The notes under the pieces: model-generated
Database searches by the model: none
What the model saw: the letters and a program-made list of their open reading frames with translations, nothing else
What the model was told of the DNA's origin: nothing
Shown: positions 1 through 64,000 of the stretch, one piece after another
How the letters are laid out: each line of letters opens with the position of its first letter
Numbering within the stretch: the first letter of the stretch is position 1
Program-made: the position numbers and the translations under genes
IMG/VR virus record: IMGVR_UViG_3300021964_009400
DNA: 64,000 nucleotides
Reading direction: 5' to 3' (one strand)
From: a virus
Taxonomy: Duplodnaviria > Caudoviricetes

Positions 1-441
1 AATCAAACAATACCTAGTTCTGATGCATCAACAGATGATATTAAAACACAAGCTGCACAATCAGCAGCTTCTGATTCATTAGGAGGAAAAACTCCAATAC
101 AAGCAACTAAAGAACAACAAAATAAATCAAATATGACTAAACAACAAGCAGAGTATATTCAAAATAAAAAAATAGAATATGGTCCAGATGTTAAAGTTGA
201 AGTTATACCACAAAATAGTTTACCAAAAGAGGCTGATGATTTTAGATATATAGGAAGAGGTACATTTAATCAGATATTTGTTAAAATAGAAGGACCATCT
301 CCATCAGGTAAAAATGCATATCAATTTGTTCAATTAAATGCAATGGGTTACCCATACATATTAACTGAAGGAATAGGAGAAACACCATCAAATCAATTAT
401 CTAAAAGTGATAGCTTATCAAATGCATTAGATAATTTATAA
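1..441 (+). CDS. 5'-truncated ORF, hypothetical; probably tail/baseplate-associated
   Basis: Frame 1 is open from base 1 through the track ORF (133..441). Function inferred only from its position before the LysM baseplate gene. Confidence 0.45.
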   Translation, partial: NQTIPSSDASTDDIKTQAAQSAASDSLGGKTPIQATKEQQNKSNMTKQQAEYIQNKKIEYGPDVKVEVIPQNSLPKEADDFRYIGRGTFNQIFVKIEGPSPSGKNAYQFVQLNAMGYPYILTEGIGETPSNQLSKSDSLSNALDNL

Positions 442-471
442 GGTACAGACTAATAAAAAATATAAAAAAAT

Positions 472-762
472 ATGTCAAGTAGATATCAAAATAATAGAAA
501 AAAACAATTGAAAGATGGTAAAACAGTCTTTCGTTCTAAAATTTATCCAAAAATACCAAAAAGAGATAATGATATTTATATCGTAACTCAAGGTGGGGAT
601 AGATTAGATACACTTGCAAATCAATTTTATAGTGATGTATCACTTTGGTGGATAATAGCAGCTGCAAATAATATCCATGATGCACCCTTTGCACTAACTG
701 AAGGAACTATATTAAGAATACCAATAGATAAAAATAAAATTTTAAACAATTTTTATAAATAG
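472..762 (+). CDS. LysM-domain baseplate wedge / tail-X-like protein (T4 gp53-like)
   Basis: GDRLDTLANQFYSDVSLWWIIAAANNI...GTILRIP is a typical phage baseplate LysM signature. Confidence 0.8.
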   Translation: MSSRYQNNRKKQLKDGKTVFRSKIYPKIPKRDNDIYIVTQGGDRLDTLANQFYSDVSLWWIIAAANNIHDAPFALTEGTILRIPIDKNKILNNFYK

Positions 763-764
763 TT

Positions 765-3665
765 ATGAGCTTTCCACAACTAGCAAATATCGATAAACGA
801 ATTTGGGATAGAATGACAGAAAGGGCAGGTAATAATGAACTCATGTCTAAAACTCAATCTTGGGTACGAGTCACCTCAACTTTAGGTAATTATTTAACAT
901 TAGAATCTTTACCTCAACAAGATAGTTTTGCAGAAAGATATGGTGATACAACTAAAAGTGGTAGAGTTGGTGTAGATAAAAACAATAAATCTATATATGC
1001 ATATAATGAAGATGGAACCGAAAATTCTATTAATCAAGAAATACAAGAAAGAGCATTTAGACCATCACCAATAATTAGTAGTTTAGAAGTATCTCAAGGT
1101 AATGAAGGATTAAGTAAAAAAGTAAATTTTACTATTACTGCATATACAAAAGGACAAGCAAATGCAATTATAGAACATTTCTTAGAACCAGGCGTACATT
1201 GTTTAGTTGAATTTGGATTTAATGAATCACAAAGTGTTAGACAAAAATGTGATTTAAGTGGTGATATCTGTAATGTAATAAAATACAAAAATATAGCATG
1301 GGTGCAACAAAAAAGAAGAAATTCAAATGGTACTTATGATGCTATGTTAGGAATTATTTCAGGTGGTAATACAAACTTTGGTGATGGTGAGAGTTATAAT
1401 ATAGAAGTAGAATGTACTTCAATTGGAGAGTTACCTGCATATTTACAACATCATAAAAATTTACAAACAAATGATTTATCTAGTTTAAAAATGTCAAGTA
1501 AACGATTTAATCCAGACGAGTTTGAACCAGACGCAGATTCGGATGAAACTCCCTCTGGAGAAGAAATCGGAAAGGCATTATTCAAACAAATGTATAATGA
1601 ATTACCAGGTCATAAACGAATTGGTAAGGTAAAAAATTTAATAAATGAACCTTGGGCAACTAACCCTGCTAACTTTGTTAATATAGATAGAGAATTAAGA
1701 AAAGAACTTACTGAAAATGTTAAAAAAGGTGCACTTGCTTTAACATCTAAAGAAAATCTAGAAACACTTCAAAATGAAATAACTGCAAATGAAAGTACTC
1801 AACTTGCACTTGCAAAAGATGGAGAAGAAGCTGCTCCGATACAAAAAGTACCTAACGATGATATTCGTGGTGATAATGCACTTTCATCTACTATTAAAGG
1901 TAAAATACCATCTGACCAACCTTTATTTTCAGATAGAAGGTATATTAGAGTTGCATTAGCTTTTACAATTATGGAAATGCAACCCAATACCACTAATACC
2001 ATACCTATTATATGTGAAGATGGTCAAACAGTATCACCATTATATATTAATTGGCAAGATACTATTTGTTCTGGTCACAGACATATGTATTCTATTGACC
2101 CTAATACATTATTGATTCCAAATCAACATCATCCAAGATTTAGAATCGAAGGTGCATTTCTTAAGCCTCAAAAGGTAAAAAATGAAAATGGTGAAGATGA
2201 AATTGTTGGATTTTCAAATCCAATACCTAATTTAATTTTAACAAAAGGAAATCCTCCAACATTCAACGAGGATGACGGTAATACAATAGTAGATATGCAT
2301 CCAGATTCACATGATATGAGTCCTGAAAAGTTTTCTCATTTTCCTAGTAATGATGCACTTGTATATAATGGTCAAAAAGATAGTGATGATAGTTTTGCAA
2401 TAACGGAAGCAGACGCAAATACTTGGGGATATTTAAGAAATCTTTATATTGATTTTGATTTTTTTATAAATACGATTAATCAAACTGGTTATTTAACAAA
2501 AGATGTTATGTACACTCTTTTAAATGGTTTATCTAATGGTGTAAATAAAATGTGGGAGTTTCAAATAGTTGAAAAACAATCTATTGATTATAATAATTCA
2601 AAGAAAACAAATGGAAATCAAAACGACCCATTTTATCAATGGTATGTTAAAAATAATAGAGGTTGTACAGAAAATACTGCACCAGCACCTGGTCAAGAAG
2701 AATTACATATTGTTGATTTAAGATTTTTTGGTAAAACTTCAGTAGTACCAAAGTTTGGTGTTGCACAATTTCAATCAAGAGGTACAAAATCACCATTTTT
2801 ATCTGCTAATTTAAAGTTTGATATTCCTGCATCAATGAAAGGACAAGTGATTGGCCAACGCAAGAAAAATTCAAATATGGATAATCCAAATCAAGAACAA
2901 ACTGTAAAAAATTATAAAGCAAATAATAAAGATGAAAAAGGTTTGTTTTCTAAATTAATAGATGCTCTTGCTGAAAAGATTTACGCTTTCCAAAAAGATG
3001 AAGAAGAAAGGGTTGACGAGTTTAATAAACAAAAACAAGAGTTAATAGATAAAGGACAAATTCAAAGTGATGAGGATTATAACAAAAAAGTAGAAGATGC
3101 TGATTTGACTGGGGCGGCATATGTATGGGACAAACTTAAATCTGGATATAAAGCCACAAAAAATGTTTTTTTTGAAGAAGAAGATGTTAAAGAAGTAAGG
3201 AACGCAAATTATGAATTAGTTTTAAATAACGCAACAGTAGTTCCAGGTACACAAAATAGAAAAGATAACATAGATTTAATTACAGGTACCTTTGATTTAT
3301 ATACATCAAATAATACAACTTTAGATAAAATTGCTAAAGTTATTTCTTGGAAAGATACTGAACTTTTAAAAACAATCAGAAAATGGGATAATCTATTTCA
3401 ATTTGGAAAAGATGGTTCACCGATGAATGATGTTCCATTACCTATTGAATTTGATTTTGAAGTACCTGGTGTGAGTGGGTTTAAACTTGGAGATACATTT
3501 ACAATTACAGATTTACCAAAATATAATACTAAATTCTTTCAAGTAGTAGAAGTTGGACATACTATTGAACAAAGTATTTGGAAAACAAAAATAAGAGCAA
3601 AATTAAGAAACCAAGAAGCAGATTTAGATGGTAAATTAAAATACTATGAAGATAAAATAAATTAA
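765..3665 (+). CDS. Large baseplate hub / tail-associated protein
   Basis: 966 aa, follows the LysM gene; C-terminal IEFDFEVPGVSGFKLGDTFTI...FQVVEVGHTIEQSIWKTKI resembles hub (gp27/GpD-like) C-termini. Confidence 0.55.
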   Translation: MSFPQLANIDKRIWDRMTERAGNNELMSKTQSWVRVTSTLGNYLTLESLPQQDSFAERYGDTTKSGRVGVDKNNKSIYAYNEDGTENSINQEIQERAFRPSPIISSLEVSQGNEGLSKKVNFTITAYTKGQANAIIEHFLEPGVHCLVEFGFNESQSVRQKCDLSGDICNVIKYKNIAWVQQKRRNSNGTYDAMLGIISGGNTNFGDGESYNIEVECTSIGELPAYLQHHKNLQTNDLSSLKMSSKRFNPDEFEPDADSDETPSGEEIGKALFKQMYNELPGHKRIGKVKNLINEPWATNPANFVNIDRELRKELTENVKKGALALTSKENLETLQNEITANESTQLALAKDGEEAAPIQKVPNDDIRGDNALSSTIKGKIPSDQPLFSDRRYIRVALAFTIMEMQPNTTNTIPIICEDGQTVSPLYINWQDTICSGHRHMYSIDPNTLLIPNQHHPRFRIEGAFLKPQKVKNENGEDEIVGFSNPIPNLILTKGNPPTFNEDDGNTIVDMHPDSHDMSPEKFSHFPSNDALVYNGQKDSDDSFAITEADANTWGYLRNLYIDFDFFINTINQTGYLTKDVMYTLLNGLSNGVNKMWEFQIVEKQSIDYNNSKKTNGNQNDPFYQWYVKNNRGCTENTAPAPGQEELHIVDLRFFGKTSVVPKFGVAQFQSRGTKSPFLSANLKFDIPASMKGQVIGQRKKNSNMDNPNQEQTVKNYKANNKDEKGLFSKLIDALAEKIYAFQKDEEERVDEFNKQKQELIDKGQIQSDEDYNKKVEDADLTGAAYVWDKLKSGYKATKNVFFEEEDVKEVRNANYELVLNNATVVPGTQNRKDNIDLITGTFDLYTSNNTTLDKIAKVISWKDTELLKTIRKWDNLFQFGKDGSPMNDVPLPIEFDFEVPGVSGFKLGDTFTITDLPKYNTKFFQVVEVGHTIEQSIWKTKIRAKLRNQEADLDGKLKYYEDKIN

Positions 3666-3668
3666 AAA

Positions 3669-4055
3669 ATGAGTGTTAGTAGATATAATAGAATAACAAG
3701 AGAAATTTTTGATTCAAATATCAAATTTAAAACTCATATACCTAGACCTACTGATAAAGATTATAAGGCAGGGTATATAAGAAGATACTTTGCTCAAAGA
3801 ACAAATGATAAAAGTTCTCCAATATTTGAAATTGATAAGTTTGTATTTGAAAAATTAAAAAGTACAGTATCATATCAAGTAATTAGTTTAAGATGGAGAA
3901 TATCAGGTTCTAAAATTCCTAAATATGATTTCGATGGAAATCAAATTGATAAAGGGGTTGGAAATTCAAATAGTATTACAATAAAAAACAAATCACATCT
4001 AATACCAAATTTAAAATTGTACTTACCAAATTTATTACAATTTTATAAAATGTAA
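3669..4055 (+). CDS. Hypothetical protein
   Basis: 128 aa ORF closely spaced in the structural module. Confidence 0.6.
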   Translation: MSVSRYNRITREIFDSNIKFKTHIPRPTDKDYKAGYIRRYFAQRTNDKSSPIFEIDKFVFEKLKSTVSYQVISLRWRISGSKIPKYDFDGNQIDKGVGNSNSITIKNKSHLIPNLKLYLPNLLQFYKM

Positions 4056-4077
4056 ATATTTATTATAAAACAAAGTT

Positions 4078-4833
4078 ATGTCACATCTTACCGATTTAGA
4101 AAAACAACAATTACAATTTGATTGGAGATACAAAGGAGTATCAGTTTTAAATTTACTAACAGATGCAGAAGTAGATTTATATTCTAAAGAATTAGAAAAA
4201 ATTAGAATCCAAAGACAAGAAAATGATACAGAAGGTGAATGGGGTGAATATGACCCATTTATGTATCCACATAAAGAATCTGAATTACTTACTGATTTAA
4301 TGAAACATCCAAAAATTATCGAAGCATGTGAGTTTCTTATGGATTCTAAAATATTTGGTGTACAAACTTGGGCATACTTTAAACCACCAGGTCAATTAGG
4401 AAGAGACCAACATCAAAATATATTTTATACACAATGTAAATCAAACGAAATAATCAATGTTTCTATTGCATTAGATAATCATGACCCAGATAATGGTTCT
4501 GTTTGGTATTTAGAAGGTTCACATAGATTAGGTAGATTACCAATAGAAGTGGATGAAGAAAGAGTAGGTTCAAATCCAAAAAATTGGAGAAATGAAAGAG
4601 GTAAACCTTGTGTATTGCCAGAGGACCATAACTTTCCACATATAAATGGATATTTAAGAAGAGGACAAATTGCACTACTTCATTCAAATGTAGTACATGG
4701 TTCAGAAGCAAATACATCTGATAGATTTAGAAAAGCATTTTTAACTGGTTATATTAAAGAAGGTGCAAACTTCGCATCTGGTAAGCACATGAAAAGAGAA
4801 CCAATTGATGTAGGTTCAGCAAAAATTTCTTAA
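4078..4833 (+). CDS. PhyH-family Fe(II)/2-oxoglutarate dioxygenase
   Basis: FKPPG..GRDQHQN, VSIALDNHDPDNGSVWYLEGSH and HSNVVHGSEANTSDRFRKA match the PhyH pattern; first triad reads H-Q-N. Confidence 0.85.
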   Translation: MSHLTDLEKQQLQFDWRYKGVSVLNLLTDAEVDLYSKELEKIRIQRQENDTEGEWGEYDPFMYPHKESELLTDLMKHPKIIEACEFLMDSKIFGVQTWAYFKPPGQLGRDQHQNIFYTQCKSNEIINVSIALDNHDPDNGSVWYLEGSHRLGRLPIEVDEERVGSNPKNWRNERGKPCVLPEDHNFPHINGYLRRGQIALLHSNVVHGSEANTSDRFRKAFLTGYIKEGANFASGKHMKREPIDVGSAKIS

Positions 4834-4854
4834 AAAAATGTAAAAATAATTAAG

Positions 4855-4892
4855 AAAAGCCATTGTAGTCTCGGCTTTTTTTCGTAGCTTTA
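4855..4892 (+). promoter_or_regulatory. Early-type promoter cassette, copy 1
   Basis: AAAAGCCATTGTAGTCTC-GGCTTTTTTTCG-TAGCTTTA; TTG plus TAnnTTTA with 19-nt spacer; repeated at 5478, 13155, 14775. Confidence 0.75.
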
Positions 4893-4918
4893 GGGTATAA
4901 TTAATAAACCTTAAAACT

Positions 4919-5245
4919 ATGAAAAATTTAGACAAAAACACTTCAGTAAATTTATTGAAACAAGAAGATAACTTTAGATGGTTATCATGTAATGGAACTA
5001 AATTCAAGCAAGAACTACAATCTTGGGAATCTAAAGACCAAATGATGTGGATTACTTTTGCAGATAATAATTTTGAAAACAAATGGTTCAGATTAGAAAC
5101 TGAAGATTTGGGTTGGATTGAATGGAATGAAGATAATTCAAACGCAATCATGGATATTTGTAGAGAAGAATTCTCTAATGAGAAATGGGGAATTTCTAAT
5201 ACTTCACAAATGTTGATGGGTAACGCAATGAGAGATAACTTTTAA
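4919..5245 (+). CDS. Hypothetical early protein
   Basis: 108 aa ORF directly behind cassette 1. Confidence 0.7.
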   Translation: MKNLDKNTSVNLLKQEDNFRWLSCNGTKFKQELQSWESKDQMMWITFADNNFENKWFRLETEDLGWIEWNEDNSNAIMDICREEFSNEKWGISNTSQMLMGNAMRDNF

Positions 5246-5255
5246 AATATAAAAT

Positions 5256-5456
5256 ATGAATATAGATTACAAAAAAATTACAAATGTAGAAATCGAAGAT
5301 ATATTTAGATTCGATTATCCTGATTTCTGTGATGCATTTATTACCGCAGCAGATTACGATGGTAAACCAATGAGTGAAGAAATGATTGATTATTTAAATG
5401 AAAATGATAATGGATTCATTGGTGAAACGATTTTTGATAAACAATTATATTTGTAA
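5256..5456 (+). CDS. Hypothetical acidic protein
   Basis: 66 aa ORF with A-rich leader. Confidence 0.65.
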   Translation: MNIDYKKITNVEIEDIFRFDYPDFCDAFITAADYDGKPMSEEMIDYLNENDNGFIGETIFDKQLYL

Positions 5457-5477
5457 AAAAATGCAAAAATAATTGAA

Positions 5478-5515
5478 AAAAGCCATTGTAGTCTCGGCTT
5501 TTTTTCGTATATTTA
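5478..5515 (+). promoter_or_regulatory. Early-type promoter cassette, copy 2
   Basis: AAAAGCCATTGTAGTCTCGGCTTTTTTTCGTATATTTA. Confidence 0.75.
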
Positions 5516-5562
5516 CTATGTAAATGAGTGATAATAAAAGTAAAAATTTAAACCTTAAAACT

Positions 5563-6174
5563 ATGAATAAAAAAGTAAAAATTTCAATTAAACACAATGA
5601 GTTCCTAATCCCTTCTGACTCAATCAGATATGATGAGTATAACAATAACGAACCTTATGTTTATATGAGAGCGAAGTTAGCCGCTTCAATAATCAAACAA
5701 TTTGTTAAAAATAAATACCCTAACTTAGTATGTTCAGCTACCTCTGATGTGTATAGTGGTGGTTCTTCTGTCAGAGTGAATGTGTGTAACAAAAATGGTT
5801 CTAAAGTTGATGAATCAATTTTTCACAATATTTCTGAATGGAAACACATTTTACAAGGTGGTTCTTTTGATGGTATGTATGACATATACAATTATAGAGA
5901 AGATTCTCCAACAACAGATGCCGGAACTCCTATGAAGTATTTCCCATCTTATGTATTCATTGAGAACAAACCAAATTGGGGTTCTAAAGAATATTGGATG
6001 AACGAGTGGAATGAGTGGTGTAGAATCACAGATTACAATTACACTATGACTGATAATCAAAAAGAATGGGTTGATAATGTAGTAAACAAATACGGTGGTT
6101 GGTTAGGATACAACAAACAATTTATGAGTAAATCAGTTCTTAAAAATATTGACTCAATTATGGGTTGTATTTAA
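5563..6174 (+). CDS. LPD29-like (large polyvalent protein-associated domain) protein
   Basis: YSGGSSVRVNV...GGSFDGMYDIYNY resembles LPD29. Start moved from 5524 to 5563 because the leader AAACCTTAAAACTATG is identical to that of the 4919 ORF. Confidence 0.55.
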   Translation: MNKKVKISIKHNEFLIPSDSIRYDEYNNNEPYVYMRAKLAASIIKQFVKNKYPNLVCSATSDVYSGGSSVRVNVCNKNGSKVDESIFHNISEWKHILQGGSFDGMYDIYNYREDSPTTDAGTPMKYFPSYVFIENKPNWGSKEYWMNEWNEWCRITDYNYTMTDNQKEWVDNVVNKYGGWLGYNKQFMSKSVLKNIDSIMGCI

Positions 6175-6184
6175 AATATAAAAT

Positions 6185-6421
6185 ATGAGAATAGGATATA
6201 AAAAATTTAAAGAAATTAAAAAATGGTATGGTTCTTCCAATTTTGAAATTGGATATGATACAGATTCATTAACCCTTAGATTTGGTTATTGGAAACAAGT
6301 TAATTTAAATGGTTTGAAAAAAATATTACCTGACTATTTCACAATAACTGAAAATCTTGTAGATGATGATGATTGTGGAGAACTTTACAATTATACAATA
6401 AAAAGAGAATATAACATTTAA
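6185..6421 (+). CDS. Hypothetical protein
   Basis: 78 aa ORF, operon spacing. Confidence 0.6.
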   Translation: MRIGYKKFKEIKKWYGSSNFEIGYDTDSLTLRFGYWKQVNLNGLKKILPDYFTITENLVDDDDCGELYNYTIKREYNI

Positions 6422-6432
6422 AATTTAAAATT

Positions 6433-6999
6433 ATGGGAGTAGATGTTTCGGGTAAAAACCCAATAATTCGTTCACCAAAACCAGAAACTCCAAACTGGCA
6501 AACTGCAAGTGAAGAAGAAAAAGAAAAATACTTTAAATTAGATTCAAAGTGGAATAAAGAAAATCCTGGTGATTACTTTAGAAGTAATTGGTGGGGTTGG
6601 AGACCATTATCACAATTATGTAAAACCGTAGATTCAATACATAATCTTGATATTGATTTTTCATATTGGGGTTCTAATGATGGTAGAGGTTTAGAAACTC
6701 AAGAAGAATGTACCAAACTTGCAGATGCATTAGAATCATTTATATCTAAAATTGATTTTGAAGATGATGAAGATTGGTTTGGAATTTACACAGGTTCTTG
6801 GTCAACCTTAGATGGTGGATTTGTAGATGATAAAATCACAAATAAATTAGATGAACAATATCAATGGGGTGATGTTATCAGACAATCAATTATGACTGAT
6901 AGTGGTACAGTTGTAACACCTTCACATAGAGTTTACAAAGGACATATAGATAGATTTATTTCATTCCTTAGAGAATGTGGTGGATTTGAAATTTGGTAA
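6433..6999 (+). CDS. Hypothetical phage protein
   Basis: 188 aa; YFRSNWWGWRPL motif near N-terminus; ends FLRECGGFEIW. Confidence 0.7.
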   Translation: MGVDVSGKNPIIRSPKPETPNWQTASEEEKEKYFKLDSKWNKENPGDYFRSNWWGWRPLSQLCKTVDSIHNLDIDFSYWGSNDGRGLETQEECTKLADALESFISKIDFEDDEDWFGIYTGSWSTLDGGFVDDKITNKLDEQYQWGDVIRQSIMTDSGTVVTPSHRVYKGHIDRFISFLRECGGFEIW

Positions 7000-7023
7000 A
7001 TTCAAAAAAAATTCGTATATTTG
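6992..7023 (+). promoter_or_regulatory. Bacteroidota sigma70-type promoter
   Basis: TTTG (6992-6995), 20-nt spacer, TATATTTG (7016-7023). Confidence 0.75.
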
Positions 7024-7041
7024 CAAAAAAAAATAATAAAA

Positions 7042-7179
7042 GTGGTAAAATCAGATTTAAAAGAATTAGATGGTATGTATTATGTAGGACACCTCATTGA
7101 TATAGATGGTAGTGGTTATGTAGATGAGGAAACTGCAGAACTAATCCTATTAGAATATAATGCAGGAGTTGCTGAATGA
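7042..7179 (+). CDS. Small acidic hypothetical protein (45 aa, not in ORF track)
   Basis: GTG start, MVKSDLKELDGMYYVGHLIDIDGSGYVDEETAELILLEYNAGVAE; its TGA overlaps the polymerase ATG (ATGA). Confidence 0.55.
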   Translation: MVKSDLKELDGMYYVGHLIDIDGSGYVDEETAELILLEYNAGVAE

Positions 7180-8483
7180 TAATAGTAGAAACTAATAAAG
7201 AGAAAGAACAATTTCTCGAATATTGGAATAACGAACAATCAACGATTATTCCAATTTGGGAAGATTTGGAAAGACATCCTATGAATAATGGGTTGTCCTT
7301 TCTTTATATTGCCTTTTCCCAAGAACATTTTATCTTACCGTTTAATCACAATGATTGTGAAAAATTAGAAATAGATTTATCAACCTCGAATCAAATGAAG
7401 TTTTGTTGGAATAAAAAAGGATTACTACAAGCAAAACTCAATATAACCAACCTCAAAGATGTACAATCATCTTTATTCTTTAATAAGAATGAATTATATC
7501 CTTTCTATGAGAAAATAGAGGTTCTAACGAACTTTTACCATAGATTGGGTATAAGAGATGATTTAGGTAAATCAATCCCTATAATGAAGTGGGGTGAGGT
7601 TCTACGAGAGATTGTTGGTGAATGGGGAGATATTTCTCCTTCACATCCAAATTATCTTAGAGAATTCCTTAAAGATAATACAACTTGGATTGATGATACG
7701 ATGATTCCTATCCTTTCAGATTTAGAACAAAGTGGTTTGGGGGTCGATAGGAAAAAATTTATTGATAGATGGCCTCAAAACTTAAAACACATTTACCTAC
7801 ATCCACAAGGAGATGTTGTTTATACCGAATATAATCCTTACACAATAACAAGTAGACCTTCAAACAGACATGGTGGTGTTAACTTCTCTGCTCTTAACAA
7901 AAAAGATGGTTCACGAGAATGTTTTATTCCACCCGAAGATTCTCTATTCTTACAATTTGATTACGATGCATACCATGTACGAATTATTGGTAAGTTGATT
8001 GGATATGATTTACCCGATACTTCGGTTCACCAATGGTTGGCAGACCAATATGGTTGTGATTATGATGAAAGTAAAGGAAGAACCTTTAGAATCCTTTATG
8101 GTGGTGTAAGTGATGAAGATAGAAAAATCCCATTCTTTGATAAGGTGGATAAGTTTATACAATCCTTAAATGATAAAGCACTTCAAAATGGATATATTCA
8201 AACTCCAAAAGGAAGAAAAATCCCATTAAGTTGGATTGAAAAACCCAATTCACAAAAGTTATTCAATTATTTACTACAAGCAACCGAAACCGAGTTCAAT
8301 ATCGAGGCGATGAAAAAGTTGAAAGAAAACGACCTACCCCTACCTATCCTTTACACATACGATAGTTTTTTATTTGAGTTCGATAATTCTGAGGTTGATA
8401 CTATTAAAAAGGTTAAGTCCGTCCTTGAAAGTTTTGGATTTCCTGTCAAAGCAGATTGGGGTAAGGATTACTCAAAAATCTAA
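7176..8483 (+). CDS. Compact family A DNA polymerase (Pol I-like)
   Basis: YTITSRPSN, motif A QFDYDAYHVR, motif B SKGRTFRILYG, motif C LYTYDSFLFE; no 5'-3' exonuclease domain. Confidence 0.8.
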   Translation: MIIVETNKEKEQFLEYWNNEQSTIIPIWEDLERHPMNNGLSFLYIAFSQEHFILPFNHNDCEKLEIDLSTSNQMKFCWNKKGLLQAKLNITNLKDVQSSLFFNKNELYPFYEKIEVLTNFYHRLGIRDDLGKSIPIMKWGEVLREIVGEWGDISPSHPNYLREFLKDNTTWIDDTMIPILSDLEQSGLGVDRKKFIDRWPQNLKHIYLHPQGDVVYTEYNPYTITSRPSNRHGGVNFSALNKKDGSRECFIPPEDSLFLQFDYDAYHVRIIGKLIGYDLPDTSVHQWLADQYGCDYDESKGRTFRILYGGVSDEDRKIPFFDKVDKFIQSLNDKALQNGYIQTPKGRKIPLSWIEKPNSQKLFNYLLQATETEFNIEAMKKLKENDLPLPILYTYDSFLFEFDNSEVDTIKKVKSVLESFGFPVKADWGKDYSKI

Positions 8484-8491
8484 TATTTATA
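8483..8491 (+). promoter_or_regulatory. Putative phage (late-type) promoter motif ATAYTTATA
   Basis: ATATTTATA in the gap before the nuclease; recurs in at least 7 other intergenic gaps. Confidence 0.45.
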
Positions 8492-8517
8492 TATACATTA
8501 AAAAAAGAAGTAAAATT

Positions 8518-9129
8518 ATGAAATTATTTAAAATATTACTGCTATCACTTGTATTAGTTGGATGTGAAGCAGAAGAAATTGTTGCACAAGAAAAAAGAAC
8601 AGAAGTGATTATTGAAAACCAAGTTTTTAAAGTTTGGTACAATGAAGTAAAAGAACAACCAGAAAAATTGATTTATACATCTACTAATAGACCAAAGAAT
8701 GTAGATAGAGGTTCAATGAACTTTTACACAGAAAGTGAAGTTTATACTTCTAACAATGCAGATTACTATAATAATATATGGGATAAAGGACATCTTGCAC
8801 CAGCTGCAACTTATTCTGATTCTATGGTAAATCTAAAACAAACTTTTTCATTTTTAAATTGTGCTCTACAAGAACAAAACCTAAACAGAGGTGAGTGGAG
8901 ATTATTAGAAGAACAAGAAAGAGAATGGGATGATGAACAAAATCTTACAATCACAGTTGAATTAGTTTGGGATGAGGGATTTGAAATTCTACCGACAGGT
9001 GGTCATATTCCAACTGATATGATAAAACACATTTACTTTGAAAAAGATGGTGAATGGAGATGTTTTGAATTTGAGAATGTAAAACCAACTAAAGGTTGGG
9101 AAGAACACGAAGTAACCCATTCTCATTAA
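8518..9129 (+). CDS. DNA/RNA non-specific endonuclease (NucA/Serratia-type His-Me finger), lipoprotein
   Basis: DKGHLAPA, TFSFLNCALQ..NLNRGEW. True start 8518 gives MKLFKILLLSLVLVG-C, a signal peptidase II lipobox; the track start at 8374 overlaps the polymerase. Confidence 0.85.
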   Translation: MKLFKILLLSLVLVGCEAEEIVAQEKRTEVIIENQVFKVWYNEVKEQPEKLIYTSTNRPKNVDRGSMNFYTESEVYTSNNADYYNNIWDKGHLAPAATYSDSMVNLKQTFSFLNCALQEQNLNRGEWRLLEEQEREWDDEQNLTITVELVWDEGFEILPTGGHIPTDMIKHIYFEKDGEWRCFEFENVKPTKGWEEHEVTHSH

Positions 9130-9137
9130 TACTTATA
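9129..9137 (+). promoter_or_regulatory. Putative late-type promoter motif
   Basis: ATACTTATA upstream of 9157. Confidence 0.4.
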
Positions 9138-9156
9138 GTAAAGAGGAGATTTAATT

Positions 9157-9444
9157 ATGGCTTTCAACTTTCCTGATGGAGCATCAAGTGGACAAACCCA
9201 TACTGCAAGTAATGGTACGGTTTATCGTTATAATGGAACAACATGGATAGTTGATTCTGCGGCTACTACGACAACTTTTGATTCAAAATATTTAAACACA
9301 GATGGAGATGGAATCATAAGTGGTTCATCTCAATTAGATGGATTTGTAAGTTCATCTTCTACTAATATTATAGAAGTAATAACATCTGCATCTTATGCAG
9401 GAATTACACCAGTTAGTGGTACATTATATATCATACAAGGATAA
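9157..9444 (+). CDS. Small tail-fibre-like / virion protein
   Basis: MAFNFP..ASSGQTHTASNGTVYRYNGTTW and Ser/Thr/Gly richness are typical of fibre-associated repeats. Confidence 0.5.
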   Translation: MAFNFPDGASSGQTHTASNGTVYRYNGTTWIVDSAATTTTFDSKYLNTDGDGIISGSSQLDGFVSSSSTNIIEVITSASYAGITPVSGTLYIIQG

Positions 9445-9446
9445 CA

Positions 9447-10337
9447 ATGGATAGAAGAATTAATACTGCACAAAACATTTATTTAAATAATGTTTCGGTG
9501 GATGATGTTTATTATAATAATGAACACATCTGGCCAACAGGTAGTAATACTCCTTGGTCACCAAGTTCAGATATAACAACAGTTGCTTGGATTGATGCAT
9601 CAGATTCTTCAAACTATACAACAAGTGGAGCAACTTTAACTTCGGTAACTGATAAAGCAGGAACTTATACAATGACAGTTGGTGGAACTCCAACTACTGG
9701 TAATACTCAAAATGGATTAAATGTATTTGATTTTGATGGTAATGGTGAGTATTTACAAAGTACAACTTACTCTACACAGGTATCATCAGGTAATCATTGG
9801 GCAATTGGTGTATTTAGATTTGAAGGAACAAATAGTACTCAAGATTCTATTTGGAGTTATGAAACAAATCAATCACCAAAACGAGATTATGCAATCAGTA
9901 GTGGTAACTCATCAAACTCATGGCCTGGTGAATTAGACCTCGATGGTTTAGTATTTAACAGAATTAGTACTACAATTGGTAATTTAGAATTGTGGGATGA
10001 TAAAAGTTTAACAAGAAATCAATATCACATTGTTACTTGTTGGTTCAATAAGAGTGGAAACCAAATTGGTGTTAGAGTAGATGGTTCAAATGCATTTACA
10101 CCAGTAAACGATTACGATAATTCATTATCAACAAACCAAGAATTAAGATTGATGAGAAACAGGTCATCACAAGAATTAGATGGTAAGTTAGCAGAGTTCT
10201 TTGCAGTAGCGGATATACCTGGTACAAGTGGTACTGATTTAACACATTTAATAAAAGCAGAAGGTTATCTTGCACATAAATGGGGATTAGAAAGTTCTCT
10301 ACCAAGTGACCATTTATATAAGAATTCTGCACCTTAA
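9447..10337 (+). CDS. Beta-sandwich (LamG/lectin-like) virion adhesin
   Basis: AWIDASDSS, NGLNVFDFDG and C-terminal EGYLAHKWGL...LPSDHLYK as in phage fibre lectin domains. Confidence 0.55.
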   Translation: MDRRINTAQNIYLNNVSVDDVYYNNEHIWPTGSNTPWSPSSDITTVAWIDASDSSNYTTSGATLTSVTDKAGTYTMTVGGTPTTGNTQNGLNVFDFDGNGEYLQSTTYSTQVSSGNHWAIGVFRFEGTNSTQDSIWSYETNQSPKRDYAISSGNSSNSWPGELDLDGLVFNRISTTIGNLELWDDKSLTRNQYHIVTCWFNKSGNQIGVRVDGSNAFTPVNDYDNSLSTNQELRLMRNRSSQELDGKLAEFFAVADIPGTSGTDLTHLIKAEGYLAHKWGLESSLPSDHLYKNSAP

Positions 10338-10345
10338 TATTTATA
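10337..10345 (+). promoter_or_regulatory. Putative late-type promoter motif
   Basis: ATATTTATA upstream of 10353. Confidence 0.4.
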
Positions 10346-10352
10346 GTATAGT

Positions 10353-12464
10353 ATGGATTATAAAGAAATCATAGATAAGTTAGTAAGAGAACTCTCATAT
10401 AGAGTAGGTGTTCCTAATATACATAATAAGGAACATCAATCAATCATGTCCGAAATTCTTTCAGAATGGGGTGAGTATGAAGTAAAAGATACTATATTTG
10501 AATTCCTTACCGAAAAAGATGAAACTTATACTGCAAGAAAAAAAGATACAGGTGAAACATCAGTATTCAAATCTAAAGATGCAAGAGATAATGCAATTAA
10601 AGCAGGAACCCATGAACCCATTGATAAGAAAGATGATAAAAAGAAAACAAAAAAAGATACTCCTAAAGTAAATATTTTTGATAAAACACCTAAAAGTACT
10701 TTAGATAGAACTAATTTTGATAAAAAAGATGATAAAAAATATAAAGATAATCCAGGCGGTCCTACTCGAAAAGAAATTTATGATGATTTAAATAATGGTA
10801 ATATAGATGTTCTTTCGGAATATCAAGATGGAGTATCTATTAATAGAACGAAAAGGATTTCTGGTGCAGGTGGAAAAAAAGCAAGTGAAGGTGAATCAAA
10901 ATTCTGTGGTGCAGTAGATACTAATTTTGAAAAATGGGAGGAAGATAATAAACAAACAATAGATAGAGTACAAATTGAAATTAAAAATAGAAGTAAAACT
11001 GCTGATGAAAACAGAACAGCAATTCAGTTAGGAATGGATGTAGATAGTCCAGAATTCAATAGGTATCTAGCTAAAAGAGAAATTTGGGTTCAACAAAAGA
11101 TTGAAGAAAACAAAGAAACATTAACTTTTGTAAAAGATTTTAGTAGAAATAAAAAAACTAAAGAAAATCCCATGGGTCCATATACCGAATGGATGAATGC
11201 AGCATTTGATGGTGGAATACAAACCCAAAAACATATTAAAAAACTAGATATATTTGATTTATCTAAACCACATAAAACAATTCAATCGACCACAGAAGTT
11301 AATGAAGCAGTTCAGGCACATTTAGAAGATAATCTAAAAAATGCAAAAACTGATGAAGATAAAGCACACGCAAAAAAACAACTTAAAAATTGGAATAAAT
11401 ATAAGAGTTATCATGATACCTACATTATAGGTAAAGATAAAAAAGGTAGGACAACATATTTTGGTATATCAAATAAAAAAGGAGATTCTTTAAAAGACCC
11501 ACAAAACAATAGTACTCCTGCTAAAAGATTTAAAGCCTTAAAAGAAAGATATGGTGAAAAAGTTGCAAAAGGAGTAGCATCTTCATTAGATAAAAACATA
11601 AAACGGGTTGAAGGAGTAAAACAAAAGACTGTAAGAACTGCTAGTACTCTTGAAATTACAGATGATTTTGTAAAGATATGTGAAACATCAAAAATGGAAC
11701 CATATATTCAAAAGTTAAGAGATTTAGGTAAATTTAGAGATTATCTAAAAGCCAAAGGTTTAAATCCAGATACAATGGGTACAAAACAACTTTTAGTTGA
11801 AATGAATAATCATTCACAACAAATACTTAAAGCTGGTGGAAAGCCATCATATGGTACATATGGTAAAATTGCAATTAAGATTGGAGAATTATCACAAGTT
11901 GATAAATTTAAACAAGCAAATCCAAATATAAATTTTGATGATAGTTCTATACAAAAATCTATTGATATAAAACAAACTGAAAAAGAAACAGTTAAAGAAT
12001 CACATAAATCGTTGGTATCTGATTTGGAAGAAGTAGATAGTCCAGATGGATACCATCCAACTAAAAATAAAGATGCAGATAATGGACCTCATCAACAAGG
12101 TTATGTTAGTGGTGTATTAGATGCTTGTCACATTGATTCATATATTGATAGTGAAGATGACAATGGTATGTTAGTTCAAATGGGAATTAATACAGTTACA
12201 CCATCAATGATTAGAGAGTGTGTTGCACAACGAAGTGGATATAAAGGTGATTTTTCAACACCAGAAGGAAAAAGAAAACTTAAAGAACATTTAAGAAAAA
12301 GATGTAGAATTACACCAGGTGAATCATCTGTAAGAATTATGAATGAAGGAAAAGAAGAAGAATTATTTGATGATACTTGGAGAACTGCTGGTGAGAGTCA
12401 AAAAATAGCAACTGGCTTTGGTGAAGGTATGAGAGATTGTTTAATTACTAAAGCAGCAAAATAA
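10353..12464 (+). CDS. Large hypothetical protein (703 aa, Lys/Asp-rich)
   Basis: Long ORF with no recognisable catalytic motif. Confidence 0.7.
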   Translation: MDYKEIIDKLVRELSYRVGVPNIHNKEHQSIMSEILSEWGEYEVKDTIFEFLTEKDETYTARKKDTGETSVFKSKDARDNAIKAGTHEPIDKKDDKKKTKKDTPKVNIFDKTPKSTLDRTNFDKKDDKKYKDNPGGPTRKEIYDDLNNGNIDVLSEYQDGVSINRTKRISGAGGKKASEGESKFCGAVDTNFEKWEEDNKQTIDRVQIEIKNRSKTADENRTAIQLGMDVDSPEFNRYLAKREIWVQQKIEENKETLTFVKDFSRNKKTKENPMGPYTEWMNAAFDGGIQTQKHIKKLDIFDLSKPHKTIQSTTEVNEAVQAHLEDNLKNAKTDEDKAHAKKQLKNWNKYKSYHDTYIIGKDKKGRTTYFGISNKKGDSLKDPQNNSTPAKRFKALKERYGEKVAKGVASSLDKNIKRVEGVKQKTVRTASTLEITDDFVKICETSKMEPYIQKLRDLGKFRDYLKAKGLNPDTMGTKQLLVEMNNHSQQILKAGGKPSYGTYGKIAIKIGELSQVDKFKQANPNINFDDSSIQKSIDIKQTEKETVKESHKSLVSDLEEVDSPDGYHPTKNKDADNGPHQQGYVSGVLDACHIDSYIDSEDDNGMLVQMGINTVTPSMIRECVAQRSGYKGDFSTPEGKRKLKEHLRKRCRITPGESSVRIMNEGKEEELFDDTWRTAGESQKIATGFGEGMRDCLITKAAK

Positions 12465-12544
12465 TTTAAAAACAACAATAAACACTCCTATTTCGAGGTA
12501 ATGTACATAATTTACATTATTTAGTAGTTTCCAAAACCCATTTT

Positions 12545-12553
12545 ATATTTATA
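12545..12553 (+). promoter_or_regulatory. Putative late-type promoter motif
   Basis: ATATTTATA upstream of 12584. Confidence 0.4.
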
Positions 12554-12583
12554 TAAGAAACAATAGAGAGAGATAGGATTGAT

Positions 12584-12985
12584 ATGCAAACACAGTTACT
12601 CTGTACCTTTACAAATAAAGAGGAACTTCAAAATACCCTACAACTTATTAGAGAAACATATCACATAGTTTACAATTATATTTATGTTTTACAAAATAAG
12701 GGTAACTTAGAAAACCTTTTTGTTACATATAATATAGATACTCAATATAAACCAGATAGACCATTATCTGATACTATTTTGGTACATCGTAAAAAACAAA
12801 GTAATACTTTGTACACAATTAATGCACTCAACGAGTTAGTTAAAGAAGAGAATGGTGGGGTTTTAGATAAATCTTTTTCTATTGATTGGGATAAATTCAA
12901 AAACTCAATCATCGTTACCAATGTAGAAGGCACAAAAAAGATTTCTACAAGAATCTTCGAGGTAATAGAATTTAATCAAAAATAA
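12584..12985 (+). CDS. Hypothetical phage protein
   Basis: 133 aa; LLCTF...TILVHRKKQSNTLYTINALN. Confidence 0.7.
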   Translation: MQTQLLCTFTNKEELQNTLQLIRETYHIVYNYIYVLQNKGNLENLFVTYNIDTQYKPDRPLSDTILVHRKKQSNTLYTINALNELVKEENGGVLDKSFSIDWDKFKNSIIVTNVEGTKKISTRIFEVIEFNQK

Positions 12986-13106
12986 TTTAACAAAACTTTA
13001 ACACTTTTTATTTTTTTATGTCAAAAAATAATCGTACATTTATAATGTAAGTTTTTGAGTGGTTTTCAAACCCTCCATCAAAGAAACAAAAAGATGTAAA
13101 AAGATT

Positions 13107-13128
13107 GACCCCCTCAAGGGGTTTTTTT
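13107..13128 (+). terminator. Intrinsic terminator
   Basis: GACCCC-CTCAA-GGGGTT stem followed by a T run. Confidence 0.7.
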
Positions 13129-13154
13129 CTACAATTAAATTAAAAATAATTAAA

Positions 13155-13192
13155 AAAAGCCATTGTAGTCTCAATTTTTTTTCGTATATTTA
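13155..13192 (+). promoter_or_regulatory. Early-type promoter cassette, copy 3
   Basis: AAAAGCCATTGTAGTCTCAATTTTTTTTCGTATATTTA. Confidence 0.75.
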
Positions 13193-13219
13193 CTATGTAA
13201 ATGAGATAAAACTTAAAGT

Positions 13220-13528
13220 ATGAAAAGTAAATTTGAAATCTGGCTTAACAAGGTCAACGAAGAAAGAAAAAAGTATTGGGATAATAATTTCGATTATAAA
13301 CCCTACACTCCCCTTACAATATCTAAAGGTAAAAAATACATTAAACTTATCGATGAAAGTTCAGTATGGGCTTTTGTTTCTATGTGGGAAGGTGTAAATA
13401 AAGGTTCTCTTGTATGTAAGGGAGATTTATTGAAACCTGCAGGTTCGAGCTCTCCAGCTAAACATTCAAGAGGTAACATCTTTGATGGAACTGATAAATG
13501 GAATTACTATGGACCAAATTACTTATAA
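13220..13528 (+). CDS. Hypothetical early protein of a type seen in T4-like phages
   Basis: KKYIKLI..VWAFV..GDLLKPA...PAKHSRGNIF. Confidence 0.65.
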   Translation: MKSKFEIWLNKVNEERKKYWDNNFDYKPYTPLTISKGKKYIKLIDESSVWAFVSMWEGVNKGSLVCKGDLLKPAGSSSPAKHSRGNIFDGTDKWNYYGPNYL

Positions 13529-13531
13529 AAT

Positions 13532-13858
13532 ATGAAAGTACTAATTAAACCTAAAGTAACAAAACCTTGGTCAAAAGAAATGTATGATTACAATGACAAG
13601 GTTGCTGATATGATGAAAAAAGAAATCATCAATTCAATTAAAATAAACAAAAACAATTGGAACGAACTAAATGAACTTATGAGTTTGTGTGGTGGTATAA
13701 GATATGGAGAAGGCTTTTCCATAGAAGATTTATACGAAGATTGTTTATCAGAAGTAGAGAATGTTCAAAACTATTGGTTAAATGATGAATATCCTTATTG
13801 TGTATCAAAAGGATTAGTAAATGATATAGGATATAAATTTGTTGGTTATGGCAAATAG
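13532..13858 (+). CDS. Hypothetical protein
   Basis: 108 aa ORF, operon spacing. Confidence 0.65.
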   Translation: MKVLIKPKVTKPWSKEMYDYNDKVADMMKKEIINSIKINKNNWNELNELMSLCGGIRYGEGFSIEDLYEDCLSEVENVQNYWLNDEYPYCVSKGLVNDIGYKFVGYGK

Positions 13859-14036
13859 TTGGTATTATAGAGAAATGGGTAGTAGAGATAAGAAAGGTAA
13901 ACTTAAATACTACCAAGTAAGAGTTACAGATTACAAGATTGATGATTGTGAATGTCCAGCAAGGCAATTTCGTTCTTATTCACCTTGTAAACACATGAAA
14001 AGATTAAACGAAAAGTTATCACATTTAACAACATAA
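13848..14036 (+). CDS. SWIM-type zinc-finger protein
   Basis: CECPA...PCKH (CxC-n-CxH); second in-frame Met at 13848 preferred as start. Confidence 0.65.
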   Translation: MANSWYYREMGSRDKKGKLKYYQVRVTDYKIDDCECPARQFRSYSPCKHMKRLNEKLSHLTT

Positions 14037-14039
14037 ATT

Positions 14040-14297
14040 ATGAATCCATTAGAAGAGATAATAAGAACTCACTGGTTAGAAATCCTAGGGTGGATAGCTA
14101 ACCTTACTGTGGTAATACAATTTTTACAAAAAGATATGTTTAAATTAAGAGTATGGGGAATTGTAGCAGCTACACTATGGTTTGTATATGCAGTAGGAAT
14201 ATGGAGTTTACCTTTAATGAGTTTAAACATACTAATATTCGGAATACAGGCATATCAACTAAAAAAACTTAAAAATAATTTGTTTAATTCAAAATAA
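14040..14297 (+). CDS. Small 3-TM membrane protein (YgjV/PQ-loop-like)
   Basis: ILGWIANLTVVIQF..KLRVWGIVAATLWFVYAVGIWSLPLMSLNILIF. Confidence 0.55.
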   Translation: MNPLEEIIRTHWLEILGWIANLTVVIQFLQKDMFKLRVWGIVAATLWFVYAVGIWSLPLMSLNILIFGIQAYQLKKLKNNLFNSK

Positions 14298-14310
14298 ATT
14301 CGTATATTAG
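14279..14310 (+). promoter_or_regulatory. Bacteroidota-type promoter
   Basis: TTTG-N20-TATATTAG. Confidence 0.6.
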
Positions 14311-14329
14311 CAAATATAAATTTCAAAAT

Positions 14330-14758
14330 ATGGCAGAAGCAATAAAAAAACAAAGTAAAAATCACAAATTTAACCCAATTAAAGTAGAACCTCAATATGA
14401 TGAAATTATTGCATATGATAATCCTGAAATAGTAGAGAAGATGGAAAAAGAATGGCCAGAAATGACTGCGGAATTCAAAAGAATAATGTTCACACAATAT
14501 GAATTGTTTTGTTTAAAACAATCTAACTATGGACCTGATAATATTTCAGTTGGTTCAAAATTAGAAACTGAAGAAGAAAAGAAAGTTTCATTAACTGGTC
14601 TTTGGTTTAGAATGAATGATAAGATTCAAAGATTAAAACAATTAGTTGTACTTGGTAAACAAGATAATATTGGTGAATCATGTGAAGATACATTCCAAGA
14701 TTTATCAGTATATGGAATCATTGCTCAACTCGTTTCAAGTGGTAAGTGGGCAAAATAA
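14330..14758 (+). CDS. Nmad1/DUF1599 nucleotide-modification-associated protein (all-alpha NTP-PPase-like)
   Basis: KQSNYGPDNI...GLWFRMNDKIQRL...ESCEDTFQDLSVYGII. Confidence 0.75.
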   Translation: MAEAIKKQSKNHKFNPIKVEPQYDEIIAYDNPEIVEKMEKEWPEMTAEFKRIMFTQYELFCLKQSNYGPDNISVGSKLETEEEKKVSLTGLWFRMNDKIQRLKQLVVLGKQDNIGESCEDTFQDLSVYGIIAQLVSSGKWAK

Positions 14759-14774
14759 ATTAAAAAAAAATACG

Positions 14775-14812
14775 AAAAGCCATTGTAGTCTCAATTTTTT
14801 TTCGTATATTTA
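14775..14812 (+). promoter_or_regulatory. Early-type promoter cassette, copy 4
   Basis: AAAAGCCATTGTAGTCTCAATTTTTTTTCGTATATTTA; followed by a GTGTGA-GAGT-TCACAC hairpin at 14823-14838. Confidence 0.75.
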
Positions 14813-14867
14813 CATAGTAAATGTGTGAGAGTTCACACTTGATATTAAAATTTAAAAGATAAAAGAA

Positions 14868-15377
14868 ATGAAAAAAGTAAATGTTTTTAAAACTACATTC
14901 CCAAATGGAGAAACTCACTATGGCGTTAGTGAACAAGTTCACTCAATTGAATCATATTTGAGTAAAACAAAAAGTATTGCAATTACCAAATCAAAAAAAG
15001 GATTACATATTAGTAAATTTCAATTAGACTTAGTTAATTTTGAAAACGAATTGGTTATAGAATTATTATTTACATTCGATAATAGTGAAGATGCTAAAAT
15101 AAAACGAGATGAGTTAATTAAAACTGATATAAACTCGATAAATAACTTATCGGCTAACACCAAATCTAAACTTGATTACAAATTAGAACAAATCAAACTT
15201 CCAATTGAAAAAAGTAAATCAATGACATCTAAAAATGGAAATAAGATTTACTTTGTTGACCTTGGATATGCTAAATTAAAAGGTATTCTTGATAAAATCA
15301 ACATAAATTCAAAACACCCATTGTTACCAAACTTTGTAATGGTAAACGAGGGTTCATATAAAGTAGTTAGAGCGTAA
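14868..15377 (+). CDS. Hypothetical protein (weak GIY-YIG-like N-terminus)
   Basis: 169 aa; first gene of the RM-like unit; its stop overlaps the next start. Confidence 0.55.
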   Translation: MKKVNVFKTTFPNGETHYGVSEQVHSIESYLSKTKSIAITKSKKGLHISKFQLDLVNFENELVIELLFTFDNSEDAKIKRDELIKTDINSINNLSANTKSKLDYKLEQIKLPIEKSKSMTSKNGNKIYFVDLGYAKLKGILDKININSKHPLLPNFVMVNEGSYKVVRA

Positions 15378-17608
15378 TGATAAACAAATTAAATACATTA
15401 ATAGAAAAAAAAAGAGGTAATATACTCTTTCAGACACCGCTTGATACTAATCTTGAAGTATTTGGTAGATTAGGACAGGGTTTGTATGCTTGGACATATC
15501 GAGACCAATATTTAAGTGGTAAGTTTAAACCAAAGTTTGGTCAATATGGTACATATTCAAACGAAGGTTCAACTCCACAAGAAACAATATCTGGTTATGT
15601 TGGAACTACCACCGATGCAATTGTTATTTTATGGGCAATCAGATTATCAGATGAACAAATTCAAAAATACGGTACAGCATACCAGATAGAACAGAAAGTA
15701 GGACCACATTTGGGTAAAAAAAGTAAATTTGGTTCATCTACTGAGGTATTTGAAACAGATGTTGAAACTATTCAAGAATTGGTAAATTCAATTCTTTATC
15801 CAAGTGAATTTGAAACTTTTTGGAATGTTCGTAAAGAAACATATTTACCTCGTTTAAGACAAGAAGAAGCAATTAAATTATTTGAACAATATTATTTAGC
15901 AAATAAGCTATCATCAAAAAGACAATCACTTGATTTTCTTCTTGGTGCAGTTATGAGATTTGGTAAAAACTTTACTTTTCTTGAAATGGCACGAAAAATT
16001 GTTAAAAAAGGAGGTAATGTTTTAATGATTACAAGTAGACCCGATGTATTTGAATCACTTAAAACCGATGTTAATTCTCATGTAAACTATAATGGTTGGA
16101 TTTATGATGAACTTAAAGATAAGAAGTATAATTGGAAACCATCAAATGAACGAGTAAATGTACTTGCAGTTAGTACACAACTTCTTCTTCATAAAACCCA
16201 CCGAAAAAATTTAGTAAAAATGTTATCTCAATATGATTGGGATATTCGAGGTGTTGATGAAGCTGACACTGCAATGTTAACCGAACTATCAACCGAACTT
16301 CTTGAAAAACTTCCATCCTCTGTTACGATTTGGATTACAGGAACACCTTGGAAGTTACTTTCAACTGGTAAATTTACCCCACACAATTCTTATATTTACG
16401 ATTACATTCAACAACAAGAAGATAAGAAACTTGGTATTGATAAAAGAGCTATATCTCTTGATTGGTATTGTATGGAAGTATTTGATAAAATTAAAGAACA
16501 ACAAAAGTGGTATTCCGATGAAGAAGGATTTACTTTGACAAAGTTATTTTCGTGGAATAAAGAAACTAAAAGATTTATTCACGAGGGGGATGTAACTACT
16601 TTTTTACAATGTGTATTTGGGATAATTCCTAAAACGAGTTTTTCACCCTACAAACTTATACCAGAATTACAACATACTTTTTGGGTATTACCTCCTAATT
16701 CTGATGCAGTTATTCATCTGAAATCTTTAATTGAAAAAGTAACAAATGGAGAGTATCAAGTATTTGCTGCAACTGGTAGTGAGACAGATGATATTTCTGA
16801 AGTTAAAGATTTTTTAAAATTAAATAAAGATAAAAAATCAATAGTACTATCACTTAGTAGATTTACACGAGGTTCAACTGTACCAGAATGGGATGCTACC
16901 TTTTTCTTAAATGATACCGAATCTGCTGAGTTTTATTTTCAAACAGCATTTAGACCAACATCTCCAAAAGATGGTAAAGAAAAAGGATATGTTTTTGATT
17001 TCAATCCAAACAGAACTTTAGTGATGTTGGCTGAATATTCAAGATATTCTGCTCAACAAAGAGGTATTAAAAATCCAAATGAAATTTTAAGACAATATCT
17101 CGATAATTTTAATGTTTATGGTGTTGACGGTGGAGTTGAATTTAAGAAAAAAACATTAGAAGATGTATTATCAGCTATTAGAGATTCAGACTATAATTCA
17201 AAAACTTTAAGAAACTCAGGCCACGATTATGTTATGTTAGATAAAATCTCTGAAAAATTATTTCAAATGATTATGGGATTGGACAAAGAAAAAAGTCGTA
17301 AACTTAAACTTGAAATCACATCTTCAAAAGAATTTATGAAAAAAGGTAAAAATTTAAAACATCTTTCAGAATCAGAAAGAAAACCTTTTGATAAAACTAA
17401 AAGAGATATTATTTCAAGAATAGCAACTTTAATGAGTAGATTGCCTATTATATGTGAACTTGGTTATGAAACAGTTGAAGATATTTTAGAAAATCTACCA
17501 GATAACTTATTTTATGGGGCAACAAAAACTGAAAAATCAGTTTTAAAGTTGTTAGTAAAAGAAAATATAATTGATACATACAAAGTAAATCTTCAACTTG
17601 TACGATAA
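15377..17608 (+). CDS. Restriction-type SF2 (DEAD) helicase with putative N-terminal GIY-YIG/T5orf172-like nuclease domain
   Basis: AVMRFGKNF (motif I), VDEADT (II), ITGTP (III), RGSTVPEWD and YFQTAFRP (V/VI); N-terminal LYAW..KFGQ..IEQKV..H..EVFE. Confidence 0.75.
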   Translation: MINKLNTLIEKKRGNILFQTPLDTNLEVFGRLGQGLYAWTYRDQYLSGKFKPKFGQYGTYSNEGSTPQETISGYVGTTTDAIVILWAIRLSDEQIQKYGTAYQIEQKVGPHLGKKSKFGSSTEVFETDVETIQELVNSILYPSEFETFWNVRKETYLPRLRQEEAIKLFEQYYLANKLSSKRQSLDFLLGAVMRFGKNFTFLEMARKIVKKGGNVLMITSRPDVFESLKTDVNSHVNYNGWIYDELKDKKYNWKPSNERVNVLAVSTQLLLHKTHRKNLVKMLSQYDWDIRGVDEADTAMLTELSTELLEKLPSSVTIWITGTPWKLLSTGKFTPHNSYIYDYIQQQEDKKLGIDKRAISLDWYCMEVFDKIKEQQKWYSDEEGFTLTKLFSWNKETKRFIHEGDVTTFLQCVFGIIPKTSFSPYKLIPELQHTFWVLPPNSDAVIHLKSLIEKVTNGEYQVFAATGSETDDISEVKDFLKLNKDKKSIVLSLSRFTRGSTVPEWDATFFLNDTESAEFYFQTAFRPTSPKDGKEKGYVFDFNPNRTLVMLAEYSRYSAQQRGIKNPNEILRQYLDNFNVYGVDGGVEFKKKTLEDVLSAIRDSDYNSKTLRNSGHDYVMLDKISEKLFQMIMGLDKEKSRKLKLEITSSKEFMKKGKNLKHLSESERKPFDKTKRDIISRIATLMSRLPIICELGYETVEDILENLPDNLFYGATKTEKSVLKLLVKENIIDTYKVNLQLVR

Positions 17609-18840
17609 TGGAAATTAGAACACGAGAACAATATATTAGTTACATAAGAAGAACATCAACTATCCCTACTGGACAAGATGGTTCTACTCCCATTAAAGTA
17701 ATTGAAGAAATGGTAAATAAATTACCAATAGATTGGTCAAATCCTAATTTAAAAATCCTAGACCCAGGGTTTGGATTTGGTGGTTATTTATTCTTTGTAT
17801 ATTTAAAATTAATTCAATATCATTCAGAAGAACACATATTAAATAATATGTTATATGGTATAGAAATTGAAGATTTTAGATTTGAACTTGTTAATCATAA
17901 ATTAAAAATAAAAAATCTAATTAAAGGAGATTTTTTAGATAATAAAATATTTAAAAATATGAATTTTGATGTAATACTTGGAAACCCACCATATCAAGAA
18001 ACCAGTAAGACGGGTGGTGTTCAACCAAAAGCTCATAATTTATGGAGCAAATTTATTGTTGAATCTTTAAATAATAATTTATCAACAGGTGGTGTTGTTT
18101 CGTTTGTAACACCGACTTCATGGGGAAGTCCTAGCAATGATGTATTTAAATTATTTAAAAAAAACAACTTAGTTTTAATCAATACTGAAATCTCTAATCA
18201 CTTTGATGTTGGTTCTACCTTTTCATATTGGATTGTTAAAAATGAAGCATATATCGGTAATACTAATATAAATGGTGTTAATTTTGATTTAAACAACTTT
18301 GACTATATTCAATCTGATATTAATAGCATATCTACTAAAATACATAAGATATTTAATGAATCACCATTTCCAAAATTTAATTGGGATGGTGATACTACTA
18401 CAAATCACTCATCTAAAAAAGAAAATCAATGGTCTGATAAATATTCTACAACTCATCCATATAAAGTATATCACACGAATGCACAATCATACTATTCAAA
18501 GATAAAATCAAAATCTCATGATGATTTTAAAGTATATCTAACTATTAGTGGGTATTACAATCCTTTATTTGATAATGGTACTATTAGTACAAGTGAAGTA
18601 GTTCCATATATAATTGTCAAATCAAAAAAAGAAGGGGAAAATTTATTAAATATTTTAAATTCTAAATTATACAAATATATTGTTAGTTCTGCCAAATGGA
18701 GTGGTTTTATAAATAAAGATATATTAAGAATTTTACCAAATATTGGAACTAATAAAGAATGGAGTGATGGTGAAATTTATAATAAGTTTGGAATAAAAAG
18801 TATTGAAGATATTAACTACATTGAAAACTATGTTGGATAA
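17608..18840 (+). CDS. Gamma-class amino-methyltransferase (Eco57I-like, probably m6A)
   Basis: ILDPGFGFGGY (motif I) precedes ILGNPPY (motif IV); TRD-like C-terminus. Confidence 0.85.
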   Translation: MEIRTREQYISYIRRTSTIPTGQDGSTPIKVIEEMVNKLPIDWSNPNLKILDPGFGFGGYLFFVYLKLIQYHSEEHILNNMLYGIEIEDFRFELVNHKLKIKNLIKGDFLDNKIFKNMNFDVILGNPPYQETSKTGGVQPKAHNLWSKFIVESLNNNLSTGGVVSFVTPTSWGSPSNDVFKLFKKNNLVLINTEISNHFDVGSTFSYWIVKNEAYIGNTNINGVNFDLNNFDYIQSDINSISTKIHKIFNESPFPKFNWDGDTTTNHSSKKENQWSDKYSTTHPYKVYHTNAQSYYSKIKSKSHDDFKVYLTISGYYNPLFDNGTISTSEVVPYIIVKSKKEGENLLNILNSKLYKYIVSSAKWSGFINKDILRILPNIGTNKEWSDGEIYNKFGIKSIEDINYIENYVG

Positions 18841-19303
18841 TTTTATTGAACATAGTAGAAATCGCTCTTATATGAGTGGTATAGAAAGAGATAAACTTCG
18901 AGTAAAAGAAACGGCTGAAGTATTTACTCCTACACCATTGGTGCAGGAAATGTTGGATAAACTTGAAGAACGAGATTCGGAACTATTTTCAAACTCAACT
19001 AAAACATTTTTAGACCCATCGTGTGGTGATGGTCAATTCCTTTCCGAAGTAGTAATCAGAAAAATGGAAAGAAGTCATTGTACTTTAGAACAAGCACTTT
19101 CTACAACTTATGGAGTAGAACTTATGGAAGATAATGTAAAGTTATGTAAAGAAAGATTGGGAGGACCAAATCCAACTGAAGAAATTTTGGATATCCTTGA
19201 TAAAAATATTGTTTGTGCAGATGCACTTACTTATCATTATAGATTCGATGAAACACCATCAGATGTAAGTGATATTGAAGTAAAATTAAATCAATTTTTA
19301 TGA
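18830..19303 (+). CDS. Short methyltransferase-like subunit lacking catalytic motif IV
   Basis: RVKETAEVFTP, FLDPSCGDGQFL, YGVELMEDNV, NIVCADAL, then stop; no NPPY/DPPY. Confidence 0.75.
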   Translation: MLDNFIEHSRNRSYMSGIERDKLRVKETAEVFTPTPLVQEMLDKLEERDSELFSNSTKTFLDPSCGDGQFLSEVVIRKMERSHCTLEQALSTTYGVELMEDNVKLCKERLGGPNPTEEILDILDKNIVCADALTYHYRFDETPSDVSDIEVKLNQFL

Positions 19304-19344
19304 TAAAATAACTCAAAAATTCGGTGTATTTTTTGAGTTTTATT

Positions 19345-19353
19345 ATATTTATA
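19345..19353 (+). promoter_or_regulatory. Putative phage promoter motif upstream of gp32
   Basis: ATATTTATA. Confidence 0.45.
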
Positions 19354-19361
19354 TATACACC

Positions 19362-19436
19362 GAGTGTTGTTAGTTTAGCACTCAAAATTTAAACTTAAAA
19401 TTAATTATTTATTAACAATTTAAAAATTTAAACATT
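19362..19436 (+). promoter_or_regulatory. Putative gp32 autoregulatory mRNA leader (H-type pseudoknot + AU-rich tract)
   Basis: S1 GAGTG(19362-66)/CACTC(19379-83); S2 AGTTTA(19372-77)/TAAACT(19390-95); then 41 nt AU-rich with TTAAA repeats to the ATG. Confidence 0.55.
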
Positions 19437-20258
19437 ATGGCATTAGACATTAACGCAATCAGAAGTAGGCTGAACAAACTACAAAACACACAAAGAAAAT
19501 CAGACTCTTTGTGGAAACCTACTCCAGGTAAACATCAAGTAAGAATCGTTCCTTACAAATTCGACAAAGATAATCCATTTATCGAATTGTATTTTCACTA
19601 CAACATTAACAACAAAACTTATCTTTCACCACAATCTTTTGGTAGACCAGACCCTATTGTAGAGTTTGCAGATAAACTAAAAAGAATGGGTGATAAAGAT
19701 GATTGGAAAGCTGCAAAAGCTATGGAACCAAAGTTAAGAACTTTCGTACCTGTTGTTGTAAGAGGTGAAGAAGGTGAAGGAGTAAGATTTTGGGGATTTG
19801 GTAAAACAGTATATCAAGAAATTCTTGGATATATTGCAGATCCTGATTATGGTGATATTACCGACCCAACAAGTGGTAGAGATTTAACAATCGAGTATAA
19901 ATCAGCAGAAGAAGCTGGTACTACTTATCCAACTACTACTATTAGAGTTAAACCAAATGAAACACCAGTAAGTGAAGATGCAACAAGAGCAACTGCATTT
20001 ATTGAATCACAAACCGAAATTACAGATTTATATTCTGAATTATCTTATGATGAATTAAAATCAGTATTAGAAGGTTGGTTGAACCCAACTGCAGAAAGTG
20101 GAGGTGACTCAGTTTCTCAAGAAACTCTTTCAACTGCACCTAAAAAAGAAACAACTGTATCTCATGATATGGGAGGTTCTAAAGAAGTAACTGAAAAATC
20201 AGATTCAAAGAAAACTGATGATGTTGCTGCTGCATTTGATGATTTGTTTAACAACTAA
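19437..20258 (+). CDS. Single-stranded DNA-binding protein (T4 gp32-like)
   Basis: WKP..GKHQVRIVP, GVRFWGFGKTVY, DITDP..GRDL, acidic tail DDVAAAFDDLFNN; precedes uvsX. Confidence 0.85.
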   Translation: MALDINAIRSRLNKLQNTQRKSDSLWKPTPGKHQVRIVPYKFDKDNPFIELYFHYNINNKTYLSPQSFGRPDPIVEFADKLKRMGDKDDWKAAKAMEPKLRTFVPVVVRGEEGEGVRFWGFGKTVYQEILGYIADPDYGDITDPTSGRDLTIEYKSAEEAGTTYPTTTIRVKPNETPVSEDATRATAFIESQTEITDLYSELSYDELKSVLEGWLNPTAESGGDSVSQETLSTAPKKETTVSHDMGGSKEVTEKSDSKKTDDVAAAFDDLFNN

Positions 20259-20269
20259 TTTAAAATTAC

Positions 20270-21394
20270 ATGGCGAAAAAGAAAGCAAAAGAACTAGACC
20301 TAGCAGATATTCTAGCAGGGGAGTTGAATAAATATTCGAAAGACCAAAAGGTTGCATACTTCCTTGATTCAGATGAAGCCCCTACGAATGTAGAAGGGTG
20401 GATATCGACTGGATGTGCTATGTTAGATGTTGCCGTTTCAAATCGTCCCTATGGTGGACTACCAGTTGGTAGAATCACAGAAATTACAGGTTTAGAACAA
20501 AGTGGAAAATCATTACTATCGGCTCACTTGTTAGCGGAAACGCAGAAACAAGGTGGAGTTGCAGTATTGATTGATACTGAAACTGCAGTAAGTAGAGAAT
20601 TTTTAGAAGCAATCGGTGTTGACGTTTCTAAACTTCTTTATGTATCAGCAGATTCGGTTGAACAAATCTTTGATTTTACAGAAACTATCATTGAAAAGGT
20701 TAGAGAAACTTCGAAAGATAAAATTGTAACTATCGTAGTAGATTCAGTTGCAGCTGCATCAACAAAAACAGAATTAGCTGCAGATTACAATAAAGATGGA
20801 TATGCTACTGATAAAGCAATTATTATTTCGAAGGCAATGAGAAAGATTACCAATATGATTGGTAGACAAAAAATCTCATTAGTATTCACTAATCAACTTA
20901 GACAAAAGATGAATGCTATGCCATTCGGAGACCCATGGACTACAAGTGGTGGAAAAGCACTAGCTTTTCACGCATCTGTAAGATTGAGGTTGAAAGGTAT
21001 GGGACAAATCAAACAAAAGGTAAATGGAAATGATAGGACAGTTGGAATGAAAGTTCGTTGTCAAGTTGTAAAAAACCGTATGGGACCACCATTAAGAGCT
21101 GCTGATTTCGAAATCTATTTCGATAGAGGAATCGATAATTATGGCTCTTGGTTGAAGGTAATGAAAGAAAATAAATTAGTAAAACAAGCGGGTGCTTGGT
21201 ACACTTATGTTGATACAGATACAGGTGAGGAATTAAAATTCCAATCTAAAGATTTCATTAAGTTAATGGAAGATAGAGAGGATGTAAAAGAACAAATTTA
21301 CAAAAAAATATGTGAAGAATCTATTTTACAATATAAATCCGATACACTTGATATTGATTCAATGGAAATTGATACCGAAGGTAGCACCGAATAA
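20270..21394 (+). CDS. uvsX: RecA/UvsX recombinase
   Basis: GLPVGRITEITGLEQSGKS, IVVDSVAA, FTNQLR, TTSGGKAL.FHASVRL, KNRMGPP. Confidence 0.95.
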   Translation: MAKKKAKELDLADILAGELNKYSKDQKVAYFLDSDEAPTNVEGWISTGCAMLDVAVSNRPYGGLPVGRITEITGLEQSGKSLLSAHLLAETQKQGGVAVLIDTETAVSREFLEAIGVDVSKLLYVSADSVEQIFDFTETIIEKVRETSKDKIVTIVVDSVAAASTKTELAADYNKDGYATDKAIIISKAMRKITNMIGRQKISLVFTNQLRQKMNAMPFGDPWTTSGGKALAFHASVRLRLKGMGQIKQKVNGNDRTVGMKVRCQVVKNRMGPPLRAADFEIYFDRGIDNYGSWLKVMKENKLVKQAGAWYTYVDTDTGEELKFQSKDFIKLMEDREDVKEQIYKKICEESILQYKSDTLDIDSMEIDTEGSTE

Positions 21395-21405
21395 AAAAAT
21401 TAATT

Positions 21406-21633
21406 ATGGATAAAAAGTTATATACAATGTTAAAAAGTAGTGCCGAGGCTGATAAAGCCAAAGCTCTACTTTCTTTAGAACTTCTTGGGAATAAAGCAGT
21501 TGGTATTGGTGACCATTCTACTGAAGATTTCTACAAAAACGCAGAGGAAGCTCTCGTTATGTTAGTAGATGCTGATGATAGATTGAATGCATTAGAAGAT
21601 TACTTTGAAGAAGGTTTAAAAGAAGTTTTATAA
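21406..21633 (+). CDS. Hypothetical protein
   Basis: 75 aa; GIGDHS motif; operon spacing. Confidence 0.7.
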   Translation: MDKKLYTMLKSSAEADKAKALLSLELLGNKAVGIGDHSTEDFYKNAEEALVMLVDADDRLNALEDYFEEGLKEVL

Positions 21634-22688
21634 TGAAAGAACTCTACAAAAACATTCTAGAGTCGGTTGAAAAGAACCGAGACCAAAATATCGATAGACA
21701 CAAGAATTCTCGTGTATTAATTATCGATGGTTTAAACACTTTTATCAGATGTTGGACATCTATTCCAACTTTAAATGATAATGGAGACCATGTTGGAGGT
21801 GTTACAGGTACTTTAAAATCTATTGGATACGCAATAAGACAAGTTCAACCGACTCGTGTTGTTGTAGCGTTTGATGGCCAAGGTGGTTCAAGGAATCGTA
21901 AAAAACTTTTTGAAGGTTACAAAGCTAATCGAGGAAAAAGTAAATTGAGAATGAATCGTGCATATAATGAGTTAATGAACGATGAGGAAGAACGAGAATC
22001 TATGAAAAGACAATATGTTTGGTTAAACGAATTGTTGCATGGATTACCAATTACCACTATGATATATGATGGTGTTGAAGCCGATGATATCATGGCATAT
22101 ATATCAGAACAACTTTTAAAAGAAGATGAACAAGCAGTTTTAATGTCTACTGATAAAGATTTCTTACAATTAGTAGATGAGAAAACTATTATATGGTCTC
22201 CTACTAAAAAGAAGATTTACAATCAGAAAGTAGTACAAGAAGAATATGGTTTACATCCTAATAATATGCTTATTTATAGAATTTTAGATGGAGATAAATC
22301 TGATAACATACCAGGCATATATGGGTGTGGTATTAAGACCCTTTTAAAAAGGTTTCCAGAGTTGACTGATGAACAAACTATTACAGTAGATGAGTTATTT
22401 CAATTAACTGAAAAAAAACTCGAAGAAACGAAAGGTAAAATAAAATTATATAAAGATATTTTAGCTGCCAAAAAACAAATTATTTTAAATGAAAAATTAA
22501 TGCAACTAAAAAATGTTGATATTTCAGGTTCAATAAAAATGAATGTTTTAGATAGATTTAATGAAGATATAACTCCACTTAATAAAATGAATTTTATGAA
22601 AATTTTATTAAAATATAAAGTAGTAAACAACTTTGGAGATATAAATGATTGGTTAAAAAGAACATTTGGAAACTTTATTACAAAATAA
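21633..22688 (+). CDS. 5'-3' exonuclease / T4-type RNase H (FEN1 family)
   Basis: IIDGLN, AFDG, EADD, STDKDFLQL, GDKSDNIPG. Confidence 0.92.
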   Translation: MKELYKNILESVEKNRDQNIDRHKNSRVLIIDGLNTFIRCWTSIPTLNDNGDHVGGVTGTLKSIGYAIRQVQPTRVVVAFDGQGGSRNRKKLFEGYKANRGKSKLRMNRAYNELMNDEEERESMKRQYVWLNELLHGLPITTMIYDGVEADDIMAYISEQLLKEDEQAVLMSTDKDFLQLVDEKTIIWSPTKKKIYNQKVVQEEYGLHPNNMLIYRILDGDKSDNIPGIYGCGIKTLLKRFPELTDEQTITVDELFQLTEKKLEETKGKIKLYKDILAAKKQIILNEKLMQLKNVDISGSIKMNVLDRFNEDITPLNKMNFMKILLKYKVVNNFGDINDWLKRTFGNFITK

Positions 22689-22720
22689 TTTGGTAGTTTC
22701 AAATATTTTTCGTATATTTG
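22689..22720 (+). promoter_or_regulatory. Bacteroidota-type promoter
   Basis: TTTG-N20-TATATTTG. Confidence 0.8.
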
Positions 22721-22742
22721 TACTTATAAATACATTTAATCA

Positions 22743-24104
22743 ATGCAGCAAGATTTAGATACTTTATCAAAATATGGTCAATCTTTTCAATCAAAGGTTG
22801 TATCTTCATTACTTACTGATGGTAAATTTTTAGATACAATATCTGAAGTTACAACTTCAAAGTTTTTTGAAAATGATGCTAATAAATGGATAGTATCTGA
22901 AATACTTGCATATCATGACGATTATAAAAAACCACCTACTCTTGATGTATTCAAAGGACAGTTATCAAAGTTAGATAATGAAATACTTAAAAAAACTATT
23001 GTTGAACAACTCAGACATGTGTTTACTCAAATAGGTAATGTAGATTTAGATTATATAAAAAATGAATTTACAGATTTCTGTATTAATCAAAATCTAAAAG
23101 GTGTTATTCTACAATCGGTTGATTTATTAAAAGCTGGAAATTACGATAGAATTAAAGATTTAGTTGATAAAGCAACTAAAATTGGACAAGATACTGATTT
23201 AGGATTGGATTATAAAGAAGATTTTGATGACCGTATGGAAGATTTAAAGCGTTCAACTGTTCCAACTAATTGGAAACCTATAAATGATTTAATGGATGGT
23301 GGATTAGGACCTGGAGAACTTGGTGTAATTGTTGCTCCTTCTGGTGTAGGTAAAACTTGGATACTTACTGCAATAGGTGCAGATGCCGTTAGAAGAGGTT
23401 TAAGTGTAGTTCATTATTCTATGGAATTATCGGAACATTATGTTGGTGCTAGATATGATACTGTATTTACTCAAATACCTTCCACCGAATTAAAGGAAAG
23501 AAAAGATGAGGTTAAATCAAAAATTCAATCATTACAAGGAAACTTACTTATTAAGTATTTTCCACCAAAGGGAGTTTCTGTTAGAAAGTTAAATCAACAT
23601 ATTGAAAAAATGATAGTTTCTGATAATAAACCTGATTTAATTATAGTAGATTATGCAGATTTACTATTATCAGATTCAAATAAAACTGATTCAACTTATG
23701 CAGAACAAGGTGGTGTTTATATTGATTTAAGAGGTATGAGTGGTGCACTTGAAATACCAGTATGGACTGCATCTCAAACCAATCGTTCGGCTATTGATTC
23801 AGAAGTTATTGAGGCTGATAAAATTGCTGATTCTTATGCAAAGGTAATGAACGCTGATTTCATTATGAGTTGGAGTAGAAAATCAAAAGATAAACTTAAT
23901 GATACTGCTCGGGCTCATATAATGAAGAACAGATTTGGACCAGATGGAATTACTTTCCCATGTAAAATGAATACCAACACAGGTTACATTGAAGTTTATG
24001 AAGGTAATTCACCAGATGGAGTAATTGCACAAAAACAAGCTGCAAGTGGTCAGTTAGAAACAAAAAAACTTTTACATAAAAAGTATGTAGAAAATATGGG
24101 TTAG
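22743..24104 (+). CDS. Replicative DnaB-family helicase (T4 gp41-like)
   Basis: APSGVGKT, SMELSE, IIVDYADL, TASQTNR, KNRFGPDG. Confidence 0.92.
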   Translation: MQQDLDTLSKYGQSFQSKVVSSLLTDGKFLDTISEVTTSKFFENDANKWIVSEILAYHDDYKKPPTLDVFKGQLSKLDNEILKKTIVEQLRHVFTQIGNVDLDYIKNEFTDFCINQNLKGVILQSVDLLKAGNYDRIKDLVDKATKIGQDTDLGLDYKEDFDDRMEDLKRSTVPTNWKPINDLMDGGLGPGELGVIVAPSGVGKTWILTAIGADAVRRGLSVVHYSMELSEHYVGARYDTVFTQIPSTELKERKDEVKSKIQSLQGNLLIKYFPPKGVSVRKLNQHIEKMIVSDNKPDLIIVDYADLLLSDSNKTDSTYAEQGGVYIDLRGMSGALEIPVWTASQTNRSAIDSEVIEADKIADSYAKVMNADFIMSWSRKSKDKLNDTARAHIMKNRFGPDGITFPCKMNTNTGYIEVYEGNSPDGVIAQKQAASGQLETKKLLHKKYVENMG

Positions 24105-24264
24105 TCTATCAAAAAAATTATTACACCTAAACCAATAAAAAAATTAAATGTATAAAAATAAAAATTAATTGAAAATCTATTTCGTTTTTCAATATATACT
24201 ATAATTATAAACACGACCAGATAGTTGGTCACTTCAAAAACAAAAATTAAAAAAGGAATATTTT

Positions 24265-24435
24265 ATGGCAAATTCACAAGAACTATTTGAACAAATTAAA
24301 GATTTATTCGTTCAATTTGAGGATGAACACAATGGTTCATCTAAAGCAGCTAAATCGAGAGCTAGAAAACACATCGGTGAAATCAAAAAGTTAGTAACAG
24401 ATTACAGAAAAGCGTCAGTAGAAGAAAACAAATAA
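24265..24435 (+). CDS. Histone H1-like (Hc1-type) small DNA-binding protein (56 aa, not in ORF track)
   Basis: MANSQELFEQIKDLFVQFEDEHNGSSKAAKSRARKHIGEIKKLVTDYRKASVEENK; the KAA..RARK...EI.K....RK.S.EE pattern matches the Bacteroidota histone-H1-like family. Confidence 0.7.
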   Translation: MANSQELFEQIKDLFVQFEDEHNGSSKAAKSRARKHIGEIKKLVTDYRKASVEENK

Positions 24436-24444
24436 GGTTATAAC

Positions 24445-25440
24445 ATGAGTAAATTATTCCAAGAAAGAATCCCTTTCAAACCATTCGAATATCCAATCTA
24501 CTATACAGAAGGTTGGTTGAAACAGGCACAAGCATTTTGGCTCCATACTGAGATACCCATGCAAATGGATGTTAAAGATTGGAACGAAACACTTACACCT
24601 GCAGAAAAGAATTTGGTTGGAAATATCTTACTTGGATTTGCTCAAACCGAATGTGCAGTTTCTGATTATTGGACTAACATGGTAACCAAGTGGTTTCCTA
24701 AACATGAAATCAGACAGATGGCTATGATGTTTGGTTCACAAGAAACTATTCACGCTACAGCTTATTCATATCTAAATGAGACATTAGGATTAGAAGATTT
24801 CTCGGCATTTTTGCACGAACCTGCAACTGCTGAGAAATTTGAACTCCTAACTTCAACAACGGCTGATTGGACACATGAAGATTTACAAACCAACGAAAAG
24901 GCAAGACAAGAAGTTGGTAGAAGTTTAGCAATCTTTTCAGCATTCGCAGAAGGAGTTAGTTTATATTCTTCTTTTGCGGTACTTTACTCATTTCAAATGA
25001 GAAACAAACTTAAAGGTATTGGACAACAAATGAAGTGGAGTGTAAGAGATGAATCTCTACATTCTCGTATGGGTTGTCAATTGTTCAGACATATGTGTGA
25101 TGAATATCCAGAATTGTTAGAACAATGTAAAAATTCAATAGAAGAAGCATCTAAACTGATTATTGATTTAGAATGTAACTTTATTGATAAAATGTTCGAA
25201 ATGGGTGATTTAGAAAATCTTGAAAAAGATGATTTAAAAGAATTCATTAAAGATAGAACAAATCAAAAATTACAAGAATTAGGATACGAACCAATTCATG
25301 AATTCAATAAAAAGAAATCAGAAAAGTTAGAATGGTTCTATCATCTTACAGGTGGTCATACTCACACCGATTTCTTTGCTATTAGACCTACCGATTATTC
25401 TAAGGCAAATGAAGGTGAAGATTGGGATGACTTATTTTAA
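24445..25440 (+). CDS. nrdB: Ribonucleotide reductase class Ia beta subunit
   Basis: FAQTE, ETIHATAY, FAEGVSLYSSF, RDESLH di-iron motifs. Confidence 0.95.
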   Translation: MSKLFQERIPFKPFEYPIYYTEGWLKQAQAFWLHTEIPMQMDVKDWNETLTPAEKNLVGNILLGFAQTECAVSDYWTNMVTKWFPKHEIRQMAMMFGSQETIHATAYSYLNETLGLEDFSAFLHEPATAEKFELLTSTTADWTHEDLQTNEKARQEVGRSLAIFSAFAEGVSLYSSFAVLYSFQMRNKLKGIGQQMKWSVRDESLHSRMGCQLFRHMCDEYPELLEQCKNSIEEASKLIIDLECNFIDKMFEMGDLENLEKDDLKEFIKDRTNQKLQELGYEPIHEFNKKKSEKLEWFYHLTGGHTHTDFFAIRPTDYSKANEGEDWDDLF

Positions 25441-25454
25441 ATAAATAATAGATT

Positions 25455-27239
25455 ATGGCAAGTAAAAACTATGGCGAAGAGCTAGGGTGGGAAATTGATG
25501 TTGATTTTCCATCATGGGGTAACACAGAGATATATGTAAAAACTATATCTAAAGGATATTTACTTCCTGGTGAAAAACCTAAAGATGCTTATTGGAGAGT
25601 TGCAACAAGAGTTGCTCAAAGATTAGGTAAACCTCAAATGGCAACTAAGTTCTTCGATTATATTTGGAAAGGTTGGTTGAATTTAGCAACACCAGTTCTT
25701 TCTAATACTGGTACTGATAGAGGATTACCTATATCTTGTTTTGGTATCGATGTTGCCGATTCGATTTATGATATTGGTAAAAAGAATTTAGAACTAATGT
25801 TACTTGCAAAACATGGAGGTGGAGTTGGTATTGGTGTGAACCAAATTAGACCAGCAGGAGCAACCATTACAGGCAATGGAACATCTGATGGTGTTGTACC
25901 ATTTTGTAAAATATATGATTCTACAATCCTTGCTACAAACCAAGGTTCAGTAAGAAGAGGTGCTGCTTCAGTTAACCTTAATATTGAACACAAAGACTTT
26001 GAAGAGTGGTTAGAAATTAGAGAACCTAAAGGAGATGTAAATAGACAATCACTAAATCTACACCAATGTGCAGTTGTAGGTGATAAGTTTATGAGAAAAC
26101 TCGAACAAGGTGAACCAGAAGCAAGAAGAAAGTGGGGAAAATTACTACAAAAAAGAAAAGCAACTGGTGAACCTTATATTATGTTTAAGGGCAATATAAA
26201 CAAACAAAACCCTCAAATGTATAAAAAGAATGGATTAAAAGTTCATATGACAAATATTTGTTCTGAAATTACATTACATACAGATGAGAACCATTCATTT
26301 GTTTGTTGTTTATCTTCAATCAACTTAGCAAAATATAATGAGTGGAGAGATACTGATTTAATTTATACTGCAACTTGGTTCTTAGATGGTGTATTATCCG
26401 AATTTATTCAGAAAGCAAAAAACATGAGAGGATTCGAAAATTCAGTTGCATCTGCTGAAAAGGGTAGAGCATTAGGATTAGGAGTTTTAGGTTGGCATAC
26501 TTACTTACAACAAAGAGGTATTCCATTTGAAGGAATGGAAGCACAATTCGAAACTCGTAAAATCTTTTCACAAATTAAAATCGAATCAGATAGAGCTTCA
26601 AGAGATTTAGCAACAGAATATGGTGAACCTCTTTGGTGTAGAGAAAGTGGATTTAGAAATACTCACCTTAGAGCAGTTGCTCCAACAGTTAGTAACTCTA
26701 AATTAGCTGGAAATGTATCTGCTGGTATCGAACCTTGGGCGGCGAATATATTCACCGAACAAACTGCAAAGGGAACTTTTATTAGAAAGAATACAGAGTT
26801 GGTAAAGATATTGAGAAAAGCAGGTATCAATAATAAAGAAACTTGGGATAAGATTTTAGAAGATGGAGGTTCAGTACAAGATATCAAAGAATTAGATAAG
26901 TGGTGTTACTTAGATGGTAAAATAGTTCTTTGTAAAGATATCACTAATGGTGATAGAGAAAAAATCTACCCTGTCAAGGATGTGTTCAGAACATTCAAAG
27001 AAATAAATCAAATGGACTTGGTTAAACAAGCTGGTGTTAGACAACAGTACATTGACCAAGGAGTTTCATTAAATCTTGCATTCCCTTCGATTGCAACACC
27101 GAAGTGGATTAATCAAGTTACATTAGAGGCTTGGAAACAAGGAATTAAAACTCTATATTATATGAGAACTGAATCAGTTCTTAGAGGAGATATCGCAACA
27201 AGAGCGGTAGACCCTGATTGTGTTGCGTGTGATGGTTAA
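25455..27239 (+). CDS. nrdA: Ribonucleotide reductase class Ia alpha subunit (no ATP cone)
   Basis: ATPVLSN, ISCF, TNICSEI, APTVS, KTLYY, C-terminal CVACDG. Confidence 0.95.
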   Translation: MASKNYGEELGWEIDVDFPSWGNTEIYVKTISKGYLLPGEKPKDAYWRVATRVAQRLGKPQMATKFFDYIWKGWLNLATPVLSNTGTDRGLPISCFGIDVADSIYDIGKKNLELMLLAKHGGGVGIGVNQIRPAGATITGNGTSDGVVPFCKIYDSTILATNQGSVRRGAASVNLNIEHKDFEEWLEIREPKGDVNRQSLNLHQCAVVGDKFMRKLEQGEPEARRKWGKLLQKRKATGEPYIMFKGNINKQNPQMYKKNGLKVHMTNICSEITLHTDENHSFVCCLSSINLAKYNEWRDTDLIYTATWFLDGVLSEFIQKAKNMRGFENSVASAEKGRALGLGVLGWHTYLQQRGIPFEGMEAQFETRKIFSQIKIESDRASRDLATEYGEPLWCRESGFRNTHLRAVAPTVSNSKLAGNVSAGIEPWAANIFTEQTAKGTFIRKNTELVKILRKAGINNKETWDKILEDGGSVQDIKELDKWCYLDGKIVLCKDITNGDREKIYPVKDVFRTFKEINQMDLVKQAGVRQQYIDQGVSLNLAFPSIATPKWINQVTLEAWKQGIKTLYYMRTESVLRGDIATRAVDPDCVACDG

Positions 27240-27258
27240 TTAAATTTAGGAGAAAAAA

Positions 27259-27522
27259 ATGATAACAGTAAAAAAATTCTACGCAGATTGGTGTGGTCCA
27301 TGTAAAATGTTAACACCAATTATGGAACAAGTTAAAGGAAAGTTTTCAACAATCAATTTTGAAGATATTGATATTGATTCACAATTTGAAGTTGCACAAA
27401 AGTATTATGTAAGGTCAGTTCCTACGGTAATTATCGAAAAAAATGGTGAAGAAATTCAAAGATTCGCAGGATTACAATCAGAATTGGCATACACAAATGC
27501 ATTAAATGAAATCAACTCGTAA
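27259..27522 (+). CDS. trxA: Thioredoxin
   Basis: FYADWCGPCK, VRSVPT. Confidence 0.92.
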   Translation: MITVKKFYADWCGPCKMLTPIMEQVKGKFSTINFEDIDIDSQFEVAQKYYVRSVPTVIIEKNGEEIQRFAGLQSELAYTNALNEINS

Positions 27523-27694
27523 TATTCTTAGAGGAGAATCGCATCCAAGAGCAAAACTAAACAATCAACAAGTATATCAAATACGAGATTTATACGAAAA
27601 AGGATTTAGTTCTAATATAATTGCAAGGAATTTTCATATAAGTCCTTGGAATGTAGAAGAAATTGGTAAAAGAAAAACTTGGAAACACTTGTAA
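27506..27694 (+). CDS. Stand-alone HTH of the type found at HNH homing-endonuclease C-termini
   Basis: RGESHPRAKLNNQQVYQIR...IARNFHIS; no HNH core. Confidence 0.55.
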   Translation: MKSTRNILRGESHPRAKLNNQQVYQIRDLYEKGFSSNIIARNFHISPWNVEEIGKRKTWKHL

Positions 27695-27719
27695 AATTCA
27701 AATATTTTTCGTATATTTG
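27688..27719 (+). promoter_or_regulatory. Bacteroidota-type promoter heading the putative modification operon
   Basis: CTTG-N20-TATATTTG. Confidence 0.75.
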
Positions 27720-27741
27720 TATAAACTTAAATTAATAATAT

Positions 27742-27978
27742 ATGGCAGGAATAAAATTTATCCACACAGATGATAAAGAAGTAGTAATAAAAGGGACTCC
27801 AAATGTTCCAATTAACAAAAGTAAAAAACTTAATAGTATAGATGGTTCAGAAAGTTTATTTTATATTGAAACTGAAACGGCATTTAAAATGAAATTAGAT
27901 TCAAAAGTAGATTTTTCTAAAAAACATCCACAAGATGATAACTTTTCGTTAATTACGATTCCAATTAACAGAATTTAA
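27742..27978 (+). CDS. Hypothetical protein
   Basis: 78 aa; first gene after the promoter. Confidence 0.65.
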   Translation: MAGIKFIHTDDKEVVIKGTPNVPINKSKKLNSIDGSESLFYIETETAFKMKLDSKVDFSKKHPQDDNFSLITIPINRI

Positions 27979-27979
27979 T

Positions 27980-28678
27980 ATGACGGTTATAGAAGCAACC
28001 TCTCCAGGTGATGCTTGGGTAAAAGTATCGAAGCATTTATTAGAAAATGGAGTAAAGGTAGGAAATCTTACAGAAGAACTCAATGTAGTTACTGAAATTA
28101 CAGAATTCAAATCAGATGATTGGTTTGATGGTCACTTCAGAGAAATAATGGGTGATGATAGAATTGATTTTGCTAAGACAGTAACCTTTCTTAAACCAGA
28201 ACAAAAGAAATCAGATAATCCATTTTTTGAAGCAGAAAAAGGATTGGATTATAAATTCATTAAAGACCATTATCATCAATCTTATTGGGGTAGAATGGTT
28301 AGTTGGAGAGGTGAATTCAATCAAGTTGAAAATGTAATTAAGATTTTAAGTAGAGGACAAGCAGTAAAAAGATGTGAACTTATTATCTTTGACCCTACTA
28401 AAGATGCAAGGAACCCTTATTCTCAACCTTGTATGTGTATGATTGATTTAAAACCAAGAAATGGTAAATTATATCTCACATCAATACTTCGTTCAAACAG
28501 AGTATCGAAATCAGGTTATGCAGATTATACTGCATTAACAGAAATGGGACATTTCCTTGCTGAACAAAGTGGATTAGAATTAGGAAAAGTAACTACACTT
28601 GCTTGTTCATGTCACATCGGTGATATGGATAATGAAAAAAAGAAAACAATTAAATTGTTAGAAGTATTAGGTAAATGA
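27980..28678 (+). CDS. Divergent thymidylate-synthase / dCMP-hydroxymethylase-family protein
   Basis: SYWGRM..W..NQVENVIKIL, catalytic PC (QPCMC), LYLTSILRSN...ADY, SCHI. Confidence 0.8.
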   Translation: MTVIEATSPGDAWVKVSKHLLENGVKVGNLTEELNVVTEITEFKSDDWFDGHFREIMGDDRIDFAKTVTFLKPEQKKSDNPFFEAEKGLDYKFIKDHYHQSYWGRMVSWRGEFNQVENVIKILSRGQAVKRCELIIFDPTKDARNPYSQPCMCMIDLKPRNGKLYLTSILRSNRVSKSGYADYTALTEMGHFLAEQSGLELGKVTTLACSCHIGDMDNEKKKTIKLLEVLGK

Positions 28679-29601
28679 AAGTACACAAATCATTTAAGTT
28701 TGAACCCAATCCAAAATGGGCATGGGATTTCAAAAAACTTTTATTAAATAGATTATCAGAAATACCAGATGATTATTCATTATCATTTTCTGCTGGTATA
28801 GATTCATCTATGTTATTATATGGTTTGATGGAGTTAGGTAAGAAACCATCTCAGTTACTTACATTTCAAGTAGAGAATCACGATACAAATGATTTAATTT
28901 ATTCTCGTAAGATTGCAAAAGGATATGGTATTCCATTACAAATTGTAAACATACCTAAAATAAATAAAGAAAGTGCATCAAAAATAATAAAAGATGTTAT
29001 TGATAGAATTGGAATATCAAGAAAAATAGATATTCAATGTTGTTATGCATATTGGTATATGTTGCATTATATTTCGACTCAACATTTAGTTGCTGGATTA
29101 TATGAGGATGTTATATATGAAACGAATGCCAAATTAAGTATTAAATATAGAGATATGTTACGAGGTAATGTTACACGAGAAGAATTTGATAAACATTATA
29201 ATGACCATCGTAGAATGTGTTATGAAGATAAAAATTTTAATGGTAATGTTCATAATCATGTATCAATTAGAAAATACATAAATTCTTTTGGAGTTACTTT
29301 AGATACACCATTGCAGACAGAAAGTATTTACAAACATTTTCAGAATGTAAATTATGAACAAACTAATTTTAAATTTGAAGATGATAAAATAAAAGAAAAG
29401 AAAAAATGGTTTGTAACTGATGTATTATTTAAAGATGAATTTGAAAGATTTGGTAATGCAAAAAACAAATCTAACTTTCATACGAAAAAAGAAAAAGGAG
29501 ATATAAATACACTTCATTGTGAAATATTTGGAGTTGAAAAGAAACAACTTATATCTCATTACAATAAAATTAAAAACGAAGTGCAACACGAATGGTTCTA
29601 A
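28675..29601 (+). CDS. Asparagine-synthetase-like PP-loop ATP pyrophosphatase (synthetase domain only)
   Basis: LSFSAGIDSS PP-loop; AGLYED (GxGAD-like); GVTLDTPL; no N-terminal Cys-Ntn glutaminase domain. Confidence 0.7.
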   Translation: MKVHKSFKFEPNPKWAWDFKKLLLNRLSEIPDDYSLSFSAGIDSSMLLYGLMELGKKPSQLLTFQVENHDTNDLIYSRKIAKGYGIPLQIVNIPKINKESASKIIKDVIDRIGISRKIDIQCCYAYWYMLHYISTQHLVAGLYEDVIYETNAKLSIKYRDMLRGNVTREEFDKHYNDHRRMCYEDKNFNGNVHNHVSIRKYINSFGVTLDTPLQTESIYKHFQNVNYEQTNFKFEDDKIKEKKKWFVTDVLFKDEFERFGNAKNKSNFHTKKEKGDINTLHCEIFGVEKKQLISHYNKIKNEVQHEWF

Positions 29602-30437
29602 CTCCGATAGAAGAATACAAAATAAAAGGAAAGACAGTTCATGTCAAAAGAGATGATTTAGTTGGGGATGGTGTGAACTATCCACGATGGGCTAAGATTG
29701 AAGGTATTAGAAAGATTATAGAATCTGATTATATCGATAAATCAAAACCACTAACACATCTCTCAGTATATGGAAGTTGGACTGGTTGGACATTATCTAA
29801 GATGTGTAAAGAGTATGGTATTGAATTTATTTCATCTTATCCAAACTCTAAAACATATCCACCTCAGATATTAGAAATCATCAAAGGTAATGGTGCAACA
29901 TTGAATCCAATGAAACCAAATATGATGAAACTACTTGAAAATAAATTGGGTGGTATTGCAAAAAAGAATGGTTGGCAACAATTACCGTATGCTTTCAATC
30001 ACCCAGCATATATAAACTATATGCAAGATAGAATGAAACAAGTTTTGGAAAAAGAAGATTTTGACCATCTTGTTGTATCAATTGGAAGTGGTGTAACTGC
30101 ATCTGGTTTGATTAGAGAATTTTTACAATATAAAGATTGGAAAGATATTCTAAAAAATAAAAGACAAGTTCATACAGTTACAATGTCATCTCTTACATCT
30201 ACTCAAAAGATTTTAAATGAAAACAAAGCAGGTGATTTAAATAATATCCACATTTATAAATCAGAATATGATTTTGATGATTTTATGGATGAAGTTACAG
30301 ATTACCCATTTGATATGAATGAATTTTGGGAGCGTAAAATGTGGTGGTGGTTAGAAAATAACATAGAGAAATTAGATGGTAAGATTCTATTTTGGAATAT
30401 AGGTGGTTCTTATAGAAAATCATTAAACTTAAAATAA
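29592..30437 (+). CDS. PLP-dependent fold-type-II enzyme (ACC deaminase / D-cysteine desulfhydrase-like)
   Basis: LTPIE..VHVKRDD...AKIE (Schiff-base Lys), HLVVSIGSGVTASGL, ILFWNIG. Confidence 0.8.
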   Translation: MVLTPIEEYKIKGKTVHVKRDDLVGDGVNYPRWAKIEGIRKIIESDYIDKSKPLTHLSVYGSWTGWTLSKMCKEYGIEFISSYPNSKTYPPQILEIIKGNGATLNPMKPNMMKLLENKLGGIAKKNGWQQLPYAFNHPAYINYMQDRMKQVLEKEDFDHLVVSIGSGVTASGLIREFLQYKDWKDILKNKRQVHTVTMSSLTSTQKILNENKAGDLNNIHIYKSEYDFDDFMDEVTDYPFDMNEFWERKMWWWLENNIEKLDGKILFWNIGGSYRKSLNLK

Positions 30438-31684
30438 TGCACGGAGGAGAAGATTACTTTGAACAATTTTATGGAATGAAACCTTATTTAGAAATAAATG
30501 AGGAAGAATGGCAAAACATAAAAGATATGTACACCAAAGATGAAGTAAAGGAAAAACTTGCAGATTTATGCATGACATATCCTCTACCTTATCAGACAGA
30601 AAAATATACAGAAGATGATTGTAGAGCAGATTATTTTAAACTAAAAGGAATTCGTTGGAACGAATTATTGATAGAAGGAAAAGAATGGTTTCAAAGACAA
30701 TCACGAGAATCTAAATACCCACTAACTTATGAAGGTAAACCTCTTTTCTTTAAAAGATACAATGTAGGAAATCTTTCAAGTAATTGGTGGCAAGAAAAAA
30801 ATAGATGGTCAATATGTTCGAGTGGTTATCCAGGTCCAGCAAGGACATGGAGAACAAGAGCATTTATGGTTACTTTAATGGGTGCTGCATATAGTTTGAA
30901 GTTAGATAAAATTGGAAAGAAAGAATTAAGATTAATGATTTCACTTCGTAAATATATTGCATCTCAACACAAACCAAATGTCACTAAATGTTTAACAGAA
31001 TTTTTTGGTTCTGAGACCATGTTAGATTTTTCCGCTGGTTGGGGAGACCGTTTATCGGGTGCTTGTGCTAGTTCAACTGTAAAACATTATGTTGGAATAG
31101 ACCCTCGTAAAGAAAATCATCCTATTTATGAACAACAAAGAGATTTTTATCAAAAACACACTTCTTTCTTTGAAAATCCAACAAAGGTAGATTTACATCA
31201 ATCACCAGCAGAAGATTTTAATTATTGGGAATACCAAGATTATTTTGATTTGGTTTTCACTTCTCCTCCTTATTTTAATGTGGAACGATATGGTGAAGAT
31301 GATACTCAAAGTTGGATAAGATATAAATCAATCCAAGCATGGAATGAATATTTTCTTCACAAAGCATTAGAAAAAATTATACCAACACTTAAAAAAGGTG
31401 GTAAGATAGCAATCAATATTGCAGATGTATATACAAGTGGAGGTGGTGGTGGAAAAGATTGGAAAGAAATAACACAACCAATGTGTGAGTTTTTAGAATC
31501 TAAAGGATTAACATATAAAGGATGTATCGGTATGGAAATGGCAAAAAGACCAAATAGTGGTGGGGCAGGTACTGTAAAAGCATCAGAACACAATGAAAAA
31601 CAATATAAAGAAGAAACCTTGAAAAGTTCAGAAGAAAATCAAGATAAAACTTTTTGTGAACCAATTTGGATATTTGAAAAATGA
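30437..31684 (+). CDS. SPPY-type SAM-dependent amino-methyltransferase (viral family)
   Basis: LRKYIASQHKP, MLDFSAGWGDR (motif I), FTSPPYF (motif IV), EPIWIF. Confidence 0.8.
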   Translation: MHGGEDYFEQFYGMKPYLEINEEEWQNIKDMYTKDEVKEKLADLCMTYPLPYQTEKYTEDDCRADYFKLKGIRWNELLIEGKEWFQRQSRESKYPLTYEGKPLFFKRYNVGNLSSNWWQEKNRWSICSSGYPGPARTWRTRAFMVTLMGAAYSLKLDKIGKKELRLMISLRKYIASQHKPNVTKCLTEFFGSETMLDFSAGWGDRLSGACASSTVKHYVGIDPRKENHPIYEQQRDFYQKHTSFFENPTKVDLHQSPAEDFNYWEYQDYFDLVFTSPPYFNVERYGEDDTQSWIRYKSIQAWNEYFLHKALEKIIPTLKKGGKIAINIADVYTSGGGGGKDWKEITQPMCEFLESKGLTYKGCIGMEMAKRPNSGGAGTVKASEHNEKQYKEETLKSSEENQDKTFCEPIWIFEK

Positions 31685-31857
31685 TAGAATTTTTTAGACA
31701 TATATTTGGATTATGTGGTGAACACTTTCACCCTAATATTTGGACTGCAATGGCAAGTTCACCTTTTATCGTAGCAACAATACATTATATTAAATGTAAA
31801 TGTGGTGGTTGGTTTACTCATAAAAAAGATTGTAAAAATTTGGATAATTCAAAATAA
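31681..31857 (+). CDS. Small Cys/His-rich hypothetical protein (58 aa, not in ORF track)
   Basis: MIEFFRHIFGLCGEHFHPNIWTAMASSPFIVATIHYIKCKCGGWFTHKKDCKNLDNSK; ATGA overlap with the methyltransferase stop. Confidence 0.55.
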   Translation: MIEFFRHIFGLCGEHFHPNIWTAMASSPFIVATIHYIKCKCGGWFTHKKDCKNLDNSK

Positions 31858-31870
31858 TTTCGTATATTTG
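31839..31870 (+). promoter_or_regulatory. Bacteroidota-type promoter for the DNA polymerase
   Basis: TTTG-N20-TATATTTG. Confidence 0.8.
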
Positions 31871-31875
31871 TACTT

Positions 31876-34392
31876 ATGTATCAAAACATTTATTACCAGA
31901 GAGAAAAAAATCTAATCCACTTGTGGGATGACCAAAGAGGATATTCATCTTTTCCTTATACACGATATGCATACGAACCTGCTGAAAGAGGAGAATATAC
32001 TTCTATCTATGGAGATAAACTTACAAAGATTTACAAGTTTAAAAAAGATGATACAAACCTTTTTGAATCAGATGTACCAGAAACTACAAGAGCTTTAGTA
32101 GATTTATATTCGGATTCCGATGAACCATCTACTGGTCATGTAATTCTCACATACGATATTGAGTGTGAAATGGAAAGTGGATTACCAGACCCACAAGAAG
32201 CAAAAAATGAAATTACTTCTATTGCACTTCATGATTCAGCTACCAATCAATATTGGGTATTGGTTATGGATAAAGATAATATTCTTGAAGAAAAAACTAC
32301 TGATAAATGTATTGTAATTCCTTTCAGAGATGAAAGAGATATGTTGATGAAATATTTGGAATTATATGAGTATATCAACCCTTCAATAGTGACGGGTTGG
32401 AATATTGATTATTTCGATACACCAATGTTATATAACAGAATTAAAAGATTATTAGGACAAAGACAAGCAAATAGATTATCACCAATCGGACAGTGTTTCT
32501 GGTCACCTTATAGAAAAAGATATTTTATGGCAGGTGTATCTTATTTGGATTATATAACATTGTATAAGAAATTTAACTATGGTGAACTTCCAAATTATCG
32601 ATTAGATACAATAGGACAAATTGAATTAGGTAGAGGTAAGATTGAGTATCAAGGAAATCTTGACCAATTATTTAAAGAAGATATTGAAAAGTTTATTGAG
32701 TACAACTTAGTAGATGTTGAGTTGGTAGTTGAATTTGATAAAAAACTTCAGTTCATTGATTTATGTAGAGGTATTACTCATGCGGGTCATGTACCTTATG
32801 AAGATTTTGTTTATTCATCAAAATATCTCGAAGGTGCATTACTATCATTCCTTAGAAGAAAAAATTTAGTTGCACCAAATAAACCTGCTGATAGACAAGA
32901 GAGAATGCAGGCGATTAGAGATAACAACGAAGAAAAGTTTATTGGGGCTTATGTAAAAGCACCAATCGTTGGAAAATATGATTGGGTATATGATTTAGAT
33001 TTAACTTCACTATATCCTTCAATCATTATGACTTTGAACATTTCACCAGAATCAAAGATTGGTAAGATTCAAGATTGGGATGCTAACAAGTTCGTTAAAG
33101 GTGAAGTTGATACTTATTATATCGGAGAGGATTCTATTTCAAAAGAAAACTTAAAAAAATACTTAGAACAATCAAAGTTTTCAGTTGCTTCTAATGGTGT
33201 TTTGTATAGAACTGATAAAGTTGGTTGTATACCTGATATTCTTAATCTTTGGTTTGACCAAAGAGTTGAGTTTAAAAATGAAATGAAAAAATATGGTAAA
33301 GCAGGTAATAAAGAAAAATATGCCTTTTACGCGAAAAGACAGTTGGTTCAAAAAATTCTACTCAACTCTCTTTATGGTGTTCTTGGTCTCCCTGCCTTTC
33401 GGTTCTATGATGTGGATAATGCGGAGGCAGTTACTACGACAGGTCAAACAGTTATTAAATCAACTGCGGATATGGGTAATATCAAATATAACAAAGAACT
33501 TAATACTCCTAATGCTGATTCTAACATTTATATTGATACTGATTCTGTATTCTTTTCCGCAGTTCCTTTGATGGACAAAAGAATCCCAAATTGGAAAGAA
33601 CAAGACCAAGATACAATTGCTGGTTATGTAAATGAGATTGCAGAAGAGATGCAAGATTACCTTAATGATTTCTACAATATACTTTCAAAAAAAGTTCTAA
33701 ATGTTGATAAAGATAAACATAGATTAGAGATTAAGAAAGAGTATGTTGCTAAAGCAGGATTGTGGATTGCAAAGAAAAGATATGCCCAATGGATTATTTC
33801 AGATAATGGTGTACCAGTAGATAAACTCGATGTAAAAGGTTTGGATGTTAAACGAAGTAGTTTCCCTAAGGCATTCCAAGAAATAATGGCAGATGTTCTT
33901 ATATCAATTCTAAGAGGACAATCGGAAGAAGAAATATCAGATAAAGTTTTGGCATTTAAAAAATCTATGATAAATCAAGATGTAGCTGTCATTGCAAAGA
34001 ATTCAGCAGTAAAAAATCTTAGAAAGTATATGCCAAAAGGTAAAAGAGAACGATTCTCTATAATGAAAGGAACACCTGCTCATGTTAAAGCTGCAATCCT
34101 TTACAATGATTGTTTACAACATTTTAATGCACCATTCAAATATGAACCAATGAAAAATGGTGATAAAGTAAAATGGGTTTACCTTAAAGATAATCCTCTT
34201 GGAATCGATGGATTAGCATTTACAGGTTATTCAGACCCACCAGAGATAGAAAAATTTATTCAAACTTATATTGACCACAATAAAATATTTGAAAGAGAAC
34301 TCAAACACAAACTACAAGATTTCTTCGATGCAATCGGTTGGGGAGATGTTGTGAGTGAACAAAGAACGGCTGAAAAGTTTTTTAGTTTTTAG
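31876..34392 (+). CDS. Family B DNA polymerase (T4 gp43-like)
   Basis: Exo TYDIECE and GWNIDYFD; DLDLTSLYPSII; KILLNSLYG; YIDTDS. Confidence 0.95.
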   Translation: MYQNIYYQREKNLIHLWDDQRGYSSFPYTRYAYEPAERGEYTSIYGDKLTKIYKFKKDDTNLFESDVPETTRALVDLYSDSDEPSTGHVILTYDIECEMESGLPDPQEAKNEITSIALHDSATNQYWVLVMDKDNILEEKTTDKCIVIPFRDERDMLMKYLELYEYINPSIVTGWNIDYFDTPMLYNRIKRLLGQRQANRLSPIGQCFWSPYRKRYFMAGVSYLDYITLYKKFNYGELPNYRLDTIGQIELGRGKIEYQGNLDQLFKEDIEKFIEYNLVDVELVVEFDKKLQFIDLCRGITHAGHVPYEDFVYSSKYLEGALLSFLRRKNLVAPNKPADRQERMQAIRDNNEEKFIGAYVKAPIVGKYDWVYDLDLTSLYPSIIMTLNISPESKIGKIQDWDANKFVKGEVDTYYIGEDSISKENLKKYLEQSKFSVASNGVLYRTDKVGCIPDILNLWFDQRVEFKNEMKKYGKAGNKEKYAFYAKRQLVQKILLNSLYGVLGLPAFRFYDVDNAEAVTTTGQTVIKSTADMGNIKYNKELNTPNADSNIYIDTDSVFFSAVPLMDKRIPNWKEQDQDTIAGYVNEIAEEMQDYLNDFYNILSKKVLNVDKDKHRLEIKKEYVAKAGLWIAKKRYAQWIISDNGVPVDKLDVKGLDVKRSSFPKAFQEIMADVLISILRGQSEEEISDKVLAFKKSMINQDVAVIAKNSAVKNLRKYMPKGKRERFSIMKGTPAHVKAAILYNDCLQHFNAPFKYEPMKNGDKVKWVYLKDNPLGIDGLAFTGYSDPPEIEKFIQTYIDHNKIFERELKHKLQDFFDAIGWGDVVSEQRTAEKFFSF

Positions 34393-34395
34393 AAT

Positions 34396-35742
34396 ATGAG
34401 ATTATTATTAGGAGATTGTTTAGATAAACTGAAAGAACTTGATGACAATAGTGTAGATAGTATTGTTACAGACCCACCTTATGGTTTATCCTTTATGGGT
34501 AAGAAATGGGATTACGATGTTCCTTCACAAGAAATCTTTGAGGAATGTTTAAGAGTATTAAAACCTGGTGGATATCTACTTTCATTCGCAGGTTCAAGAA
34601 CTTATCACAGAATGGCAGTTAGAGTAGAAGATGCAGGGTTTGAAATACGAGACCAGATAATGTGGATATATGGTAGTGGGTTTCCAAAATCACTTAATAT
34701 AGGAAAAGCAGTAGATAAAAAGAATGGTGTTAAAGGGGATGTTATTGGTACACGAAAAGTTACATCATCCGATATTGGTCAAAAGAGTGGTTGGAATGAA
34801 CTTAACACAGACAGAGGTGATTATGAATATAGAGAAATAATGAATGAATACGCGGGTTGGGGAACTGCTCTTAAACCAGCACACGAACCAATCGTTATGG
34901 CAAGAAAACCACTTTCAGAAAAAACGATAGTTGATAATGTATTAGAATGGGGAACAGGTGGAATAAACATAGATGAGAGTAGAATATTGACTACTGATAA
35001 TCTTGGTGGAGGTGCAACAAATGGTTCAGTATTAGATATTGAAGGATTTGATAGACCGTGGATGCATGATGAAGAAAAGATGAAAGAGTTTGGTGAGAAA
35101 ATGAAACAAAAAGTAGAACACGCTCAAACTCTTGGTAGATTTCCTGCAAACATAATCTTTGATGAAGAAGCTGGTAAAATCTTGGATGAACAGAGTGGTA
35201 TATCCAAATCCACAGGTGGTAGAAGTGGAAACAAAGAAGGAGTTGGTCAAAATGGAATATATGGTCAATACAACGGAGAAGTAAGAGATGAAAATCCTGG
35301 TCTTGGTGATATAGGTGGAGCATCTCGTTTCTTTTATTGTCCTAAAACATCAAAGATAGATAGGAATGAAGGATTAGAAGGTTTTGAGGAAAAGAAATCT
35401 CGTAAATGGAGAGATGATAAAGGAATGAAACTCACGGGTAGTGGTAATCCAAGAAACGAAATGAGTAAAAACTTTCACCCAACGGTCAAACCAACTGATT
35501 TAATGCTCTATCTCATTAGATTAGTGACACCGAAAGGTGGAACAACCCTTGACCCTTTTATGGGTAGTGGTTCAACAGGAAAAGCAGCAGTAAGGGGTGG
35601 GTTTGATTTCATAGGAATAGAAAGAGAAAAAGAATATATGGAGATTGCAGAAGCAAGAATTCAGTATGAAATAGATAATCCTTACAATGAAGAAAAAGGA
35701 GAAAGAATAAAAATAAATAAAAATGCAAATAAATTTTGGTAA
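34396..35742 (+). CDS. Beta-class DNA amino-methyltransferase (N6/N4)
   Basis: VTDPPY near N-terminus; HPTVKP and LDPFMGSGSTG near C-terminus. Confidence 0.92.
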   Translation: MRLLLGDCLDKLKELDDNSVDSIVTDPPYGLSFMGKKWDYDVPSQEIFEECLRVLKPGGYLLSFAGSRTYHRMAVRVEDAGFEIRDQIMWIYGSGFPKSLNIGKAVDKKNGVKGDVIGTRKVTSSDIGQKSGWNELNTDRGDYEYREIMNEYAGWGTALKPAHEPIVMARKPLSEKTIVDNVLEWGTGGINIDESRILTTDNLGGGATNGSVLDIEGFDRPWMHDEEKMKEFGEKMKQKVEHAQTLGRFPANIIFDEEAGKILDEQSGISKSTGGRSGNKEGVGQNGIYGQYNGEVRDENPGLGDIGGASRFFYCPKTSKIDRNEGLEGFEEKKSRKWRDDKGMKLTGSGNPRNEMSKNFHPTVKPTDLMLYLIRLVTPKGGTTLDPFMGSGSTGKAAVRGGFDFIGIEREKEYMEIAEARIQYEIDNPYNEEKGERIKINKNANKFW

Positions 35743-35745
35743 AAA

Positions 35746-35777
35746 TTTGGATATGTCAAAAATTATTCGTATATTTG
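35746..35777 (+). promoter_or_regulatory. Bacteroidota-type promoter
   Basis: TTTG-N20-TATATTTG. Confidence 0.8.
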
Positions 35778-35808
35778 TACAACTATAAATTTTAATTAGA
35801 ATAATAAT

Positions 35809-36534
35809 ATGGAAAAACAATCATTAAATCGCTTCGTATCGAAGTACAATCTTGCAGGTTTAGTAGAATCTGTAAAATGGGAATCTAAGGAAGGTTCTCT
35901 TACAACATCATTCATTTCAGATGATAAATCTGTTTTGGGTAGTGTTACTATGAAAGAGTTTGATAATTCAGATGCAACTTTTGGTGTATATGATACTTCA
36001 AAACTTACAAAAATGTTATCAGTATTAGGAAATGATGTTGATTTCTCAATCAATGATATTGATGGTAAACCAGTATCTTTAAAATTCAAAGATGGTTCAA
36101 CATCGGTAAATTATATGTTAGCTGATTTATCAGTTATCCCTAATGTACCTGATTTAAAACAATTACCAGAGTTTGATACTGAAATTAAATTAGATTCAAA
36201 CTTTATAAACAAATTCATCAAAGCTAAAGGTGCTTTACAAGATGAAAACAATTTTACTTTTACTTGTGGTGATGGTGAGAAAGGAAGTGGACAAATTATC
36301 TTAGGATATTCTAATATCAATACAAATAGAATTAACATTGATGTTGATTGTACTTGTTCAAAAGATAAAGTAGAACCAATTTCTTTTTCAGCAACATATC
36401 TAAAAGAGATATTAGTTGCAAATAAAGAAGCAACAGATGCTACTTTGAAAATTTCATCTCAAGGATTGGCACACATTTCATTTTCAATAGATAATTACGA
36501 ATCAAATTATTATCTTGTTGAAATCCAAAGTTAA
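35809..36534 (+). CDS. Sliding clamp (T4 gp45-like)
   Basis: 241 aa; FGVYDTSKL, NYMLADLSVI, YLKEIL, YYLV C-terminus; replication context. Confidence 0.75.
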   Translation: MEKQSLNRFVSKYNLAGLVESVKWESKEGSLTTSFISDDKSVLGSVTMKEFDNSDATFGVYDTSKLTKMLSVLGNDVDFSINDIDGKPVSLKFKDGSTSVNYMLADLSVIPNVPDLKQLPEFDTEIKLDSNFINKFIKAKGALQDENNFTFTCGDGEKGSGQIILGYSNINTNRINIDVDCTCSKDKVEPISFSATYLKEILVANKEATDATLKISSQGLAHISFSIDNYESNYYLVEIQS

Positions 36535-36558
36535 AATAATTTTACAAAATCTAATTGT

Positions 36559-38208
36559 ATGAAAAAGTATTTTTACGAAGTAAGTAAATTTTCCGAATAT
36601 AAATCCAATAAAACTTATCATCAGTTACTTCAAATGACTGATGATGAGTTTACTGATTGGGCAAAGTTGATTCGTAAAGATGTCATAGATGCTTGGGATA
36701 ATCATGGACAACCTCCTGTTAAAGGAAAAGATGAAAATCAGATTATTAATCACTTTGGTAAATTAAAAAATCATGATTGTGATTTTTTTACTAAAGATGA
36801 TAGTGATGATGAATCGTTGGGTATTCTTAAAAACTTTAATAAAAGTCAAAGTGTGGTAAATCAATTTTTCCCCACAATGTTAAAAACAAGAATATCAGAT
36901 GGTGCATCTGCAGAAGGTGGATTATCTATTTATGATTATTTTGCTGAAGATAGTTTAGCAGAAGCTTTTGTAAAGGTAATGAAAAGAGCCGTTAAGAGAG
37001 ATTCTATGTATGCTTGGTGTCGTTCATTAACAACTATTAAAGATGATAATCCTTTTTGGAATGGTCAAACACCATATAAGTTTATCAAAGATGTTCATGA
37101 TGGTAAAATATTTAAAGGAAAATGGGAAAAATATGATATTGTACTTTCAAAAACAACAGAACCTTCAATTAGAAAATATGGTCCTCTAAATGAAAATAAA
37201 CAAACATATGGAGTAATATTATTTTTACATGCTAAACAAGTAAAAAGATTAGTAAAAGAAGGATATTTAAATAAAGGTCATATTTCAAATCTTGGAGATA
37301 TTGAAGATTCAAGAACACAAAAAAATGGTAAAGTAGTAAAATACCTTTATAATATTAGATGGTACAATACAACTGAAGGTATTTTTCCTAAAATTCTGCA
37401 AGCTTTTAGATTAGGATTAGGACAACCAGCAGTAAACTTTCCTGCATTAACTGCTAAGTGGATTTACGAAAAATATACTGACCATATAGAAGAAGATGAA
37501 TCATTACACATTTATGATTCATCAGCAGGGTGGGGTGGTAGAATTATTGGTGCTATGAGTAGTAGAAAGAAAACTCATTATATTGGTACAGACCCTAATC
37601 CAGATAACTTTATTGATGATTTGGGTATTTCTAGATATGAATATATGGCAGATTATTATAATAAAAACTGTGTAGATACTCATTCAGATAAATTAACAAG
37701 TTTCTTTGAAGTAGAAAATCAAGGAAACACTTATGAATTGTTTCAAGATGGTTCAGAGCTAATTCACAAAAATCCAAACTTTCAAAAGTATAAAGGTAAA
37801 TTAGATTTATTCTTTACATCACCACCATACTTTAATAGAGAACAATATTCTCAAGATGAAAATCAATCGTTTAAAGCATATTCTCAATATGATGATTGGA
37901 GAGAAAACTTTTTAAAGCCTACTCTTACAACAATTTATGATTATATGAAAAGTGATAGATATATTCTTTGGAATATTGCATCAATTAAAATTAATAAGAA
38001 TACTTACTTTGATTTAGAAGGAGATTCTATTAAAATTCTAAAAGACCTTGGTGCAGAATATAAAGGTAAACTAAAAATGACAATGGCAGCTATGATTGGT
38101 GCTAATGTAAATAAAAGAGAATCAATTGAAAGTGGTATTAAAAACATGGTTCAAGTTGGAAGTACATGGTACAAATATGAACCTATATTCGTATTTTATA
38201 AAAAATAA
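36559..38208 (+). CDS. Large SPPY-type methyltransferase, paralogue 1
   Basis: AVNFPALTAKWIYE, IYDSSAGWGGR, FTSPPYFNREQY, YEPIFVF. Confidence 0.8.
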   Translation: MKKYFYEVSKFSEYKSNKTYHQLLQMTDDEFTDWAKLIRKDVIDAWDNHGQPPVKGKDENQIINHFGKLKNHDCDFFTKDDSDDESLGILKNFNKSQSVVNQFFPTMLKTRISDGASAEGGLSIYDYFAEDSLAEAFVKVMKRAVKRDSMYAWCRSLTTIKDDNPFWNGQTPYKFIKDVHDGKIFKGKWEKYDIVLSKTTEPSIRKYGPLNENKQTYGVILFLHAKQVKRLVKEGYLNKGHISNLGDIEDSRTQKNGKVVKYLYNIRWYNTTEGIFPKILQAFRLGLGQPAVNFPALTAKWIYEKYTDHIEEDESLHIYDSSAGWGGRIIGAMSSRKKTHYIGTDPNPDNFIDDLGISRYEYMADYYNKNCVDTHSDKLTSFFEVENQGNTYELFQDGSELIHKNPNFQKYKGKLDLFFTSPPYFNREQYSQDENQSFKAYSQYDDWRENFLKPTLTTIYDYMKSDRYILWNIASIKINKNTYFDLEGDSIKILKDLGAEYKGKLKMTMAAMIGANVNKRESIESGIKNMVQVGSTWYKYEPIFVFYKK

Positions 38209-39836
38209 TGAATTATTACTATCAAAGAAATAAGTTTATAAATTTTAAATCAAATATTCTTTTTCACGAATTACTTAATACTAATGATTTTGAATTTGAA
38301 GATTGGGCAAAAACTTTGCGTAAAGAAGTTACTGAACAATGGGATAGATTTGGAAATCCACCTGTTATAGGGAAAAATCATAGTGATATTATTTCATCAT
38401 TTAGTAAGTTAAAATCCAATGATTGTGATTTTCTTATTAAAGATAGTACAGATTCAGAATCTTTAGGTATTATCAAAAACTTCAATAAAGATGCAGCAGT
38501 TGTAAATCAGTTTTTTCCTACAATGTTAAAAACTAAAATATCAAGTGGTAAATCAGCTGAAGGAGGATTATCAATATATGATTATTTTGGTGACCCAACA
38601 ATGGAAGAACAATTTGTTAAGATTATGAAACGAGCAGTTAGACGAGATTCGATGTATGTTTGGTCTCGTTCACTTGTTAATAAGAAAACTGAAAATCCTT
38701 TTTGGAATGGACAGAGTGGATATGATTTTATCAAAGATGTTAAAGATGGAAAAGTATTTACAGGTAAATGGGAAAATTATGATATCTATTTAACTAAATC
38801 AAAGGATAGTACATTTGATAATTATGGAACATTCAATGATGATTATGTTGGATTTACAAACATATATCTTTCAGCAACTGAAGTAAATCAACTATTAGAT
38901 AAAGGTTACTTAAATTCAAGACAAGTTTCTAATATAGATAAAGTTGAAGATTCCTCAACTTCCAAAAGTGGTACCGTAACAAAGTATTCTTATATGGTTC
39001 GTTGGTATGATAAAACAGAAGGATTGTTTCCTAATATGTTGAGAGTAATACGATTGAGTTGTGGTCAAGCAGCAGTAAACTTCCCATCATTGACTGCAAA
39101 ATTTTTATATGAAAAATATACATCACATATTAAACAAGAAGAACCTTTGGTAGTTTATGATTCATCAGCAGGTTGGGGTGGTAGAATCATCGGAGCGATG
39201 AGTTCTCGTAAGAAAATTCATTATGTTGGTACAGACCCTAATCCTGATAACTATTTAAAAGAATTAAATAAATCTCGTTATGAATATGTAGCAGATTTTT
39301 ATAACAAAAATTGTATAGATAATCATTCAAATAAACTTACATCATTCTTTAATGTAGAAAAACAAGGTAATACTTATGAGTTATTCCAAGATGGTTCAGA
39401 GTTAATCTCAAATAATCCAAACTTTCAAAAGTATAAAGGTAAACTAGATATTGCATTTACTTCACCACCATACTTTAACAGAGAGCAATATTCACAAGAT
39501 GAGAAACAATCTTTTAAAGCTTATAGTGAGTATAAGGATTGGAGAGATAACTTCTTAAAACCTACTCTAACAACGATTTACGAGTATCTAAAGAATGATA
39601 GATATATCTTATGGAACATTGCCGATATAAAGATTGGAAAATCAATATATTATCCACTTGAACAAGATTCAATTGATATCTTAAATGGGTTAGGATGTGA
39701 ATACAAAGGTAAACTTAAAATGTTGATGACAAGGATGGTTGGGTTGGACCCATCTAAAAGTGGTATAAAGAACTCTGTCAAATATGGTGGGAAAGTATAT
39801 AAATTTGAACCAATATTTGTTTTTTATAAACCTTAA
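38208..39836 (+). CDS. Large SPPY-type methyltransferase, paralogue 2
   Basis: AVNFPSLTAKFLYE, VYDSSAGWGGR, FTSPPYFNREQY, FEPIFVF; colinear with paralogue 1. Confidence 0.8.
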   Translation: MNYYYQRNKFINFKSNILFHELLNTNDFEFEDWAKTLRKEVTEQWDRFGNPPVIGKNHSDIISSFSKLKSNDCDFLIKDSTDSESLGIIKNFNKDAAVVNQFFPTMLKTKISSGKSAEGGLSIYDYFGDPTMEEQFVKIMKRAVRRDSMYVWSRSLVNKKTENPFWNGQSGYDFIKDVKDGKVFTGKWENYDIYLTKSKDSTFDNYGTFNDDYVGFTNIYLSATEVNQLLDKGYLNSRQVSNIDKVEDSSTSKSGTVTKYSYMVRWYDKTEGLFPNMLRVIRLSCGQAAVNFPSLTAKFLYEKYTSHIKQEEPLVVYDSSAGWGGRIIGAMSSRKKIHYVGTDPNPDNYLKELNKSRYEYVADFYNKNCIDNHSNKLTSFFNVEKQGNTYELFQDGSELISNNPNFQKYKGKLDIAFTSPPYFNREQYSQDEKQSFKAYSEYKDWRDNFLKPTLTTIYEYLKNDRYILWNIADIKIGKSIYYPLEQDSIDILNGLGCEYKGKLKMLMTRMVGLDPSKSGIKNSVKYGGKVYKFEPIFVFYKP

Positions 39837-39845
39837 ATACTTATA
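39837..39845 (+). promoter_or_regulatory. Putative phage promoter motif heading the TBDT unit
   Basis: ATACTTATA. Confidence 0.45.
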
Positions 39846-39850
39846 CAAAG

Positions 39851-39973
39851 ATGAGTGAAACTTATTATATAAATTTTACCAGTTACTATCAAAGTTCGTA
39901 CTTTACTGAAACAACAGTTACCGCTGATAGTATAACTTTTTACTCCCAAGATTTTAATGAAATTACAATATAA
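39851..39973 (+). CDS. Putative 40-aa leader ORF (not in ORF track)
   Basis: MSETYYINFTSYYQSSYFTETTVTADSITFYSQDFNEITI; 8 Thr, 6 Tyr, 6 Ser, 4 Phe, no basic residues. Confidence 0.4.
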   Translation: MSETYYINFTSYYQSSYFTETTVTADSITFYSQDFNEITI

Positions 39974-39990
39974 AAAATATTCAAAAGAAT

Positions 39991-40042
39991 TGAGATATGA
40001 GAATATCTCATGTGTTACTATAATCAGTTATAGTATTTTTTT
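39991..40042 (+). promoter_or_regulatory. Tandem hairpins; the second is terminator/attenuator-like
   Basis: TGAGATAT-GAGA-ATATCTCA (39991-40010) and TACTATAA-TCAG-TTATAGTA (40016-40035) followed by T7. Confidence 0.5.
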
Positions 40043-40062
40043 AATTTAAATTAATATAATTT

Positions 40063-42771
40063 ATGAGAAATTTAATGTTAAGTCTGTTATTAGTTCTTGG
40101 AACAATGACAGCAACTTTTGCACAAATTAGTGGAAAAGTTTATGATGTAGAAACTAATGCTCCACTACCAGGTGCAACAATATTACATGAGGGAACATCT
40201 CATGGAACTGTGACTGGTTTTGATGGAACATTTATTTTCGATGTATCTCCAGGAACAACCCTTGTTGTTTCTTATTTAGGGTACGAAACTGCAGTAATTG
40301 AATCAAGTTCAGAAACAATCATTGGATTAGTTCCTGATTTAAATGTACTTGGTGAAGTTGTTGTAAGCTCTGGTGTAATTGATGTTGCAAAGGTGAGAGA
40401 AACACCAGTTGCAGTTTCAACTATTTCACCAGCAGAAATCGCACTCAAAGTAGGTAACCAAGAGTTTCCAGAGATTATGAATAGAACACCAGGTGTCTAT
40501 GCTACCAAACAAGGTGGTGGATATGGTGATTCGAGAATCTCTTTAAGAGGATTTGACCAAAGAAACACATCTTTCCTTATCAATGGGCAACCAGTTAACG
40601 ATATGGAAAATGGATGGGTTTATTGGTCTAACTGGCAAGGTTTAACAGATGTTGCAAGTGGTATCCAATTACAAAGAGGTTTAGGTGCTTCAAGATTAGC
40701 AGTACCATCAGTAGGTGGAACTGTATCAATCTTTACAAAAGCCGCTGAGGCAAGAGCTGGTAGTTCAGTTGCTCAATCATTTGGTAATGATGGGTATTTT
40801 AAAACTACTGTATCTCACTCAACTGGTTTAAATGATAATGGATGGGCTTCATCTTTCTTACTTTCAAGATGGGAAGGTGATGGATATATCTATAATACAA
40901 GTGGTGAGGGTTACACTTACTTCTTTGCATTAGGATATGCACCTGAAGATTCAGACCACTCAGTTAACTTTTCTTTCTTAGGTGCTGGTCAATGGCACCA
41001 CCAAAGAGATGTTTGGGTTTCTATTAGAGATTACCAAAACTTTGGTACTGAAGGAATTGATAGAAGATGGAACACTAATGGTGGTGTTTACCAAGGAGAA
41101 GAATATTCTTTAAGAAGAAACTTCTACAATAAACCATTAGCAACTCTTAACTGGGATTGGGATATTTCTGATAACCTTAAACTTGCAACATCATTATATG
41201 GTTCAGCAGGTAGAGGTGGAGGAACAGGTCCAAGAGGTAGAAACTACTACAACTCGGAAACTGATATCTTACCTTTCAGAAAAGACCTTACAGAACACTA
41301 CCTAGAAAATGGTAGAGGTTCAAGAACACCAGACGGATTTATTGATTTTGATGCAATTGTTGCTTATAACCAAGCTAGTACAGATGGTTATAGTGGTGAT
41401 TTACCATTCGGAGGTCAGTTAATTGCATCTAATGGATTTAAAAACGATGGTGTAAATAGAGCTGGTCTTATTAGAAGAGCATCTATGAACTCTCATGACT
41501 GGGTTGGAGCAATCTCTAATTTAGAATATGAAAGTGGAAATTGGAAAACTTCAATTGGTATCGATTTAAGAAATTATAAAGGATATCATTATAGAGTATT
41601 AAATGATTTATTAGGATTTGATGGTTATTACTCAACTGGTAATAAGAACTCAGCTGGACAAATCATCAATACTTTAGTTGAAGCATCTCCATTCAAAGAT
41701 ACAGGAATTAAAGGACCAAAAATCGATTACTATAATATTGGTAAAGTAGGTTGGCAAGGTGTAAATGGTTTAGTTGAATATAACAACTCCACTATTTCTG
41801 CAGTATTACAAGCAGGTTTATCTAATAAATCATTCCAGAGAATCGATTACTTCGACCAACCAGGTAACCCTGAATCAGATACAGAAAATGTAGGTGGTGG
41901 ATATGTAAAAGGTGGTGCAAACTATAATATTGATGATAGACAAAATGTATTCTTCAATGCTGGTTTCATCTCAAGACAACCAAACTTTGATGCAGTATTC
42001 CCTAACTATGCAAACAATGTTAATCCTGATTTACAAAATGAAGAAATTAAATCAATTGAAATCGGATATGGATTCATTGGTAATAACTTCAAAGCAAATG
42101 TAAACGCATACTCAACAGTATGGGGTAATAGATTTGTTTCAAGAAGTTTATCTAACCAACAAGGTGTAGATGGGTTTGCACAATTTAAAGATATCGATGT
42201 TGTACACAATGGTATCGAAGTTGAAGCAACTTATGACCCAACTTCTAACTTAAGATTAAAAGGTATGTTATCAATCGGTGATTGGAGATATACTAAAGAT
42301 TTTGATGCAGAGTTATTTGATGATAACCAACAATCAATCGGTACAGGTACACTTTACCTTAAAGATGCAAAAGTTGGTGATGCAGCTCAATTCGTTTCTT
42401 ACTTAGAAGCTGATTATAAATTAGGTAGTAAGTTAAATGTAGATTTAGGATATAGATTTGTAGATAATCTTTTCGCAGATTACTCAATTACTGATTCAGA
42501 ATTTACAAAACCTAATAATGCAGGTGCATTGAAGTTACCATCTTATGGATTAGTTGATTTAGGTTCAACACTTAGATTTAACTTATTCGGAAATGATACT
42601 TCATTCAGAGTAAATATCAATAACTTATTTGATACTTACTACATTGCTGAATCTAATTCTAACATCCATGCTTCTGCAGGTTCAGAAACTTGGAATGGAA
42701 TTGATACGAGAAACTCAGTATGGTTCGGATTCGGACGTACATTTAATGCTTCTCTTAAATACAGATTCTAA
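40063..42771 (+). CDS. Full-length TonB-dependent outer-membrane transporter (Bacteroidota type)
   Basis: Sec signal peptide; CarboxypepD_reg-like domain (LPGATI..GT..GTVTGFDG..SYLGY); TonB box LGEVVVS; plug (RETPVAVSTI, SLRGF, GASRL); beta-barrel ending SLKYRF. Confidence 0.92.
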   Translation: MRNLMLSLLLVLGTMTATFAQISGKVYDVETNAPLPGATILHEGTSHGTVTGFDGTFIFDVSPGTTLVVSYLGYETAVIESSSETIIGLVPDLNVLGEVVVSSGVIDVAKVRETPVAVSTISPAEIALKVGNQEFPEIMNRTPGVYATKQGGGYGDSRISLRGFDQRNTSFLINGQPVNDMENGWVYWSNWQGLTDVASGIQLQRGLGASRLAVPSVGGTVSIFTKAAEARAGSSVAQSFGNDGYFKTTVSHSTGLNDNGWASSFLLSRWEGDGYIYNTSGEGYTYFFALGYAPEDSDHSVNFSFLGAGQWHHQRDVWVSIRDYQNFGTEGIDRRWNTNGGVYQGEEYSLRRNFYNKPLATLNWDWDISDNLKLATSLYGSAGRGGGTGPRGRNYYNSETDILPFRKDLTEHYLENGRGSRTPDGFIDFDAIVAYNQASTDGYSGDLPFGGQLIASNGFKNDGVNRAGLIRRASMNSHDWVGAISNLEYESGNWKTSIGIDLRNYKGYHYRVLNDLLGFDGYYSTGNKNSAGQIINTLVEASPFKDTGIKGPKIDYYNIGKVGWQGVNGLVEYNNSTISAVLQAGLSNKSFQRIDYFDQPGNPESDTENVGGGYVKGGANYNIDDRQNVFFNAGFISRQPNFDAVFPNYANNVNPDLQNEEIKSIEIGYGFIGNNFKANVNAYSTVWGNRFVSRSLSNQQGVDGFAQFKDIDVVHNGIEVEATYDPTSNLRLKGMLSIGDWRYTKDFDAELFDDNQQSIGTGTLYLKDAKVGDAAQFVSYLEADYKLGSKLNVDLGYRFVDNLFADYSITDSEFTKPNNAGALKLPSYGLVDLGSTLRFNLFGNDTSFRVNINNLFDTYYIAESNSNIHASAGSETWNGIDTRNSVWFGFGRTFNASLKYRF

Positions 42772-42789
42772 AATAAACTAAAGAAATAA

Positions 42790-42820
42790 TGGGGGAGGAA
42801 ACTCCCCCACTATTCTTTTT
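42790..42820 (+). terminator. Intrinsic terminator after the TBDT
   Basis: TGGGGGAG-GAAA-CTCCCCCA followed by CTATTCTTTTT. Confidence 0.85.
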
Positions 42821-42823
42821 CAT

Positions 42824-43555
42824 ATGAAAAATATAAATGGTTTAATAACAATAGTGATTCCTTGTTATAACGAGGAAAGATACATTTATAATACTCTATG
42901 GAAAATTTCAAGACAAAAATTTGAAGGTATTATACGAGTTATAATAGCCGATGCTAATTCAACTGATAATACCATTCAACACATTTCAAAGGCATCTCAA
43001 GATTTCAAAAACTTAAAAATTGAAATTATTGAAGGTGGAAAAGTAGGATATGCAAGAAATAATGGAGCATCTCATGTAACAACATCCCATATTCTTTTTA
43101 TGGATGCAGATTCAACACTACATGGAGAAAATATTTTTATAGAGACTCAAAAATATCTAAATGATTATGATATTATATCAGCAAAACAAAAATCAGTTGC
43201 TATAAATGATTTCAAATCAGTTTGGACTTATAAAATATTAGATTGGATTAGAAAAATAATGCCAATCACCTTTTGTACAGGTTGTTTCTTTTTAATATCA
43301 AAAAAGAAATTTAATGAACTTGGTGGATTTGATGAAACCTTACAAAACTCAGAAGATTTTTGGTTATCAAAACAGATACCAAAAAGAAAATTTAAAATAC
43401 TCGATGAGTACATAGGACAAGATAATAGAAGATTTAAAAAGTTTGGTTATTGGAATTTTATAAAAATAAACTTACTAAATTATTTAAATTTTTGGAATAT
43501 AAAATGGTTTAAAAAAGATATAGGATATTGGAAAGAGTATGAGCAAGTTAATTAA
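42824..43555 (+). CDS. Glycosyltransferase family 2
   Basis: IVIPCYNEE, ADANSTD, ILFMDAD, LGGFDE..SED. Confidence 0.88.
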   Translation: MKNINGLITIVIPCYNEERYIYNTLWKISRQKFEGIIRVIIADANSTDNTIQHISKASQDFKNLKIEIIEGGKVGYARNNGASHVTTSHILFMDADSTLHGENIFIETQKYLNDYDIISAKQKSVAINDFKSVWTYKILDWIRKIMPITFCTGCFFLISKKKFNELGGFDETLQNSEDFWLSKQIPKRKFKILDEYIGQDNRRFKKFGYWNFIKINLLNYLNFWNIKWFKKDIGYWKEYEQVN

Positions 43556-44084
43556 TTTATTCGGTGGAGCAGGTATAGGTAAATCTTCAATAGCAAATGG
43601 GATTACTTATAAACTAAAAAAGAAACACATTAGTTGTAACAATCCATACGAATTTCCTAAAAGATTAGCTTGGGATAATAACATACCAGCAATATCAGAC
43701 CAACTTTATGTATTTGCAAACCAACATAGAGGAATAGCAGAATGTTATGGTAAAGTAGATTATATAGTAATTGATTCACCAATTTTATTTTCTACCATAT
43801 ATCACAGATATTATACACAAGGTTATCCTGCAAACTTTTACAGAGAATCTTTTCACAATTTAGTGATAGATTTACATAATCAATATGATAGTATTAACAT
43901 ACTTTTAGAACGAGGAGAAACAGTACATAATGATAAAGAAAGATTTCAAAACTATGAAGAAGCAGTTGCAATCGATTCATTGTGTAAACAAGTACTAGAA
44001 GAAAATAATGTTCCCTACCATACAATAAAGGTAGGTCCAAAATCAGTAAAAAAAATTATTAAATTATTAGGAAAATCCAAATAA
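43539..44084 (+). CDS. P-loop ATPase/kinase (AAA_28/NadR-like)
   Basis: INLFGGAGIGKS, YEFPK, IVIDSP. Confidence 0.7.
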   Translation: MSKLINLFGGAGIGKSSIANGITYKLKKKHISCNNPYEFPKRLAWDNNIPAISDQLYVFANQHRGIAECYGKVDYIVIDSPILFSTIYHRYYTQGYPANFYRESFHNLVIDLHNQYDSINILLERGETVHNDKERFQNYEEAVAIDSLCKQVLEENNVPYHTIKVGPKSVKKIIKLLGKSK

Positions 44085-44098
44085 TTTTCGTATATTTA
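44067..44098 (+). promoter_or_regulatory. Bacteroidota-type promoter
   Basis: TTAG-N20-TATATTTA. Confidence 0.6.
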
Positions 44099-44121
44099 CA
44101 TAACAATAAAAAAATTAAATT

Positions 44122-44343
44122 ATGAACTTAACACAAATTGCACAAAAGTTTAGAGTATCTGAAAATTTTCTAAACTCAAAAGAAGATGGATTGTTAATTG
44201 TACAATCATCATTAGAAGATATCATCGTTGAATTAAACCAAAATGAAAAACGAGGTATCGATGAAAATAAAAAACAAAGTATTATTACTAAATTAGAGAA
44301 ATTATCAGATTTCTGTAAAGAAGTAAAAAACTCATCGTTCTAA
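44122..44343 (+). CDS. Hypothetical protein
   Basis: 73 aa ORF behind promoter. Confidence 0.65.
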   Translation: MNLTQIAQKFRVSENFLNSKEDGLLIVQSSLEDIIVELNQNEKRGIDENKKQSIITKLEKLSDFCKEVKNSSF

Positions 44344-44344
44344 T

Positions 44345-45289
44345 ATGGCATTTTTTGAAGATACAACAAATGAAGAGGTAAACAACTCTCTATGGGTAGA
44401 GAAATATAGACCTCGTAAATTAACAGAATATGTAGGTAATGAACACCTTAAACAAAAGGTTGCAGATTATCTTCAGAGTGGTGATGTCCCTCACCTTTTA
44501 TTTTTTGGTAAAGCTGGAACAGGTAAAACAACTTTAGCAAAGTTAATTGTTAATTCAATTAATTGTGACCATATTATAATAAACGCATCTGATGAAAACA
44601 ATGTAGATACAGTTAGAAACAAAGTAAAAGGTTTTGCATCAACTGTTGGTTTTAAAGATATGAAAGTAGTAATACTTGATGAGTTTGATTATATGACTCC
44701 AAATGCACAAGCAATTCTTAGAAATCTAATGGAAACTTTCTCAAAACATTGTAGGTTCATTCTAACTTGTAATTATGTTGAAAAAGTTATTTCACCTATT
44801 AGAAGTAGAACACAAGAGTTTCAGATTGTACCACCATCTAAAAAAGAAGTTGCGGTACAAATATCACAAATCTTAGGTAAAGAAGGTGTAAGTTTTCAAC
44901 CAACAGACCTTGTACCTATCATTGATAGTTCATATCCTGATATTAGAAAGATTATTAACACTTGTCAACTAAATTCTACCAAAGGACAATTAAAACTCGA
45001 TACAACCTCTGTAATCGATTCAGATATTAAATCAAAGGTGGTTGAGATTTTAAAATCAAATGATGATAAGAAAAATAAATGGAAGAATATTAGACAAGCA
45101 GTTGCAGATGCAAAAATACAAGATTTTACTGAATTGTATTCTTTTCTTTATGAAAAGGTAGATGAGTATGGAAGTGGGAATACATCTAATATTATTCTTA
45201 TAATTTCAGAATCACAACATAAGGATGCATTGGTAGTGGATAAAGAAATAACATTTATGAGTTGTATAATACAAATAGTTGCACTATGA
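44345..45289 (+). CDS. Clamp loader large subunit (T4 gp44/RFC-like)
   Basis: LWVEKYRP, GKAGTGKTT, INASD, ILDEFD, PIRSR, PDIRK. Confidence 0.95.
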   Translation: MAFFEDTTNEEVNNSLWVEKYRPRKLTEYVGNEHLKQKVADYLQSGDVPHLLFFGKAGTGKTTLAKLIVNSINCDHIIINASDENNVDTVRNKVKGFASTVGFKDMKVVILDEFDYMTPNAQAILRNLMETFSKHCRFILTCNYVEKVISPIRSRTQEFQIVPPSKKEVAVQISQILGKEGVSFQPTDLVPIIDSSYPDIRKIINTCQLNSTKGQLKLDTTSVIDSDIKSKVVEILKSNDDKKNKWKNIRQAVADAKIQDFTELYSFLYEKVDEYGSGNTSNIILIISESQHKDALVVDKEITFMSCIIQIVAL

Positions 45290-45606
45290 CAAATAAAGAA
45301 ATAAACAAATTAATGGAGATTCAATATCTCAAAGGTAGATTAGATGAATTATATAAAGGATTTGTTCCTCACATTTCAACTACAAATAATAGAATAGTAG
45401 ATTATCGTATATCAAAATATGAAAATAAACTTAAAAATATAGATGAAACTGCATTTTATCTTTATCAAGTTGAAAGAGAAAATATTAGAGTTTCAAAGAA
45501 AAAATCAAAAGAAAAAATTAAAGATTTACTAACAGAGATTTTGCCATCAATCTATGATAATAAACTCAAAGAAAAGGTTGAGAAACAACTAAACACTTAT
45601 ACATAA
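45286..45606 (+). CDS. Hypothetical protein
   Basis: Start 45286 (ATGA overlap) preferred over 45262. Confidence 0.6.
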   Translation: MTNKEINKLMEIQYLKGRLDELYKGFVPHISTTNNRIVDYRISKYENKLKNIDETAFYLYQVERENIRVSKKKSKEKIKDLLTEILPSIYDNKLKEKVEKQLNTYT

Positions 45607-45607
45607 A

Positions 45608-45916
45608 ATGATAAAATTAGAAACAGATTCACTTGATGTATTATTAAAAACACAACCTAAACTAATGGTAATGTTTGGTACTGATTGGTGTGGGAATTGT
45701 GATATTCTTAAACCAGAGTTTGAAAGAGTTTCAAAAGAACATAAAAATATTCCTTTTATACTTATAAATCCAGATTCATCACCTAAAAGTAGAAGTTTAA
45801 TTGATTTAACTAATATACCAATGGTGGTTGCATTTAAGAGTGGAAAAGAAGTTCATAAAGAATTTGGAAACGAAAAAGAAATAGTAACAAAAGTTTTTGA
45901 TAGATTATTAGGATAA
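45608..45916 (+). CDS. Second thioredoxin-fold protein
   Basis: FGTDWCGNC, IPMV. Confidence 0.8.
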   Translation: MIKLETDSLDVLLKTQPKLMVMFGTDWCGNCDILKPEFERVSKEHKNIPFILINPDSSPKSRSLIDLTNIPMVVAFKSGKEVHKEFGNEKEIVTKVFDRLLG

Positions 45917-45939
45917 TTCAAATATTTTTCGTATATTTG
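45908..45939 (+). promoter_or_regulatory. Bacteroidota-type promoter
   Basis: TTAG-N20-TATATTTG. Confidence 0.7.
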
Positions 45940-45959
45940 TAAAATAAAACTTAAAAGAT

Positions 45960-46178
45960 ATGAAATACGACCCTAAAAACCCACTTTCTGATAAAGAGCT
46001 CGATAAACTAGGTAAAGAAGATTTTGATGGATTTCTTGAATATCTAGATGGTATGAATGAACACAAGAAAAGAAAAGGAAATAAAAGAGTAAAAGAATTT
46101 AAAGAAAAGAAACGAGAAGTACTCAGAAAGACTGGTATTACAAAAATAAAAACGAATCGTGACCAATGGTTCGATTAA
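45960..46178 (+). CDS. Hypothetical protein
   Basis: 72 aa ORF behind promoter. Confidence 0.65.
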   Translation: MKYDPKNPLSDKELDKLGKEDFDGFLEYLDGMNEHKKRKGNKRVKEFKEKKREVLRKTGITKIKTNRDQWFD

Positions 46179-46189
46179 ACAAATAAATT

Positions 46190-46459
46190 ATGGCACAAAT
46201 AATAGGAGGTGGACAACAACCTCAACAACCAAAATTAGATTTAAAACAAGCCAAAGAAATGGTTTGCACAAGTAACGAATGTGATGGTACTGTATTTATA
46301 CAAGGTACAAAATTCTTAAAGGTATCTAGATTAGCAACAGGTAACTCTAAAGACGCAATTATACCAGTAGAATTATATCTATGTGGAGATTGTGGTGAAA
46401 TTAATGCAGATTTATTACCAGATGAACTAAAACCAATTATAACAAATTTGGATGGCTAA
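46190..46459 (+). CDS. Zn-ribbon hypothetical protein
   Basis: C..(SNE)C and CGDC pairs. Confidence 0.65.
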   Translation: MAQIIGGGQQPQQPKLDLKQAKEMVCTSNECDGTVFIQGTKFLKVSRLATGNSKDAIIPVELYLCGDCGEINADLLPDELKPIITNLDG

Positions 46460-46901
46460 AACATTATTTGACCATATAAAAGCAATTACCCAATTTCAAG
46501 ACCCAAACTATTGGGATAAACTTGAAGAGGCAGATAAAAAAACTTGGAGTAACTATATGATACACCGGTTTTTATCTATGAATTCAGATTGGATTGAAAC
46601 AATTTCTGAAATTCAACCATTTACGCAAACACTAGAACCTAAACAATTATATCAACTTTTAATTGGATTACTTCCAAAAGGAAGGCACTACTTAAGATAT
46701 ACAAAAGGAAAAAAAGAAACTAAATACGAAAGTTTTTTAGTAGAATTAATTCAACAAGATTTCCAATGTTCTTCTTCAGAGGCACTTGACTATTGTGAGA
46801 TTCTTTATGCAACACGAGAAGGAAGAGAAAATATTAAATATTTATGTGAGAAATATGGTGTTGATAAAAAAGAAATCACAAAGTTAAAATTAAAGGTATG
46901 A
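46452..46901 (+). CDS. Clamp loader small subunit (T4 gp62-like)
   Basis: LFDHIKAIT, WSNYMIHRFLSM, YLRYTK. Confidence 0.65.
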   Translation: MAKTLFDHIKAITQFQDPNYWDKLEEADKKTWSNYMIHRFLSMNSDWIETISEIQPFTQTLEPKQLYQLLIGLLPKGRHYLRYTKGKKETKYESFLVELIQQDFQCSSSEALDYCEILYATREGRENIKYLCEKYGVDKKEITKLKLKV

Positions 46902-48139
46902 GTTCTACTTATTGTAAATTACCCTTTTTACATCTTTACACTCAAGCAGATGGTGAATTAAAACCTTGTTGTATAGCAGGAGGATTTGATGAACCTATCA
47001 ATCTCAAAAAAATGAGTATTAAAGATGCTTTTAACTCACCTCAAATGAAAGAGTTGAGAAAAGATATGTTAGAGGGTAAAAGAAATAAGGTTTGTGATGT
47101 TTGTTATCAAAGAGAAGATAGTACAGGTCATTCCCCAAGAATTGATTTTAATAAAAACCCATTATGGATTCAACCAAAAGTTGAAGATGATTTTTCAGTC
47201 CCATCAGATTTTCAACACATTGATATAAGATTTTCAAATTTATGTAATTTTAAATGCAGAATGTGTAATCATGATTTTTCATCTAACTGGTATGATGATT
47301 TCAAAAAGTTAAAACCAAATGATGGTATTGAAAAAAAATCAAGAGTAATGAAAGTTACTGAAACTATTGTTGAAGATTTAATACCTCATTTAAATAAAAT
47401 TAAAAGTTTTTACTTTGCTGGTGGAGAGCCATTAATAATGCCAGAACATTATAAGATTTTAAGATATCTATATGATACAATGAAACCCTATCAGATGTTA
47501 ATTAATGGGGAACAAAAAAAAGTAAGAAATTTATCAATACATTACAATACTAATTTATCAGTTATAAAATATGATGAACAAAGTTTAATTGATTTATGGA
47601 AAGGATTTAGTAGAGTTTATTTATCTATATCTTGTGATGGTGTTGGAAAGGTAGGAGAATATCAAAGAACTGGTTTTAACACTAAAAGATTTGAAGATAA
47701 TTTAAAAATTATAAAAAAATATGCAGAACCAAAAGCTGTTTATGAAGGTGGTGTTGGTTTAATGTATGGATTTCAATACACAACTACTATAATGAATGTA
47801 TATCATATATTTGATTTTATAGATTATATGTTAGAAAAAAACCACATAACTTCACCAGAACAAATTGATTTCTATTATGCGTGGTCTCCACTTGAATTTT
47901 CACTATCTCAAATTTCTGATAAAGAAAAAGAAAAAATAACAACTTTTATAAATAAAAAGAAAGAAAATTATACTGAAAAAACTCAAAATGAACTAAATGG
48001 AATTATAGAGTTTATGAGTTCAAATATGATAATAAATGATAAAGAGATGAGTAAGTTGATGAGATATGATTATATAAAAGGAATTGAAGAATTACATGGT
48101 GGAGATTTTAAAGATATTTCACCAGTAAAAATAAGTTGA
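46898..48139 (+). CDS. Radical SAM protein with N-terminal SPASM/twitch-like Cys motif
   Basis: CKLPF..KPCC..CDVC; NLCNFKCRMC (CxxxCxxC); FAGGEPL; HYNTN. Confidence 0.88.
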   Translation: MSSTYCKLPFLHLYTQADGELKPCCIAGGFDEPINLKKMSIKDAFNSPQMKELRKDMLEGKRNKVCDVCYQREDSTGHSPRIDFNKNPLWIQPKVEDDFSVPSDFQHIDIRFSNLCNFKCRMCNHDFSSNWYDDFKKLKPNDGIEKKSRVMKVTETIVEDLIPHLNKIKSFYFAGGEPLIMPEHYKILRYLYDTMKPYQMLINGEQKKVRNLSIHYNTNLSVIKYDEQSLIDLWKGFSRVYLSISCDGVGKVGEYQRTGFNTKRFEDNLKIIKKYAEPKAVYEGGVGLMYGFQYTTTIMNVYHIFDFIDYMLEKNHITSPEQIDFYYAWSPLEFSLSQISDKEKEKITTFINKKKENYTEKTQNELNGIIEFMSSNMIINDKEMSKLMRYDYIKGIEELHGGDFKDISPVKIS

Positions 48140-48145
48140 TAAATA

Positions 48146-48177
48146 TTTGGATTTCTCATTTATTTTTCGTATATTTA
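48146..48177 (+). promoter_or_regulatory. Bacteroidota-type promoter
   Basis: TTTG-N20-TATATTTA. Confidence 0.75.
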
Positions 48178-48196
48178 CATAGTAAATAAAAGTATT

Positions 48197-49057
48197 ATGG
48201 CAAGAGTAAGTTATTCTCAATATGGTATGTATTCAACCTGTCAAGAACAATATAAGTTAAATTATATTGATAAGTTAGGAACATCCTCAGCAAACATCCA
48301 CACAATTTTTGGTTCAGCAATGCACGAAACAATACAACACTTCTTAGATGTGATGTACAATGTTTCTAAGAAACAGGCACTTACTCTCAATTTAGAGGGA
48401 ATGTTATATAATCAATTAGTAGAACATTTTACTAAAGAAAAAGATAAATTAGAAGAAGGTAAGTTTCCTTGTACTAACGAAGAATTAAATGAATTTTTTG
48501 ATGATGGTAAAAAAATATTATCATATTTTATCAAAAAATTAGATAAGTTATATACTAAAAGTGGATATGAACTCGTAGCAATAGAACAGAGATTGAACGC
48601 TGAAATTAAACCAGGTGTTCATTTCATCGGTTTTATCGATGTACTTCTAAAAGATAAAACTACTCAAGAATATATTATCATTGACCTTAAAACATCAACA
48701 AGAGGTTGGAGTAAGTATCAAAAGAATGATAAAGTAAAAACTTCTCAAATGTTATTGTACAAAAAATTCTATTCAGATAAATACGATATACCTTTGAATA
48801 AAATTAAAGTAGAATATCAAATATTGAAAAGAAAGATAAGTGAAGATTTTGAATATCCAATTCCAAGAATATCAAAGTTTGTTCCAGCTAATGGTAAACC
48901 TTCAATGAATATGGCTTGGAAAGGATTTATTAATTTTGTTGATTCTGTGTTTGGTGAGGATGGTGTTGTTATACAAAAATCATTTCCTTATAATAAAGGA
49001 AATCATTGTAAGTGGTGTGAATTTAAAGAAAGAGGTTTATGTTCTGCATGGAATTAA
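48197..49057 (+). CDS. PD-(D/E)XK exonuclease (RecB/Cas4-like, Fe-S cysteines)
   Basis: FGSAMH, GFIDVL, IIDLKTS, QMLLYK, CKWCEF...C. Confidence 0.85.
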   Translation: MARVSYSQYGMYSTCQEQYKLNYIDKLGTSSANIHTIFGSAMHETIQHFLDVMYNVSKKQALTLNLEGMLYNQLVEHFTKEKDKLEEGKFPCTNEELNEFFDDGKKILSYFIKKLDKLYTKSGYELVAIEQRLNAEIKPGVHFIGFIDVLLKDKTTQEYIIIDLKTSTRGWSKYQKNDKVKTSQMLLYKKFYSDKYDIPLNKIKVEYQILKRKISEDFEYPIPRISKFVPANGKPSMNMAWKGFINFVDSVFGEDGVVIQKSFPYNKGNHCKWCEFKERGLCSAWN

Positions 49058-49086
49058 TATTTTTTGTAGTTTTTATAAATTTATAT

Positions 49087-49095
49087 ATATTTATA
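49087..49095 (+). promoter_or_regulatory. Putative phage promoter motif heading the glycosylation island
   Basis: ATATTTATA. Confidence 0.45.
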
Positions 49096-49118
49096 TAAAA
49101 TAACAAACAACAAAAGTT

Positions 49119-49313
49119 ATGGTAGATACAAAACTAACAACCGTAAAGATAATTAAAGATATTTATGCTAAATTTAAAAGATTATCTTTCGATTCAAACA
49201 TCACACTTCAAAAATTAGTCAACAGGTCAGTTGATAAATATAATGAAGATGATGCATTTAGAACTGAAATAAACAGTTATGCAAATTTAGAAACGAGTGG
49301 CTCGCAATTTTAA
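49119..49313 (+). CDS. Small hypothetical protein (possible ribbon-helix-helix)
   Basis: TTVKIIKDIYAKFK...LQKLVNRSVDKY. Confidence 0.55.
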   Translation: MVDTKLTTVKIIKDIYAKFKRLSFDSNITLQKLVNRSVDKYNEDDAFRTEINSYANLETSGSQF

Positions 49314-49316
49314 AAA

Positions 49317-49454
49317 ATGAAACAACAAGATAACGGTAATCCACAACTTAACCAAACTCGTAATGAATTCAACGATAGAGTTGAAACTAAAAAGTATTTA
49401 GGACAAACTATGAGAGTTAAGTTAAACAATTACAGAAGATTTAGAACAATTTAA
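49317..49454 (+). CDS. Small hypothetical protein (45 aa, not in ORF track)
   Basis: MKQQDNGNPQLNQTRNEFNDRVETKKYLGQTMRVKLNNYRRFRTI fills the gap. Confidence 0.45.
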   Translation: MKQQDNGNPQLNQTRNEFNDRVETKKYLGQTMRVKLNNYRRFRTI

Positions 49455-49464
49455 ATAAAGGTTA

Positions 49465-50880
49465 ATGGCAAAAGACAAAAAGAAGAAGATTCTTCTATTA
49501 TCAGATGATTTGAGAATGTCATCAGGTATCGCAACTGTATCCAAGGAAATAGTAATGGGTACATTAGATAAATTTCATTGGATTCAATTAGGAGCAGCAG
49601 TAAATCATCCAGAAAAAGGAAAAGAAATTGATTTAGGTAATGATGTTCGTAAACAAAGTGGTATCAAAGATGCTTCACTTAAAATAATTCCTTGGAGTGG
49701 ATATGGAGATGCTAATATCTTAAGAGAGTTGATAATGAGACATCAACCAGACGCAATCCTACACTTTACAGACCCAAGATATTGGAGATGGTTATATGAA
49801 ATTGAATCTGAAATAAGACAAAATATTCCAATTTTATTTTACCACATTTGGGATGATTTACCAGACCCAAAATATAACAGAGATTACTACGAAAGTTGTG
49901 ATTGGTTAGGATGTATTTCAAGACAAACTTATGGTATCGTAAGTAGAGTTGGTAAATTAGATTCAGAAACAATCAAACCTTTAGAAGATTGGCAAGTAGA
50001 TTATGTACCACATGGTATTAATTCAGAAACTTATAAGCCAGTAGAAGTACCTAAAGATTTTTATAATAAGGTTGTTGATGGTAAAGAATATAAATTTATT
50101 CTCTTTTGGATGAATAGAAATATTAAAAGAAAACAACCATCGGATGTTATATGGGCGTTCAAAAGATTTGTAGATGGATTATCAGAAGAAGATAAAGATA
50201 AAGTATGTTTGATAATGCATACTGCACCAAAAGACCAAAATGGTACAAATTTATTTGAAGTTGCAGATACTATTGCACCTGGTTTAGATATAAAATTTTC
50301 AACAGATAGAATCTCACAAAAAGAATTAAATTACATTTATAATATTGCAGACTGTACAATCAATATTGCTGGTAACGAAGGATTTGGATTAGTAACTGCT
50401 GAATCAGTAATGGCAGGAACTCCTATCATCGTAAATGTGACTGGTGGATTACAAGACCAATGTGGATTCAAATGGAATATTGCTCCCAAAGGTATGAATG
50501 AACAATGGGAATATCTAACAGCTGATGATTATGTAGATATTGGTTCACTTCATGATTACAGAGAATGGGAAGATAAAGTAACTCATGGTGAGTGGGTAAA
50601 ACCTGTATGGCCAAGAGTTCAAACTATGGTTGGTTCACTTCCAACTCCTTATATTATTGATGATAAAGTAGATGTTTATGAAGTAGCAGATGCAATTAGA
50701 TATTGGTATGATAAAACACCAGAACAAAGAAAAAAAGCAGGATTAAAAGGTAGAGAAGAATTCTTAGGTAAAATGGGATTAAATGTAGATAATCAAAACA
50801 AATGTATGGCAGATGGAATTGAGAAGGCAATTAAAAATTGGAAACCAAAAGAAAAGTTTAATGTTTACAAACTTGCATAA
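49465..50880 (+). CDS. Glycosyltransferase family 4 (GT-B)
   Basis: ILLLSDD..SSG, PHGIN, EGFGL..ESVMAGTP. Confidence 0.88.
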   Translation: MAKDKKKKILLLSDDLRMSSGIATVSKEIVMGTLDKFHWIQLGAAVNHPEKGKEIDLGNDVRKQSGIKDASLKIIPWSGYGDANILRELIMRHQPDAILHFTDPRYWRWLYEIESEIRQNIPILFYHIWDDLPDPKYNRDYYESCDWLGCISRQTYGIVSRVGKLDSETIKPLEDWQVDYVPHGINSETYKPVEVPKDFYNKVVDGKEYKFILFWMNRNIKRKQPSDVIWAFKRFVDGLSEEDKDKVCLIMHTAPKDQNGTNLFEVADTIAPGLDIKFSTDRISQKELNYIYNIADCTINIAGNEGFGLVTAESVMAGTPIIVNVTGGLQDQCGFKWNIAPKGMNEQWEYLTADDYVDIGSLHDYREWEDKVTHGEWVKPVWPRVQTMVGSLPTPYIIDDKVDVYEVADAIRYWYDKTPEQRKKAGLKGREEFLGKMGLNVDNQNKCMADGIEKAIKNWKPKEKFNVYKLA

Positions 50881-51158
50881 TGAGTAAACCAATCTTTATA
50901 GTTAGATTTCCTGGTTATTGGAGAAGTAATCAAGTAAATGAATCTCGTAAAGCAATTCATAATATGAAAGAACTTAACGAAGATTATCATATTTTAACTT
51001 TACAAGATAATGAAATTGAAACTACAAGATTTGAATGTTATAACTCACCACATGATAAAGAAACATTAGAAGAAATTACACAATTAACAAAACTTTCTAT
51101 ACAGAGATGTTTAAGAAACGAAGAAGAAAATAGATTAAAAGAATTAGAAGATGAATAA
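50880..51158 (+). CDS. Hypothetical protein
   Basis: 92 aa; overlapping start/stop on both sides. Confidence 0.6.
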   Translation: MSKPIFIVRFPGYWRSNQVNESRKAIHNMKELNEDYHILTLQDNEIETTRFECYNSPHDKETLEEITQLTKLSIQRCLRNEEENRLKELEDE

Positions 51159-52410
51159 ACCATTATTAGTATTTCAGGCACCAGTAGCAACAAGAAGTGG
51201 TTATGGTGACCATTCAAGAGATATCTTGAAATCATTATTTGAATTAGATAGATATGATATAAAAGTAGTACCAACAAGATGGGGTAATACACCACAAGAC
51301 CAACTTGACCCAACAAACGAATTTCATCAGAAAATATTACAAAACATTGCAACACAAGTTGATAAACAACCTGATATTTTTATACAAGTATCTGTTGCTA
51401 ATGAATTTAAAAAAGTTGGTAAATATAATATTGGAATAACTGCTGGTGTTGAAACAACATTAGCACCACAAAATTTTATAGATGGTTCAAATCAAATGGA
51501 TTTAATTATAACTCCATCAAAGTTTACTAAAGAAGTTTTACAAAGAACTATCTATACTCAAATGGATAAAAGAACCAATCAAAAGGTTGGTGAAATAAAA
51601 TTACAAAAACCTGTTGAAGTTTTATTTGAAGGTATAGATACAAATGTATTTAATGGTAAAGTAGAAAAATCAATTTTAGATTCTGTGGATTCTGATTTTA
51701 ACTTTTTGTATGTAGGACATTGGTTACAAGGAAATATAGGACATGATAGAAAAGATACAGGCATGACCATTAAAACATTCTGTACAGTTTTCAAAAACTT
51801 ACCAAAGAATAAACAACCAGGTCTTATATTAAAAACATCATCAGCTGGGTTTTCAGTAATGGATAGAGAACTTATAACAAAAAAGATAAAAGAAATTACT
51901 AAACCATTTGGAGATAAATGTCCTCCTATTCATTTAGTATTTGGTGATTTATCAGAATCAGAGTTAAACTCACTTTACAATGATAAAAAAGTAAAGGCAA
52001 TGTTAATGTTTACCAAAGGAGAAGGATATGGTAGACCACTTGCAGAATTTGCATCAACTGGTAAACCAATCATTGTTTCAAATTGGAGCGGACATAAAGA
52101 TTTCTTGCCAGAGGAAAATACAGTTTTTTTAGATGGTGAGTTAAAAAATGTACATGAAACCGCAGTAAATAATTTTTTACTTAAAGAGGCAAAATGGTTT
52201 TATGTAAATTATTCAACTGCAGCACAGAAGATTTTTGATGTTTATAAAAACTATGAAAAACATCTAAAAAAATCGCAAGGATTAAAAACTAATATTAATA
52301 CTAATTTTTCATTAAGTAAAATGACAGAAAAACTTAAAAGTATTATTGACCAATATGTAAAGATACAAAAGCATATTGAACTAAAATTACCAGAAATTAA
52401 AAAATTGTAA
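51151..52410 (+). CDS. Glycosyltransferase family 4 (GT-B)
   Basis: SGYG.HSR, RKDTG, GEGYGRPLAEF. Confidence 0.85.
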   Translation: MNKPLLVFQAPVATRSGYGDHSRDILKSLFELDRYDIKVVPTRWGNTPQDQLDPTNEFHQKILQNIATQVDKQPDIFIQVSVANEFKKVGKYNIGITAGVETTLAPQNFIDGSNQMDLIITPSKFTKEVLQRTIYTQMDKRTNQKVGEIKLQKPVEVLFEGIDTNVFNGKVEKSILDSVDSDFNFLYVGHWLQGNIGHDRKDTGMTIKTFCTVFKNLPKNKQPGLILKTSSAGFSVMDRELITKKIKEITKPFGDKCPPIHLVFGDLSESELNSLYNDKKVKAMLMFTKGEGYGRPLAEFASTGKPIIVSNWSGHKDFLPEENTVFLDGELKNVHETAVNNFLLKEAKWFYVNYSTAAQKIFDVYKNYEKHLKKSQGLKTNINTNFSLSKMTEKLKSIIDQYVKIQKHIELKLPEIKKL

Positions 52411-52961
52411 TGAGTATATTTACCCAACAATATCAAAAGTTTTTAAAACCAGAAAAACGAATAGCTCGTTCTTTAATTAGACCTAGAAACATTTATCGTA
52501 TTATTACATATAAGGGTGGAAACCCAATAACTAAAACAGGTCAAGAATCAAGATATGTTTTTGTAATTGGTGTTGTTAACGAAAAAATACATTGTATAAA
52601 ACTAAATCCAGTAAGACCTTTATTTTTTATAGAACTCATAAAAAAATTAAGGGATAAAAGAGTTACACCAAATTCTCAATTAAGATTAGAATATATGTTG
52701 AAAAAATTTGCAAGAGATGGTAGTGCTTTATTTGATGGTTATATAAAAACTAATAAAAAACTGTATAATACTGATTTAAAAAATTATAGAACTTATATTC
52801 TAGATAAAATTGTAAATGTTTATGAAATTAGGTTTGAACAAGATATATTAGATAATTTATTTGGTACAATAAATACACAATCTGAGGTTAGAGAAATACT
52901 AAGAGATGAAAATACAGAGATTGATGATATAAATAACCAAAGTTTAAATACTGAACAATGA
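52410..52961 (+). CDS. Hypothetical protein
   Basis: 183 aa basic ORF. Confidence 0.65.
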   Translation: MSIFTQQYQKFLKPEKRIARSLIRPRNIYRIITYKGGNPITKTGQESRYVFVIGVVNEKIHCIKLNPVRPLFFIELIKKLRDKRVTPNSQLRLEYMLKKFARDGSALFDGYIKTNKKLYNTDLKNYRTYILDKIVNVYEIRFEQDILDNLFGTINTQSEVREILRDENTEIDDINNQSLNTEQ

Positions 52962-53581
52962 CAATAAGTTATGCAATTACAGTTTGTAATGAGTTAGAAG
53001 AAATAACAAAACTTTTAAACTTTTTACAAACAAATATTAGAAAAGAAGATGAAATAGTAATTCAATATGATGAAACATCTGTTACAGATGGAGTTATGGA
53101 TTACTTAAAATTAATGGATTCAATGCACGATAATCATAAAGTTATTGGATTTCCATTAAACAAAGATTTTGCATCATTTAAAAATAATCTTAAATCTCAT
53201 TGTACAAAAGATTATATTTTTCAAGTAGATGCAGATGAAATTCCACACGAATTTTTGGTAGAATATTTAGGACAAGTTTTAAAAGATAATCCAGTCGATA
53301 TTGTATTTGTACCAAGAATAAATACAGTTGAAGGTTTAACACAATCTCATATAGATAAATGGAAGTGGAAAGTAAATGAAAATGGTTGGGTAAACTTTCC
53401 TGATTACCAAACACGAATTTACAAAAACACACCAGATGTAACTTGGATGAATAAAGTACACGAAAGAATAACTGGTTACGATACATTTTCAAACTTTCCT
53501 GCAGAGGAACAATGGAGTTTATATCATCACAAACAAATAGATAGACAAGAAAAACAAAACGAATTTTACGAAACAATTTAA
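52958..53581 (+). CDS. Glycosyltransferase family 2
   Basis: SYAITVCNE, YIFQVDADE, PDYQTRI, VHE. Confidence 0.85.
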   Translation: MTISYAITVCNELEEITKLLNFLQTNIRKEDEIVIQYDETSVTDGVMDYLKLMDSMHDNHKVIGFPLNKDFASFKNNLKSHCTKDYIFQVDADEIPHEFLVEYLGQVLKDNPVDIVFVPRINTVEGLTQSHIDKWKWKVNENGWVNFPDYQTRIYKNTPDVTWMNKVHERITGYDTFSNFPAEEQWSLYHHKQIDRQEKQNEFYETI

Positions 53582-53583
53582 TT

Positions 53584-53883
53584 ATGGAAGGACAATTTAA
53601 ACCATTAGGTGATAGAGTTTTAATAAAACCTAATAAAATAGAAAAAATAACAAAGGGTGGAATTATTATCGCAGATTCAATACAGGTTAATCAAAAAGTA
53701 TATGGAGAAGTTATATCAATAGGTACTGGTATATTTTCTCAAAGTGGAGAAAGAATTCCAATGACTGTAAAAGTTGGAGATACTGTGATGTATGAAAAAG
53801 GACATGCAGTTAATAAAATTGAAATGGGAGACGAAGAATATATTTTATTTAACGAACATCAACTAATAGGAATAGTAAAATGA
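53584..53883 (+). CDS. groES: Co-chaperonin GroES
   Basis: KPLGDRVLI..TKGGII..GEVISIG..VKVGDTV. Confidence 0.92.
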   Translation: MEGQFKPLGDRVLIKPNKIEKITKGGIIIADSIQVNQKVYGEVISIGTGIFSQSGERIPMTVKVGDTVMYEKGHAVNKIEMGDEEYILFNEHQLIGIVK

Positions 53884-54734
53884 AAAAGATATTAGTAACT
53901 GGAGGAGCTGGTTTTATAGGAACTAATCTCATAAAAAGATTATTATCAGAAGGACATCGTGTTGTTTCTATTGATAATTATGAAACAGGTACAAAAGCTA
54001 ATCATGTTGAAGGATTTGTTAAATATATAAATGCAGATATAGAAACTATTGAGTATCTTGCAGGTGATTATGATTTGGTATATCATTTAGCTGCATTAAG
54101 TAGAATCCAACCTTCATTTGAAAATCCAACAGAAACATTTAGAGTTAATACAAGAGGAACTGAAGCAGTATGTGAATGGGCAAAATCAAAAGGAATTAAA
54201 GTAGTTTATGCAGGTTCATCTTCAAAACATCATGACCCTTCACAATCTCCATATGCTATGTACAAATATCTAGGAGAAGAAGTTTGTAAGTTATACAAAA
54301 AAACTTATGGGTTAGATGTAGAGATTTGTAGATTTTATAATGTGTATGGACCAAATGAAGTTATAGAAGGAGATTGGGCTGCAGTAATTGGTATATGGAG
54401 GAGACAAGTTAGAGATGGTGAAAACATTACAATCATTGGCGATGGAGAACAGAGAAGAGATTTTACTCATGTTGTAGATATAGTTGATGGATTATATAAA
54501 GTAGGTATAGGTAATGAAAAACACGAAGATGCGTGGGAACTTGGTTGTGGTGTAAACTATTCAATCAATGAAATGTTTGGAATGTTCAAACAAAGATTTC
54601 CACAGATAGAACCACTTTACTTACCAGACCAACCAGGTAATTATAGAAAAACTTTAAGAGAAAATAACGATACATTAGAAAGATTGGGGTGGGAACCAAA
54701 AAATAGATTAAACGATTATATTCAATCACTATGA
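53880..54734 (+). CDS. NAD-dependent nucleotide-sugar epimerase/dehydratase
   Basis: TGGAGFIG, HLAA, YAMYK (YxxxK), FYNVYGP, RDFTHV. Confidence 0.92.
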   Translation: MKKILVTGGAGFIGTNLIKRLLSEGHRVVSIDNYETGTKANHVEGFVKYINADIETIEYLAGDYDLVYHLAALSRIQPSFENPTETFRVNTRGTEAVCEWAKSKGIKVVYAGSSSKHHDPSQSPYAMYKYLGEEVCKLYKKTYGLDVEICRFYNVYGPNEVIEGDWAAVIGIWRRQVRDGENITIIGDGEQRRDFTHVVDIVDGLYKVGIGNEKHEDAWELGCGVNYSINEMFGMFKQRFPQIEPLYLPDQPGNYRKTLRENNDTLERLGWEPKNRLNDYIQSL

Positions 54735-55549
54735 TAGGAATCATTGGTCAAGGATTCGTTGGTAATGCAGTTTACCAAAAATTTAAAAAATACTATAATG
54801 TTTTAACTTATGATATTATATCTGAAAAAGGTAATAGTACATTTGATAAGTTAGAAAGAAGTTGTAGAACTATATTTATTTGTTTACCAACACCAATGAA
54901 TTCAGATGGTAGTTGTAATGTATCTATAATTGAAGAAGTTTTAAAAAAATTAAACTACAAAGGATTTCATGAAGTGGTTATTAAATCTACAATACCACCA
55001 GGTACAACTACAAAGTGGAATGAAAAGTATAGTGATTTACAAATAGTTTTTAATCCTGAATTTTTAACTGAAAGAAATGCAGTTAAAGATTATGAAAATG
55101 AAAATAGAATTATTTTAGGTGGACCAAGACCAGCAACTACAAAGTTAAAAAGATTATTTTCAAAAGTATTTCCATCAGCACATATAATCAAAACTGATTC
55201 AACTCATGCTGAAATGGTAAAATATTTAACTAATACATTCTTATCAACTAAAGTATCTTTTGCAAATGAAATATATCAGATATGTGAAAAACTTGATGTA
55301 GATTACGATAAAGTAATTGAATATGCAACACAAGATGATAGATTAGGAAAATCTCATTGGAATGTACCAGGTCACGATGGGGATTTTGGTTTTGGAGGAC
55401 ATTGTTTTCCTAAAGATTTAGCAGCTATTTTATATCTTACAGATAAGTTAGGTACTGTCAACAATGTATTACGGTCAACTCAGAAAACCAACGATACAGT
55501 TAGAAAGAATAGAGATTGGGAACAAATGAAAGGAAGAGCAGTATTATGA
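54731..55549 (+). CDS. UDP-glucose/GDP-mannose dehydrogenase family (lacks C-terminal domain)
   Basis: GQGFVG, KSTIPPG, NPEFL, EMVKY..N, GGHCFPKD. Confidence 0.88.
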   Translation: MIGIIGQGFVGNAVYQKFKKYYNVLTYDIISEKGNSTFDKLERSCRTIFICLPTPMNSDGSCNVSIIEEVLKKLNYKGFHEVVIKSTIPPGTTTKWNEKYSDLQIVFNPEFLTERNAVKDYENENRIILGGPRPATTKLKRLFSKVFPSAHIIKTDSTHAEMVKYLTNTFLSTKVSFANEIYQICEKLDVDYDKVIEYATQDDRLGKSHWNVPGHDGDFGFGGHCFPKDLAAILYLTDKLGTVNNVLRSTQKTNDTVRKNRDWEQMKGRAVL

Positions 55550-56433
55550 AGATAACATTTATATATGCATATGAAAACGAAGAATGGTCAACACCACTTG
55601 CACTTGCTACTGAATTTGGTTCTTTAGGTTGGGAAGTTGAAATAGTTTCGATAGGCTCCAATAGATTGCAGAATTGGAATGATACTCAAATAAAAAAGTG
55701 GTTAGATGATAAACCAAAAACAGATATTGTTTTGTTTATGGATTGGGGTAGATTTGATTCACCTCTTTTAGATAAAAATTTAGTAGATGCTTTTTGGGTA
55801 CAAGAAAGTGGAGATGACCCACAAAACTTTGATAGAAACTTCCCTAAATCAGAAAGATTTCATATAACGCTTTCACCTGATGCTGAATCAACAGAAAAAT
55901 ATAAAAAAAGAAATCAAGATGCATATTGGTGGACACACTTTGCAGATACGCGAGTTCAGTTTCCAACCTTATCAGAACCAGAATTTGTTGCAGTAACATC
56001 ACGAGGTAAAGGAGGTTCTGTATTTTTAGACCAACTTACATATCACTCAAACGGTGCAGTTGGAAATCAAAATGGTTTTGATTCAAAACAACATACTGAA
56101 TTTCTTAACAAAGGATTGATGGTTATTCAGAATTCAAGATGGGGTGAGGTAACTCGTAGAATTTTTGAAGGTATGGCTTGTGGTAAAATGGTTCTATGTG
56201 ATAGATTGCATGAAAACAAAAAATTACACGAATTATTTATTGATGGAGAAGATATAGTTTATTATGATGATATTATAGATTGTATCCATAAGATGAATAA
56301 ATACAGAGAGGATGATACAGAACGAGAAAGAATAGCCAATAATGGTTTTAAAAAGGTTTTAGAAAACCATACTCAGAAACAAAGAGTAGAATTTTTAATA
56401 GAAAAATATAACGAATGGAAAAACTCCCAATAA
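55546..56433 (+). CDS. CgeB-like glycosyltransferase
   Basis: RRIFEGMACG; start 55546 (ATGA overlap). Confidence 0.75.
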   Translation: MKITFIYAYENEEWSTPLALATEFGSLGWEVEIVSIGSNRLQNWNDTQIKKWLDDKPKTDIVLFMDWGRFDSPLLDKNLVDAFWVQESGDDPQNFDRNFPKSERFHITLSPDAESTEKYKKRNQDAYWWTHFADTRVQFPTLSEPEFVAVTSRGKGGSVFLDQLTYHSNGAVGNQNGFDSKQHTEFLNKGLMVIQNSRWGEVTRRIFEGMACGKMVLCDRLHENKKLHELFIDGEDIVYYDDIIDCIHKMNKYREDDTERERIANNGFKKVLENHTQKQRVEFLIEKYNEWKNSQ

Positions 56434-57155
56434 GTATTGGTATATTATCTTGGAAAAGTGGACAAACTCTTGTTAACACTTTACAAACTTACTTTGATAG
56501 AAAATTTCTTCATCAAGTAAATGATGTATGTATTTTATTCCAAGAAGTTTCAGAACAAGATAAACAAATAGCAGAACATTTTAACATTCCTTATATTGGA
56601 TTAAATAATAATATAGGAATAGGACAAGGATTTATTAGATTGACTGAGCAGGCTAAAACTGATAATGTAATGGTTTTAGAACATGATTGGAAATTAATTG
56701 AAGATGCAGGAGTTACCATTGATAGAGTAAAGAGTGGAATAGAGTTATTAGATAATGGATATTCTTGTGTAAGATACAGACATAGAAAAGACCCTGGTCA
56801 TCCACATTTTTCATTTAGATATCAAGGTAAAGAACTAGATTACTACGATAAGGAAATAGAGTGTACATCACCTCATTTATTAGATTCAGTTCATTGGTGT
56901 GACCCATTTGAAAGTTTCCCACAACATATTGGAAAAGAAGGTGAGTATTTTACTACAACATCTCGTTATGGTAATTGGACAAATAATCCTTGTTTATATA
57001 AAAAGGATTTTTACCTAGATACAGTAAAACAATTTGCTGGTGAGGGTATTGCATTAGAAGGTAACATTTCTAAATGGTGGGCTAAACAAACTTATAAAGT
57101 TGCTCATGGTGAGGGATTGTTCAAACACATAGATGAAGGTAAACATGGCAGATAA
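56415..57155 (+). CDS. Putative glycosyltransferase (GT-A-like)
   Basis: NNNIGI, LEHDW, WTNNP; island context. Confidence 0.5.
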   Translation: MEKLPISIGILSWKSGQTLVNTLQTYFDRKFLHQVNDVCILFQEVSEQDKQIAEHFNIPYIGLNNNIGIGQGFIRLTEQAKTDNVMVLEHDWKLIEDAGVTIDRVKSGIELLDNGYSCVRYRHRKDPGHPHFSFRYQGKELDYYDKEIECTSPHLLDSVHWCDPFESFPQHIGKEGEYFTTTSRYGNWTNNPCLYKKDFYLDTVKQFAGEGIALEGNISKWWAKQTYKVAHGEGLFKHIDEGKHGR

Positions 57156-58521
57156 AATTAAATTAGTTATATTCGATTTAGATGGTGTATTAGTGGAAGC
57201 TAAAAACATACACTATAAAGCACTTAATGAAGCATTAGGTAAAGAATATGCTATAACTTGGAATGAACATCTATCAACTTATGATGGATTAAAAACCACT
57301 CAAAAGTTAGATATGTTAACAGAAAGAAAAGGATTATCTGTTGATGAACATCAATCTATTTGGGAAAGAAAACAACAGATTACACTTCAGAAACTAAAAC
57401 AATTAGGTACAGATGATATTCTTATTGAGTTGATGGATTGGTTATCATCAAATGGATACAAAATAGCAGTATGTTCTAATTCAATTAGAAAAACAGTTCT
57501 AACTGTACTTTCAAAGTTGGGTATTATGGAATTTATGGATTACATTATATCAAATGAAGATGTGGATAATAGTAAACCACATCCTGAAATGTATTGGACT
57601 GCAATTTCAAAGATGAAATCTTTACCAGAAGAAACTTTAATAGTAGAAGATTCTCCTTATGGATTACTTGCAGCTGCTCGTTCTAAATCACATATATTGA
57701 GAGTTAAGAATACAAAACAAACTAATTTAAAAAACATACAAAATAAATTAAATCAAATAGAAATGGGAGAACAACAATCAACACCGGCATGGAGAGATGA
57801 AACATTAAATGTTTTAATTCCAATGGCAGGAGCAGGAAGTAGATTTCAACAAGCAGGATATACTTTTCCAAAACCACTTATTGAAGTTAAAGGTAAGCCT
57901 ATGATTCAAGTTGTGGTAGAAAATTTAAATATTAAAGCAAACTTTATTTATGTTGTACAAAAAGAACATAGAGAAAAGTATAATTTAGATACTTTATTAA
58001 ATTTAATTACACCAAATTGTAAGATTGTTGAAGTAGATGGATTAACAGAAGGTGCAGCTTGTACGGCATTACTTGCTAAAGAATATATTGATTCGGAAAA
58101 TCCTTTATTCTTCGCTAACTCAGACCAATTTGTTGAGTGGGATTCAAATGAGTTTTTATACAAAATGAATGAAACAAACGCAGATGGTGGAATTGTATCA
58201 TTTAGAGCAACACACCCAAAGTGGTCATTTGCTAAGATTGATGAACAAGGATTAGTAACTGAAGTTGCAGAAAAGAATCCTATCTCAGATATCGCAACTG
58301 TTGGATATTATTATTGGAAACAAGGTTCTGATTTTGTAAAGTATGCAGAAGAAATGATTGAAAAAGATATCAGAGTAAACAATGAGTTTTATGTTTGTCC
58401 TGTTTTCAATCAAGCAATAGAAGATGGAAAAGAAATTCGTACCTTTGATATTCCTAAGATGTGGGGATTAGGTACACCAGAAGATTTAAAAGAATATTTA
58501 GAAAATTATAAACAAAAATGA
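57145..58521 (+). CDS. HAD phosphatase fused to NDP-sugar nucleotidyltransferase-like domain
   Basis: FDLDGV, CSNS, SKPHPE, VEDS; then IPMAGAGSRF..PKPLI, NSDQ, NNEFYV..WGLGTPED. Confidence 0.88.
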   Translation: MADKIKLVIFDLDGVLVEAKNIHYKALNEALGKEYAITWNEHLSTYDGLKTTQKLDMLTERKGLSVDEHQSIWERKQQITLQKLKQLGTDDILIELMDWLSSNGYKIAVCSNSIRKTVLTVLSKLGIMEFMDYIISNEDVDNSKPHPEMYWTAISKMKSLPEETLIVEDSPYGLLAAARSKSHILRVKNTKQTNLKNIQNKLNQIEMGEQQSTPAWRDETLNVLIPMAGAGSRFQQAGYTFPKPLIEVKGKPMIQVVVENLNIKANFIYVVQKEHREKYNLDTLLNLITPNCKIVEVDGLTEGAACTALLAKEYIDSENPLFFANSDQFVEWDSNEFLYKMNETNADGGIVSFRATHPKWSFAKIDEQGLVTEVAEKNPISDIATVGYYYWKQGSDFVKYAEEMIEKDIRVNNEFYVCPVFNQAIEDGKEIRTFDIPKMWGLGTPEDLKEYLENYKQK

Positions 58522-58970
58522 TATTAATTTCACATAGAGGAAATCTAGATGGTAAACAAGAAAACCTTGAAAACATTCCAGGCTATATTGATGCAGCAAT
58601 AGAACAAGGTTTTGATGTTGAAGTAGATTTAAGATATCATGAAGGTGGATTTTGGTTAGGACATGATAAACCTGATTACGAAATTACTTTAGATTGGTTA
58701 AGTGATAGAAAAGATTCTTTATGGATTCATTGTAAAGATTTAATTACAATTGATATGTTAAGAGAATTACAAATCCATAATAAACTTGATTTAAATTATT
58801 TCTTTCATGATACCGATGATTGTACTATTACATCAAAAGGAGATTTATGGGTTTATCCTGGTAAACAACCAGTAAAGAATAGTATAGCAGTACTACCTGA
58901 ATGGTATTTAGAAGATGATATTAGTTTTTGTAAAGGAATATGTTCAGATGTTATAAAAAAATATGAATAG
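58518..58970 (+). CDS. Glycerophosphodiester-phosphodiesterase-like small protein
   Basis: ISHRGN..EN, VEVD, LGHD, WIHCK. Confidence 0.75.
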   Translation: MILISHRGNLDGKQENLENIPGYIDAAIEQGFDVEVDLRYHEGGFWLGHDKPDYEITLDWLSDRKDSLWIHCKDLITIDMLRELQIHNKLDLNYFFHDTDDCTITSKGDLWVYPGKQPVKNSIAVLPEWYLEDDISFCKGICSDVIKKYE

Positions 58971-59406
58971 TAAACAAAAAATAGGATTTACTGCTGGTAA
59001 CTTTGATTTACTACATCCAGGTTATATTTACACTTTTGAAGAGGCAAAAAGACATTGTGACAAATTTATAGTGTTTCTTCAAAGAGACCCATCACAACAT
59101 AGAAAATCAAAATATAAACCAATCATACCAATATATGAAAGGTATAAAACATTAATGGCAATAAAATATATCGATGAAGTTTATATTTATCAAACTGAAA
59201 AAGATTTATTAAAATTAATCAAGTTTTTTAAACCTGATGTTAGAATACTTGGTGAAGATTATATAGGTAAACCATTTACTGGTAATGATTTGGATATAGA
59301 AGTTATCTATACAACTCGTTCTCATGACTGGTCAACAACAAAAATCAAAGATTTAATTACAAAACAAACAATTAAACAAAATCCAAACATATTAAATGAT
59401 GAATAA
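58963..59406 (+). CDS. Cytidylyltransferase (TagD/RfaE-like)
   Basis: TAGNFDLLHPGY, GEDY, STTKIK. Confidence 0.85.
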   Translation: MNSKQKIGFTAGNFDLLHPGYIYTFEEAKRHCDKFIVFLQRDPSQHRKSKYKPIIPIYERYKTLMAIKYIDEVYIYQTEKDLLKLIKFFKPDVRILGEDYIGKPFTGNDLDIEVIYTTRSHDWSTTKIKDLITKQTIKQNPNILNDE

Positions 59407-60598
59407 ACCAGAACAAGCAATACCATTATTTAAAGTATTTATGGCACAAACTGCAAAAGAAAAAGTTGGTGAAGTTTTAGATAGTGGGTATATAGGACAA
59501 GGACCAAAGGTAGATGAATTTGAAAAACAACTTGGAGAATACTTTGGAAATAAAAAAGTAGTTACAACAAATGCAGGAACATCAGCATTACATTTAGCAT
59601 TACACTTACTTAAGAAACCAAAAGAAAATTGGATAGAGGAATTTCATGGTGTGGCATTTGTTGAACACAATTGGCCAGGTATTCAAGATGGTGATGAAGT
59701 TCTTGCAACACCACTAACCTGTACTGCATCTAATTGGCCAATCGTAGCAAATAATCTAAAAATCAAATGGGTAGATATAGACCCAACAACTTTGAATATG
59801 GATTTAAAAGATTTGGAAACAAAGATGACTCCAAAAACCAAAGCAATTATGGGAGTTCATTGGGGTGGATATCCATTAGATTTAGATGAGATTAGAAATA
59901 TCAGAGGAAGATTTAGAAAAGAACATGGATGGGCACCTGCATTAATCGAAGATGGAGCACATTCAATTGGCACAAAATATAAAGGAAAGTATTTAGGTAA
60001 CCATAATAACTTTGTAATGAATTCTTTACAAGCAATTAAACACATCACATCAGTAGATGGTGGTATTTTATATTGTCCACACGAAGAATTATATGAAAGA
60101 GCAAAGTTATTAAGGTGGTATGGTATTGATAGAAATCCAAAAGGTAGAACTGATTTCAGATGTGAGGCAGATATACCTGAGTGGGGATTTAAGTTTCATA
60201 TGAACGATGTATGTGCAGTAGTTGGTATGGAAAACTTTAAACATTTAGATGAAATAACTTCTAAACATAAGGAAAATGCTAGTTACTATGATAAGCACTT
60301 ACAAAATATAGAAGGAGTTACACTTCTAAAAAGAGAAGAAGGATTTGAATCAGCATTTTGGATTTACTCACTATTGGTTGATGATAGACCATCGTTTTAC
60401 AAATATATGCACGAGTGTAATATCACAGTTTCTCAAGTACATGAAAGAAATGATAAACATTCTTGTATGAAAGAATTTAAAACCGATTTACCAAATTTAG
60501 ATAAAACAATTGGTCATGTAGTATCTATACCAGTTGGTTGGTGGGTAACAAAAGAAGAACGAGAATACATTGTAGATTGTATAAAAAAATGGAAATAA
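59396..60598 (+). CDS. DegT/DnrJ/EryC1/StrS sugar aminotransferase
   Basis: GPKVDEFE, AGTSALHLA, EDGAHSIG, SLQAIKH..DGG. Confidence 0.92.
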   Translation: MMNKPEQAIPLFKVFMAQTAKEKVGEVLDSGYIGQGPKVDEFEKQLGEYFGNKKVVTTNAGTSALHLALHLLKKPKENWIEEFHGVAFVEHNWPGIQDGDEVLATPLTCTASNWPIVANNLKIKWVDIDPTTLNMDLKDLETKMTPKTKAIMGVHWGGYPLDLDEIRNIRGRFRKEHGWAPALIEDGAHSIGTKYKGKYLGNHNNFVMNSLQAIKHITSVDGGILYCPHEELYERAKLLRWYGIDRNPKGRTDFRCEADIPEWGFKFHMNDVCAVVGMENFKHLDEITSKHKENASYYDKHLQNIEGVTLLKREEGFESAFWIYSLLVDDRPSFYKYMHECNITVSQVHERNDKHSCMKEFKTDLPNLDKTIGHVVSIPVGWWVTKEEREYIVDCIKKWK

Positions 60599-61011
60599 GG
60601 TTAGAACCATTAAAACAACATAATTTAAGATTTCTGTTATCAGTAAGAAATGTGGAATCTACGCGTACACAATTAAAAAATGATACCTCGTATTCTTTAG
60701 ATGAATGTGAAGATTGGTTTGAAAAAATGAAACCAAAATGGTTTATAATTTACAATGAAAATAATGAAGAAGTTGGTTATATAAGAACTGATGGTGATGA
60801 AGTTGGGTGTGATATACACCCAAATTATAGAAGAAAAGGATATGCAAGAGCAGCATATACAAAGTATTTAGAGGATAAAGATTATGCAGACCTTTGGGTC
60901 TTTGAAGATAATCACGCAAAAAAGTTATACGAAGAACTAGGATTTGTTGAAACCGGTGAAAGTGGTTTAAAAAGAGGTAGAAAATATTTAAAAATGGTTT
61001 ACAATAAATGA
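60589..61011 (+). CDS. GNAT acetyltransferase
   Basis: HPNYRRKGYA, N..AKKLYEELGF; start 60589. Confidence 0.8.
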   Translation: MEIRLEPLKQHNLRFLLSVRNVESTRTQLKNDTSYSLDECEDWFEKMKPKWFIIYNENNEEVGYIRTDGDEVGCDIHPNYRRKGYARAAYTKYLEDKDYADLWVFEDNHAKKLYEELGFVETGESGLKRGRKYLKMVYNK

Positions 61012-61718
61012 AAGTAGCATTAATGTTAACTGGTCTTGCACGAAAAGTTCAAGAAGGTTATGATGGTTATTGGAAATATATTATAGATAATAATGATGTT
61101 GATTTATATCTTCATGCTTGGGAATCTAAACCTGATGAAATAACAAATAATGAAGATAGTGATAATGTTCTTAAAGTTTATCCTAATCCAAAATATATAA
61201 AGATTGAAAAACCATTTAAATTTACTAAATACAGAGAAGGTATAAAAACACCAAGAGATGATAAATCAAGACCTCTTGTAGATTTTGATGTATTCAGTAA
61301 TTTCAGAAGTTTTCCTATGTATTATTCTTGGGAATCTACCTACAAAGAAATACAAAATTCAAATATTAATTACGATTGTATTATAAGAAGTAGATACGAT
61401 ATTAGTGGAAATAATTTAAATATATCTGAACTTGATTTAAAGAAAATATACACATCAAATCATCATTGGAAAAACAGTCATGTTCATGATGATAATTTTT
61501 ACATATCAAATCAAAGTAATTCTAATAAAGTATTTAATAATATATTTGAAAACATAGTTGAGTTTAATAGAAATAAAGGTATGATGGATAGTGCAGAAGA
61601 AAATTTAACAAAATATTTTGAAAGAATAGGATTAATAGATATAGCAGAAAAATCAGATAAAATAAAATTTGATTTATTAAGAGATAATAAGGTTTGGTGG
61701 CCAAGTGATATAAAATGA
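61008..61718 (+). CDS. Hypothetical, putative glycan-modifying protein
   Basis: VALMLTG..R, DLYLHAW, CIIRSRYD. Confidence 0.5.
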   Translation: MKVALMLTGLARKVQEGYDGYWKYIIDNNDVDLYLHAWESKPDEITNNEDSDNVLKVYPNPKYIKIEKPFKFTKYREGIKTPRDDKSRPLVDFDVFSNFRSFPMYYSWESTYKEIQNSNINYDCIIRSRYDISGNNLNISELDLKKIYTSNHHWKNSHVHDDNFYISNQSNSNKVFNNIFENIVEFNRNKGMMDSAEENLTKYFERIGLIDIAEKSDKIKFDLLRDNKVWWPSDIK

Positions 61719-62389
61719 AAATAGGAATTAATTTAGTAGGAGTATCTTATAACAATGCTATCGAAGGTGGTAGGTTAAGAAATTATGAAGATGCAATAGA
61801 AAATTTTTATAAATATATTGTAGAACCATTTAGAAAAGATGGTCATGAAGTTTCATTTTATTTATATAGTTATGAAAATGAAAAACAAGATAAAATAATT
61901 AATGATTATACTCCTTGTATCAAATCACAATTTGTAAAACCAAATTATAATAAATTAGGTGGAGGTGATAAAGTTTCTGAAGGATATAAAGTAATGACAG
62001 TAAGTTACTTAAATAGTTTAGAGCAACTTAAAAATGAAGATTTAGATTTAGTGATATCAACTCGATATGATATAAACTTTTTTAAAAATCCATTTGAAGT
62101 ATATGATTATAATTTTGATAAGATGAACTTTTTATGGAGAGAACCTGAATTTATGCATTTACCAATAGTTAATGATACATTCTTGGTATTTCCATATAAA
62201 ATGTTAGATAATGTTATTAAATCTATAATTGAGATGGAAGAAAATCCACCACATGGAGTAAATGTAGCAATGCACAATTGGTATTTACCAATGGTAAATC
62301 AAGTTGGAGAAGATAAAGTACAATGGGTTGATGATAGATTTAGAACTGCAATAGAAAATGAATTATATAAATTAACAAGAAAAGGATAA
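61715..62389 (+). CDS. Hypothetical, similar pattern to the 61008 ORF
   Basis: VISTRYD, NDTFLV. Confidence 0.5.
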   Translation: MKIGINLVGVSYNNAIEGGRLRNYEDAIENFYKYIVEPFRKDGHEVSFYLYSYENEKQDKIINDYTPCIKSQFVKPNYNKLGGGDKVSEGYKVMTVSYLNSLEQLKNEDLDLVISTRYDINFFKNPFEVYDYNFDKMNFLWREPEFMHLPIVNDTFLVFPYKMLDNVIKSIIEMEENPPHGVNVAMHNWYLPMVNQVGEDKVQWVDDRFRTAIENELYKLTRKG

Positions 62390-62392
62390 CAT

Positions 62393-63028
62393 ATGATTAA
62401 AACACATAAAATTAAATATGATACTTCAAAGTATCAATTCAGACCTTTGATTAAAAAAATCTTAGGTGAAAAGAGTTTAGAAAATTTACATGAGGTTAAA
62501 AAGTATGAAAGATATACAGAACCAACAGACCAAGCAACTATATGGCATAAAACTTACTATGATAAATTTAAAGAACAATTTTATCCTTTGTACAGACAAT
62601 TTATAGAAGAGTTTGTAAAACCTCAGTTTGAATATGATGAAATCATTTATCAAAAGATTCCTACATTCAGAGTTCATCAAGTTGATAACTTAGGAGTTGG
62701 TGAGTGGCATAGAGATAGAGATTATAATCATGGAGTAGATGAGATTAACTTGTGGTTACCATTTACTGATGCCTATGGAACGAATACTATATGGATGGAA
62801 TCAGAAGAGGGAAAAGAAGATTTCAAAGGTTACGATGTATCTTATGGAGAAATTTTGGTATTTAGTGGACCTAATCTGTTGCATGGTAATCAAACTAATA
62901 TAGAAAAAGATAGTAGATGTTCAATTGATTTTAGGATAGTACATCCTAATAAATTCAAAACATCAGATAAAGGTAGTGTTACTGCTAATGTTAAATTTAA
63001 AGTTGGAGGATACTTCGAAAAAATATGA
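62393..63028 (+). CDS. Fe(II)/2OG dioxygenase (StrG-like)
   Basis: WHRD, NLWLPFT, LLHGN, RCSIDFR. Confidence 0.8.
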   Translation: MIKTHKIKYDTSKYQFRPLIKKILGEKSLENLHEVKKYERYTEPTDQATIWHKTYYDKFKEQFYPLYRQFIEEFVKPQFEYDEIIYQKIPTFRVHQVDNLGVGEWHRDRDYNHGVDEINLWLPFTDAYGTNTIWMESEEGKEDFKGYDVSYGEILVFSGPNLLHGNQTNIEKDSRCSIDFRIVHPNKFKTSDKGSVTANVKFKVGGYFEKI

Positions 63029-63195
63029 AAGATTTAAGAGATGATTTAGAATTGGAATTAATGAATGCAAAAATCAATGCAACCTCACCTTATAATGATG
63101 GGTGGACACAACAAGGTTACAAAGAAAAAGTAATTCAGTTAGAGAAAAAATTAAAATCAGTAGGAAAACAATTAAAATTTAATTTTAATGAGTAA
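63025..63195 (+). CDS. Small hypothetical protein (56 aa, not in ORF track)
   Basis: MKDLRDDLELELMNAKINATSPYNDGWTQQGYKEK...; overlaps neighbours on both sides. Confidence 0.55.
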   Translation: MKDLRDDLELELMNAKINATSPYNDGWTQQGYKEKVIQLEKKLKSVGKQLKFNFNE

Positions 63196-63949
63196 ATTAA
63201 TAAGTGGTTATTGGTGGGCATGGAGAGAAGTAGAAGCTGGAAAGAAATCTATGCAAACTCTTCGTAAGTTTTATCCTGATTCAGACCTTTTCATTAATGT
63301 AGATTATGAAGGTGATGTAGATGGATATACAAAAGTAGGTGAAGAATTAGGGGCAACTGTTACTCGTAATAATTTTCAATTAGGATACTGTGGAAACTTT
63401 GGTGATAGAAATATTGGATATGAACATTGGACCAAAGAAAAAGCAGTAGAGTGGTTAAGAGGAGTTTATGATGCGTGTAAGAAAACAGATTCAAGATATA
63501 TGATGTTATTTGAAGAAGATGATTTCGTATTGGATACGATTAGTATTTTAAATTTAGATTTTTCAATGGCAATTCATCCAACTGCACCATCACCAACTGG
63601 TAGAATGAGGGCAAATAATATACCTTATAAATTTTTAGAATATTCTAAATCAGTAGGAGGCGTTGATTTTTGTCCTGGTTATGCGAGTGGTGGTGGAACT
63701 ATATTCAATAGAGAAGAATATATTGATGCTTATGAAAGAACTTTAGATTTATATACTGAGAACTTTGATGAGTTTTGTAAAATAAATAAAATATATGGTT
63801 GGCAAGATTTCTTATTTCAATACATAATGATGTTAGGTGGATATGAAATTATTCAAAATACAAAATTATGTGAATTATGGGAAGTACCAAATTTTCAAGA
63901 GTTTGAAATATTAACAGGTTGTAAAGACCCAAATTTAGTTAAAATATAA
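63188..63949 (+). CDS. Hypothetical, putative glycosyltransferase-like protein
   Basis: MLFEEDDF (DxD-like), GGGTIF; island context. Confidence 0.5.
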   Translation: MSKLISGYWWAWREVEAGKKSMQTLRKFYPDSDLFINVDYEGDVDGYTKVGEELGATVTRNNFQLGYCGNFGDRNIGYEHWTKEKAVEWLRGVYDACKKTDSRYMMLFEEDDFVLDTISILNLDFSMAIHPTAPSPTGRMRANNIPYKFLEYSKSVGGVDFCPGYASGGGTIFNREEYIDAYERTLDLYTENFDEFCKINKIYGWQDFLFQYIMMLGGYEIIQNTKLCELWEVPNFQEFEILTGCKDPNLVKI

Positions 63950-64000
63950 TGGATGATGAAGATATGACAATATTAGGATGTATAACAAAATATAAACCAC
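63949..64000 (+). CDS. 3'-truncated ORF
   Basis: MDDEDMTILGCITKYKP runs off the window. Confidence 0.4.
   Translation, partial: MDDEDMTILGCITKYKP

What the first reader, a model, noticed from the sequence alone, without database searches (positions are those of the whole stretch)
14775..19303. Phage-encoded RM-like triplet: nuclease-helicase, full gamma methylase and catalytically incomplete half-methylase
Seen: behind an early-type cassette, overlapping genes encode an SF2 helicase with a putative N-terminal nuclease, an NPPY methylase, and a 157-aa protein with the SAM-binding half (EVFTP, FLDPSCGDG) that stops cleanly before any motif IV. There is no frameshifted continuation; stops follow at once. 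Established: helicase-plus-methylase architectures underlie Type III/ISP restriction, and phages can carry defence systems against competing phages. Inference: an anti-competitor restriction system or a host-RM decoy, in which the half-methylase could be a SAM-binding regulatory or stoichiometric subunit.
Basis: partly seen in the sequence, partly recalled or inferred. Interest (0 to 1): 0.6.

Follow-up and report, generated by a model that had tools for sequence, protein, structure and literature searches.

The report
Phage motor-methylase module with separate cofactor-binding half
An uncultured T4-like phage carries a four-gene cassette: a small protein of unknown function, a DNA motor protein, a complete adenine methylase, and a small conserved protein that is only the cofactor-binding half of a methylase. 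That half belongs to a very large, apparently unstudied family that supplies the cofactor site in trans for many phage methylases and is a fixed third part of a widespread bacterial restriction-like system.

Summary
Four coupled genes lie at 14868-19303: a 169-aa unknown, a 743-aa SF2 motor with a T5orf172-like N-terminus, a complete 410-aa gamma-class N6-adenine methylase, and a 157-aa protein with motifs X and I-III only.

The short gene is not a pseudogene. It has thousands of homologues of the same length, and dN/dS is 0.10-0.27. It is also the first gene of the conserved gp32 replication block, and the genes upstream of it are hypervariable.

In related phages its partner is often a catalytic/TRD-only gene, with five such genes before one small gene in L019. 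Natural fusions also exist; one folds confidently, and its best structural matches are beta-class methylases aligned across both halves.

In bacteria the same three proteins form a conserved cassette.

In this window the methylase keeps its own canonical, conserved cofactor half. A strict split is therefore not shown here, and what the extra half does here is unresolved.

Restriction is doubtful, because this clade's T5orf172-like domain lacks the family's conserved Arg and His.

The scan has noted the same system before on other DNA (for example e1-5368385, e1-2385285, e1-5878879). I found no published description.

The parts
14868..15377 (+). 169-aa first gene of the cassette; function unknown, weak GIY-YIG-like lead
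   Evidence: No Pfam, PHROG, NCBIfam or PADLOC family. ESM Atlas feature hits to GIY-YIG-type clusters score 0.92-0.93 but share only 136-146 features, so this is a lead only. One homologue (33% identity) lies upstream in L018. TAATG overlap with the next gene.
15377..17608 (+). 743-aa motor protein: T5orf172-like N-terminal domain (about residues 30-140), SF2 ResIII/SNF2-type ATPase (about 155-570), helical C-terminal region
   Evidence: Motifs GKN, DEAD and TGTP. phrog_22930 and phrog_16. 58 of 64 homologues match Pfam ResIII and 20 of 64 match T5orf172. The profile's best PDB hit is HsdR 3h1t, E 2.7e-15. AF2 model pLDDT 89, pTM 0.87. Foldseek finds SNF2 remodellers, RadD, XPB and Type ISP LlaBIII 4xqk. 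The N-domain keeps Y37, K53, G55 and E123 but lacks the family's Arg and His.
17608..18840 (+). 410-aa complete gamma-class N6-adenine DNA methylase: its own cofactor-binding half (17608-17958), then motif IV onward plus target-recognition domain (17959-18840)
   Evidence: Pfam Eco57I and N6_Mtase above cut-off. PADLOC MTase_II 1.8e-24. The N-half plus catalytic core is 44-71% identical in homologues whose recognition domains differ. The C-part is collinear with natural fusions P0126 and P0146.
17959..17994 (+). Motif IV segment MNFDVILGNPPY. It starts with the Met (M118) that is the start codon of catalytic-half-only genes in relatives
   Evidence: The Met is present in 27 of 40 distinct phage partners and in the bacterial full-length enzymes. 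A 47-70-nt island at 17928-18001 is the only DNA similarity to relatives upstream of the small gene.
18830..19303 (+). 157-aa stand-alone cofactor (SAM)-binding half-methylase, motifs X and I-III
   Evidence: phrog_4376 1.5e-17, phrog_21201 5e-17, and the C-terminus of phrog_11371 2.5e-20. 7433 homologues of 86-275 aa. dN/dS 0.10-0.27. Conserved columns cover motifs X and I-III plus a family hallmark, YGV..M.DNV..C..RL.
19304..19345 (+). AT-rich hairpin plus T-run after the small gene; possible terminator closing the cassette
   Evidence: Read directly from the sequence. The consensus scan did not call it, so this is weak.
19437..20258 (+). gp32-type single-strand DNA-binding protein (context). 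Together with the small gene it begins the conserved replication block
   Evidence: Pfam gp32 3.5e-13. DNA homology to L005, L007, L011 and L012 runs from about 18841-18868 through gp32 for kilobases. UvsX, an exonuclease and a gp41-like helicase lie downstream.

Best explanation
The cassette is the phage version of a widespread three-part module: a T5orf172-SF2 DNA translocase, a gamma-class N6-adenine methylase with a target-recognition domain, and a stand-alone cofactor-binding half-methylase (N'). N' is an old, selected protein family, not debris.

Shown for the family: N' is the half of the methylase fold carrying motifs X and I-III. In many phages it sits behind genes that encode only motif IV onward plus the recognition domain. 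When the two are naturally fused, the model is a confident single body whose best structural matches are beta-class methylases aligned across both halves.

Inferred for the family: N' docks on the catalytic half in trans and supplies the SAM site, so one constant cofactor subunit can serve interchangeable specificity subunits.

Shown in this window: the methylase is complete on its own and its own cofactor half is conserved. N' is translationally coupled to it. N' marks the border between a hypervariable methylase/motor island and the conserved gp32 block.

Inferred in this window: the motor and methylase work as one machine, since they are one chain in many relatives. N' is a third subunit of that machine. 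The module mainly methylates phage DNA to protect it from host restriction, rather than cutting DNA, because this clade's nuclease-like domain has lost key conserved residues. How N' contributes when the methylase already has a cofactor half is not resolved.
For: Real, selected gene:
- 7433 homologues of 86-275 aa; the close ones (76-94% identity) nearly all have 144-179 residues.
- dN/dS is 0.10-0.27 against 13 relatives, including relatives with full-length partners.
- Motifs X and I-III are invariant or nearly so.

Partner of a catalytic half:
- In P-SSM2 and S-CAM7 the overlapping upstream gene starts at GNPPY.
- Among 49 distinct partners, 7 are catalytic-half-only or nearly so, 22 lack a canonical motif I and 12 have one.
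- L019 has five tandem catalytic-half genes with divergent recognition domains and a single N'.

Natural fusions:
- P0126-P0131, P0135, P0136, P0146 and P0417 carry NPPF/Y near residue 8, then a recognition domain, then an N'-like domain at the C-terminus.
- P0126 maps collinearly onto window 17974-18834 plus 18836-19300.
- Its AF2 model has pLDDT 92, pTM 0.90.
- VIA-align's best hits are beta-class enzymes (M.MboIIA Z 11.3, M.RsrI 10.7, CcrM 10.6) aligned across model residues 1 to about 431-459. Gamma-class hits (M.TaqI, CamA) cover only 1 to about 290.

Three-part module:
- 50 of the motor's 150 best representatives exceed 900 aa; most of these carry an NPPY/F motif or an N'-like domain downstream of the motor, i.e. 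motor-methylase fusions.
- Phage loci L006, L033, L068, L081 and L083 have the same three genes in the same order.
- About 45 bacterial genomes have an overlapping cassette of the same three proteins, with the motor HMM near E 1e-180.

Boundary role: DNA homology to related phages begins at the N' start.

Methylase is self-sufficient: its DPxFGFG-type N-half is conserved at 44-71% identity in homologues with different recognition domains.

Nuclease doubt.
Against: Here the methylase has canonical motifs I, II and III of its own. The 'missing half' logic therefore does not apply, and the docking surface that N' uses in split relatives should already be occupied in cis. No multimer prediction or biochemistry was possible, so contact between N' and the methylase or the motor is not shown for this window. 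Loss of Arg and His in the T5orf172-like domain does not prove loss of nuclease activity, and the 169-aa protein could be a nuclease. Why a purely protective methylase would need a motor is unexplained. In the bacterial cassettes the methylase has an altered motif I (K for the first G) and no motif II acid, which fits complementation. M.TaqI also has a non-Gly at the first Gly position (my own knowledge), so 'defective' is an inference.
Confidence: 0.6

Rival explanations
1. Active phage-borne restriction-modification of the Type ISP kind. The motor protein (or the 169-aa protein) cuts unmethylated DNA after ATP-driven translocation, the methylase marks phage DNA as self, and N' is a required subunit. 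The purpose would be to degrade host DNA or exclude competing phages.
For: The domain order (nuclease-like, SF2 motor, gamma methylase, recognition domain) matches Type ISP. LlaBIII 4xqk is among the best structural matches, with TMq 0.41 over 723 columns. A PADLOC REase_MTase_IIG model covers the bacterial motor and methylase. The wider T5orf172 domain keeps GIY-YIG-type Y, K-G-T, R, H and EWF. The bacterial cassettes look like defence islands. The Type ISP literature mentions an uncharacterised cohort with helicases and GIY-YIG nucleases (PMC3553950).
Against: This window's clade lacks the conserved Arg and His. The window protein itself matches no Pfam nuclease family. A sequence profile of the motor family does not retrieve LlaGI or LlaBIII at E 0.1. 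Most phage N'-methylase pairs have no motor.
Confidence: 0.22
2. N' is a SAM-sensing or licensing subunit rather than part of the catalytic site. It reports cofactor availability to the motor or methylase, as SAM acts allosterically in Type I, III and IIG enzymes, or it sets the balance between methylation and translocation.
For: N' is retained under purifying selection alongside methylases with a canonical cofactor half of their own (window, L006, L068, L083). It carries a family-specific conserved helix (M.DNV..C..RL) outside the SAM motifs, which could be an interaction surface. It is the constant member of the three-gene cassette in bacteria.
Against: This does not explain catalytic-half-only partners or the natural fusions that model as one complete methylase fold. 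No direct evidence exists.
Confidence: 0.2
3. In this particular genome N' is functionally redundant. It stays intact only because the upstream methylase cassette is swapped so often that N' is frequently needed, being essential whenever the incoming cassette lacks a working cofactor half.
For: There is a sharp homology break at the N' start. Close relatives carry N' at 85-90% identity but partners at only 27-28% identity (L005, L006) or with no detectable similarity (L007). Partners of all grades, from half-only to complete, occur in one phage group. The complete methylase here needs no help in principle.
Against: dN/dS is not visibly relaxed in lineages with complete partners. Stable bacterial cassettes also keep the half.
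Confidence: 0.15
4. The 157-aa ORF is a truncated pseudogene of a once complete methylase.
For: It ends just where motif IV should be. The tail in some relatives reads FDGTPPY. One relative, P0134, has an N'-like N-terminus fused to a catalytic half.
Against: There are thousands of same-length homologues with invariant SAM motifs and dN/dS of 0.10-0.27. The gene is translationally coupled to its partner across divergent loci. Bacterial orthologues share the same hallmark motif.
Confidence: 0.02

Closest known systems
[quoted passage not shown]
   Same: Same order of functions: nuclease-type domain, SF2 dsDNA-translocase-like ATPase, gamma-class adenine methylase, recognition domain. LlaBIII is among the best structural matches of the motor model.
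   Different: Here the parts are separate polypeptides. The N-terminal domain is T5orf172 (GIY-YIG superfamily), not Mrr, and in this clade it lacks conserved residues. An extra stand-alone cofactor-binding half is present. A sequence profile did not retrieve LlaGI or LlaBIII.
Gamma-class N6-adenine methylases with a C-terminal recognition domain (M.TaqI, CamA, M.BseCI; Pfam Eco57I PF07669 and N6_Mtase PF02384)
   Same: The 410-aa protein has their motif order and passes both Pfam cut-offs. They are the best Foldseek hits of the fused relative's catalytic and recognition part.
   Different: Those enzymes are single self-sufficient chains. None is known to me to have a separate second cofactor-binding half encoded next to it.
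Beta-class amino-methylases (M.MboIIA, M.RsrI, CcrM, M.PvuII, Type III Mod)
   Same: The natural fusions of catalytic half plus N' have the beta-class linear order (IV-VIII, recognition domain, X, I-III). They align to these structures across both halves at Z 9.9-11.3.
   Different: By sequence the family belongs with Eco57I/N6_Mtase (gamma). In this window the two halves are not fused, and the catalytic half also has a gamma-order cofactor half in cis. Iyer et al. 2021 (PMC7824862) mention circularly permuted M.EcoKI-like methylases in jumbo phages in one sentence, but not a split form.
Naturally split cytosine-5 methylases M.AquI and M.EcoHK31I (my own knowledge; engineered fragment complementation of M.SssI appears in a PMC3404938 title and abstract listed)
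   Same: One methylase fold is delivered by two polypeptides.
   Different: Those are C5 enzymes split at another point, each with one dedicated partner. Here it is an amino-methylase split between motifs III and IV, with one constant half and many alternative catalytic halves.
Type I systems (HsdM/HsdS/HsdR)
   Same: The logic is a constant subunit plus exchangeable specificity. The recognition domain of the fused relative resembles HsdS domains (1yf2 Z 9.0). The motor profile's best PDB hit is an HsdR.
   Different: In Type I the methylase fold is intact and specificity lies in a separate S subunit. Here the split runs through the methylase fold itself.

Membership tests
Gamma-class N6-adenine DNA methylase (410-aa protein) | Motif order X, I, II, III, IV (NPPY), then the recognition domain; Pfam Eco57I or N6_Mtase above gathering score | tested here: met
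   GSTP, ILDPGFGFGG, YGIEIE, GDFLD and ILGNPPY occur in that order. Eco57I 43.5 bits against 25.3; N6_Mtase 30.2 against 20.4.
Stand-alone half-methylase family (phrog_4376 / phrog_21201; 157-aa protein) | About 130-240 aa, motifs X and I-III only, hallmark YGV(D/E)(L/I)M.DNV..C(R/K).RL, encoded next to a methylase gene | tested here: met
   PHROG hits 1.5e-17 and 5e-17 cover the whole profile. Hallmark columns are invariant or nearly so and are shared with the bacterial halves. An adjacent, overlapping partner is present.
Split two-chain methylase (half-methylase strictly needed to complete the partner) | The partner lacks a functional cofactor-binding half | tested here: not met
   In this window the partner has canonical motifs I-III, and that N-half is conserved across homologues. 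The feature is met in relatives: P-SSM2, S-CAM7, L019, L034, L036, L071.
Split two-chain methylase | The two chains associate and both are required for methyl transfer | not testable with these tools
   No multimer prediction or assay was available. The indirect support is the fused homologue's single-body model, pTM 0.90.
Type ISP restriction-modification | A single polypeptide with an Mrr-family nuclease at the N-terminus | tested here: not met
   The genes are separate. The N-terminal domain is T5orf172-like, not Mrr.
Type ISP restriction-modification | SF2 helicase-like ATPase coupled to a gamma methylase and a recognition domain | tested here: met
   Motifs GKN, DEAD and TGTP. Motor-methylase fusions among homologues. 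Structural match to LlaBIII.
Type ISP restriction-modification | ATP-dependent translocation and collision-dependent DNA cleavage | not testable with these tools
   This needs biochemistry.
T5orf172 / GIY-YIG superfamily nuclease domain (N-terminus of the motor) | Pfam T5orf172 or MUG113 match and conserved Y, K-G-T, R, H and E(W)F | tested here: inconclusive
   The window protein gives no Pfam hit. 20 of 64 homologues do, and ESM Atlas features score 0.94. Y37, K53, G55 and E123 are kept. The Arg and His columns are not.
Bacterial three-gene cassette (half-methylase + methylase + T5orf172-ResIII motor) | All three homologous proteins are encoded as adjacent, mostly overlapping genes | tested here: met
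   Window. Bacterial loci L103-L159 were annotated with HMMs built from the phage proteins. The gene order differs: motor-methylase-half here, half-methylase-motor in Firmicutes.

The most novel reading that the evidence does not exclude
A single conserved cofactor-binding half-subunit acts as a universal module for interchangeable catalytic/recognition subunits. It can serve several at once, as with the five in L019. In the three-part modules of phages and bacteria, the same half also ties SAM binding to a DNA translocase. This would be a holoenzyme logic for DNA methylases, with the split running through the Rossmann-type fold, that I did not find described in the literature.
Probability: 0.4. 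Interest if true: 0.75.

Novelty: new variant of a known kind. Interest (0 to 1): 0.55.

Why it matters
If the half-subunit really supplies the SAM site in trans, phages have a cheap way to change or multiply methylation specificities. They keep one cofactor subunit beside gp32 and swap or stack small catalytic/recognition genes in front of it. That would bear on phage-host arms races in aquatic systems, where this family has thousands of members.

It also offers natural material for two old questions. One is how the permuted classes of amino-methylases arose: split, fused beta-order and gamma-order forms of one family coexist here. The other is how to engineer methylase specificity from exchangeable parts.

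The related bacterial three-gene cassette is a widespread, uncharacterised restriction-like system whose third component has no assigned role.

This window is the awkward case that a simple 'split enzyme' story must still explain, because its methylase is complete.

Tried and rejected
- Pseudogene reading: rejected.
- Frameshifted continuation or a second catalytic half elsewhere in the window: none found.
- Recent duplication of the methylase's own N-half as the origin of the small gene: rejected. The two are only about 23-30% identical in related loci, and no direct match was seen between the window's own small protein and its methylase N-half. The small protein also shares its hallmark helix with bacterial half-methylases, and the methylase's N-half does not.
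- Internal translation start at M118 yielding a catalytic-half isoform that would pair with the small protein: left as a weak idea. The Met is conserved in 27 of 40 phage partners. It is equally conserved in the bacterial full-length enzymes, there is no Shine-Dalgarno sequence, and other genes here lack one too.
- The 47-70-nt DNA island at motif IV as a recombination anchor: it may only reflect a conserved peptide plus AT-rich codon bias.
- blastn of the cassette against 50,697 phage records: no match.
- Sequence-profile link of the motor to LlaGI or LlaBIII: not retrieved at E 0.1. Only fold similarity was found.
- Promoter and terminator scan: no more sites than in shuffles, so uninformative in this AT-rich DNA.
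- 169-aa protein: no family in four libraries.
Context of the closest relatives came from IMG/VR and genome-contig loci only.
- Model coordinates cannot be read in the script box, so strand-by-strand packing of the two halves in the fused model was judged only from pTM, secondary structure and aligned ranges.
Full report
WHAT IS THERE

The window is about 29% G+C with all genes on the + strand. It comes from an uncultured T4-like phage. A gp32 homologue, UvsX, an exonuclease, a gp41-type helicase and a family B DNA polymerase lie downstream. The best cultured match of the polymerase is Microcystis phage Mel-JY01 at 52.6% identity.

Between 14868 and 19303 lie four coupled genes:
- a 169-aa protein with no family;
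- a 743-aa SF2 ATPase;
- a 410-aa methylase;
- a 157-aa protein.

The junctions are TAATG overlaps at 15377 and 17608, and an 11-nt overlap at 18830-18840.

The 157-aa protein has motifs X, I, II and III of an amino-methylase and nothing after them. Two stop codons end it, and the other frames are closed. No other catalytic half exists in the 64 kb.

THE SHORT GENE IS A REAL, SELECTED GENE

- A search of the 5.8-billion-protein collection gave 7433 hits of 86-275 aa. The close ones (76-94% identity) nearly all have 144-179 residues.
- Pairwise dN/dS against 13 relatives is 0.10-0.27.
- The SAM motifs and a family-specific helix, M.DNV..C..RL, are invariant or nearly so. The last 18 residues are not conserved.
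- That tail reads FDGTPPY in a minority of relatives and FDETPSD here, possibly a decayed trace of motif IV.

WHERE IT SITS

DNA similarity between this window and related phage contigs (L005, L007, L011, L012) starts at 18841-18868, the start of the short gene. It continues for kilobases through gp32. Upstream there is none, apart from a 47-70-nt island over motif IV.

The short gene is therefore the first gene of the conserved replication block, and everything in front of it is a hypervariable island. Relatives whose short protein is 85-90% identical carry partners only 27-28% identical to this methylase (L005, L006), or with no detectable similarity to it (L007).

WHAT IT PAIRS WITH ELSEWHERE

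In 76 IMG/VR loci the short gene is almost always preceded by an overlapping methylase-type gene. Among 49 distinct partners:
- 3 begin at motif IV, and 4 more have only a short leader;
- 22 have an N-terminal region without a canonical motif I, some with the glycine loop deleted;
- 12 have a canonical motif I, this window among them;
- 10 of these 34 partners that have an N-terminal region (7 non-canonical, 3 canonical) are fused to a motor;
- 8 gave no NPPY by pattern.

In the cultured cyanophages P-SSM2 and S-CAM7 the upstream gene starts MKF..GNPPY or similar and is annotated hypothetical.

L019 has five tandem catalytic-half genes: three with NPPY and two with NIPF. Their recognition regions are 25-32% identical apart from one 52% pair. 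A single short gene follows them, and there is no other cofactor half in 12 kb.

NATURAL FUSIONS

At least ten distinct proteins of 457-477 aa carry motif IV near residue 8, then a recognition domain, then a C-terminal domain 46-71% identical to the short protein.

P0126 aligns collinearly to window 17974-18834 and 18836-19300. Its AlphaFold2 model, built on 93 sequences, has pLDDT 92.2 and pTM 0.90.
- Foldseek finds gamma-class enzymes (CamA, M.TaqI, M.BseCI, PglX) for the front part.
- The exhaustive VIA-align search puts beta-class enzymes on top: M.MboIIA Z 11.3, M.RsrI 10.7, CcrM 10.6, M.PvuII 9.9. These are aligned from residue 1 to about 431-459, that is, across both halves. Gamma-class hits stop near residue 290.
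- The inserted domain resembles Type I HsdS recognition domains, Z 9.0.

So in this family the short protein's fold and a catalytic half together make one methylase fold in beta-class order.

One rare protein, P0134, has the opposite fusion: a short-protein-like N-terminus followed by a catalytic half.

THE MOTOR BELONGS TO THE SAME MACHINE

An exhaustive HMMER search with the 743-aa protein gave 1038 representatives. Fifty of the best 150 are longer than 900 aa, and most of these carry NPPY/F or an N'-like domain behind the motor, so they are motor-methylase fusions.

- Family members match Pfam ResIII (58 of 64), T5orf172 (20 of 64) and SNF2 (18 of 64).
- The family profile's best solved relative is an HsdR (3h1t, 2.7e-15), then RadD and UvsW.
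- The AF2 model (pLDDT 89, pTM 0.87) matches SNF2 remodellers, RadD, XPB and the Type ISP enzyme LlaBIII (rank 9, TMq 0.41 over 723 columns).
- The N-terminal domain resembles T5orf172/MUG113 by language-model features and predicted structure.

In the wider family this domain keeps Y, K-G-T, Arg, His and EWF. The window's clade of about 14 sequences keeps Y37, K53, G55 and E123 but has no Arg or His at those columns.

THE BACTERIAL COUNTERPART

A scan of one genome per prokaryote species with the short-protein alignment returned 298 confirmed matches. HMMs built from the phage proteins showed an overlapping three-gene cassette in about 45 bacterial genomes. These include Clostridia, Christensenellaceae, Oscillospiraceae, Bifidobacterium, Alphaproteobacteria and Kiritimatiellae. 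The cassette holds:
- a half-methylase of 170-245 aa;
- a methylase of 500-565 aa;
- a T5orf172-ResIII motor of 750-995 aa, with the motor HMM at E 1e-142 to 1e-187.

Pfam and PADLOC agree, and one PADLOC 'Type IIG restriction enzyme-methyltransferase' model of 1359 positions covers both the motor and the methylase.

The bacterial halves have canonical motifs and the same hallmark helix. In 44 of 45 cases the bacterial methylase has motif I reading DPACK(T/S)G or a close variant. The aligned examples also have no acidic residue in motif II. This suggests complementary roles. It is an inference, because M.TaqI also lacks the first glycine (my own knowledge).

Phage loci L006, L033, L068, L081 and L083 have the same three genes in the window's order.

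WHAT THIS MEANS FOR THE WINDOW

The trio is a bona fide three-part module, and the half-methylase is its constant member. But the 410-aa methylase has canonical motifs I-III. Its DPxFGFG-type N-half plus catalytic core is 44-71% identical in homologues whose recognition domains have been exchanged. So that N-half is under constraint, and the enzyme should be self-sufficient. A strict split is not shown here.

I rank the readings as follows:
1. The short protein is a third subunit of a motor-methylase that mainly protects phage DNA.
2. The module is an active Type ISP-like restriction system.
3. The short protein is a SAM-sensing or licensing subunit.
4. The short protein is redundant in this genome and kept intact by frequent cassette turnover.

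I favour protection over restriction for two reasons: the nuclease-like domain has lost conserved residues, and most phage pairs have no motor. This step is inferred, not shown.

COMPARISON WITH THE LITERATURE AND THE SCAN

Full-text searches found no paper on a split amino-methylase of this kind or on the three-gene cassette.
- Iyer et al. 2021 mention circularly permuted M.EcoKI-like methylases in jumbo phages in one sentence (PMC7824862).
- The Type ISP paper PMC3553950 mentions an unexplored cohort with helicases and GIY-YIG nucleases.

Earlier notes of this scan describe the same system on other DNA. I re-tested their main claims here: the split family, one half serving several catalytic halves, the bacterial cassette, and a large protein that keeps its own cofactor half. 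They hold.

- the homology boundary at the short gene;
- the fused homologue's model and its beta-class topology;
- the conservation of the cis N-half;
- the missing Arg and His in this clade's T5orf172-like domain.

LIMITS

Noticed in passing
L019:1706-6480: Five tandem genes encode only motif IV onward plus divergent recognition regions (three NPPY, two NIPF variants). A single half-methylase gene follows them, the clearest one-to-many case seen.
   Followed up: partly
L106:7986-12664, L103:6467-11093 and about 40 further bacterial loci (L107-L159): Conserved three-gene bacterial cassette of half-methylase, methylase and T5orf172-ResIII motor. In 44 of 45 methylases motif I has no canonical first glycine (mostly DPACK(T/S)G, with Lys in its place), and aligned examples have no motif II acid, while the half-methylase is canonical.
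   Followed up: partly
window 19241-19261 (tail of the small protein): The unconserved tail FDETPSD corresponds to FDGTPPY, TPPT or TPSD in relatives. It may be a decaying trace of motif IV from an ancestral complete enzyme.
   Followed up: partly
window 17959-17961 (M118 of the methylase): The Met that starts catalytic-half-only genes is kept inside most full-length partners, in phages and bacteria alike (MKFDV..GNPPY). Some longer homologues of 515-619 aa have E/D-KFD instead. The reason is unknown.
   Followed up: partly
window 14330-14758: A 142-aa protein just upstream of the cassette has a sub-threshold match to DUF1599, 'nucleotide modification associated domain 1' (E 1.3e-4, 22.7 bits against a cut-off of 25), and matches phrog_1485.
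   Followed up: no
proteins P0124 and P0125 (697 aa): A half-methylase-like domain (77% identical to the window's) lies at residues 86-223 of a longer protein. That protein also carries a PF01555 (beta-class N6/N4) methylase domain with its own motif I and, in P0125, SPPY.
   Followed up: no
window 19304-19436: The spacer between the small gene and gp32 holds an AT-rich hairpin with a T-run.
   Followed up: no
window 7176-8483: A 435-aa ORF matches a DNA polymerase PHROG (phrog_17) only in its last 110 residues, although a full family B polymerase lies at 31876-34392.
   Followed up: no
L003 (phage NatCom_35866, human gut): A different arrangement of related parts: an AAA_13 ATPase, a 260-aa half-methylase-like protein, a 506-aa Eco57I-type methylase, then a motor homologue.
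   Followed up: no

Follow-up and report, generated by a model that had tools for sequence, protein, structure and literature searches.

In the thymidine hypermodification pathways of Pseudomonas phage M6 and Salmonella phage ViI, gp51 is an amino-acid:DNA transferase (AADT) and gp52 or gp226 is a PLP-dependent decarboxylase, and the M6 pathway further includes gp53, a radical SAM isomerase, and gp54, a 5-hmdU DNA kinase (PMC8989533). M6 gp52 decarboxylates amino-acid:nucleobase conjugates in DNA, an O-seryl ether adduct is bound by the related gp226 of ViI, and this PLP family has no characterised members other than decarboxylases (PMC8989533). The CmoA, CmoX and CmoY proteins of Synechococcus phage S-B43 give 5-carboxymethylcytosine and its glycine amide, CmoY being a proven ATP-dependent amide ligase on 5-carboxymethylcytosine in DNA, and the same study predicts a cluster with a glutaminase-bearing ligase that would make a primary amide (PMC12783734). 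The cytidylate-specific thymidylate synthase (TS) homologues comprise T4 gp42, a dCMP hydroxymethylase, RB69 gp48 and HY126 AfhB, which are flavin-dependent 5-hydroxy-dCMP synthases, and MilA (PMC13326640; PDB 9iqu, 9iqc, 5jnh).

The locus described here lies in a window of 64,000 nucleotides (the whole stretch of phage DNA that was analysed) and brings together relatives of enzymes from all three systems. Its gene set is likely to be a cytosine-directed hypermodification module. No published pathway matches the predicted route, and the literature searches turned up no account of such a gene combination, in agreement with an earlier note on this DNA that had not recognised it as a characterised pathway.

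Layout of the gene unit

Six co-directional ORFs on the + strand (27742-31857) are tightly packed and flanked on both sides by exact copies of a recurring promoter-like motif, so that the unit extends from one such motif to the following one. The successive ORF junctions are a 1-nt gap followed by overlaps of 4, 10, 1 and 4 nt. The features of the locus are as follows.

27259-27522, thioredoxin, upstream flank
27708-27721, + strand, promoter-like motif TTCGTATATTTGTA (a 14-mer containing TAnnTTTG), exact copy opening the unit
27742-27978, + strand, ORF78, small facultative protein (78 aa) outside the conserved module
27980-28678, + strand, TS homologue (232 aa), predicted dCMP C5-modifying enzyme with an apparently new active-site signature
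28675-29601, + strand, predicted PP-loop (AsnB/CmoY-like) ATP-dependent amide ligase (308 aa), glutaminase-less
29592-30437, + strand, fold-type II PLP enzyme of the M6 gp52 family (281 aa)
30437-31684, + strand, SPPY methyltransferase-like protein (415 aa)
31681-31857, + strand, ORF58, small facultative Cys/His-rich protein (58 aa)
31859-31872, + strand, promoter-like motif, following copy, 4 nt before the PolB start (31876)
31876-34392, PolB, downstream flank
36559-38208, + strand, second SPPY methyltransferase-like paralogue (549 aa), assigned to the system of the module
38208-39836, + strand, third SPPY methyltransferase-like paralogue (542 aa), tandem duplicate of the 549-aa gene
43539-44084, + strand, thymidylate-kinase-like P-loop protein (181 aa), apart from the module, tentative candidate dNMP kinase for modified dCMP

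Exact copies of the motif were found at five positions in the window (22709, 27708, 31859, 35766 and 45928), every one of them on the + strand, in a space between listed ORFs and upstream of the + strand ORF that follows; those at 27708 and 31859 were also confirmed in the sequence itself. When up to three mismatches were allowed, 39 matches were counted against 23 expected, a number reached in none of 100 shuffles. The nrdBA-trx and PolB flanks proposed earlier were confirmed, the ORFs at 24445-27239 being homologous to genes of a related locus (L011) with the Ribonuc_red_sm and Ribonuc_red_lgC families.

The earlier note had described a coupled unit of six genes. The tight packing between promoter motifs held, but four genes of the unit are conserved and the two small ones are dispensable. 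ORF78, which had no Pfam or PHROG match, was present in L005 (64% identity) and missing from the collinear sister contig L028; ORF58, likewise without a family match in Pfam or PHROGs, was present in L003 and missing from the otherwise collinear L028.

The four enzymes and their nearest relatives

Pfam scores were marginal for all four enzymes, and the family assignments were secured by PHROGs, by profile and structure searches, and by pairwise homology to characterised phage enzymes. The four folds named in the earlier note were thus recovered in one transcription unit.

The TS homologue scored 27.1 bits against Pfam TS (cut-off 24.3) and its AF2 model had a pLDDT of 94.9. The best structural matches were the phage HY126 dCMP hydroxylase AfhB, which was the closest, and the CMP hydroxymethylase MilA of mildiomycin biosynthesis, also the best sequence-level PDB match; at the sequence level, methanogen-type TS was the nearer family (TIGR03283, 77 bits, well short of the cut-off). 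Residue positions were read after aligning the protein with the actual sequences of T4 gp42 and RB69 gp48, using the diagnostic D169, L143 and N177 positions of ThyA as defined in PMC13326640. The catalytic Cys151, Arg171-Ser172 and Asp182 (the N177 position) are invariant, and Lys130, which like Arg171-Ser172 is phosphate-binding, is conserved too; the fold, the catalytic Cys, the Arg-Ser phosphate clamp and the Asp at N177 are shared with the cytidylate-specific set. At the D169 position, however, the homologues carry Arg or Ala, whereas Asp is found in gp42 and the folate-dependent enzymes and Asn in the 5hodCMP synthase and the hydroxylases. The L143 position holds Ser, Gly, Arg, Leu or Lys and is acidic in none, whereas it is Asp or Glu in both aligned enzymes and in the comparison set. 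Lys177 and Tyr180 (SK[SA]GY[AG]D) are invariant, and the H-x-Y sugar motif has lost its Tyr. As read from this alignment, the active-site signature matches no characterised class. Modification at C5, as originally claimed, stands, but the signatures of known products are all missing; because the marker residues of all three classes differ, the substituent is probably something other than a plain methyl, hydroxymethyl or hydroxyl.

The 308-aa ligase fell below the Pfam cut-offs for both Asn_synthase and QueC, and its PP-loop motif SFSAGIDSS is conserved. It is homologous to gp67 of Staphylococcus phage vB-SscS-F1 (1.4e-17) and matched S-B43 CmoY with an E value of 7e-4 and 23% identity; the homologues in both phages are flanked by CmoA-like and C5-MTase genes. 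By homology, the protein belongs to the CmoY kind, as expected of the glutaminase-less AsnB-like ligase first described. The predicted cytosine C5 target and an ATP-dependent amide ligase of the AsnB superfamily (~ 270-310 aa) are features in common with the S-B43 system. In contrast to that system, neither the Cx-SAM synthase CmoA nor the SPPC C5-methyltransferase CmoX was found in the window, the C5 handle would come from the TS homologue, the methyltransferase-like proteins are SPPY (amino-MTase type) and not SPPC, and the similarity of the ligase to CmoY itself is low.

A natural gene swap bears on the reaction of the ligase. In L028, where the TS homologue, the PLP enzyme and the methyltransferase-like protein are 95.7%, 87.9% and 93.0% identical to those of the window, a 501-aa AsnB (GATase and Asn_synthase) lies exactly in place of the 308-aa ligase gene, with blastn breakpoints at 28669 and 29592. 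This AsnB starts with MCGI, its glutaminase nucleophile is intact, and with 288 bits the 501-aa relatives exceed the 267-bit cut-off of the NCBIfam model for glutamine-hydrolysing asparagine synthase. Because a glutamine-dependent AsnB replaces the ligase at the gene borders in sister contigs, ammonia is the probable amine. The attachment of an amino acid or amine, as the earlier note had it, is therefore unlikely, and with modest confidence the ligase is predicted to make a primary amide instead.

The PLP enzyme was below the Pfam cut-off for PALP but matched phrog_7093 over its full length (7e-19) and M6 gp52 end to end (27% identity, E 6e-22), with its invariant Lys35 aligned with the Schiff-base Lys36 of gp52. 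Its weak PDB sequence matches were cysteine synthases. The link to thymidine hypermodification suggested earlier is borne out by this family membership, as M6 gp52 is proven to act in DNA hypermodification. The locus resembles M6 and ViI in its full-length gp52 homologue, in a TS homologue that would supply the C5 handle, and in the pairing of radical SAM and PLP enzymes in related loci (L057 and L079). It differs in its predicted target, which is cytosine (from Asp182) and not uracil, and in the absence from the window of the 5-hmdU kinase and the amino-acid:DNA transferase, as the earlier reading had noted; tblastn with M6 gp51 and gp54 found neither there. Moreover, the radical SAM enzymes of related loci are B12-type with no detectable similarity to gp53, and the amide ligase and SPPY proteins, missing from M6, are core here. 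The chance that the PLP enzyme is a decarboxylase rather than an installer is put at about even.

The 415-aa SPPY protein scored 25.6 bits against N6_N4_Mtase (Pfam cut-off 26.7) and consists of an N-terminal domain of ~ 190 aa and a class I MTase core (DxSxGWG ... SPPY); its structural matches were barely above generic class I methyltransferases. The C-terminal domain of the 549-aa protein is 32% identical to the 415-aa protein. Over its full length, the 549-aa protein is 61% identical to a 539-aa product of L081, the gene for which overlaps the TS gene start with its end, and the same gene and layout recur in most of L080-L095. The 542-aa protein shares 64% identity with its 549-aa neighbour and 66% with the 539-aa protein. 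Judged by these similarities, the system extends beyond the unit to the two paralogues at 36559-39836. All with the DxSxGWG motif, the SPPY proteins make up a single dedicated family that is found beside this TS subfamily, with 1-6 copies per locus (three in the window) that differ mainly in their N-terminal domains. The single methyltransferase once thought to N-methylate the product is thus one of several, and it could act either on the base at N4 or on an amine of the side chain.

The window also holds DPPY and Eco57I-type DNA methyltransferases. The 181-aa protein matched Pfam AAA_28 and phrog_2107 'thymidylate kinase' (6e-13), and no dCTPase was seen among the scanned ORFs.

Co-conservation across viral loci

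Co-conservation in other phages, a check set beforehand, was found to be strong across ~ 80 non-redundant viral loci (uncultivated phage contigs) in 14 TS lineages defined at 70% identity. The ligase gene lies next to the TS gene in 12 of the 14 lineages, and an SPPY protein is present in 10; L024, L025 and L073, from which it is missing, represent lineages seen only on contigs of up to 8.6 kb. Within lineage 1, SPPY is missing from L011, where the TS-ligase-PLP trio has no SPPY gene within 10 kb, and from L044/L045, where the trio directly abuts PolB. The TS gene is accompanied by a gp52-like PLP enzyme (six lineages) and/or a B12-type radical SAM enzyme (eight lineages), and no further family is common to the 14 lineages except replication genes.

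The TS-ligase-PLP order, with overlapping stop and start codons, is kept down to 31-45% identity across different genomic positions, and components are fused in some loci (TS-rSAM in P0040/L021; rSAM-MT in L074). In every lineage, the module sits amid replication genes (RNR, PolB, helicase, RecA, exonuclease). A search of 185,579 species genomes gave one match, on a MAG contig with an rSAM-type module, and the module is virus-restricted.

A proposed route and its rivals

One interpretation of these data, moderately likely as a whole, is a four-step phage cytosine-hypermodification module. From its fold and active-site residues, the TS homologue would attack C6 of dCMP with Cys151, recognise the 4-amino group through Asp182 and, ahead of replication, attach a substituent at C5. 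PolB would incorporate the modified nucleotide after the action of a kinase, which may be the thymidylate-kinase-like product of the gene at 43539. The PP-loop ligase, on the evidence of homology and the gene swap, would adenylate a carboxylate of the appended group to give a primary amide, with ammonia that would be free in this phage and glutamine-derived in most relatives. By homology to M6 gp52, the PLP enzyme would link as a Schiff base to a primary amine within an amino-acid-like portion of the side chain and process that portion, in the simplest case decarboxylating it to an amine. The SPPY proteins, going by their motifs, would N-methylate either the modified cytosine at N4 or the amine of the side chain, probably on DNA and, because it is mainly their N-terminal domains that differ, probably in different sequence contexts.

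Note, however, that the linear four-step scheme of the earlier note does not close: one carboxylate cannot serve both amidation and decarboxylation, so there would have to be two carboxylates, another role for the PLP enzyme, or different target groups. The marginal Pfam scores, the near-generic structural matches of the SPPY protein, the absence of an AADT, 5-hmdU kinase, CmoA and CmoX from the window and of a dCTPase from the scanned ORFs, and the SPPY-less trios of L011 and L044/L045 likewise count against the four-step reading. Diphthamide assembly combines amino-acid-group transfer, N-methylation and PP-loop amidation, and a route of this logic would remove the conflict. The TS homologue would make a hydroxylated dCMP (5-hydroxy or 5-hydroxymethyl), the PLP enzyme would be the installer, using beta-replacement to transfer an alanyl group onto that oxygen from activated serine, the ligase would amidate the new alpha-carboxylate, and the SPPY enzymes would N-methylate the alpha-amine. 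Each enzyme would be used once, one carboxylate would suffice, and the missing AADT and kinase would be accounted for. Beta-replacement is the commonest fold-type II PLP reaction, and the weak PDB matches were to cysteine synthases; AfhB, which the TS homologue most closely matches in structure, is a dCMP hydroxylase; and the O-seryl ether adduct bound by ViI gp226 has the same shape (PMC8989533). Such a route is nevertheless unlikely, as every characterised member of the PLP family is a decarboxylase, the TS homologue has neither the D169N of 5hodCMP synthases nor the acidic L143 of hydroxymethylases, a serine-activating enzyme is missing from the module, and loci in which a radical SAM enzyme replaces or joins the PLP enzyme are left unexplained.

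The level at which the enzymes act also bears on the choice. TS homologues are known to act on mononucleotides only, yet CmoY and gp52 act on DNA, a mismatch that counts against the four-step explanation, and a single shared substrate level would be the more natural reading of the TS-rSAM and rSAM-MT fusions. The mononucleotide activity of TS homologues and the fusions, together with the conserved phosphate-binding residues and the MilA match, would fit a free-nucleotide pathway of the MilA/bacimethrin type, leading to a small molecule or a finished dNTP and not to post-replicative DNA modification. That reading appears quite improbable given the virus-restricted setting amid replication genes in every lineage, the DNA-directed activity of the characterised enzymes most closely related to the ligase and PLP enzyme, and the 1-6 SPPY paralogues with different N-terminal domains, which are hard to fit to a single small substrate. 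A slimmer chance still is given to there being no joint pathway, the genes being merely early-gene neighbours: an ordinary dCMP/dUMP TS homologue, a metabolic asparagine synthetase and PLP enzyme, and ordinary m4C/m6A MTases. The Pfam matches are all weak and generic, the 501-aa relatives pass the asparagine synthase cut-off, and large phages often have many DNA methyltransferases, the DPPY and Eco57I-type enzymes of the window included. However, the persistent gene order and overlapping codons, the ligase beside TS in 12 of 14 lineages with no unrelated family shared, the dedicated SPPY family, the component fusions and a PLP relative that modifies DNA all argue for a shared function.

Within the cytosine-hypermodification reading, there is slightly better than an even chance that the steps after the TS homologue (ligase, PLP enzyme and methyltransferase) act on DNA rather than on nucleotides. 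The predicted outcome would be viral cytosines that bear an amide- and amine-containing side chain at C5, which would block host nucleases.

Transcription unit and genomic distribution

The unit lies between a thioredoxin gene and the PolB gene, both identified directly, and the two genes upstream of thioredoxin were recognized by homology as those for the small and large subunits of RNR, in agreement with the nrdBA-trx and PolB flanks named in the earlier note. Its six ORFs are separated, in order, by a 1-nt gap and by overlaps of 4, 10, 1, and 4 nt, and exact copies of a 14-mer are found at both ends:

27708, plus strand: exact copy of TTCGTATATTTGTA, 34 nt upstream of the first ATG of the unit
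27742-31857, plus strand: six called ORFs of 78, 232, 308, 281, 415, and 58 aa
27980-28678, plus strand: thymidylate synthase (TS) homologue
28675-29601, plus strand: PP-loop ligase
29592-30437, plus strand: PLP enzyme
30437-31684, plus strand: 415-aa SPPY methyltransferase (MT)-like protein
31859, plus strand: exact copy of TTCGTATATTTGTA, 4 nt upstream of the PolB start

Since the span runs from promoter motif to promoter motif, the six coupled ORFs are taken as one unit, as had been proposed. The motif occurs in the window in five exact copies (22709, 27708, 31859, 35766, and 45928), all on the plus strand, all between listed ORFs, and upstream of early or replication genes; near-copies are present at 5504, 7012, 13181, 14299, 14801, 44087, and 48166, and near-copies also precede other genes. 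When up to three mismatches were allowed, 39 matches were counted against 23 expected, a number reached in none of 100 shuffles. The 14-mer includes TAnnTTTG, the Bacteroidetes -7 element, and resembles an early or middle promoter of a phage that has an element of that type. Together with a TonB-dependent transporter gene (40063-42771), it points to a host in the Bacteroidota.

The small ORFs at either end, ORF78 and ORF58, are missing from the sister contig L028, which is otherwise collinear with the window, and are therefore regarded as facultative. A further ORF of 62 aa (27506-27694) overlaps the thioredoxin gene end. Its matches are to HNH/homing-endonuclease PHROGs, in their C-terminal parts, and it probably represents a remnant or encodes a small DNA-binding protein.

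Related loci were collected from IMG/VR using a ligase alignment and a TS-subfamily alignment as queries, together with contigs that had matches in two large protein searches, and neighbouring genes were sorted with HMMs built from our own alignments. Among the ~ 80 non-redundant loci obtained, the TS genes fell into 14 lineages, set at 70% identity.

Families accompanying the TS homologue, by TS lineage
Amide ligase: 12 of 14; adjoins TS in most loci, a few genes off in L021, L022, and L074
SPPY protein: 10 of 14; three of the lacking lineages are known only from contigs of 8.6 kb or less
B12-type radical SAM (rSAM) enzyme: 8 of 14; present together with the PLP enzyme in some loci (L057, L079)
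gp52-like PLP enzyme: 6 of 14

Unbiased clustering of all neighbours gave no further common family besides replication genes. Contigs of 110-375 kb keep the TS-ligase-PLP order, with overlapping genes, at 31-45% identity, and there the trio is flanked by two to six SPPY paralogues. In loci L011-L013 the trio is found elsewhere in a related genome, with an exonuclease gene on either side. Gene fusions were also seen, joining TS to rSAM (676 aa) and rSAM to MT (801 aa). The co-conservation in other phages that the earlier note had suggested checking is thus apparent, with both order and overlaps retained. A search of prokaryotes (one genome per species, 185,579 species) returned a single match, located on a MAG contig with an MT-TS-ligase-rSAM module of its own; the system is therefore considered viral. 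When the operon was compared by blastn with 50,697 phage records, nothing useful as a cultured relative came up, and the nearest PolB, from Microcystis phage Mel-JY01 (53%), has no module beside it.

The modules are mosaic: in contigs with 77-96% identical TS genes, the PLP genes fall into score classes of ~ 530, 460, and 300 bits. In the 94%-identical relative L003, an inserted gene for a GroEL-like chaperonin separates PLP from MT (9767-11386), and a GmrSD_N plus HNH nuclease gene, of a type that restricts modified DNA, precedes PolB (13244-14713). Near its relocated trio, L011 encodes a protein of the Mom family (PF25680) and a fusion of a SAM lyase with DUF3293 (7486-8283 and 15639-16877), and the RecA and helicase genes of this contig are split by inserted ORFs.

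The four enzymes of the module

The TS homologue scores just above the Pfam PF00303 cut-off (27.1 bits against 24.3). An AF2 model based on a 43-sequence alignment (pLDDT 94.9) was matched by Foldseek to TS-family structures with E-values down to 1e-12; the best matches were the dCMP hydroxylase AfhB of phage HY126 (9iqu, 9iqc) and the CMP hydroxymethylase MilA, followed by ordinary TS, and a profile search of PDB sequences produced the same ranking. Alignment with the T4 gp42 and RB69 gp48 sequences showed that Pro150-Cys151, containing the catalytic cysteine (ThyA C146), and Arg171-Ser172, the phosphate-binding pair (ThyA R166 and S167), are invariant in 16 subfamily members, and that Asp182 is kept at the position of ThyA N177, where an aspartate is the cytosine determinant. 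The subfamily also has an invariant motif of its own, SK[SA]GY[AG]D.

In ThyA numbering, folate-dependent hydroxymethylases are recognized by D169 together with L143D/E, and flavin-dependent 5-hydroxy-dCMP synthases by D169N (PMC13326640). The TS homologue has Arg174 at the D169 position, which is Arg or Ala, and never Asn, across 16 subfamily sequences, and Ser148 at the L143 position, where most of the subfamily has Gly, other members have Arg, Leu, or Lys, and none has an acidic residue. The N177D change is thus shared with the T4 gp42-type dCMP hydroxymethylase, but the Asp at D169 and the acidic residue at L143 of that type are absent; the D169N of the RB69 gp48/AfhB-type 5-hydroxy-dCMP synthase is absent too, although AfhB is the top structural match. 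Judged by these diagnostic residues, which fit none of them, the subfamily would stand outside the three characterized product classes. In L076, another related locus, the TS homologue is part of a 484-aa ORF (8233-9687) with N-terminal GIY-YIG and NUMOD3 homing-endonuclease domains, which is either a fusion or a read-through endonuclease insertion.

The PP-loop motif of the ligase, SFSAGIDSS (SGGxDS type), is conserved in 12 homologues, and the match to Pfam Asn_synthase, at 16.6 bits, is below the cut-off of 21. A tblastn search linked the protein to gp67 of Staphylococcus phage vB-SscS-F1 (1.4e-17) and, with weaker kinship, to CmoY of Synechococcus phage S-B43 (7e-4). The vB-SscS-F1 homologue is encoded by a 271-aa gene between those for a CmoA-like methyltransferase and a C5 cytosine methyltransferase, and the arrangement around S-B43 CmoY is the same. 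CmoY couples glycine to the 5-carboxymethylcytosine of DNA in an ATP-dependent ligation (PMC12783734). An AsnB/CmoY-type PP-loop ligase is common to the CmoA/CmoX/CmoY system and the module, but neither CmoA, the Cx-SAM synthase, nor CmoX, the SPPC carboxymethyltransferase, is present in the window: tblastn with the S-B43 proteins gave no significant match there, and neither family is among those common to the related loci.

In L028, TS, PLP, and MT are 95.7%, 87.9%, and 93.0% identical to those of the window. Here, as in most relatives, the slot between TS and PLP is occupied by a 501-aa AsnB with glutamine-amidotransferase and Asn_synthase domains, and its MCGI start provides the nucleophilic cysteine. 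The blastn breakpoints between the two contigs, 28669 and 29592, are exactly the gene borders; the 308-aa ligase and the 501-aa AsnB are only 22% identical, yet interchangeable between nearly identical neighbours. This swap argues against the ligase attaching an amino acid, and that part of the earlier proposal is judged unlikely given the glutamine-dependent AsnB in the same slot. The simplest reading is that both proteins would yield the same product, a primary amide from ammonia, which would be free in the phage of the window and glutamine-derived in its AsnB-bearing relatives.

Other roles for the PP-loop protein were considered and rejected. A 7-deazaguanine (QueC) function is matched by the PP-loop motif alone, the gene being interchangeable with AsnB, and no Que or DpdA family was found among the scanned ORFs. 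Thiolation, with a desulfhydrase-like PLP enzyme as partner, does not agree with a ligase that has no invariant cysteine pair (Cys123 is Asn in two of 12 aligned homologues, P0029 and P0033) and that is swapped for a glutamine amidotransferase. A TS-AsnB fusion in locus L069 was discarded as a sign of substrate channelling; because the glutaminase N-terminal cysteine is lost at the junction, it looks like a deletion.

The PLP enzyme aligns end-to-end with M6 gp52 (YP_001294560; E 6e-22, 27% identity across 284 aligned columns), and Lys35, which is invariant, coincides with the Schiff-base lysine of gp52, Lys36. In M6, the PLP decarboxylase gp52 acts on a glycine adduct of thymine, C-alpha-linked and bound in DNA, to give 5-(2-aminoethyl)uracil (PMC8989533). 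The enzyme belongs by homology to the M6 gp52/ViI gp226 family, with a predicted decarboxylase activity. A full-length gp52-type enzyme with its Schiff-base lysine is shared with the M6 and ViI thymidine pathways, but the genomic link of the PLP gene with 5-HMUDK and an aGPT-Pplase-type amino-acid:DNA transferase (AADT) is absent. The earlier note had seen no 5-hmdU kinase or AADT in the window, and tblastn with M6 gp51 and gp54 indeed gave nothing below E = 1 there; the 5-HMUDK and aGPT-Pplase-type AADT Pfam families were likewise found in none of the scanned ORFs.

The 415-aa protein consists of an N-terminal domain of ~ 190 aa and a class I methyltransferase core. DxSxGWG and SPPY motifs are invariant in the family and correspond to motifs I and IV of PF01555-type MTases, while the match to PF01555 itself reached 25.6 bits against a cut-off of 26.7 and covers the motif IV region only. 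Foldseek with the model of this protein returned generic class I methyltransferases only, a representative-chain structure search had no DNA methyltransferase among the 50 matches listed, which does not show that there is none, and PDB sequence searches with ligase, PLP, and MT profiles gave marginal matches only. Two further SPPY proteins were found in the window:

36559-39836: 549-aa and 542-aa SPPY proteins, with an MTase domain in common with the 415-aa protein

Along the whole protein, both show 61-66% identity to the product of a 539-aa gene that overlaps the TS gene start in locus L081, and most of loci L080-L095 have a 539-aa SPPY gene in that position. On account of this homologue, the two are assigned to the system, which gives the window three SPPY genes. 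Of the six-gene unit claimed earlier, the four enzymes are thus upheld, but six genes are not the extent of the module: two small ORFs are facultative and two SPPY genes are added.

Further genes in the window may have nucleic-acid modification functions or might serve glycosylation of DNA or virion proteins:

14330-14758: DUF1599 'nucleotide modification associated domain 1' protein
46898-48139: twitch-domain rSAM protein (NF033640, 321 bits), adjoining the clamp loader
42824-43555, 49465-50880, 51151-52410, 52958-53581, 53880-60598: glycosyltransferase and sugar-nucleotide genes

The DUF1599 and twitch-domain proteins belong to the first group, the latter lying outside the B12-type family linked to the module. 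The glycosyltransferases (GT2, two of the 'GT4 in conflict systems' type, and GT1-like) are interleaved with clamp-loader genes and followed by epimerase, UDP-glucose dehydrogenase, HAD plus nucleotidyltransferase, cytidylyltransferase, and DegT aminotransferase genes.

Proposed pathway and alternatives

We infer that the module carries out a cytosine-directed hypermodification in four steps. The TS homologue would functionalize C5 of dCMP before replication, the ligase would convert a side-chain carboxylate to a carboxamide, the gp52-like enzyme would process the alpha-amino-acid part of the side chain, and the SPPY proteins would carry out N-methylation. On balance, the last three steps are placed after replication, because the nearest characterized relatives of the ligase and the PLP enzyme act on DNA and because SPPY paralogues with different N-terminal domains fit a sequence-context-specific action on DNA.

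Two problems attend this scheme. Nothing in the module obviously supplies the carboxylate or amino acid, the window being without AADT, 5-hmdU kinase, CmoA, and CmoX, so that either the TS homologue would install more than a one-carbon unit or the PLP enzyme would be the installer. In addition, amidation and decarboxylation cannot share one carboxylate. It could be, and we suggest this tentatively, that the TS homologue represents a fourth chemical class of the superfamily, attaching to C5 of dCMP, in a direct step, a group that bears a carboxyl or an amino acid; an amino acid may trap the exocyclic methylene, or the C5 carbanion may add to CO2 or an oxo-acid. Both problems would be solved by a diphthamide-like order, in which hydroxylated dCMP undergoes PLP-dependent beta-replacement with activated serine, then amidation and N-methylation, but this contradicts the sole known activity of the gp52 family and is judged unlikely. 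Uronic acid as the source of the carboxylate was rejected, as the glycosyltransferase and sugar-nucleotide island at 49-64 kb, with its UDP-glucose dehydrogenase, does not accompany the module in other lineages.

The same genes could serve a pathway acting purely on nucleotides or on small molecules, or might be unrelated and merely co-located. Genomic context, restriction to viruses, and conserved coupling speak against both; the former is rated improbable and the latter very improbable.

Relation to known hypermodifications

The cytosine-directed scheme belongs to a known kind, phage pyrimidine hypermodification, and the module unites relatives of cytosine- and thymine-pathway enzymes without their usual partners: by homology, it combines a gp52-type enzyme of the thymine pathways with a CmoY-type enzyme of the carboxymethylcytosine pathway and has the handle-making enzymes of neither. 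The dedicated SPPY family is a further addition beyond known pathways. Full-text literature searches found no paper on the TS/ligase/PLP/SPPY combination, consistent with the earlier view that it is not a characterized pathway. If the fourth-class proposal is true, the kinase and transferase steps of known pathways would collapse into one pre-replicative step, and the module would build a DNA base without described counterpart, a cytosine with a C5 amide and an N-methylamine. That the TS step is a new type of reaction and the base also new is a joint claim that we regard as possible, somewhat short of probable.

Two cytosine chemistries are recent (2025-2026 publications): 5-carboxymethylcytosine and 5-hydroxycytosine. 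The module is compact, with four genes, and expressible in E. coli like the published systems, which makes the search for a new DNA base, and possibly for a new reaction of the TS family, open to direct experiment. Its natural swaps, of an ammonia- for a glutamine-dependent ligase and of the PLP enzyme for a B12 radical SAM enzyme, are informative in this respect. Phage DNA hypermodifications determine which restriction, CRISPR, and other nuclease defences are effective, and they are a source of enzymes for epigenetic sequencing and DNA labelling; with ~ 80 IMG/VR loci in 14 lineages, the module is widespread in uncultivated large phages.

Follow-up and report, generated by a model that had tools for sequence, protein, structure and literature searches.

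A TonB-dependent transporter gene kept by purifying selection among the replication genes of T4-like phages

TonB-dependent transporters (TBDTs) are the main nutrient gateway into marine Bacteroidota. Why a phage should carry the gene for one is the question raised by a 64,000-nt stretch of viral DNA (IMG/VR record IMGVR_UViG_3300021964_009400; hereafter the window), in which an open reading frame (ORF) of 902 codons specifies such a protein. A sequence-only reading of the window had described an intact TBDT gene with its own promoter and terminator, long resident in the phage and highly expressed, serving either nutrient uptake or defence of the infected cell against other phages. The features of the locus are collected in Table 1.

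Table 1. Features of the TBDT locus (positions in the window)
Feature	Position	Strand	Basis
Leader, 226 nt, between a methyltransferase-like gene and the TBDT gene	39837..40062	+	read from sequence
Small ORF in leader, 40 codons	39851–39973	+	read from sequence
Hairpin 1 in leader, 8 bp, GAGA loop	39991–40010	+	read from sequence
Hairpin 2 in leader, 8 bp, AT-rich, followed by T7 (40036–40042)	40016–40035	+	read from sequence
Recurrent leader motif TTTAATTTAA	40040–40049	+	recurs upstream of the TBDT gene in phage loci
TBDT gene	40063..42771	+	ORF, 902 codons and stop
Signal peptide, residues 1–20, MRNLMLSLLLVLGTMTATFA followed by Q	40063..40122	+	read from sequence
N-terminal extension, CarboxypepD_reg-like beta-sandwich, residues 21–90	40123..40332	+	PF13715, 57.8 bits
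TonB box region, residues 97–106, GEVVVSSGVI	40351..40380	+	within and just after low-pLDDT linker 91–103, before the plug
Plug domain, residues 107–232	40381..40758	+	PF07715, 49.9 bits (cut-off 23.9); plug in model
22-strand beta-barrel, residues 233–902, ending ...KYRF	40759..42768	+	PF00593, 39.7 bits (cut-off 27)
Intrinsic terminator TGGGGGAG-GAAA-CTCCCCCA, 8-bp G+C-rich stem, T-rich tail	42790–42819	+	hairpin read

The ORF, Pfam, AlphaFold2 and the homologues agree on an intact, 902-aa TBDT with all the parts ascribed to it earlier: signal peptide, N-terminal extension, TonB box, plug, barrel and terminal Phe. Pfam domains CarbopepD_reg_2 (residues 22–101), Plug (111–190) and TonB_dep_Rec_b-barrel (378–855) all scored above their cut-offs, and the AlphaFold2 model (pLDDT 82.7, pTM 0.78) displays a plug and 22 barrel strands. 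The signal peptide is modelled as a helix (residues 2–15) of low pLDDT, and its ...FAQ junction is also present in homologues. The N-terminal domain, of Bacteroidota type and modelled with seven strands, matches the equivalent domains in solved structures of SusC and RagA, and is missing from some phage and bacterial homologues (836–850 aa). The TonB box (EVVVSSGVID, residues 98–107) lies within and just past a disordered linker (residues 91–103), and the terminal Phe, F902, is nearly invariant (at least 90% conserved among 64 homologues). Foldseek searches with the model returned PqqU (E = 4e-43), FhuA (E = 3e-40), YncD, OprC and FecA, with E values from 4e-43 to 1e-35.

A ~278-kb phage carries the gene within its T4-like replication module, on the same strand as genes for T4-type PolB, clamp, clamp loader, gp32, UvsX, RNase H, helicase and class I ribonucleotide reductase (RNR). 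It is preceded by two paralogous DNA-methyltransferase-like genes and followed by a gene for a GT2 glycosyltransferase. No near-identical match to the window was found among GenBank phage records; short faecal contigs labelled 'Bacteriophage sp.' gave 34% matches. The IMG/VR collection holds more than 400 matches to the TBDT family, and in more than 50 related viral contigs the gene sits within the same replication module, CheckV-complete genomes of 276, 253 and 191 kb being among them. Of 17 relatives whose PolB is at least 84% identical and whose 10-kb flank downstream is complete, 14 carry the TBDT gene within that flank. It is absent from relatives with a PolB about 75% identical, including a complete genome of 214 kb, and is therefore accessory rather than essential. 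The place of the gene in the module differs among phage lineages, with at least six kinds of upstream neighbour, the gene with its leader and terminator adjoins class I RNR in several of them, and TBDT identity tracks that of the flanking core genes (rho 0.4–0.7).

The composition of the gene is that of the phage. GATC occurs once in the window against 241 expected and is lacking in the TBDT gene, so the shared avoidance of this motif noticed earlier is real; other phage copies also contain none (12–18 expected), while bacterial orthologues are near expectation. Asp is encoded by GAT at 54 of 61 positions, and by GAC at all five positions preceding a codon that starts with C (GAC-CAA twice, GAC-CAC, GAC-CTT and GAC-CCA). 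At 0.18, GC3 resembles that of the remainder of the phage. The preference for C-ending codons, likened earlier to that of the gp32 and RNR genes, is in fact the highest among 56 ORFs (0.37 of pyrimidine two-fold codons), above gp32, UvsX and the RNR subunits. Mis-assembly or mis-binning, by which a bacterial gene would have become attached to phage DNA, is so improbable an explanation as to be negligible. The 2-kb bin holding most of the gene does have a G+C content of 35%, against about 29% around it, and public sets contain short contigs, filed as 'viral' or 'MAG', that are ambiguous, but the excess stems from codon positions 1 and 2 (0.43) while GC3 is phage-like, and the gene has no GATC. 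A second assembly record is collinear with the window over 16.4 kb at 99.95% identity and reproduces both junctions, which recur in many further assemblies at 85–90% protein identity, and the closest bacterial gene is only 74% identical and has bacterial flanks. The earlier judgement against contamination stands; neither a chimera at the junctions nor near identity to a host gene with host flanks, each of which would have refuted it, was found.

The TBDT gene is under purifying selection in phages, with a dN/dS of 0.15–0.25 (about 0.2) compared to 0.05–0.16 for PolB and the clamp loader. Its dS is lower than that of neighbouring genes, and none of about 70 full-length phage ORFs is a disrupted copy. 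Together with the synteny in more than 50 contigs, the second record, the missing GATC sites, the GC3 value and the limited identity (at most 74%) to bacterial genes, this upholds the view that the gene has been resident in the phage long enough to acquire phage composition.

The proposal that it forms a transcription unit of its own fared well at the 3′ end, where the GAAA-loop terminator is a strong hairpin; in almost every phage locus a G+C-rich hairpin and T run occupy the equivalent position, the stem sequence varying between loci. For the promoter the picture is divided. A leader motif, GGTTAY...TTTAATTTAA, recurs about 20–35 nt 5′ of the ATG in many phage lineages with differing upstream genes, and a strict 16-mer version (up to three mismatches allowed) was matched in 20 of 65 distinct phage upstream regions versus 3 of 80 bacterial ones. 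Matches to sigma-70-type sites, on the other hand, are at chance level (66 against 71.7 expected), with no excess over shuffled sequence. No Rfam family matched the 226-nt leader, a candidate promoter, operator or attenuator.

Contigs from metatranscriptome libraries match nt 40062–40414 without mismatch in two runs, and further RNA-library contigs match later parts of the gene with 2–5 mismatches; being assembled, they give no reading of strand, ends or level, and DNA carry-over is possible. Identical RNA-library contigs, the C-ending codon bias and the low dS are hints of expression, and a silent gene, which would have refuted the earlier reading, is not indicated. High expression, as originally claimed, is consistent with these contigs and with the codon style shared with the gp32 and RNR genes, a support less direct than that for long residence. 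A ranking by contig depth, in which the TBDT gene far exceeded its neighbours, was dropped, as contig depths cannot rank genes and the runs had been picked using the window.

The TBDT is host-derived. Its best bacterial match shares 74% identity, and orthologues of pelagic Flavobacteriales and other marine Bacteroidota (among them a Polaribacter MAG, Robiginitalea aestuariiviva and Flavobacteria bacterium MS024-3C) are 63–74% identical to it. Phage and bacterial proteins have in common the signal peptide, an optional CarboxypepD_reg domain, TonB box, plug, 22-strand barrel and terminal Phe, and their genes both appear to be monocistronic, with a terminator of their own and no SusD partner. The bacterial orthologue is present in one copy per genome, at a conserved locus in Flavobacteriaceae (DUF3108, M23 peptidase, pgi, TBDT), where it has its own promoter-like box and terminator. 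The bacterial genes differ in this housekeeping location, in normal GATC counts and in TTTGCA-type promoter boxes, whereas phage copies are GATC-free, stand among replication genes and are preceded by another leader motif. In tree reconstructions, phage copies nest within bacterial diversity and the two interleave, the monophyly of phage copies being rejected (AU test, p = 1e-4). A chromosomal copy, that of Flavobacteria bacterium MS024-3C, nests inside a phage clade. The phage-only clade that the sequence-only reading had looked for exists for the window's own lineage (13–14 rows, starred support), but phage copies overall are polyphyletic. Phages and bacteria have exchanged the gene on more than one occasion.

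The pgi-linked locus of Flavobacteriaceae carries either a 'type A' copy, 65–74% identical to the phage TBDT, or a 'type B' copy (41–50%). Phage-driven replacement of the host gene in situ was considered and rejected, as a sample of 201 genomes shows a continuum with intermediates of 54–60% identity, and one genome has types A and B in tandem. This distribution is explained by old tandem paralogues that were differentially lost.

In pairwise comparisons among phage copies, the TonB box has a mean identity of 0.75, the plug one of 0.90, the extracellular loops one of 0.78 and the strands one of 0.75; the TonB box reaches 0.49 among bacterial orthologues, and the plug 0.87 between phage and bacterial copies. 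That the TonB box, plug and outer loops are all conserved leans towards an active, working transporter, and the confident 22-strand model and the retained terminal Phe are further signs of one. ExbB, ExbD, TonB_C and SusD were not found in three complete related phage genomes, nor did PF07980 (SusD) match any of five related phage records, of which three are complete; the phage TBDT must therefore rely on host machinery. The adjacent methyltransferase-like and GT2 genes likewise bear out the earlier remark that the gene has no SusD partner.

A SusC/RagA-type glycan importer was rejected, as the full-length model TIGR04056 scored 80.3 bits (cut-off 368.25) with only residues 21–177, from the N-terminal domain into the first part of the plug, aligned, and no SusD-like lipoprotein gene is adjacent. 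PDB profile matches to SusC and RagA are confined to residues 4–178. A BtuB cobalamin receptor was also rejected (TIGR01779, 39.1 bits; cut-off 599.7; no cobalamin riboswitch in the leader). The product name assigned by JGI, 'outer membrane cobalamin receptor', is a COG label of a generic kind, and no Rfam family matched upstream of seven bacterial orthologues either. Other routes to a substrate gave no candidate: NCBIfam equivalogs (BtuB, MxcH and others) all fell far under their cut-offs, PDB sequence and fold searches returned generic TBDT matches only (13–15% identity, no close solved relative), and the bacterial neighbours are uninformative, a conserved membrane protein of 145–157 aa encoded downstream having neither a family match nor a homologue at the phage loci.

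Our preferred reading, held with modest confidence, is that the TBDT is fully functional and serves as an auxiliary uptake gene, which a T4-like jumbo phage of marine, Flavobacteriales-type Bacteroidota carries in a moron-like cassette. The cassette (leader, gene and terminator), placed in the replication module of a phage that probably infects pelagic members of this group, would give rise to a transcript of its own early in infection. The protein would be exported and inserted in the outer membrane by the host Sec and BAM machineries and energised by host TonB-ExbB-ExbD, since the phage encodes none. It may then sustain or raise import of whatever ligand the hosts take up through their conserved single-copy orthologue, and so feed the long infection in which a ~278-kb genome is built, a role that would be analogous to that of cyanophage pstS. 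Outer-membrane proteins are long-lived, and an extra copy may add little during a lytic cycle. It is a less probable extension that the cassette moves both ways, with phages acting as a reservoir and vector of host transporter alleles, of which the MS024-3C copy would be one case, and the phage copy tuned to a limiting nutrient, such as an iron complex. Candidate iron users in the phage include di-iron class I RNR, radical-SAM and 2OG-Fe(II) enzymes.

A different purpose, which we regard as unlikely, would be superinfection exclusion or receptor remodelling, the phage TBDT serving to alter adsorption of competing phages or of its own progeny and not for transport. It could crowd out or replace host receptors at BAM, titrate the limited supply of host TonB through its TonB box and so make TonB-dependent infection fail, or serve as a decoy on debris or vesicles. 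Many phages classically use TBDTs as receptors, and FhuA, the receptor for T5, is among the fold matches; phage lambda Lom has been reported to block LamB, and the idea has been proposed for outer-membrane proteins of huge phages (bioRxiv 10.64898/2026.10.24.761521). A conserved TonB box would also be needed for TonB titration. The outer loops, however, are conserved like the strands, without the diversification of an arms race, and a plug 87% identical to that of bacterial orthologues would be needless for a mere decoy or TonB sponge. Moreover, an added barrel does not remove host receptors already in the membrane, and the phage would pay a price for a decoy to which its own progeny bind.

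We consider it more improbable still that the leader-gene-terminator unit is a mobile passenger of little benefit to the phage, spreading by recombination among phages and between them and bacteria, and surviving chiefly through this mobility. The variety of upstream neighbours (six or more), the polyphyly of phage copies (AU p = 1e-4) and the lack of the gene in part of the wider phage family would all fit such a passenger. It would hardly be expected, though, to hold a dN/dS near 0.2 across deep phage lineages, to be free of disruption in the roughly 70 full-length ORFs, or to be fully ameliorated with an expression-type codon bias; nearly all close relatives keep it, and no flanking transposase or integrase was found.

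The phage lineage with the TBDT is widespread in marine and estuarine metagenomes and carries the gene under selection, which suggests phage-adjusted outer-membrane uptake in infected cells. With such a role, the notion of auxiliary genes would reach beyond cytoplasmic metabolism to active transport across the outer membrane. Hundreds of phage copies, orthologues in cultivable genera and clear phage and host sequence markers make this a practical system for a first test of what a TBDT does for a phage, and the markers would allow phage and host TBDT signals to be split in metaproteomes and metatranscriptomes.

The lambda genes lom and bor are phage morons for outer-membrane proteins, Lom being an 8-strand barrel of a temperate phage that is expressed in lysogens. 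Like these, the TBDT cassette looks like an independent unit, with its own terminator between conserved phage genes, specifying an outer-membrane beta-barrel that acts on the envelope; unlike Lom, the TBDT is a predicted 22-strand active transporter of a lytic-type T4-like phage. Cyanophage pstS and phoA are host-derived nutrient-acquisition genes of T4-like marine phages, and the ligand and phosphate regulation of pstS are known. Cyanophages also encode OMP-like proteins (DUF680/IPR056410; bioRxiv 10.64898/2026.10.24.761521). These cyanophage genes resemble the TBDT gene as host-derived envelope or periplasmic uptake parts under purifying selection in T4-like marine phages, but the proteins and hosts are different.

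Phage TBDTs as such are already known, and the one described here is an unusually well-supported addition. TonB-dependent receptors have been described from Mar_Mega_1 and LR745206 (PMC9723777), from Lak phages (cluster HP2985), with transcription reported for a Lak example (bioRxiv 10.64898/2026.10.24.761521), and from viruses of Bacteroides and Alistipes in gut viromes (PMC8857322). They too are phage-encoded, Bacteroidota-type plug-plus-barrel proteins, and have been read as auxiliary uptake genes or as receptor-related. The megaphage receptors belong to a different TBDT family, matching the window TBDT in the plug region only (26–34%), whereas the family described here is carried by T4-like marine phages of about 190–280 kb, and its selection regime, amelioration and phage–bacterium interleaving are documented.

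The TonB-dependent transporter (TBDT) gene is intact, as the sequence-only reading had claimed: its ORF encodes Pfam domains scoring above their cut-offs, and an AlphaFold2 model built from a 64-sequence alignment (pLDDT 82.7, pTM 0.78) shows a barrel of 22 strands with plug and TonB box. From the N-terminus, the model has the signal peptide as a helix, then an extension folded as a beta-sandwich, a disordered linker with the TonB box (EVVVSSGVID), the plug and the barrel, which ends in ...KYRF. The Foldseek neighbours of the model were classical TBDTs (PqqU, FhuA, YncD, OprC and FecA; best E-value 4e-43) at just 13–15% identity, and the NCBIfam SusC/RagA, BtuB and siderophore-receptor models matched the N-terminal part only, with scores far below cut-offs. 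A terminator consisting of an 8-bp G+C-rich hairpin with GAAA loop and T-rich tail lies 19 nt 3' of the stop codon.

Coordinates of the TBDT gene, its domains and associated features (nt of the window unless stated otherwise)
Feature	Coordinates	Strand	Basis or remark
TBDT ORF, 902 codons	40063-42771	+	ORF reading
CarboxypepD_reg-like domain	residues 22-101 of TBDT		Pfam, score above cut-off
Plug	residues 111-190 of TBDT		Pfam, score above cut-off
TonB-dependent beta-barrel	residues 378-855 of TBDT		Pfam, score above cut-off
Leader elements	39851-40042		sequence; 40-codon ORF, then a pair of perfect 8-bp hairpins, of which the second has a T7 tail
DNA-methyltransferase-like genes (at least four)	17608-18840, 34396-35742, 36559-38208, 38208-39836
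Tandem methyltransferase-like paralogues	36559-39836
PolB	31876-34392
Second TBDT-like gene of phage genome G207	233192-233494 (G207)		661-aa open frame, Plug 79.8 bits

All genes of the window (G+C ~29%) lie on the same strand. They include replication genes (T4-type PolB, sliding clamp, clamp loader, gp32, a UvsX/RecA-like protein, RNase H and a DnaB-like helicase), a class I ribonucleotide reductase (RNR), several DNA methyltransferases, and sugar-nucleotide and glycosyltransferase genes. Upstream of the TBDT are two paralogous proteins (542 and 549 aa) with an SPPY methyltransferase motif, and downstream is a GT2 glycosyltransferase; these immediate neighbours lack a signal peptide and so do not resemble outer-membrane partners. 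The tandem paralogues share ~75% nucleotide identity and have no Pfam match. Most relatives apparently carry one copy, and contigs from RNA libraries join nt 36650/51 to 38319, which is the single-copy form. The source contig is 278.5 kb. By PolB, the closest cultured phage is Microcystis phage Mel-JY01 (52.6% identity) and the remaining cultured T4-like phages reach at most 33%, so that the lineage is essentially uncultured.

The phage-borne TBDT is not an artefact. Both junctions are reproduced, collinear and at 99.95% identity, in a 16.4-kb ENA record (L161) that may share the source sample, which speaks against an assembly chimera. In over 50 IMG/VR contigs, drawn from many samples, the same replication module holds a TBDT 67–90% identical to that of the window; CheckV-complete genomes of 276, 253 and 191 kb are among them. 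Nor is there near identity to a host gene, the closest bacterial gene being 74% identical, and no phage genes were found beside the bacterial TBDT loci. These data support the earlier view of a long-resident, self-contained phage gene.

Avoidance of short palindromes is extreme across the window (nt 1–64000), with observed versus expected counts of 1 and 241 for GATC, 2 and 47 for ACGT, 0 and 3.9 for GCGC, 4 and 11.7 for CCGG, and 38 and 105 for CTAG. The proposal that the TBDT gene shares the GATC avoidance was borne out: it contains no GATC, and Asp, encoded mostly by GAT (54 of 61), is GAC in all five cases before a C-starting codon. Across the loci compared, TBDT genes lying in phage context contain 0–1 GATC (12–18 expected) with similarly depleted flanks, whereas bacterial orthologues are near expectation. 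GATC avoidance separates phage from bacterial contigs cleanly except for three distant phage lineages (L036, L050, L077), where neither gene nor flanks show the avoidance. Three of the loci (L105, L081, L104) are short contigs binned into bacterial MAGs. The 16-kb Crocinitomicaceae contig L105 has no GATC in its TBDT gene (9 expected) and three in its flanks (15 expected), which may mean that a phage contig was binned wrongly; L081 clusters with phage copies L039 and L041 (FastTree).

The GC3 of the TBDT gene (0.18) is typical of this phage, its raised overall G+C stemming from codon positions 1 and 2. Its claimed likeness to gp32 and nrd in codon style also held, as it ranks first of 56 ORFs in C-ending pyrimidine two-fold codons, followed by gp32, NrdB, UvsX and NrdA, a pattern expected for strongly expressed genes. 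TBDT sequence is present in contigs assembled from four metatranscriptome libraries (four studies; labels salt marsh and freshwater). Pieces match nt 40062–40414 without mismatch over 344 and 353 nt, and others along the gene show 2–5 mismatches; the contigs are silent on strand, ends and level, and DNA carry-over is possible.

Compared with 15 relatives, the TBDT gave dN/dS values of 0.15–0.25 (PolB and clamp loader, 0.05–0.16), and in the closest pairs its dS is below that of neighbouring genes. TBDT identity is correlated with the identity of core genes on its flanks (Spearman 0.4–0.7), which fits mostly vertical descent inside the lineage. Of 17 relatives that share at least 84% PolB identity and have 10 kb of sequence downstream, 14 carry the TBDT inside that flank, and one more relative has it farther off. 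Relatives at ~75% PolB identity often lack it, a complete 214-kb genome among them. Across the wider family the TBDT is thus an accessory gene, but this subfamily retains it firmly.

In an IQ-TREE reconstruction (LG+C20, 76 rows), phage TBDTs nest inside a single, diverse bacterial group whose basal lineages are bacterial (Flavobacteriaceae, Cryomorphaceae, Cytophagales and others; 63–74% identical to the window copy). The phage-only clade suggested as a check was recovered for the window's own lineage (13–14 rows, support 99 and 95) but not for phage copies overall: the phage label requires at least five changes, a single phage clade is rejected (AU test, p = 1e-4), and Flavobacteria bacterium MS024-3C nests in a phage clade (support 100). 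The gene has thus passed between bacteria and phages several times. Close orthologues (66–74%) occur mostly in small genomes of 1.5–2.6 Mb (201 Flavobacteriaceae genomes sampled), which fits pelagic hosts. One 1.5-Mb Flavobacteriaceae genome (G118, contig C7, 19704–25223) carries tandem TBDT paralogues with 70% and 43% identity to the phage copy, which suggests an origin by old tandem duplication, followed by differential loss, for the two allele classes seen at the pgi-linked locus of different genera.

Across phage loci the TBDT has at least six different upstream neighbours, including methyltransferase paralogues, the clamp loader, the clamp-loader small subunit, and the RNR large subunit with a thioredoxin-like gene, while the G+C-rich terminator is always directly 3'. 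A leader motif, GGTTAY...TTTAATTTAA, ~20–35 nt 5' of the ATG, accompanies it in many phage lineages; it was not found upstream of bacterial orthologues, where TTTGCA-type boxes occur instead. From these arrangements, the unit appears to be a mobile cassette among phages. In the window, the second leader hairpin with its T7 tail ends 20 nt ahead of the start codon and its arms contain the GTTAY motif recurring 5' of the TBDT in other phages, so this region could be an operator or attenuator; an Rfam search of the leader matched no family. In eight lineages (L029, L030, L033, L036, L045, L050, L059, L077) the cassette directly follows nrdB-nrdA, in some with a small thioredoxin-like gene between.

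As to function, the sequence-only reading had offered uptake or a receptor decoy. TonB, ExbB, ExbD and SusD are all missing from three complete phage genomes, so the TBDT must work through host machinery. Mean pairwise identity among phage copies is 0.90 in the plug, 0.78 in extracellular loops, 0.75 in both TonB box and barrel strands, 0.50 in periplasmic turns and 0.44 in the N-terminal domain. Such retention of loops, plug and TonB box would suit a ligand-specific, TonB-energised importer, and is not the pattern of an arms-race receptor. The chief competing reading is a receptor-related or superinfection role; superinfection exclusion has been proposed for huge phages including a Lak phage, in which TBDT transcription was shown (bioRxiv 10.64898/2026.10.24.761521), but we regard such a role as rather unlikely here. 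A host-derived uptake transporter driven by host TonB seems the best reading, by a little over even chances. Searches for ligand clues turned up neither a closely related solved structure nor a riboswitch nor an informative neighbour gene in bacteria, and the recurrent adjacency to di-iron RNR genes hints at iron weakly at best.

Phage TBDTs are already known. The marine megaphage Mar_Mega_1 and LR745206 are reported to encode TBDTs, for which carbohydrate uptake was suggested (PMC9723777), as do viruses of Bacteroides and Alistipes (PMC8857322). The match of the megaphage records to the window TBDT is confined to the plug (26–34% identity), so the latter belongs to a different family; among phage-encoded TBDTs it is an unusually well-documented new member. 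The complete genome of a related phage, G207 (IMGVR_UViG_3300020810_001156, 252,603 bp), carries a second, different TBDT-like gene besides the window type.
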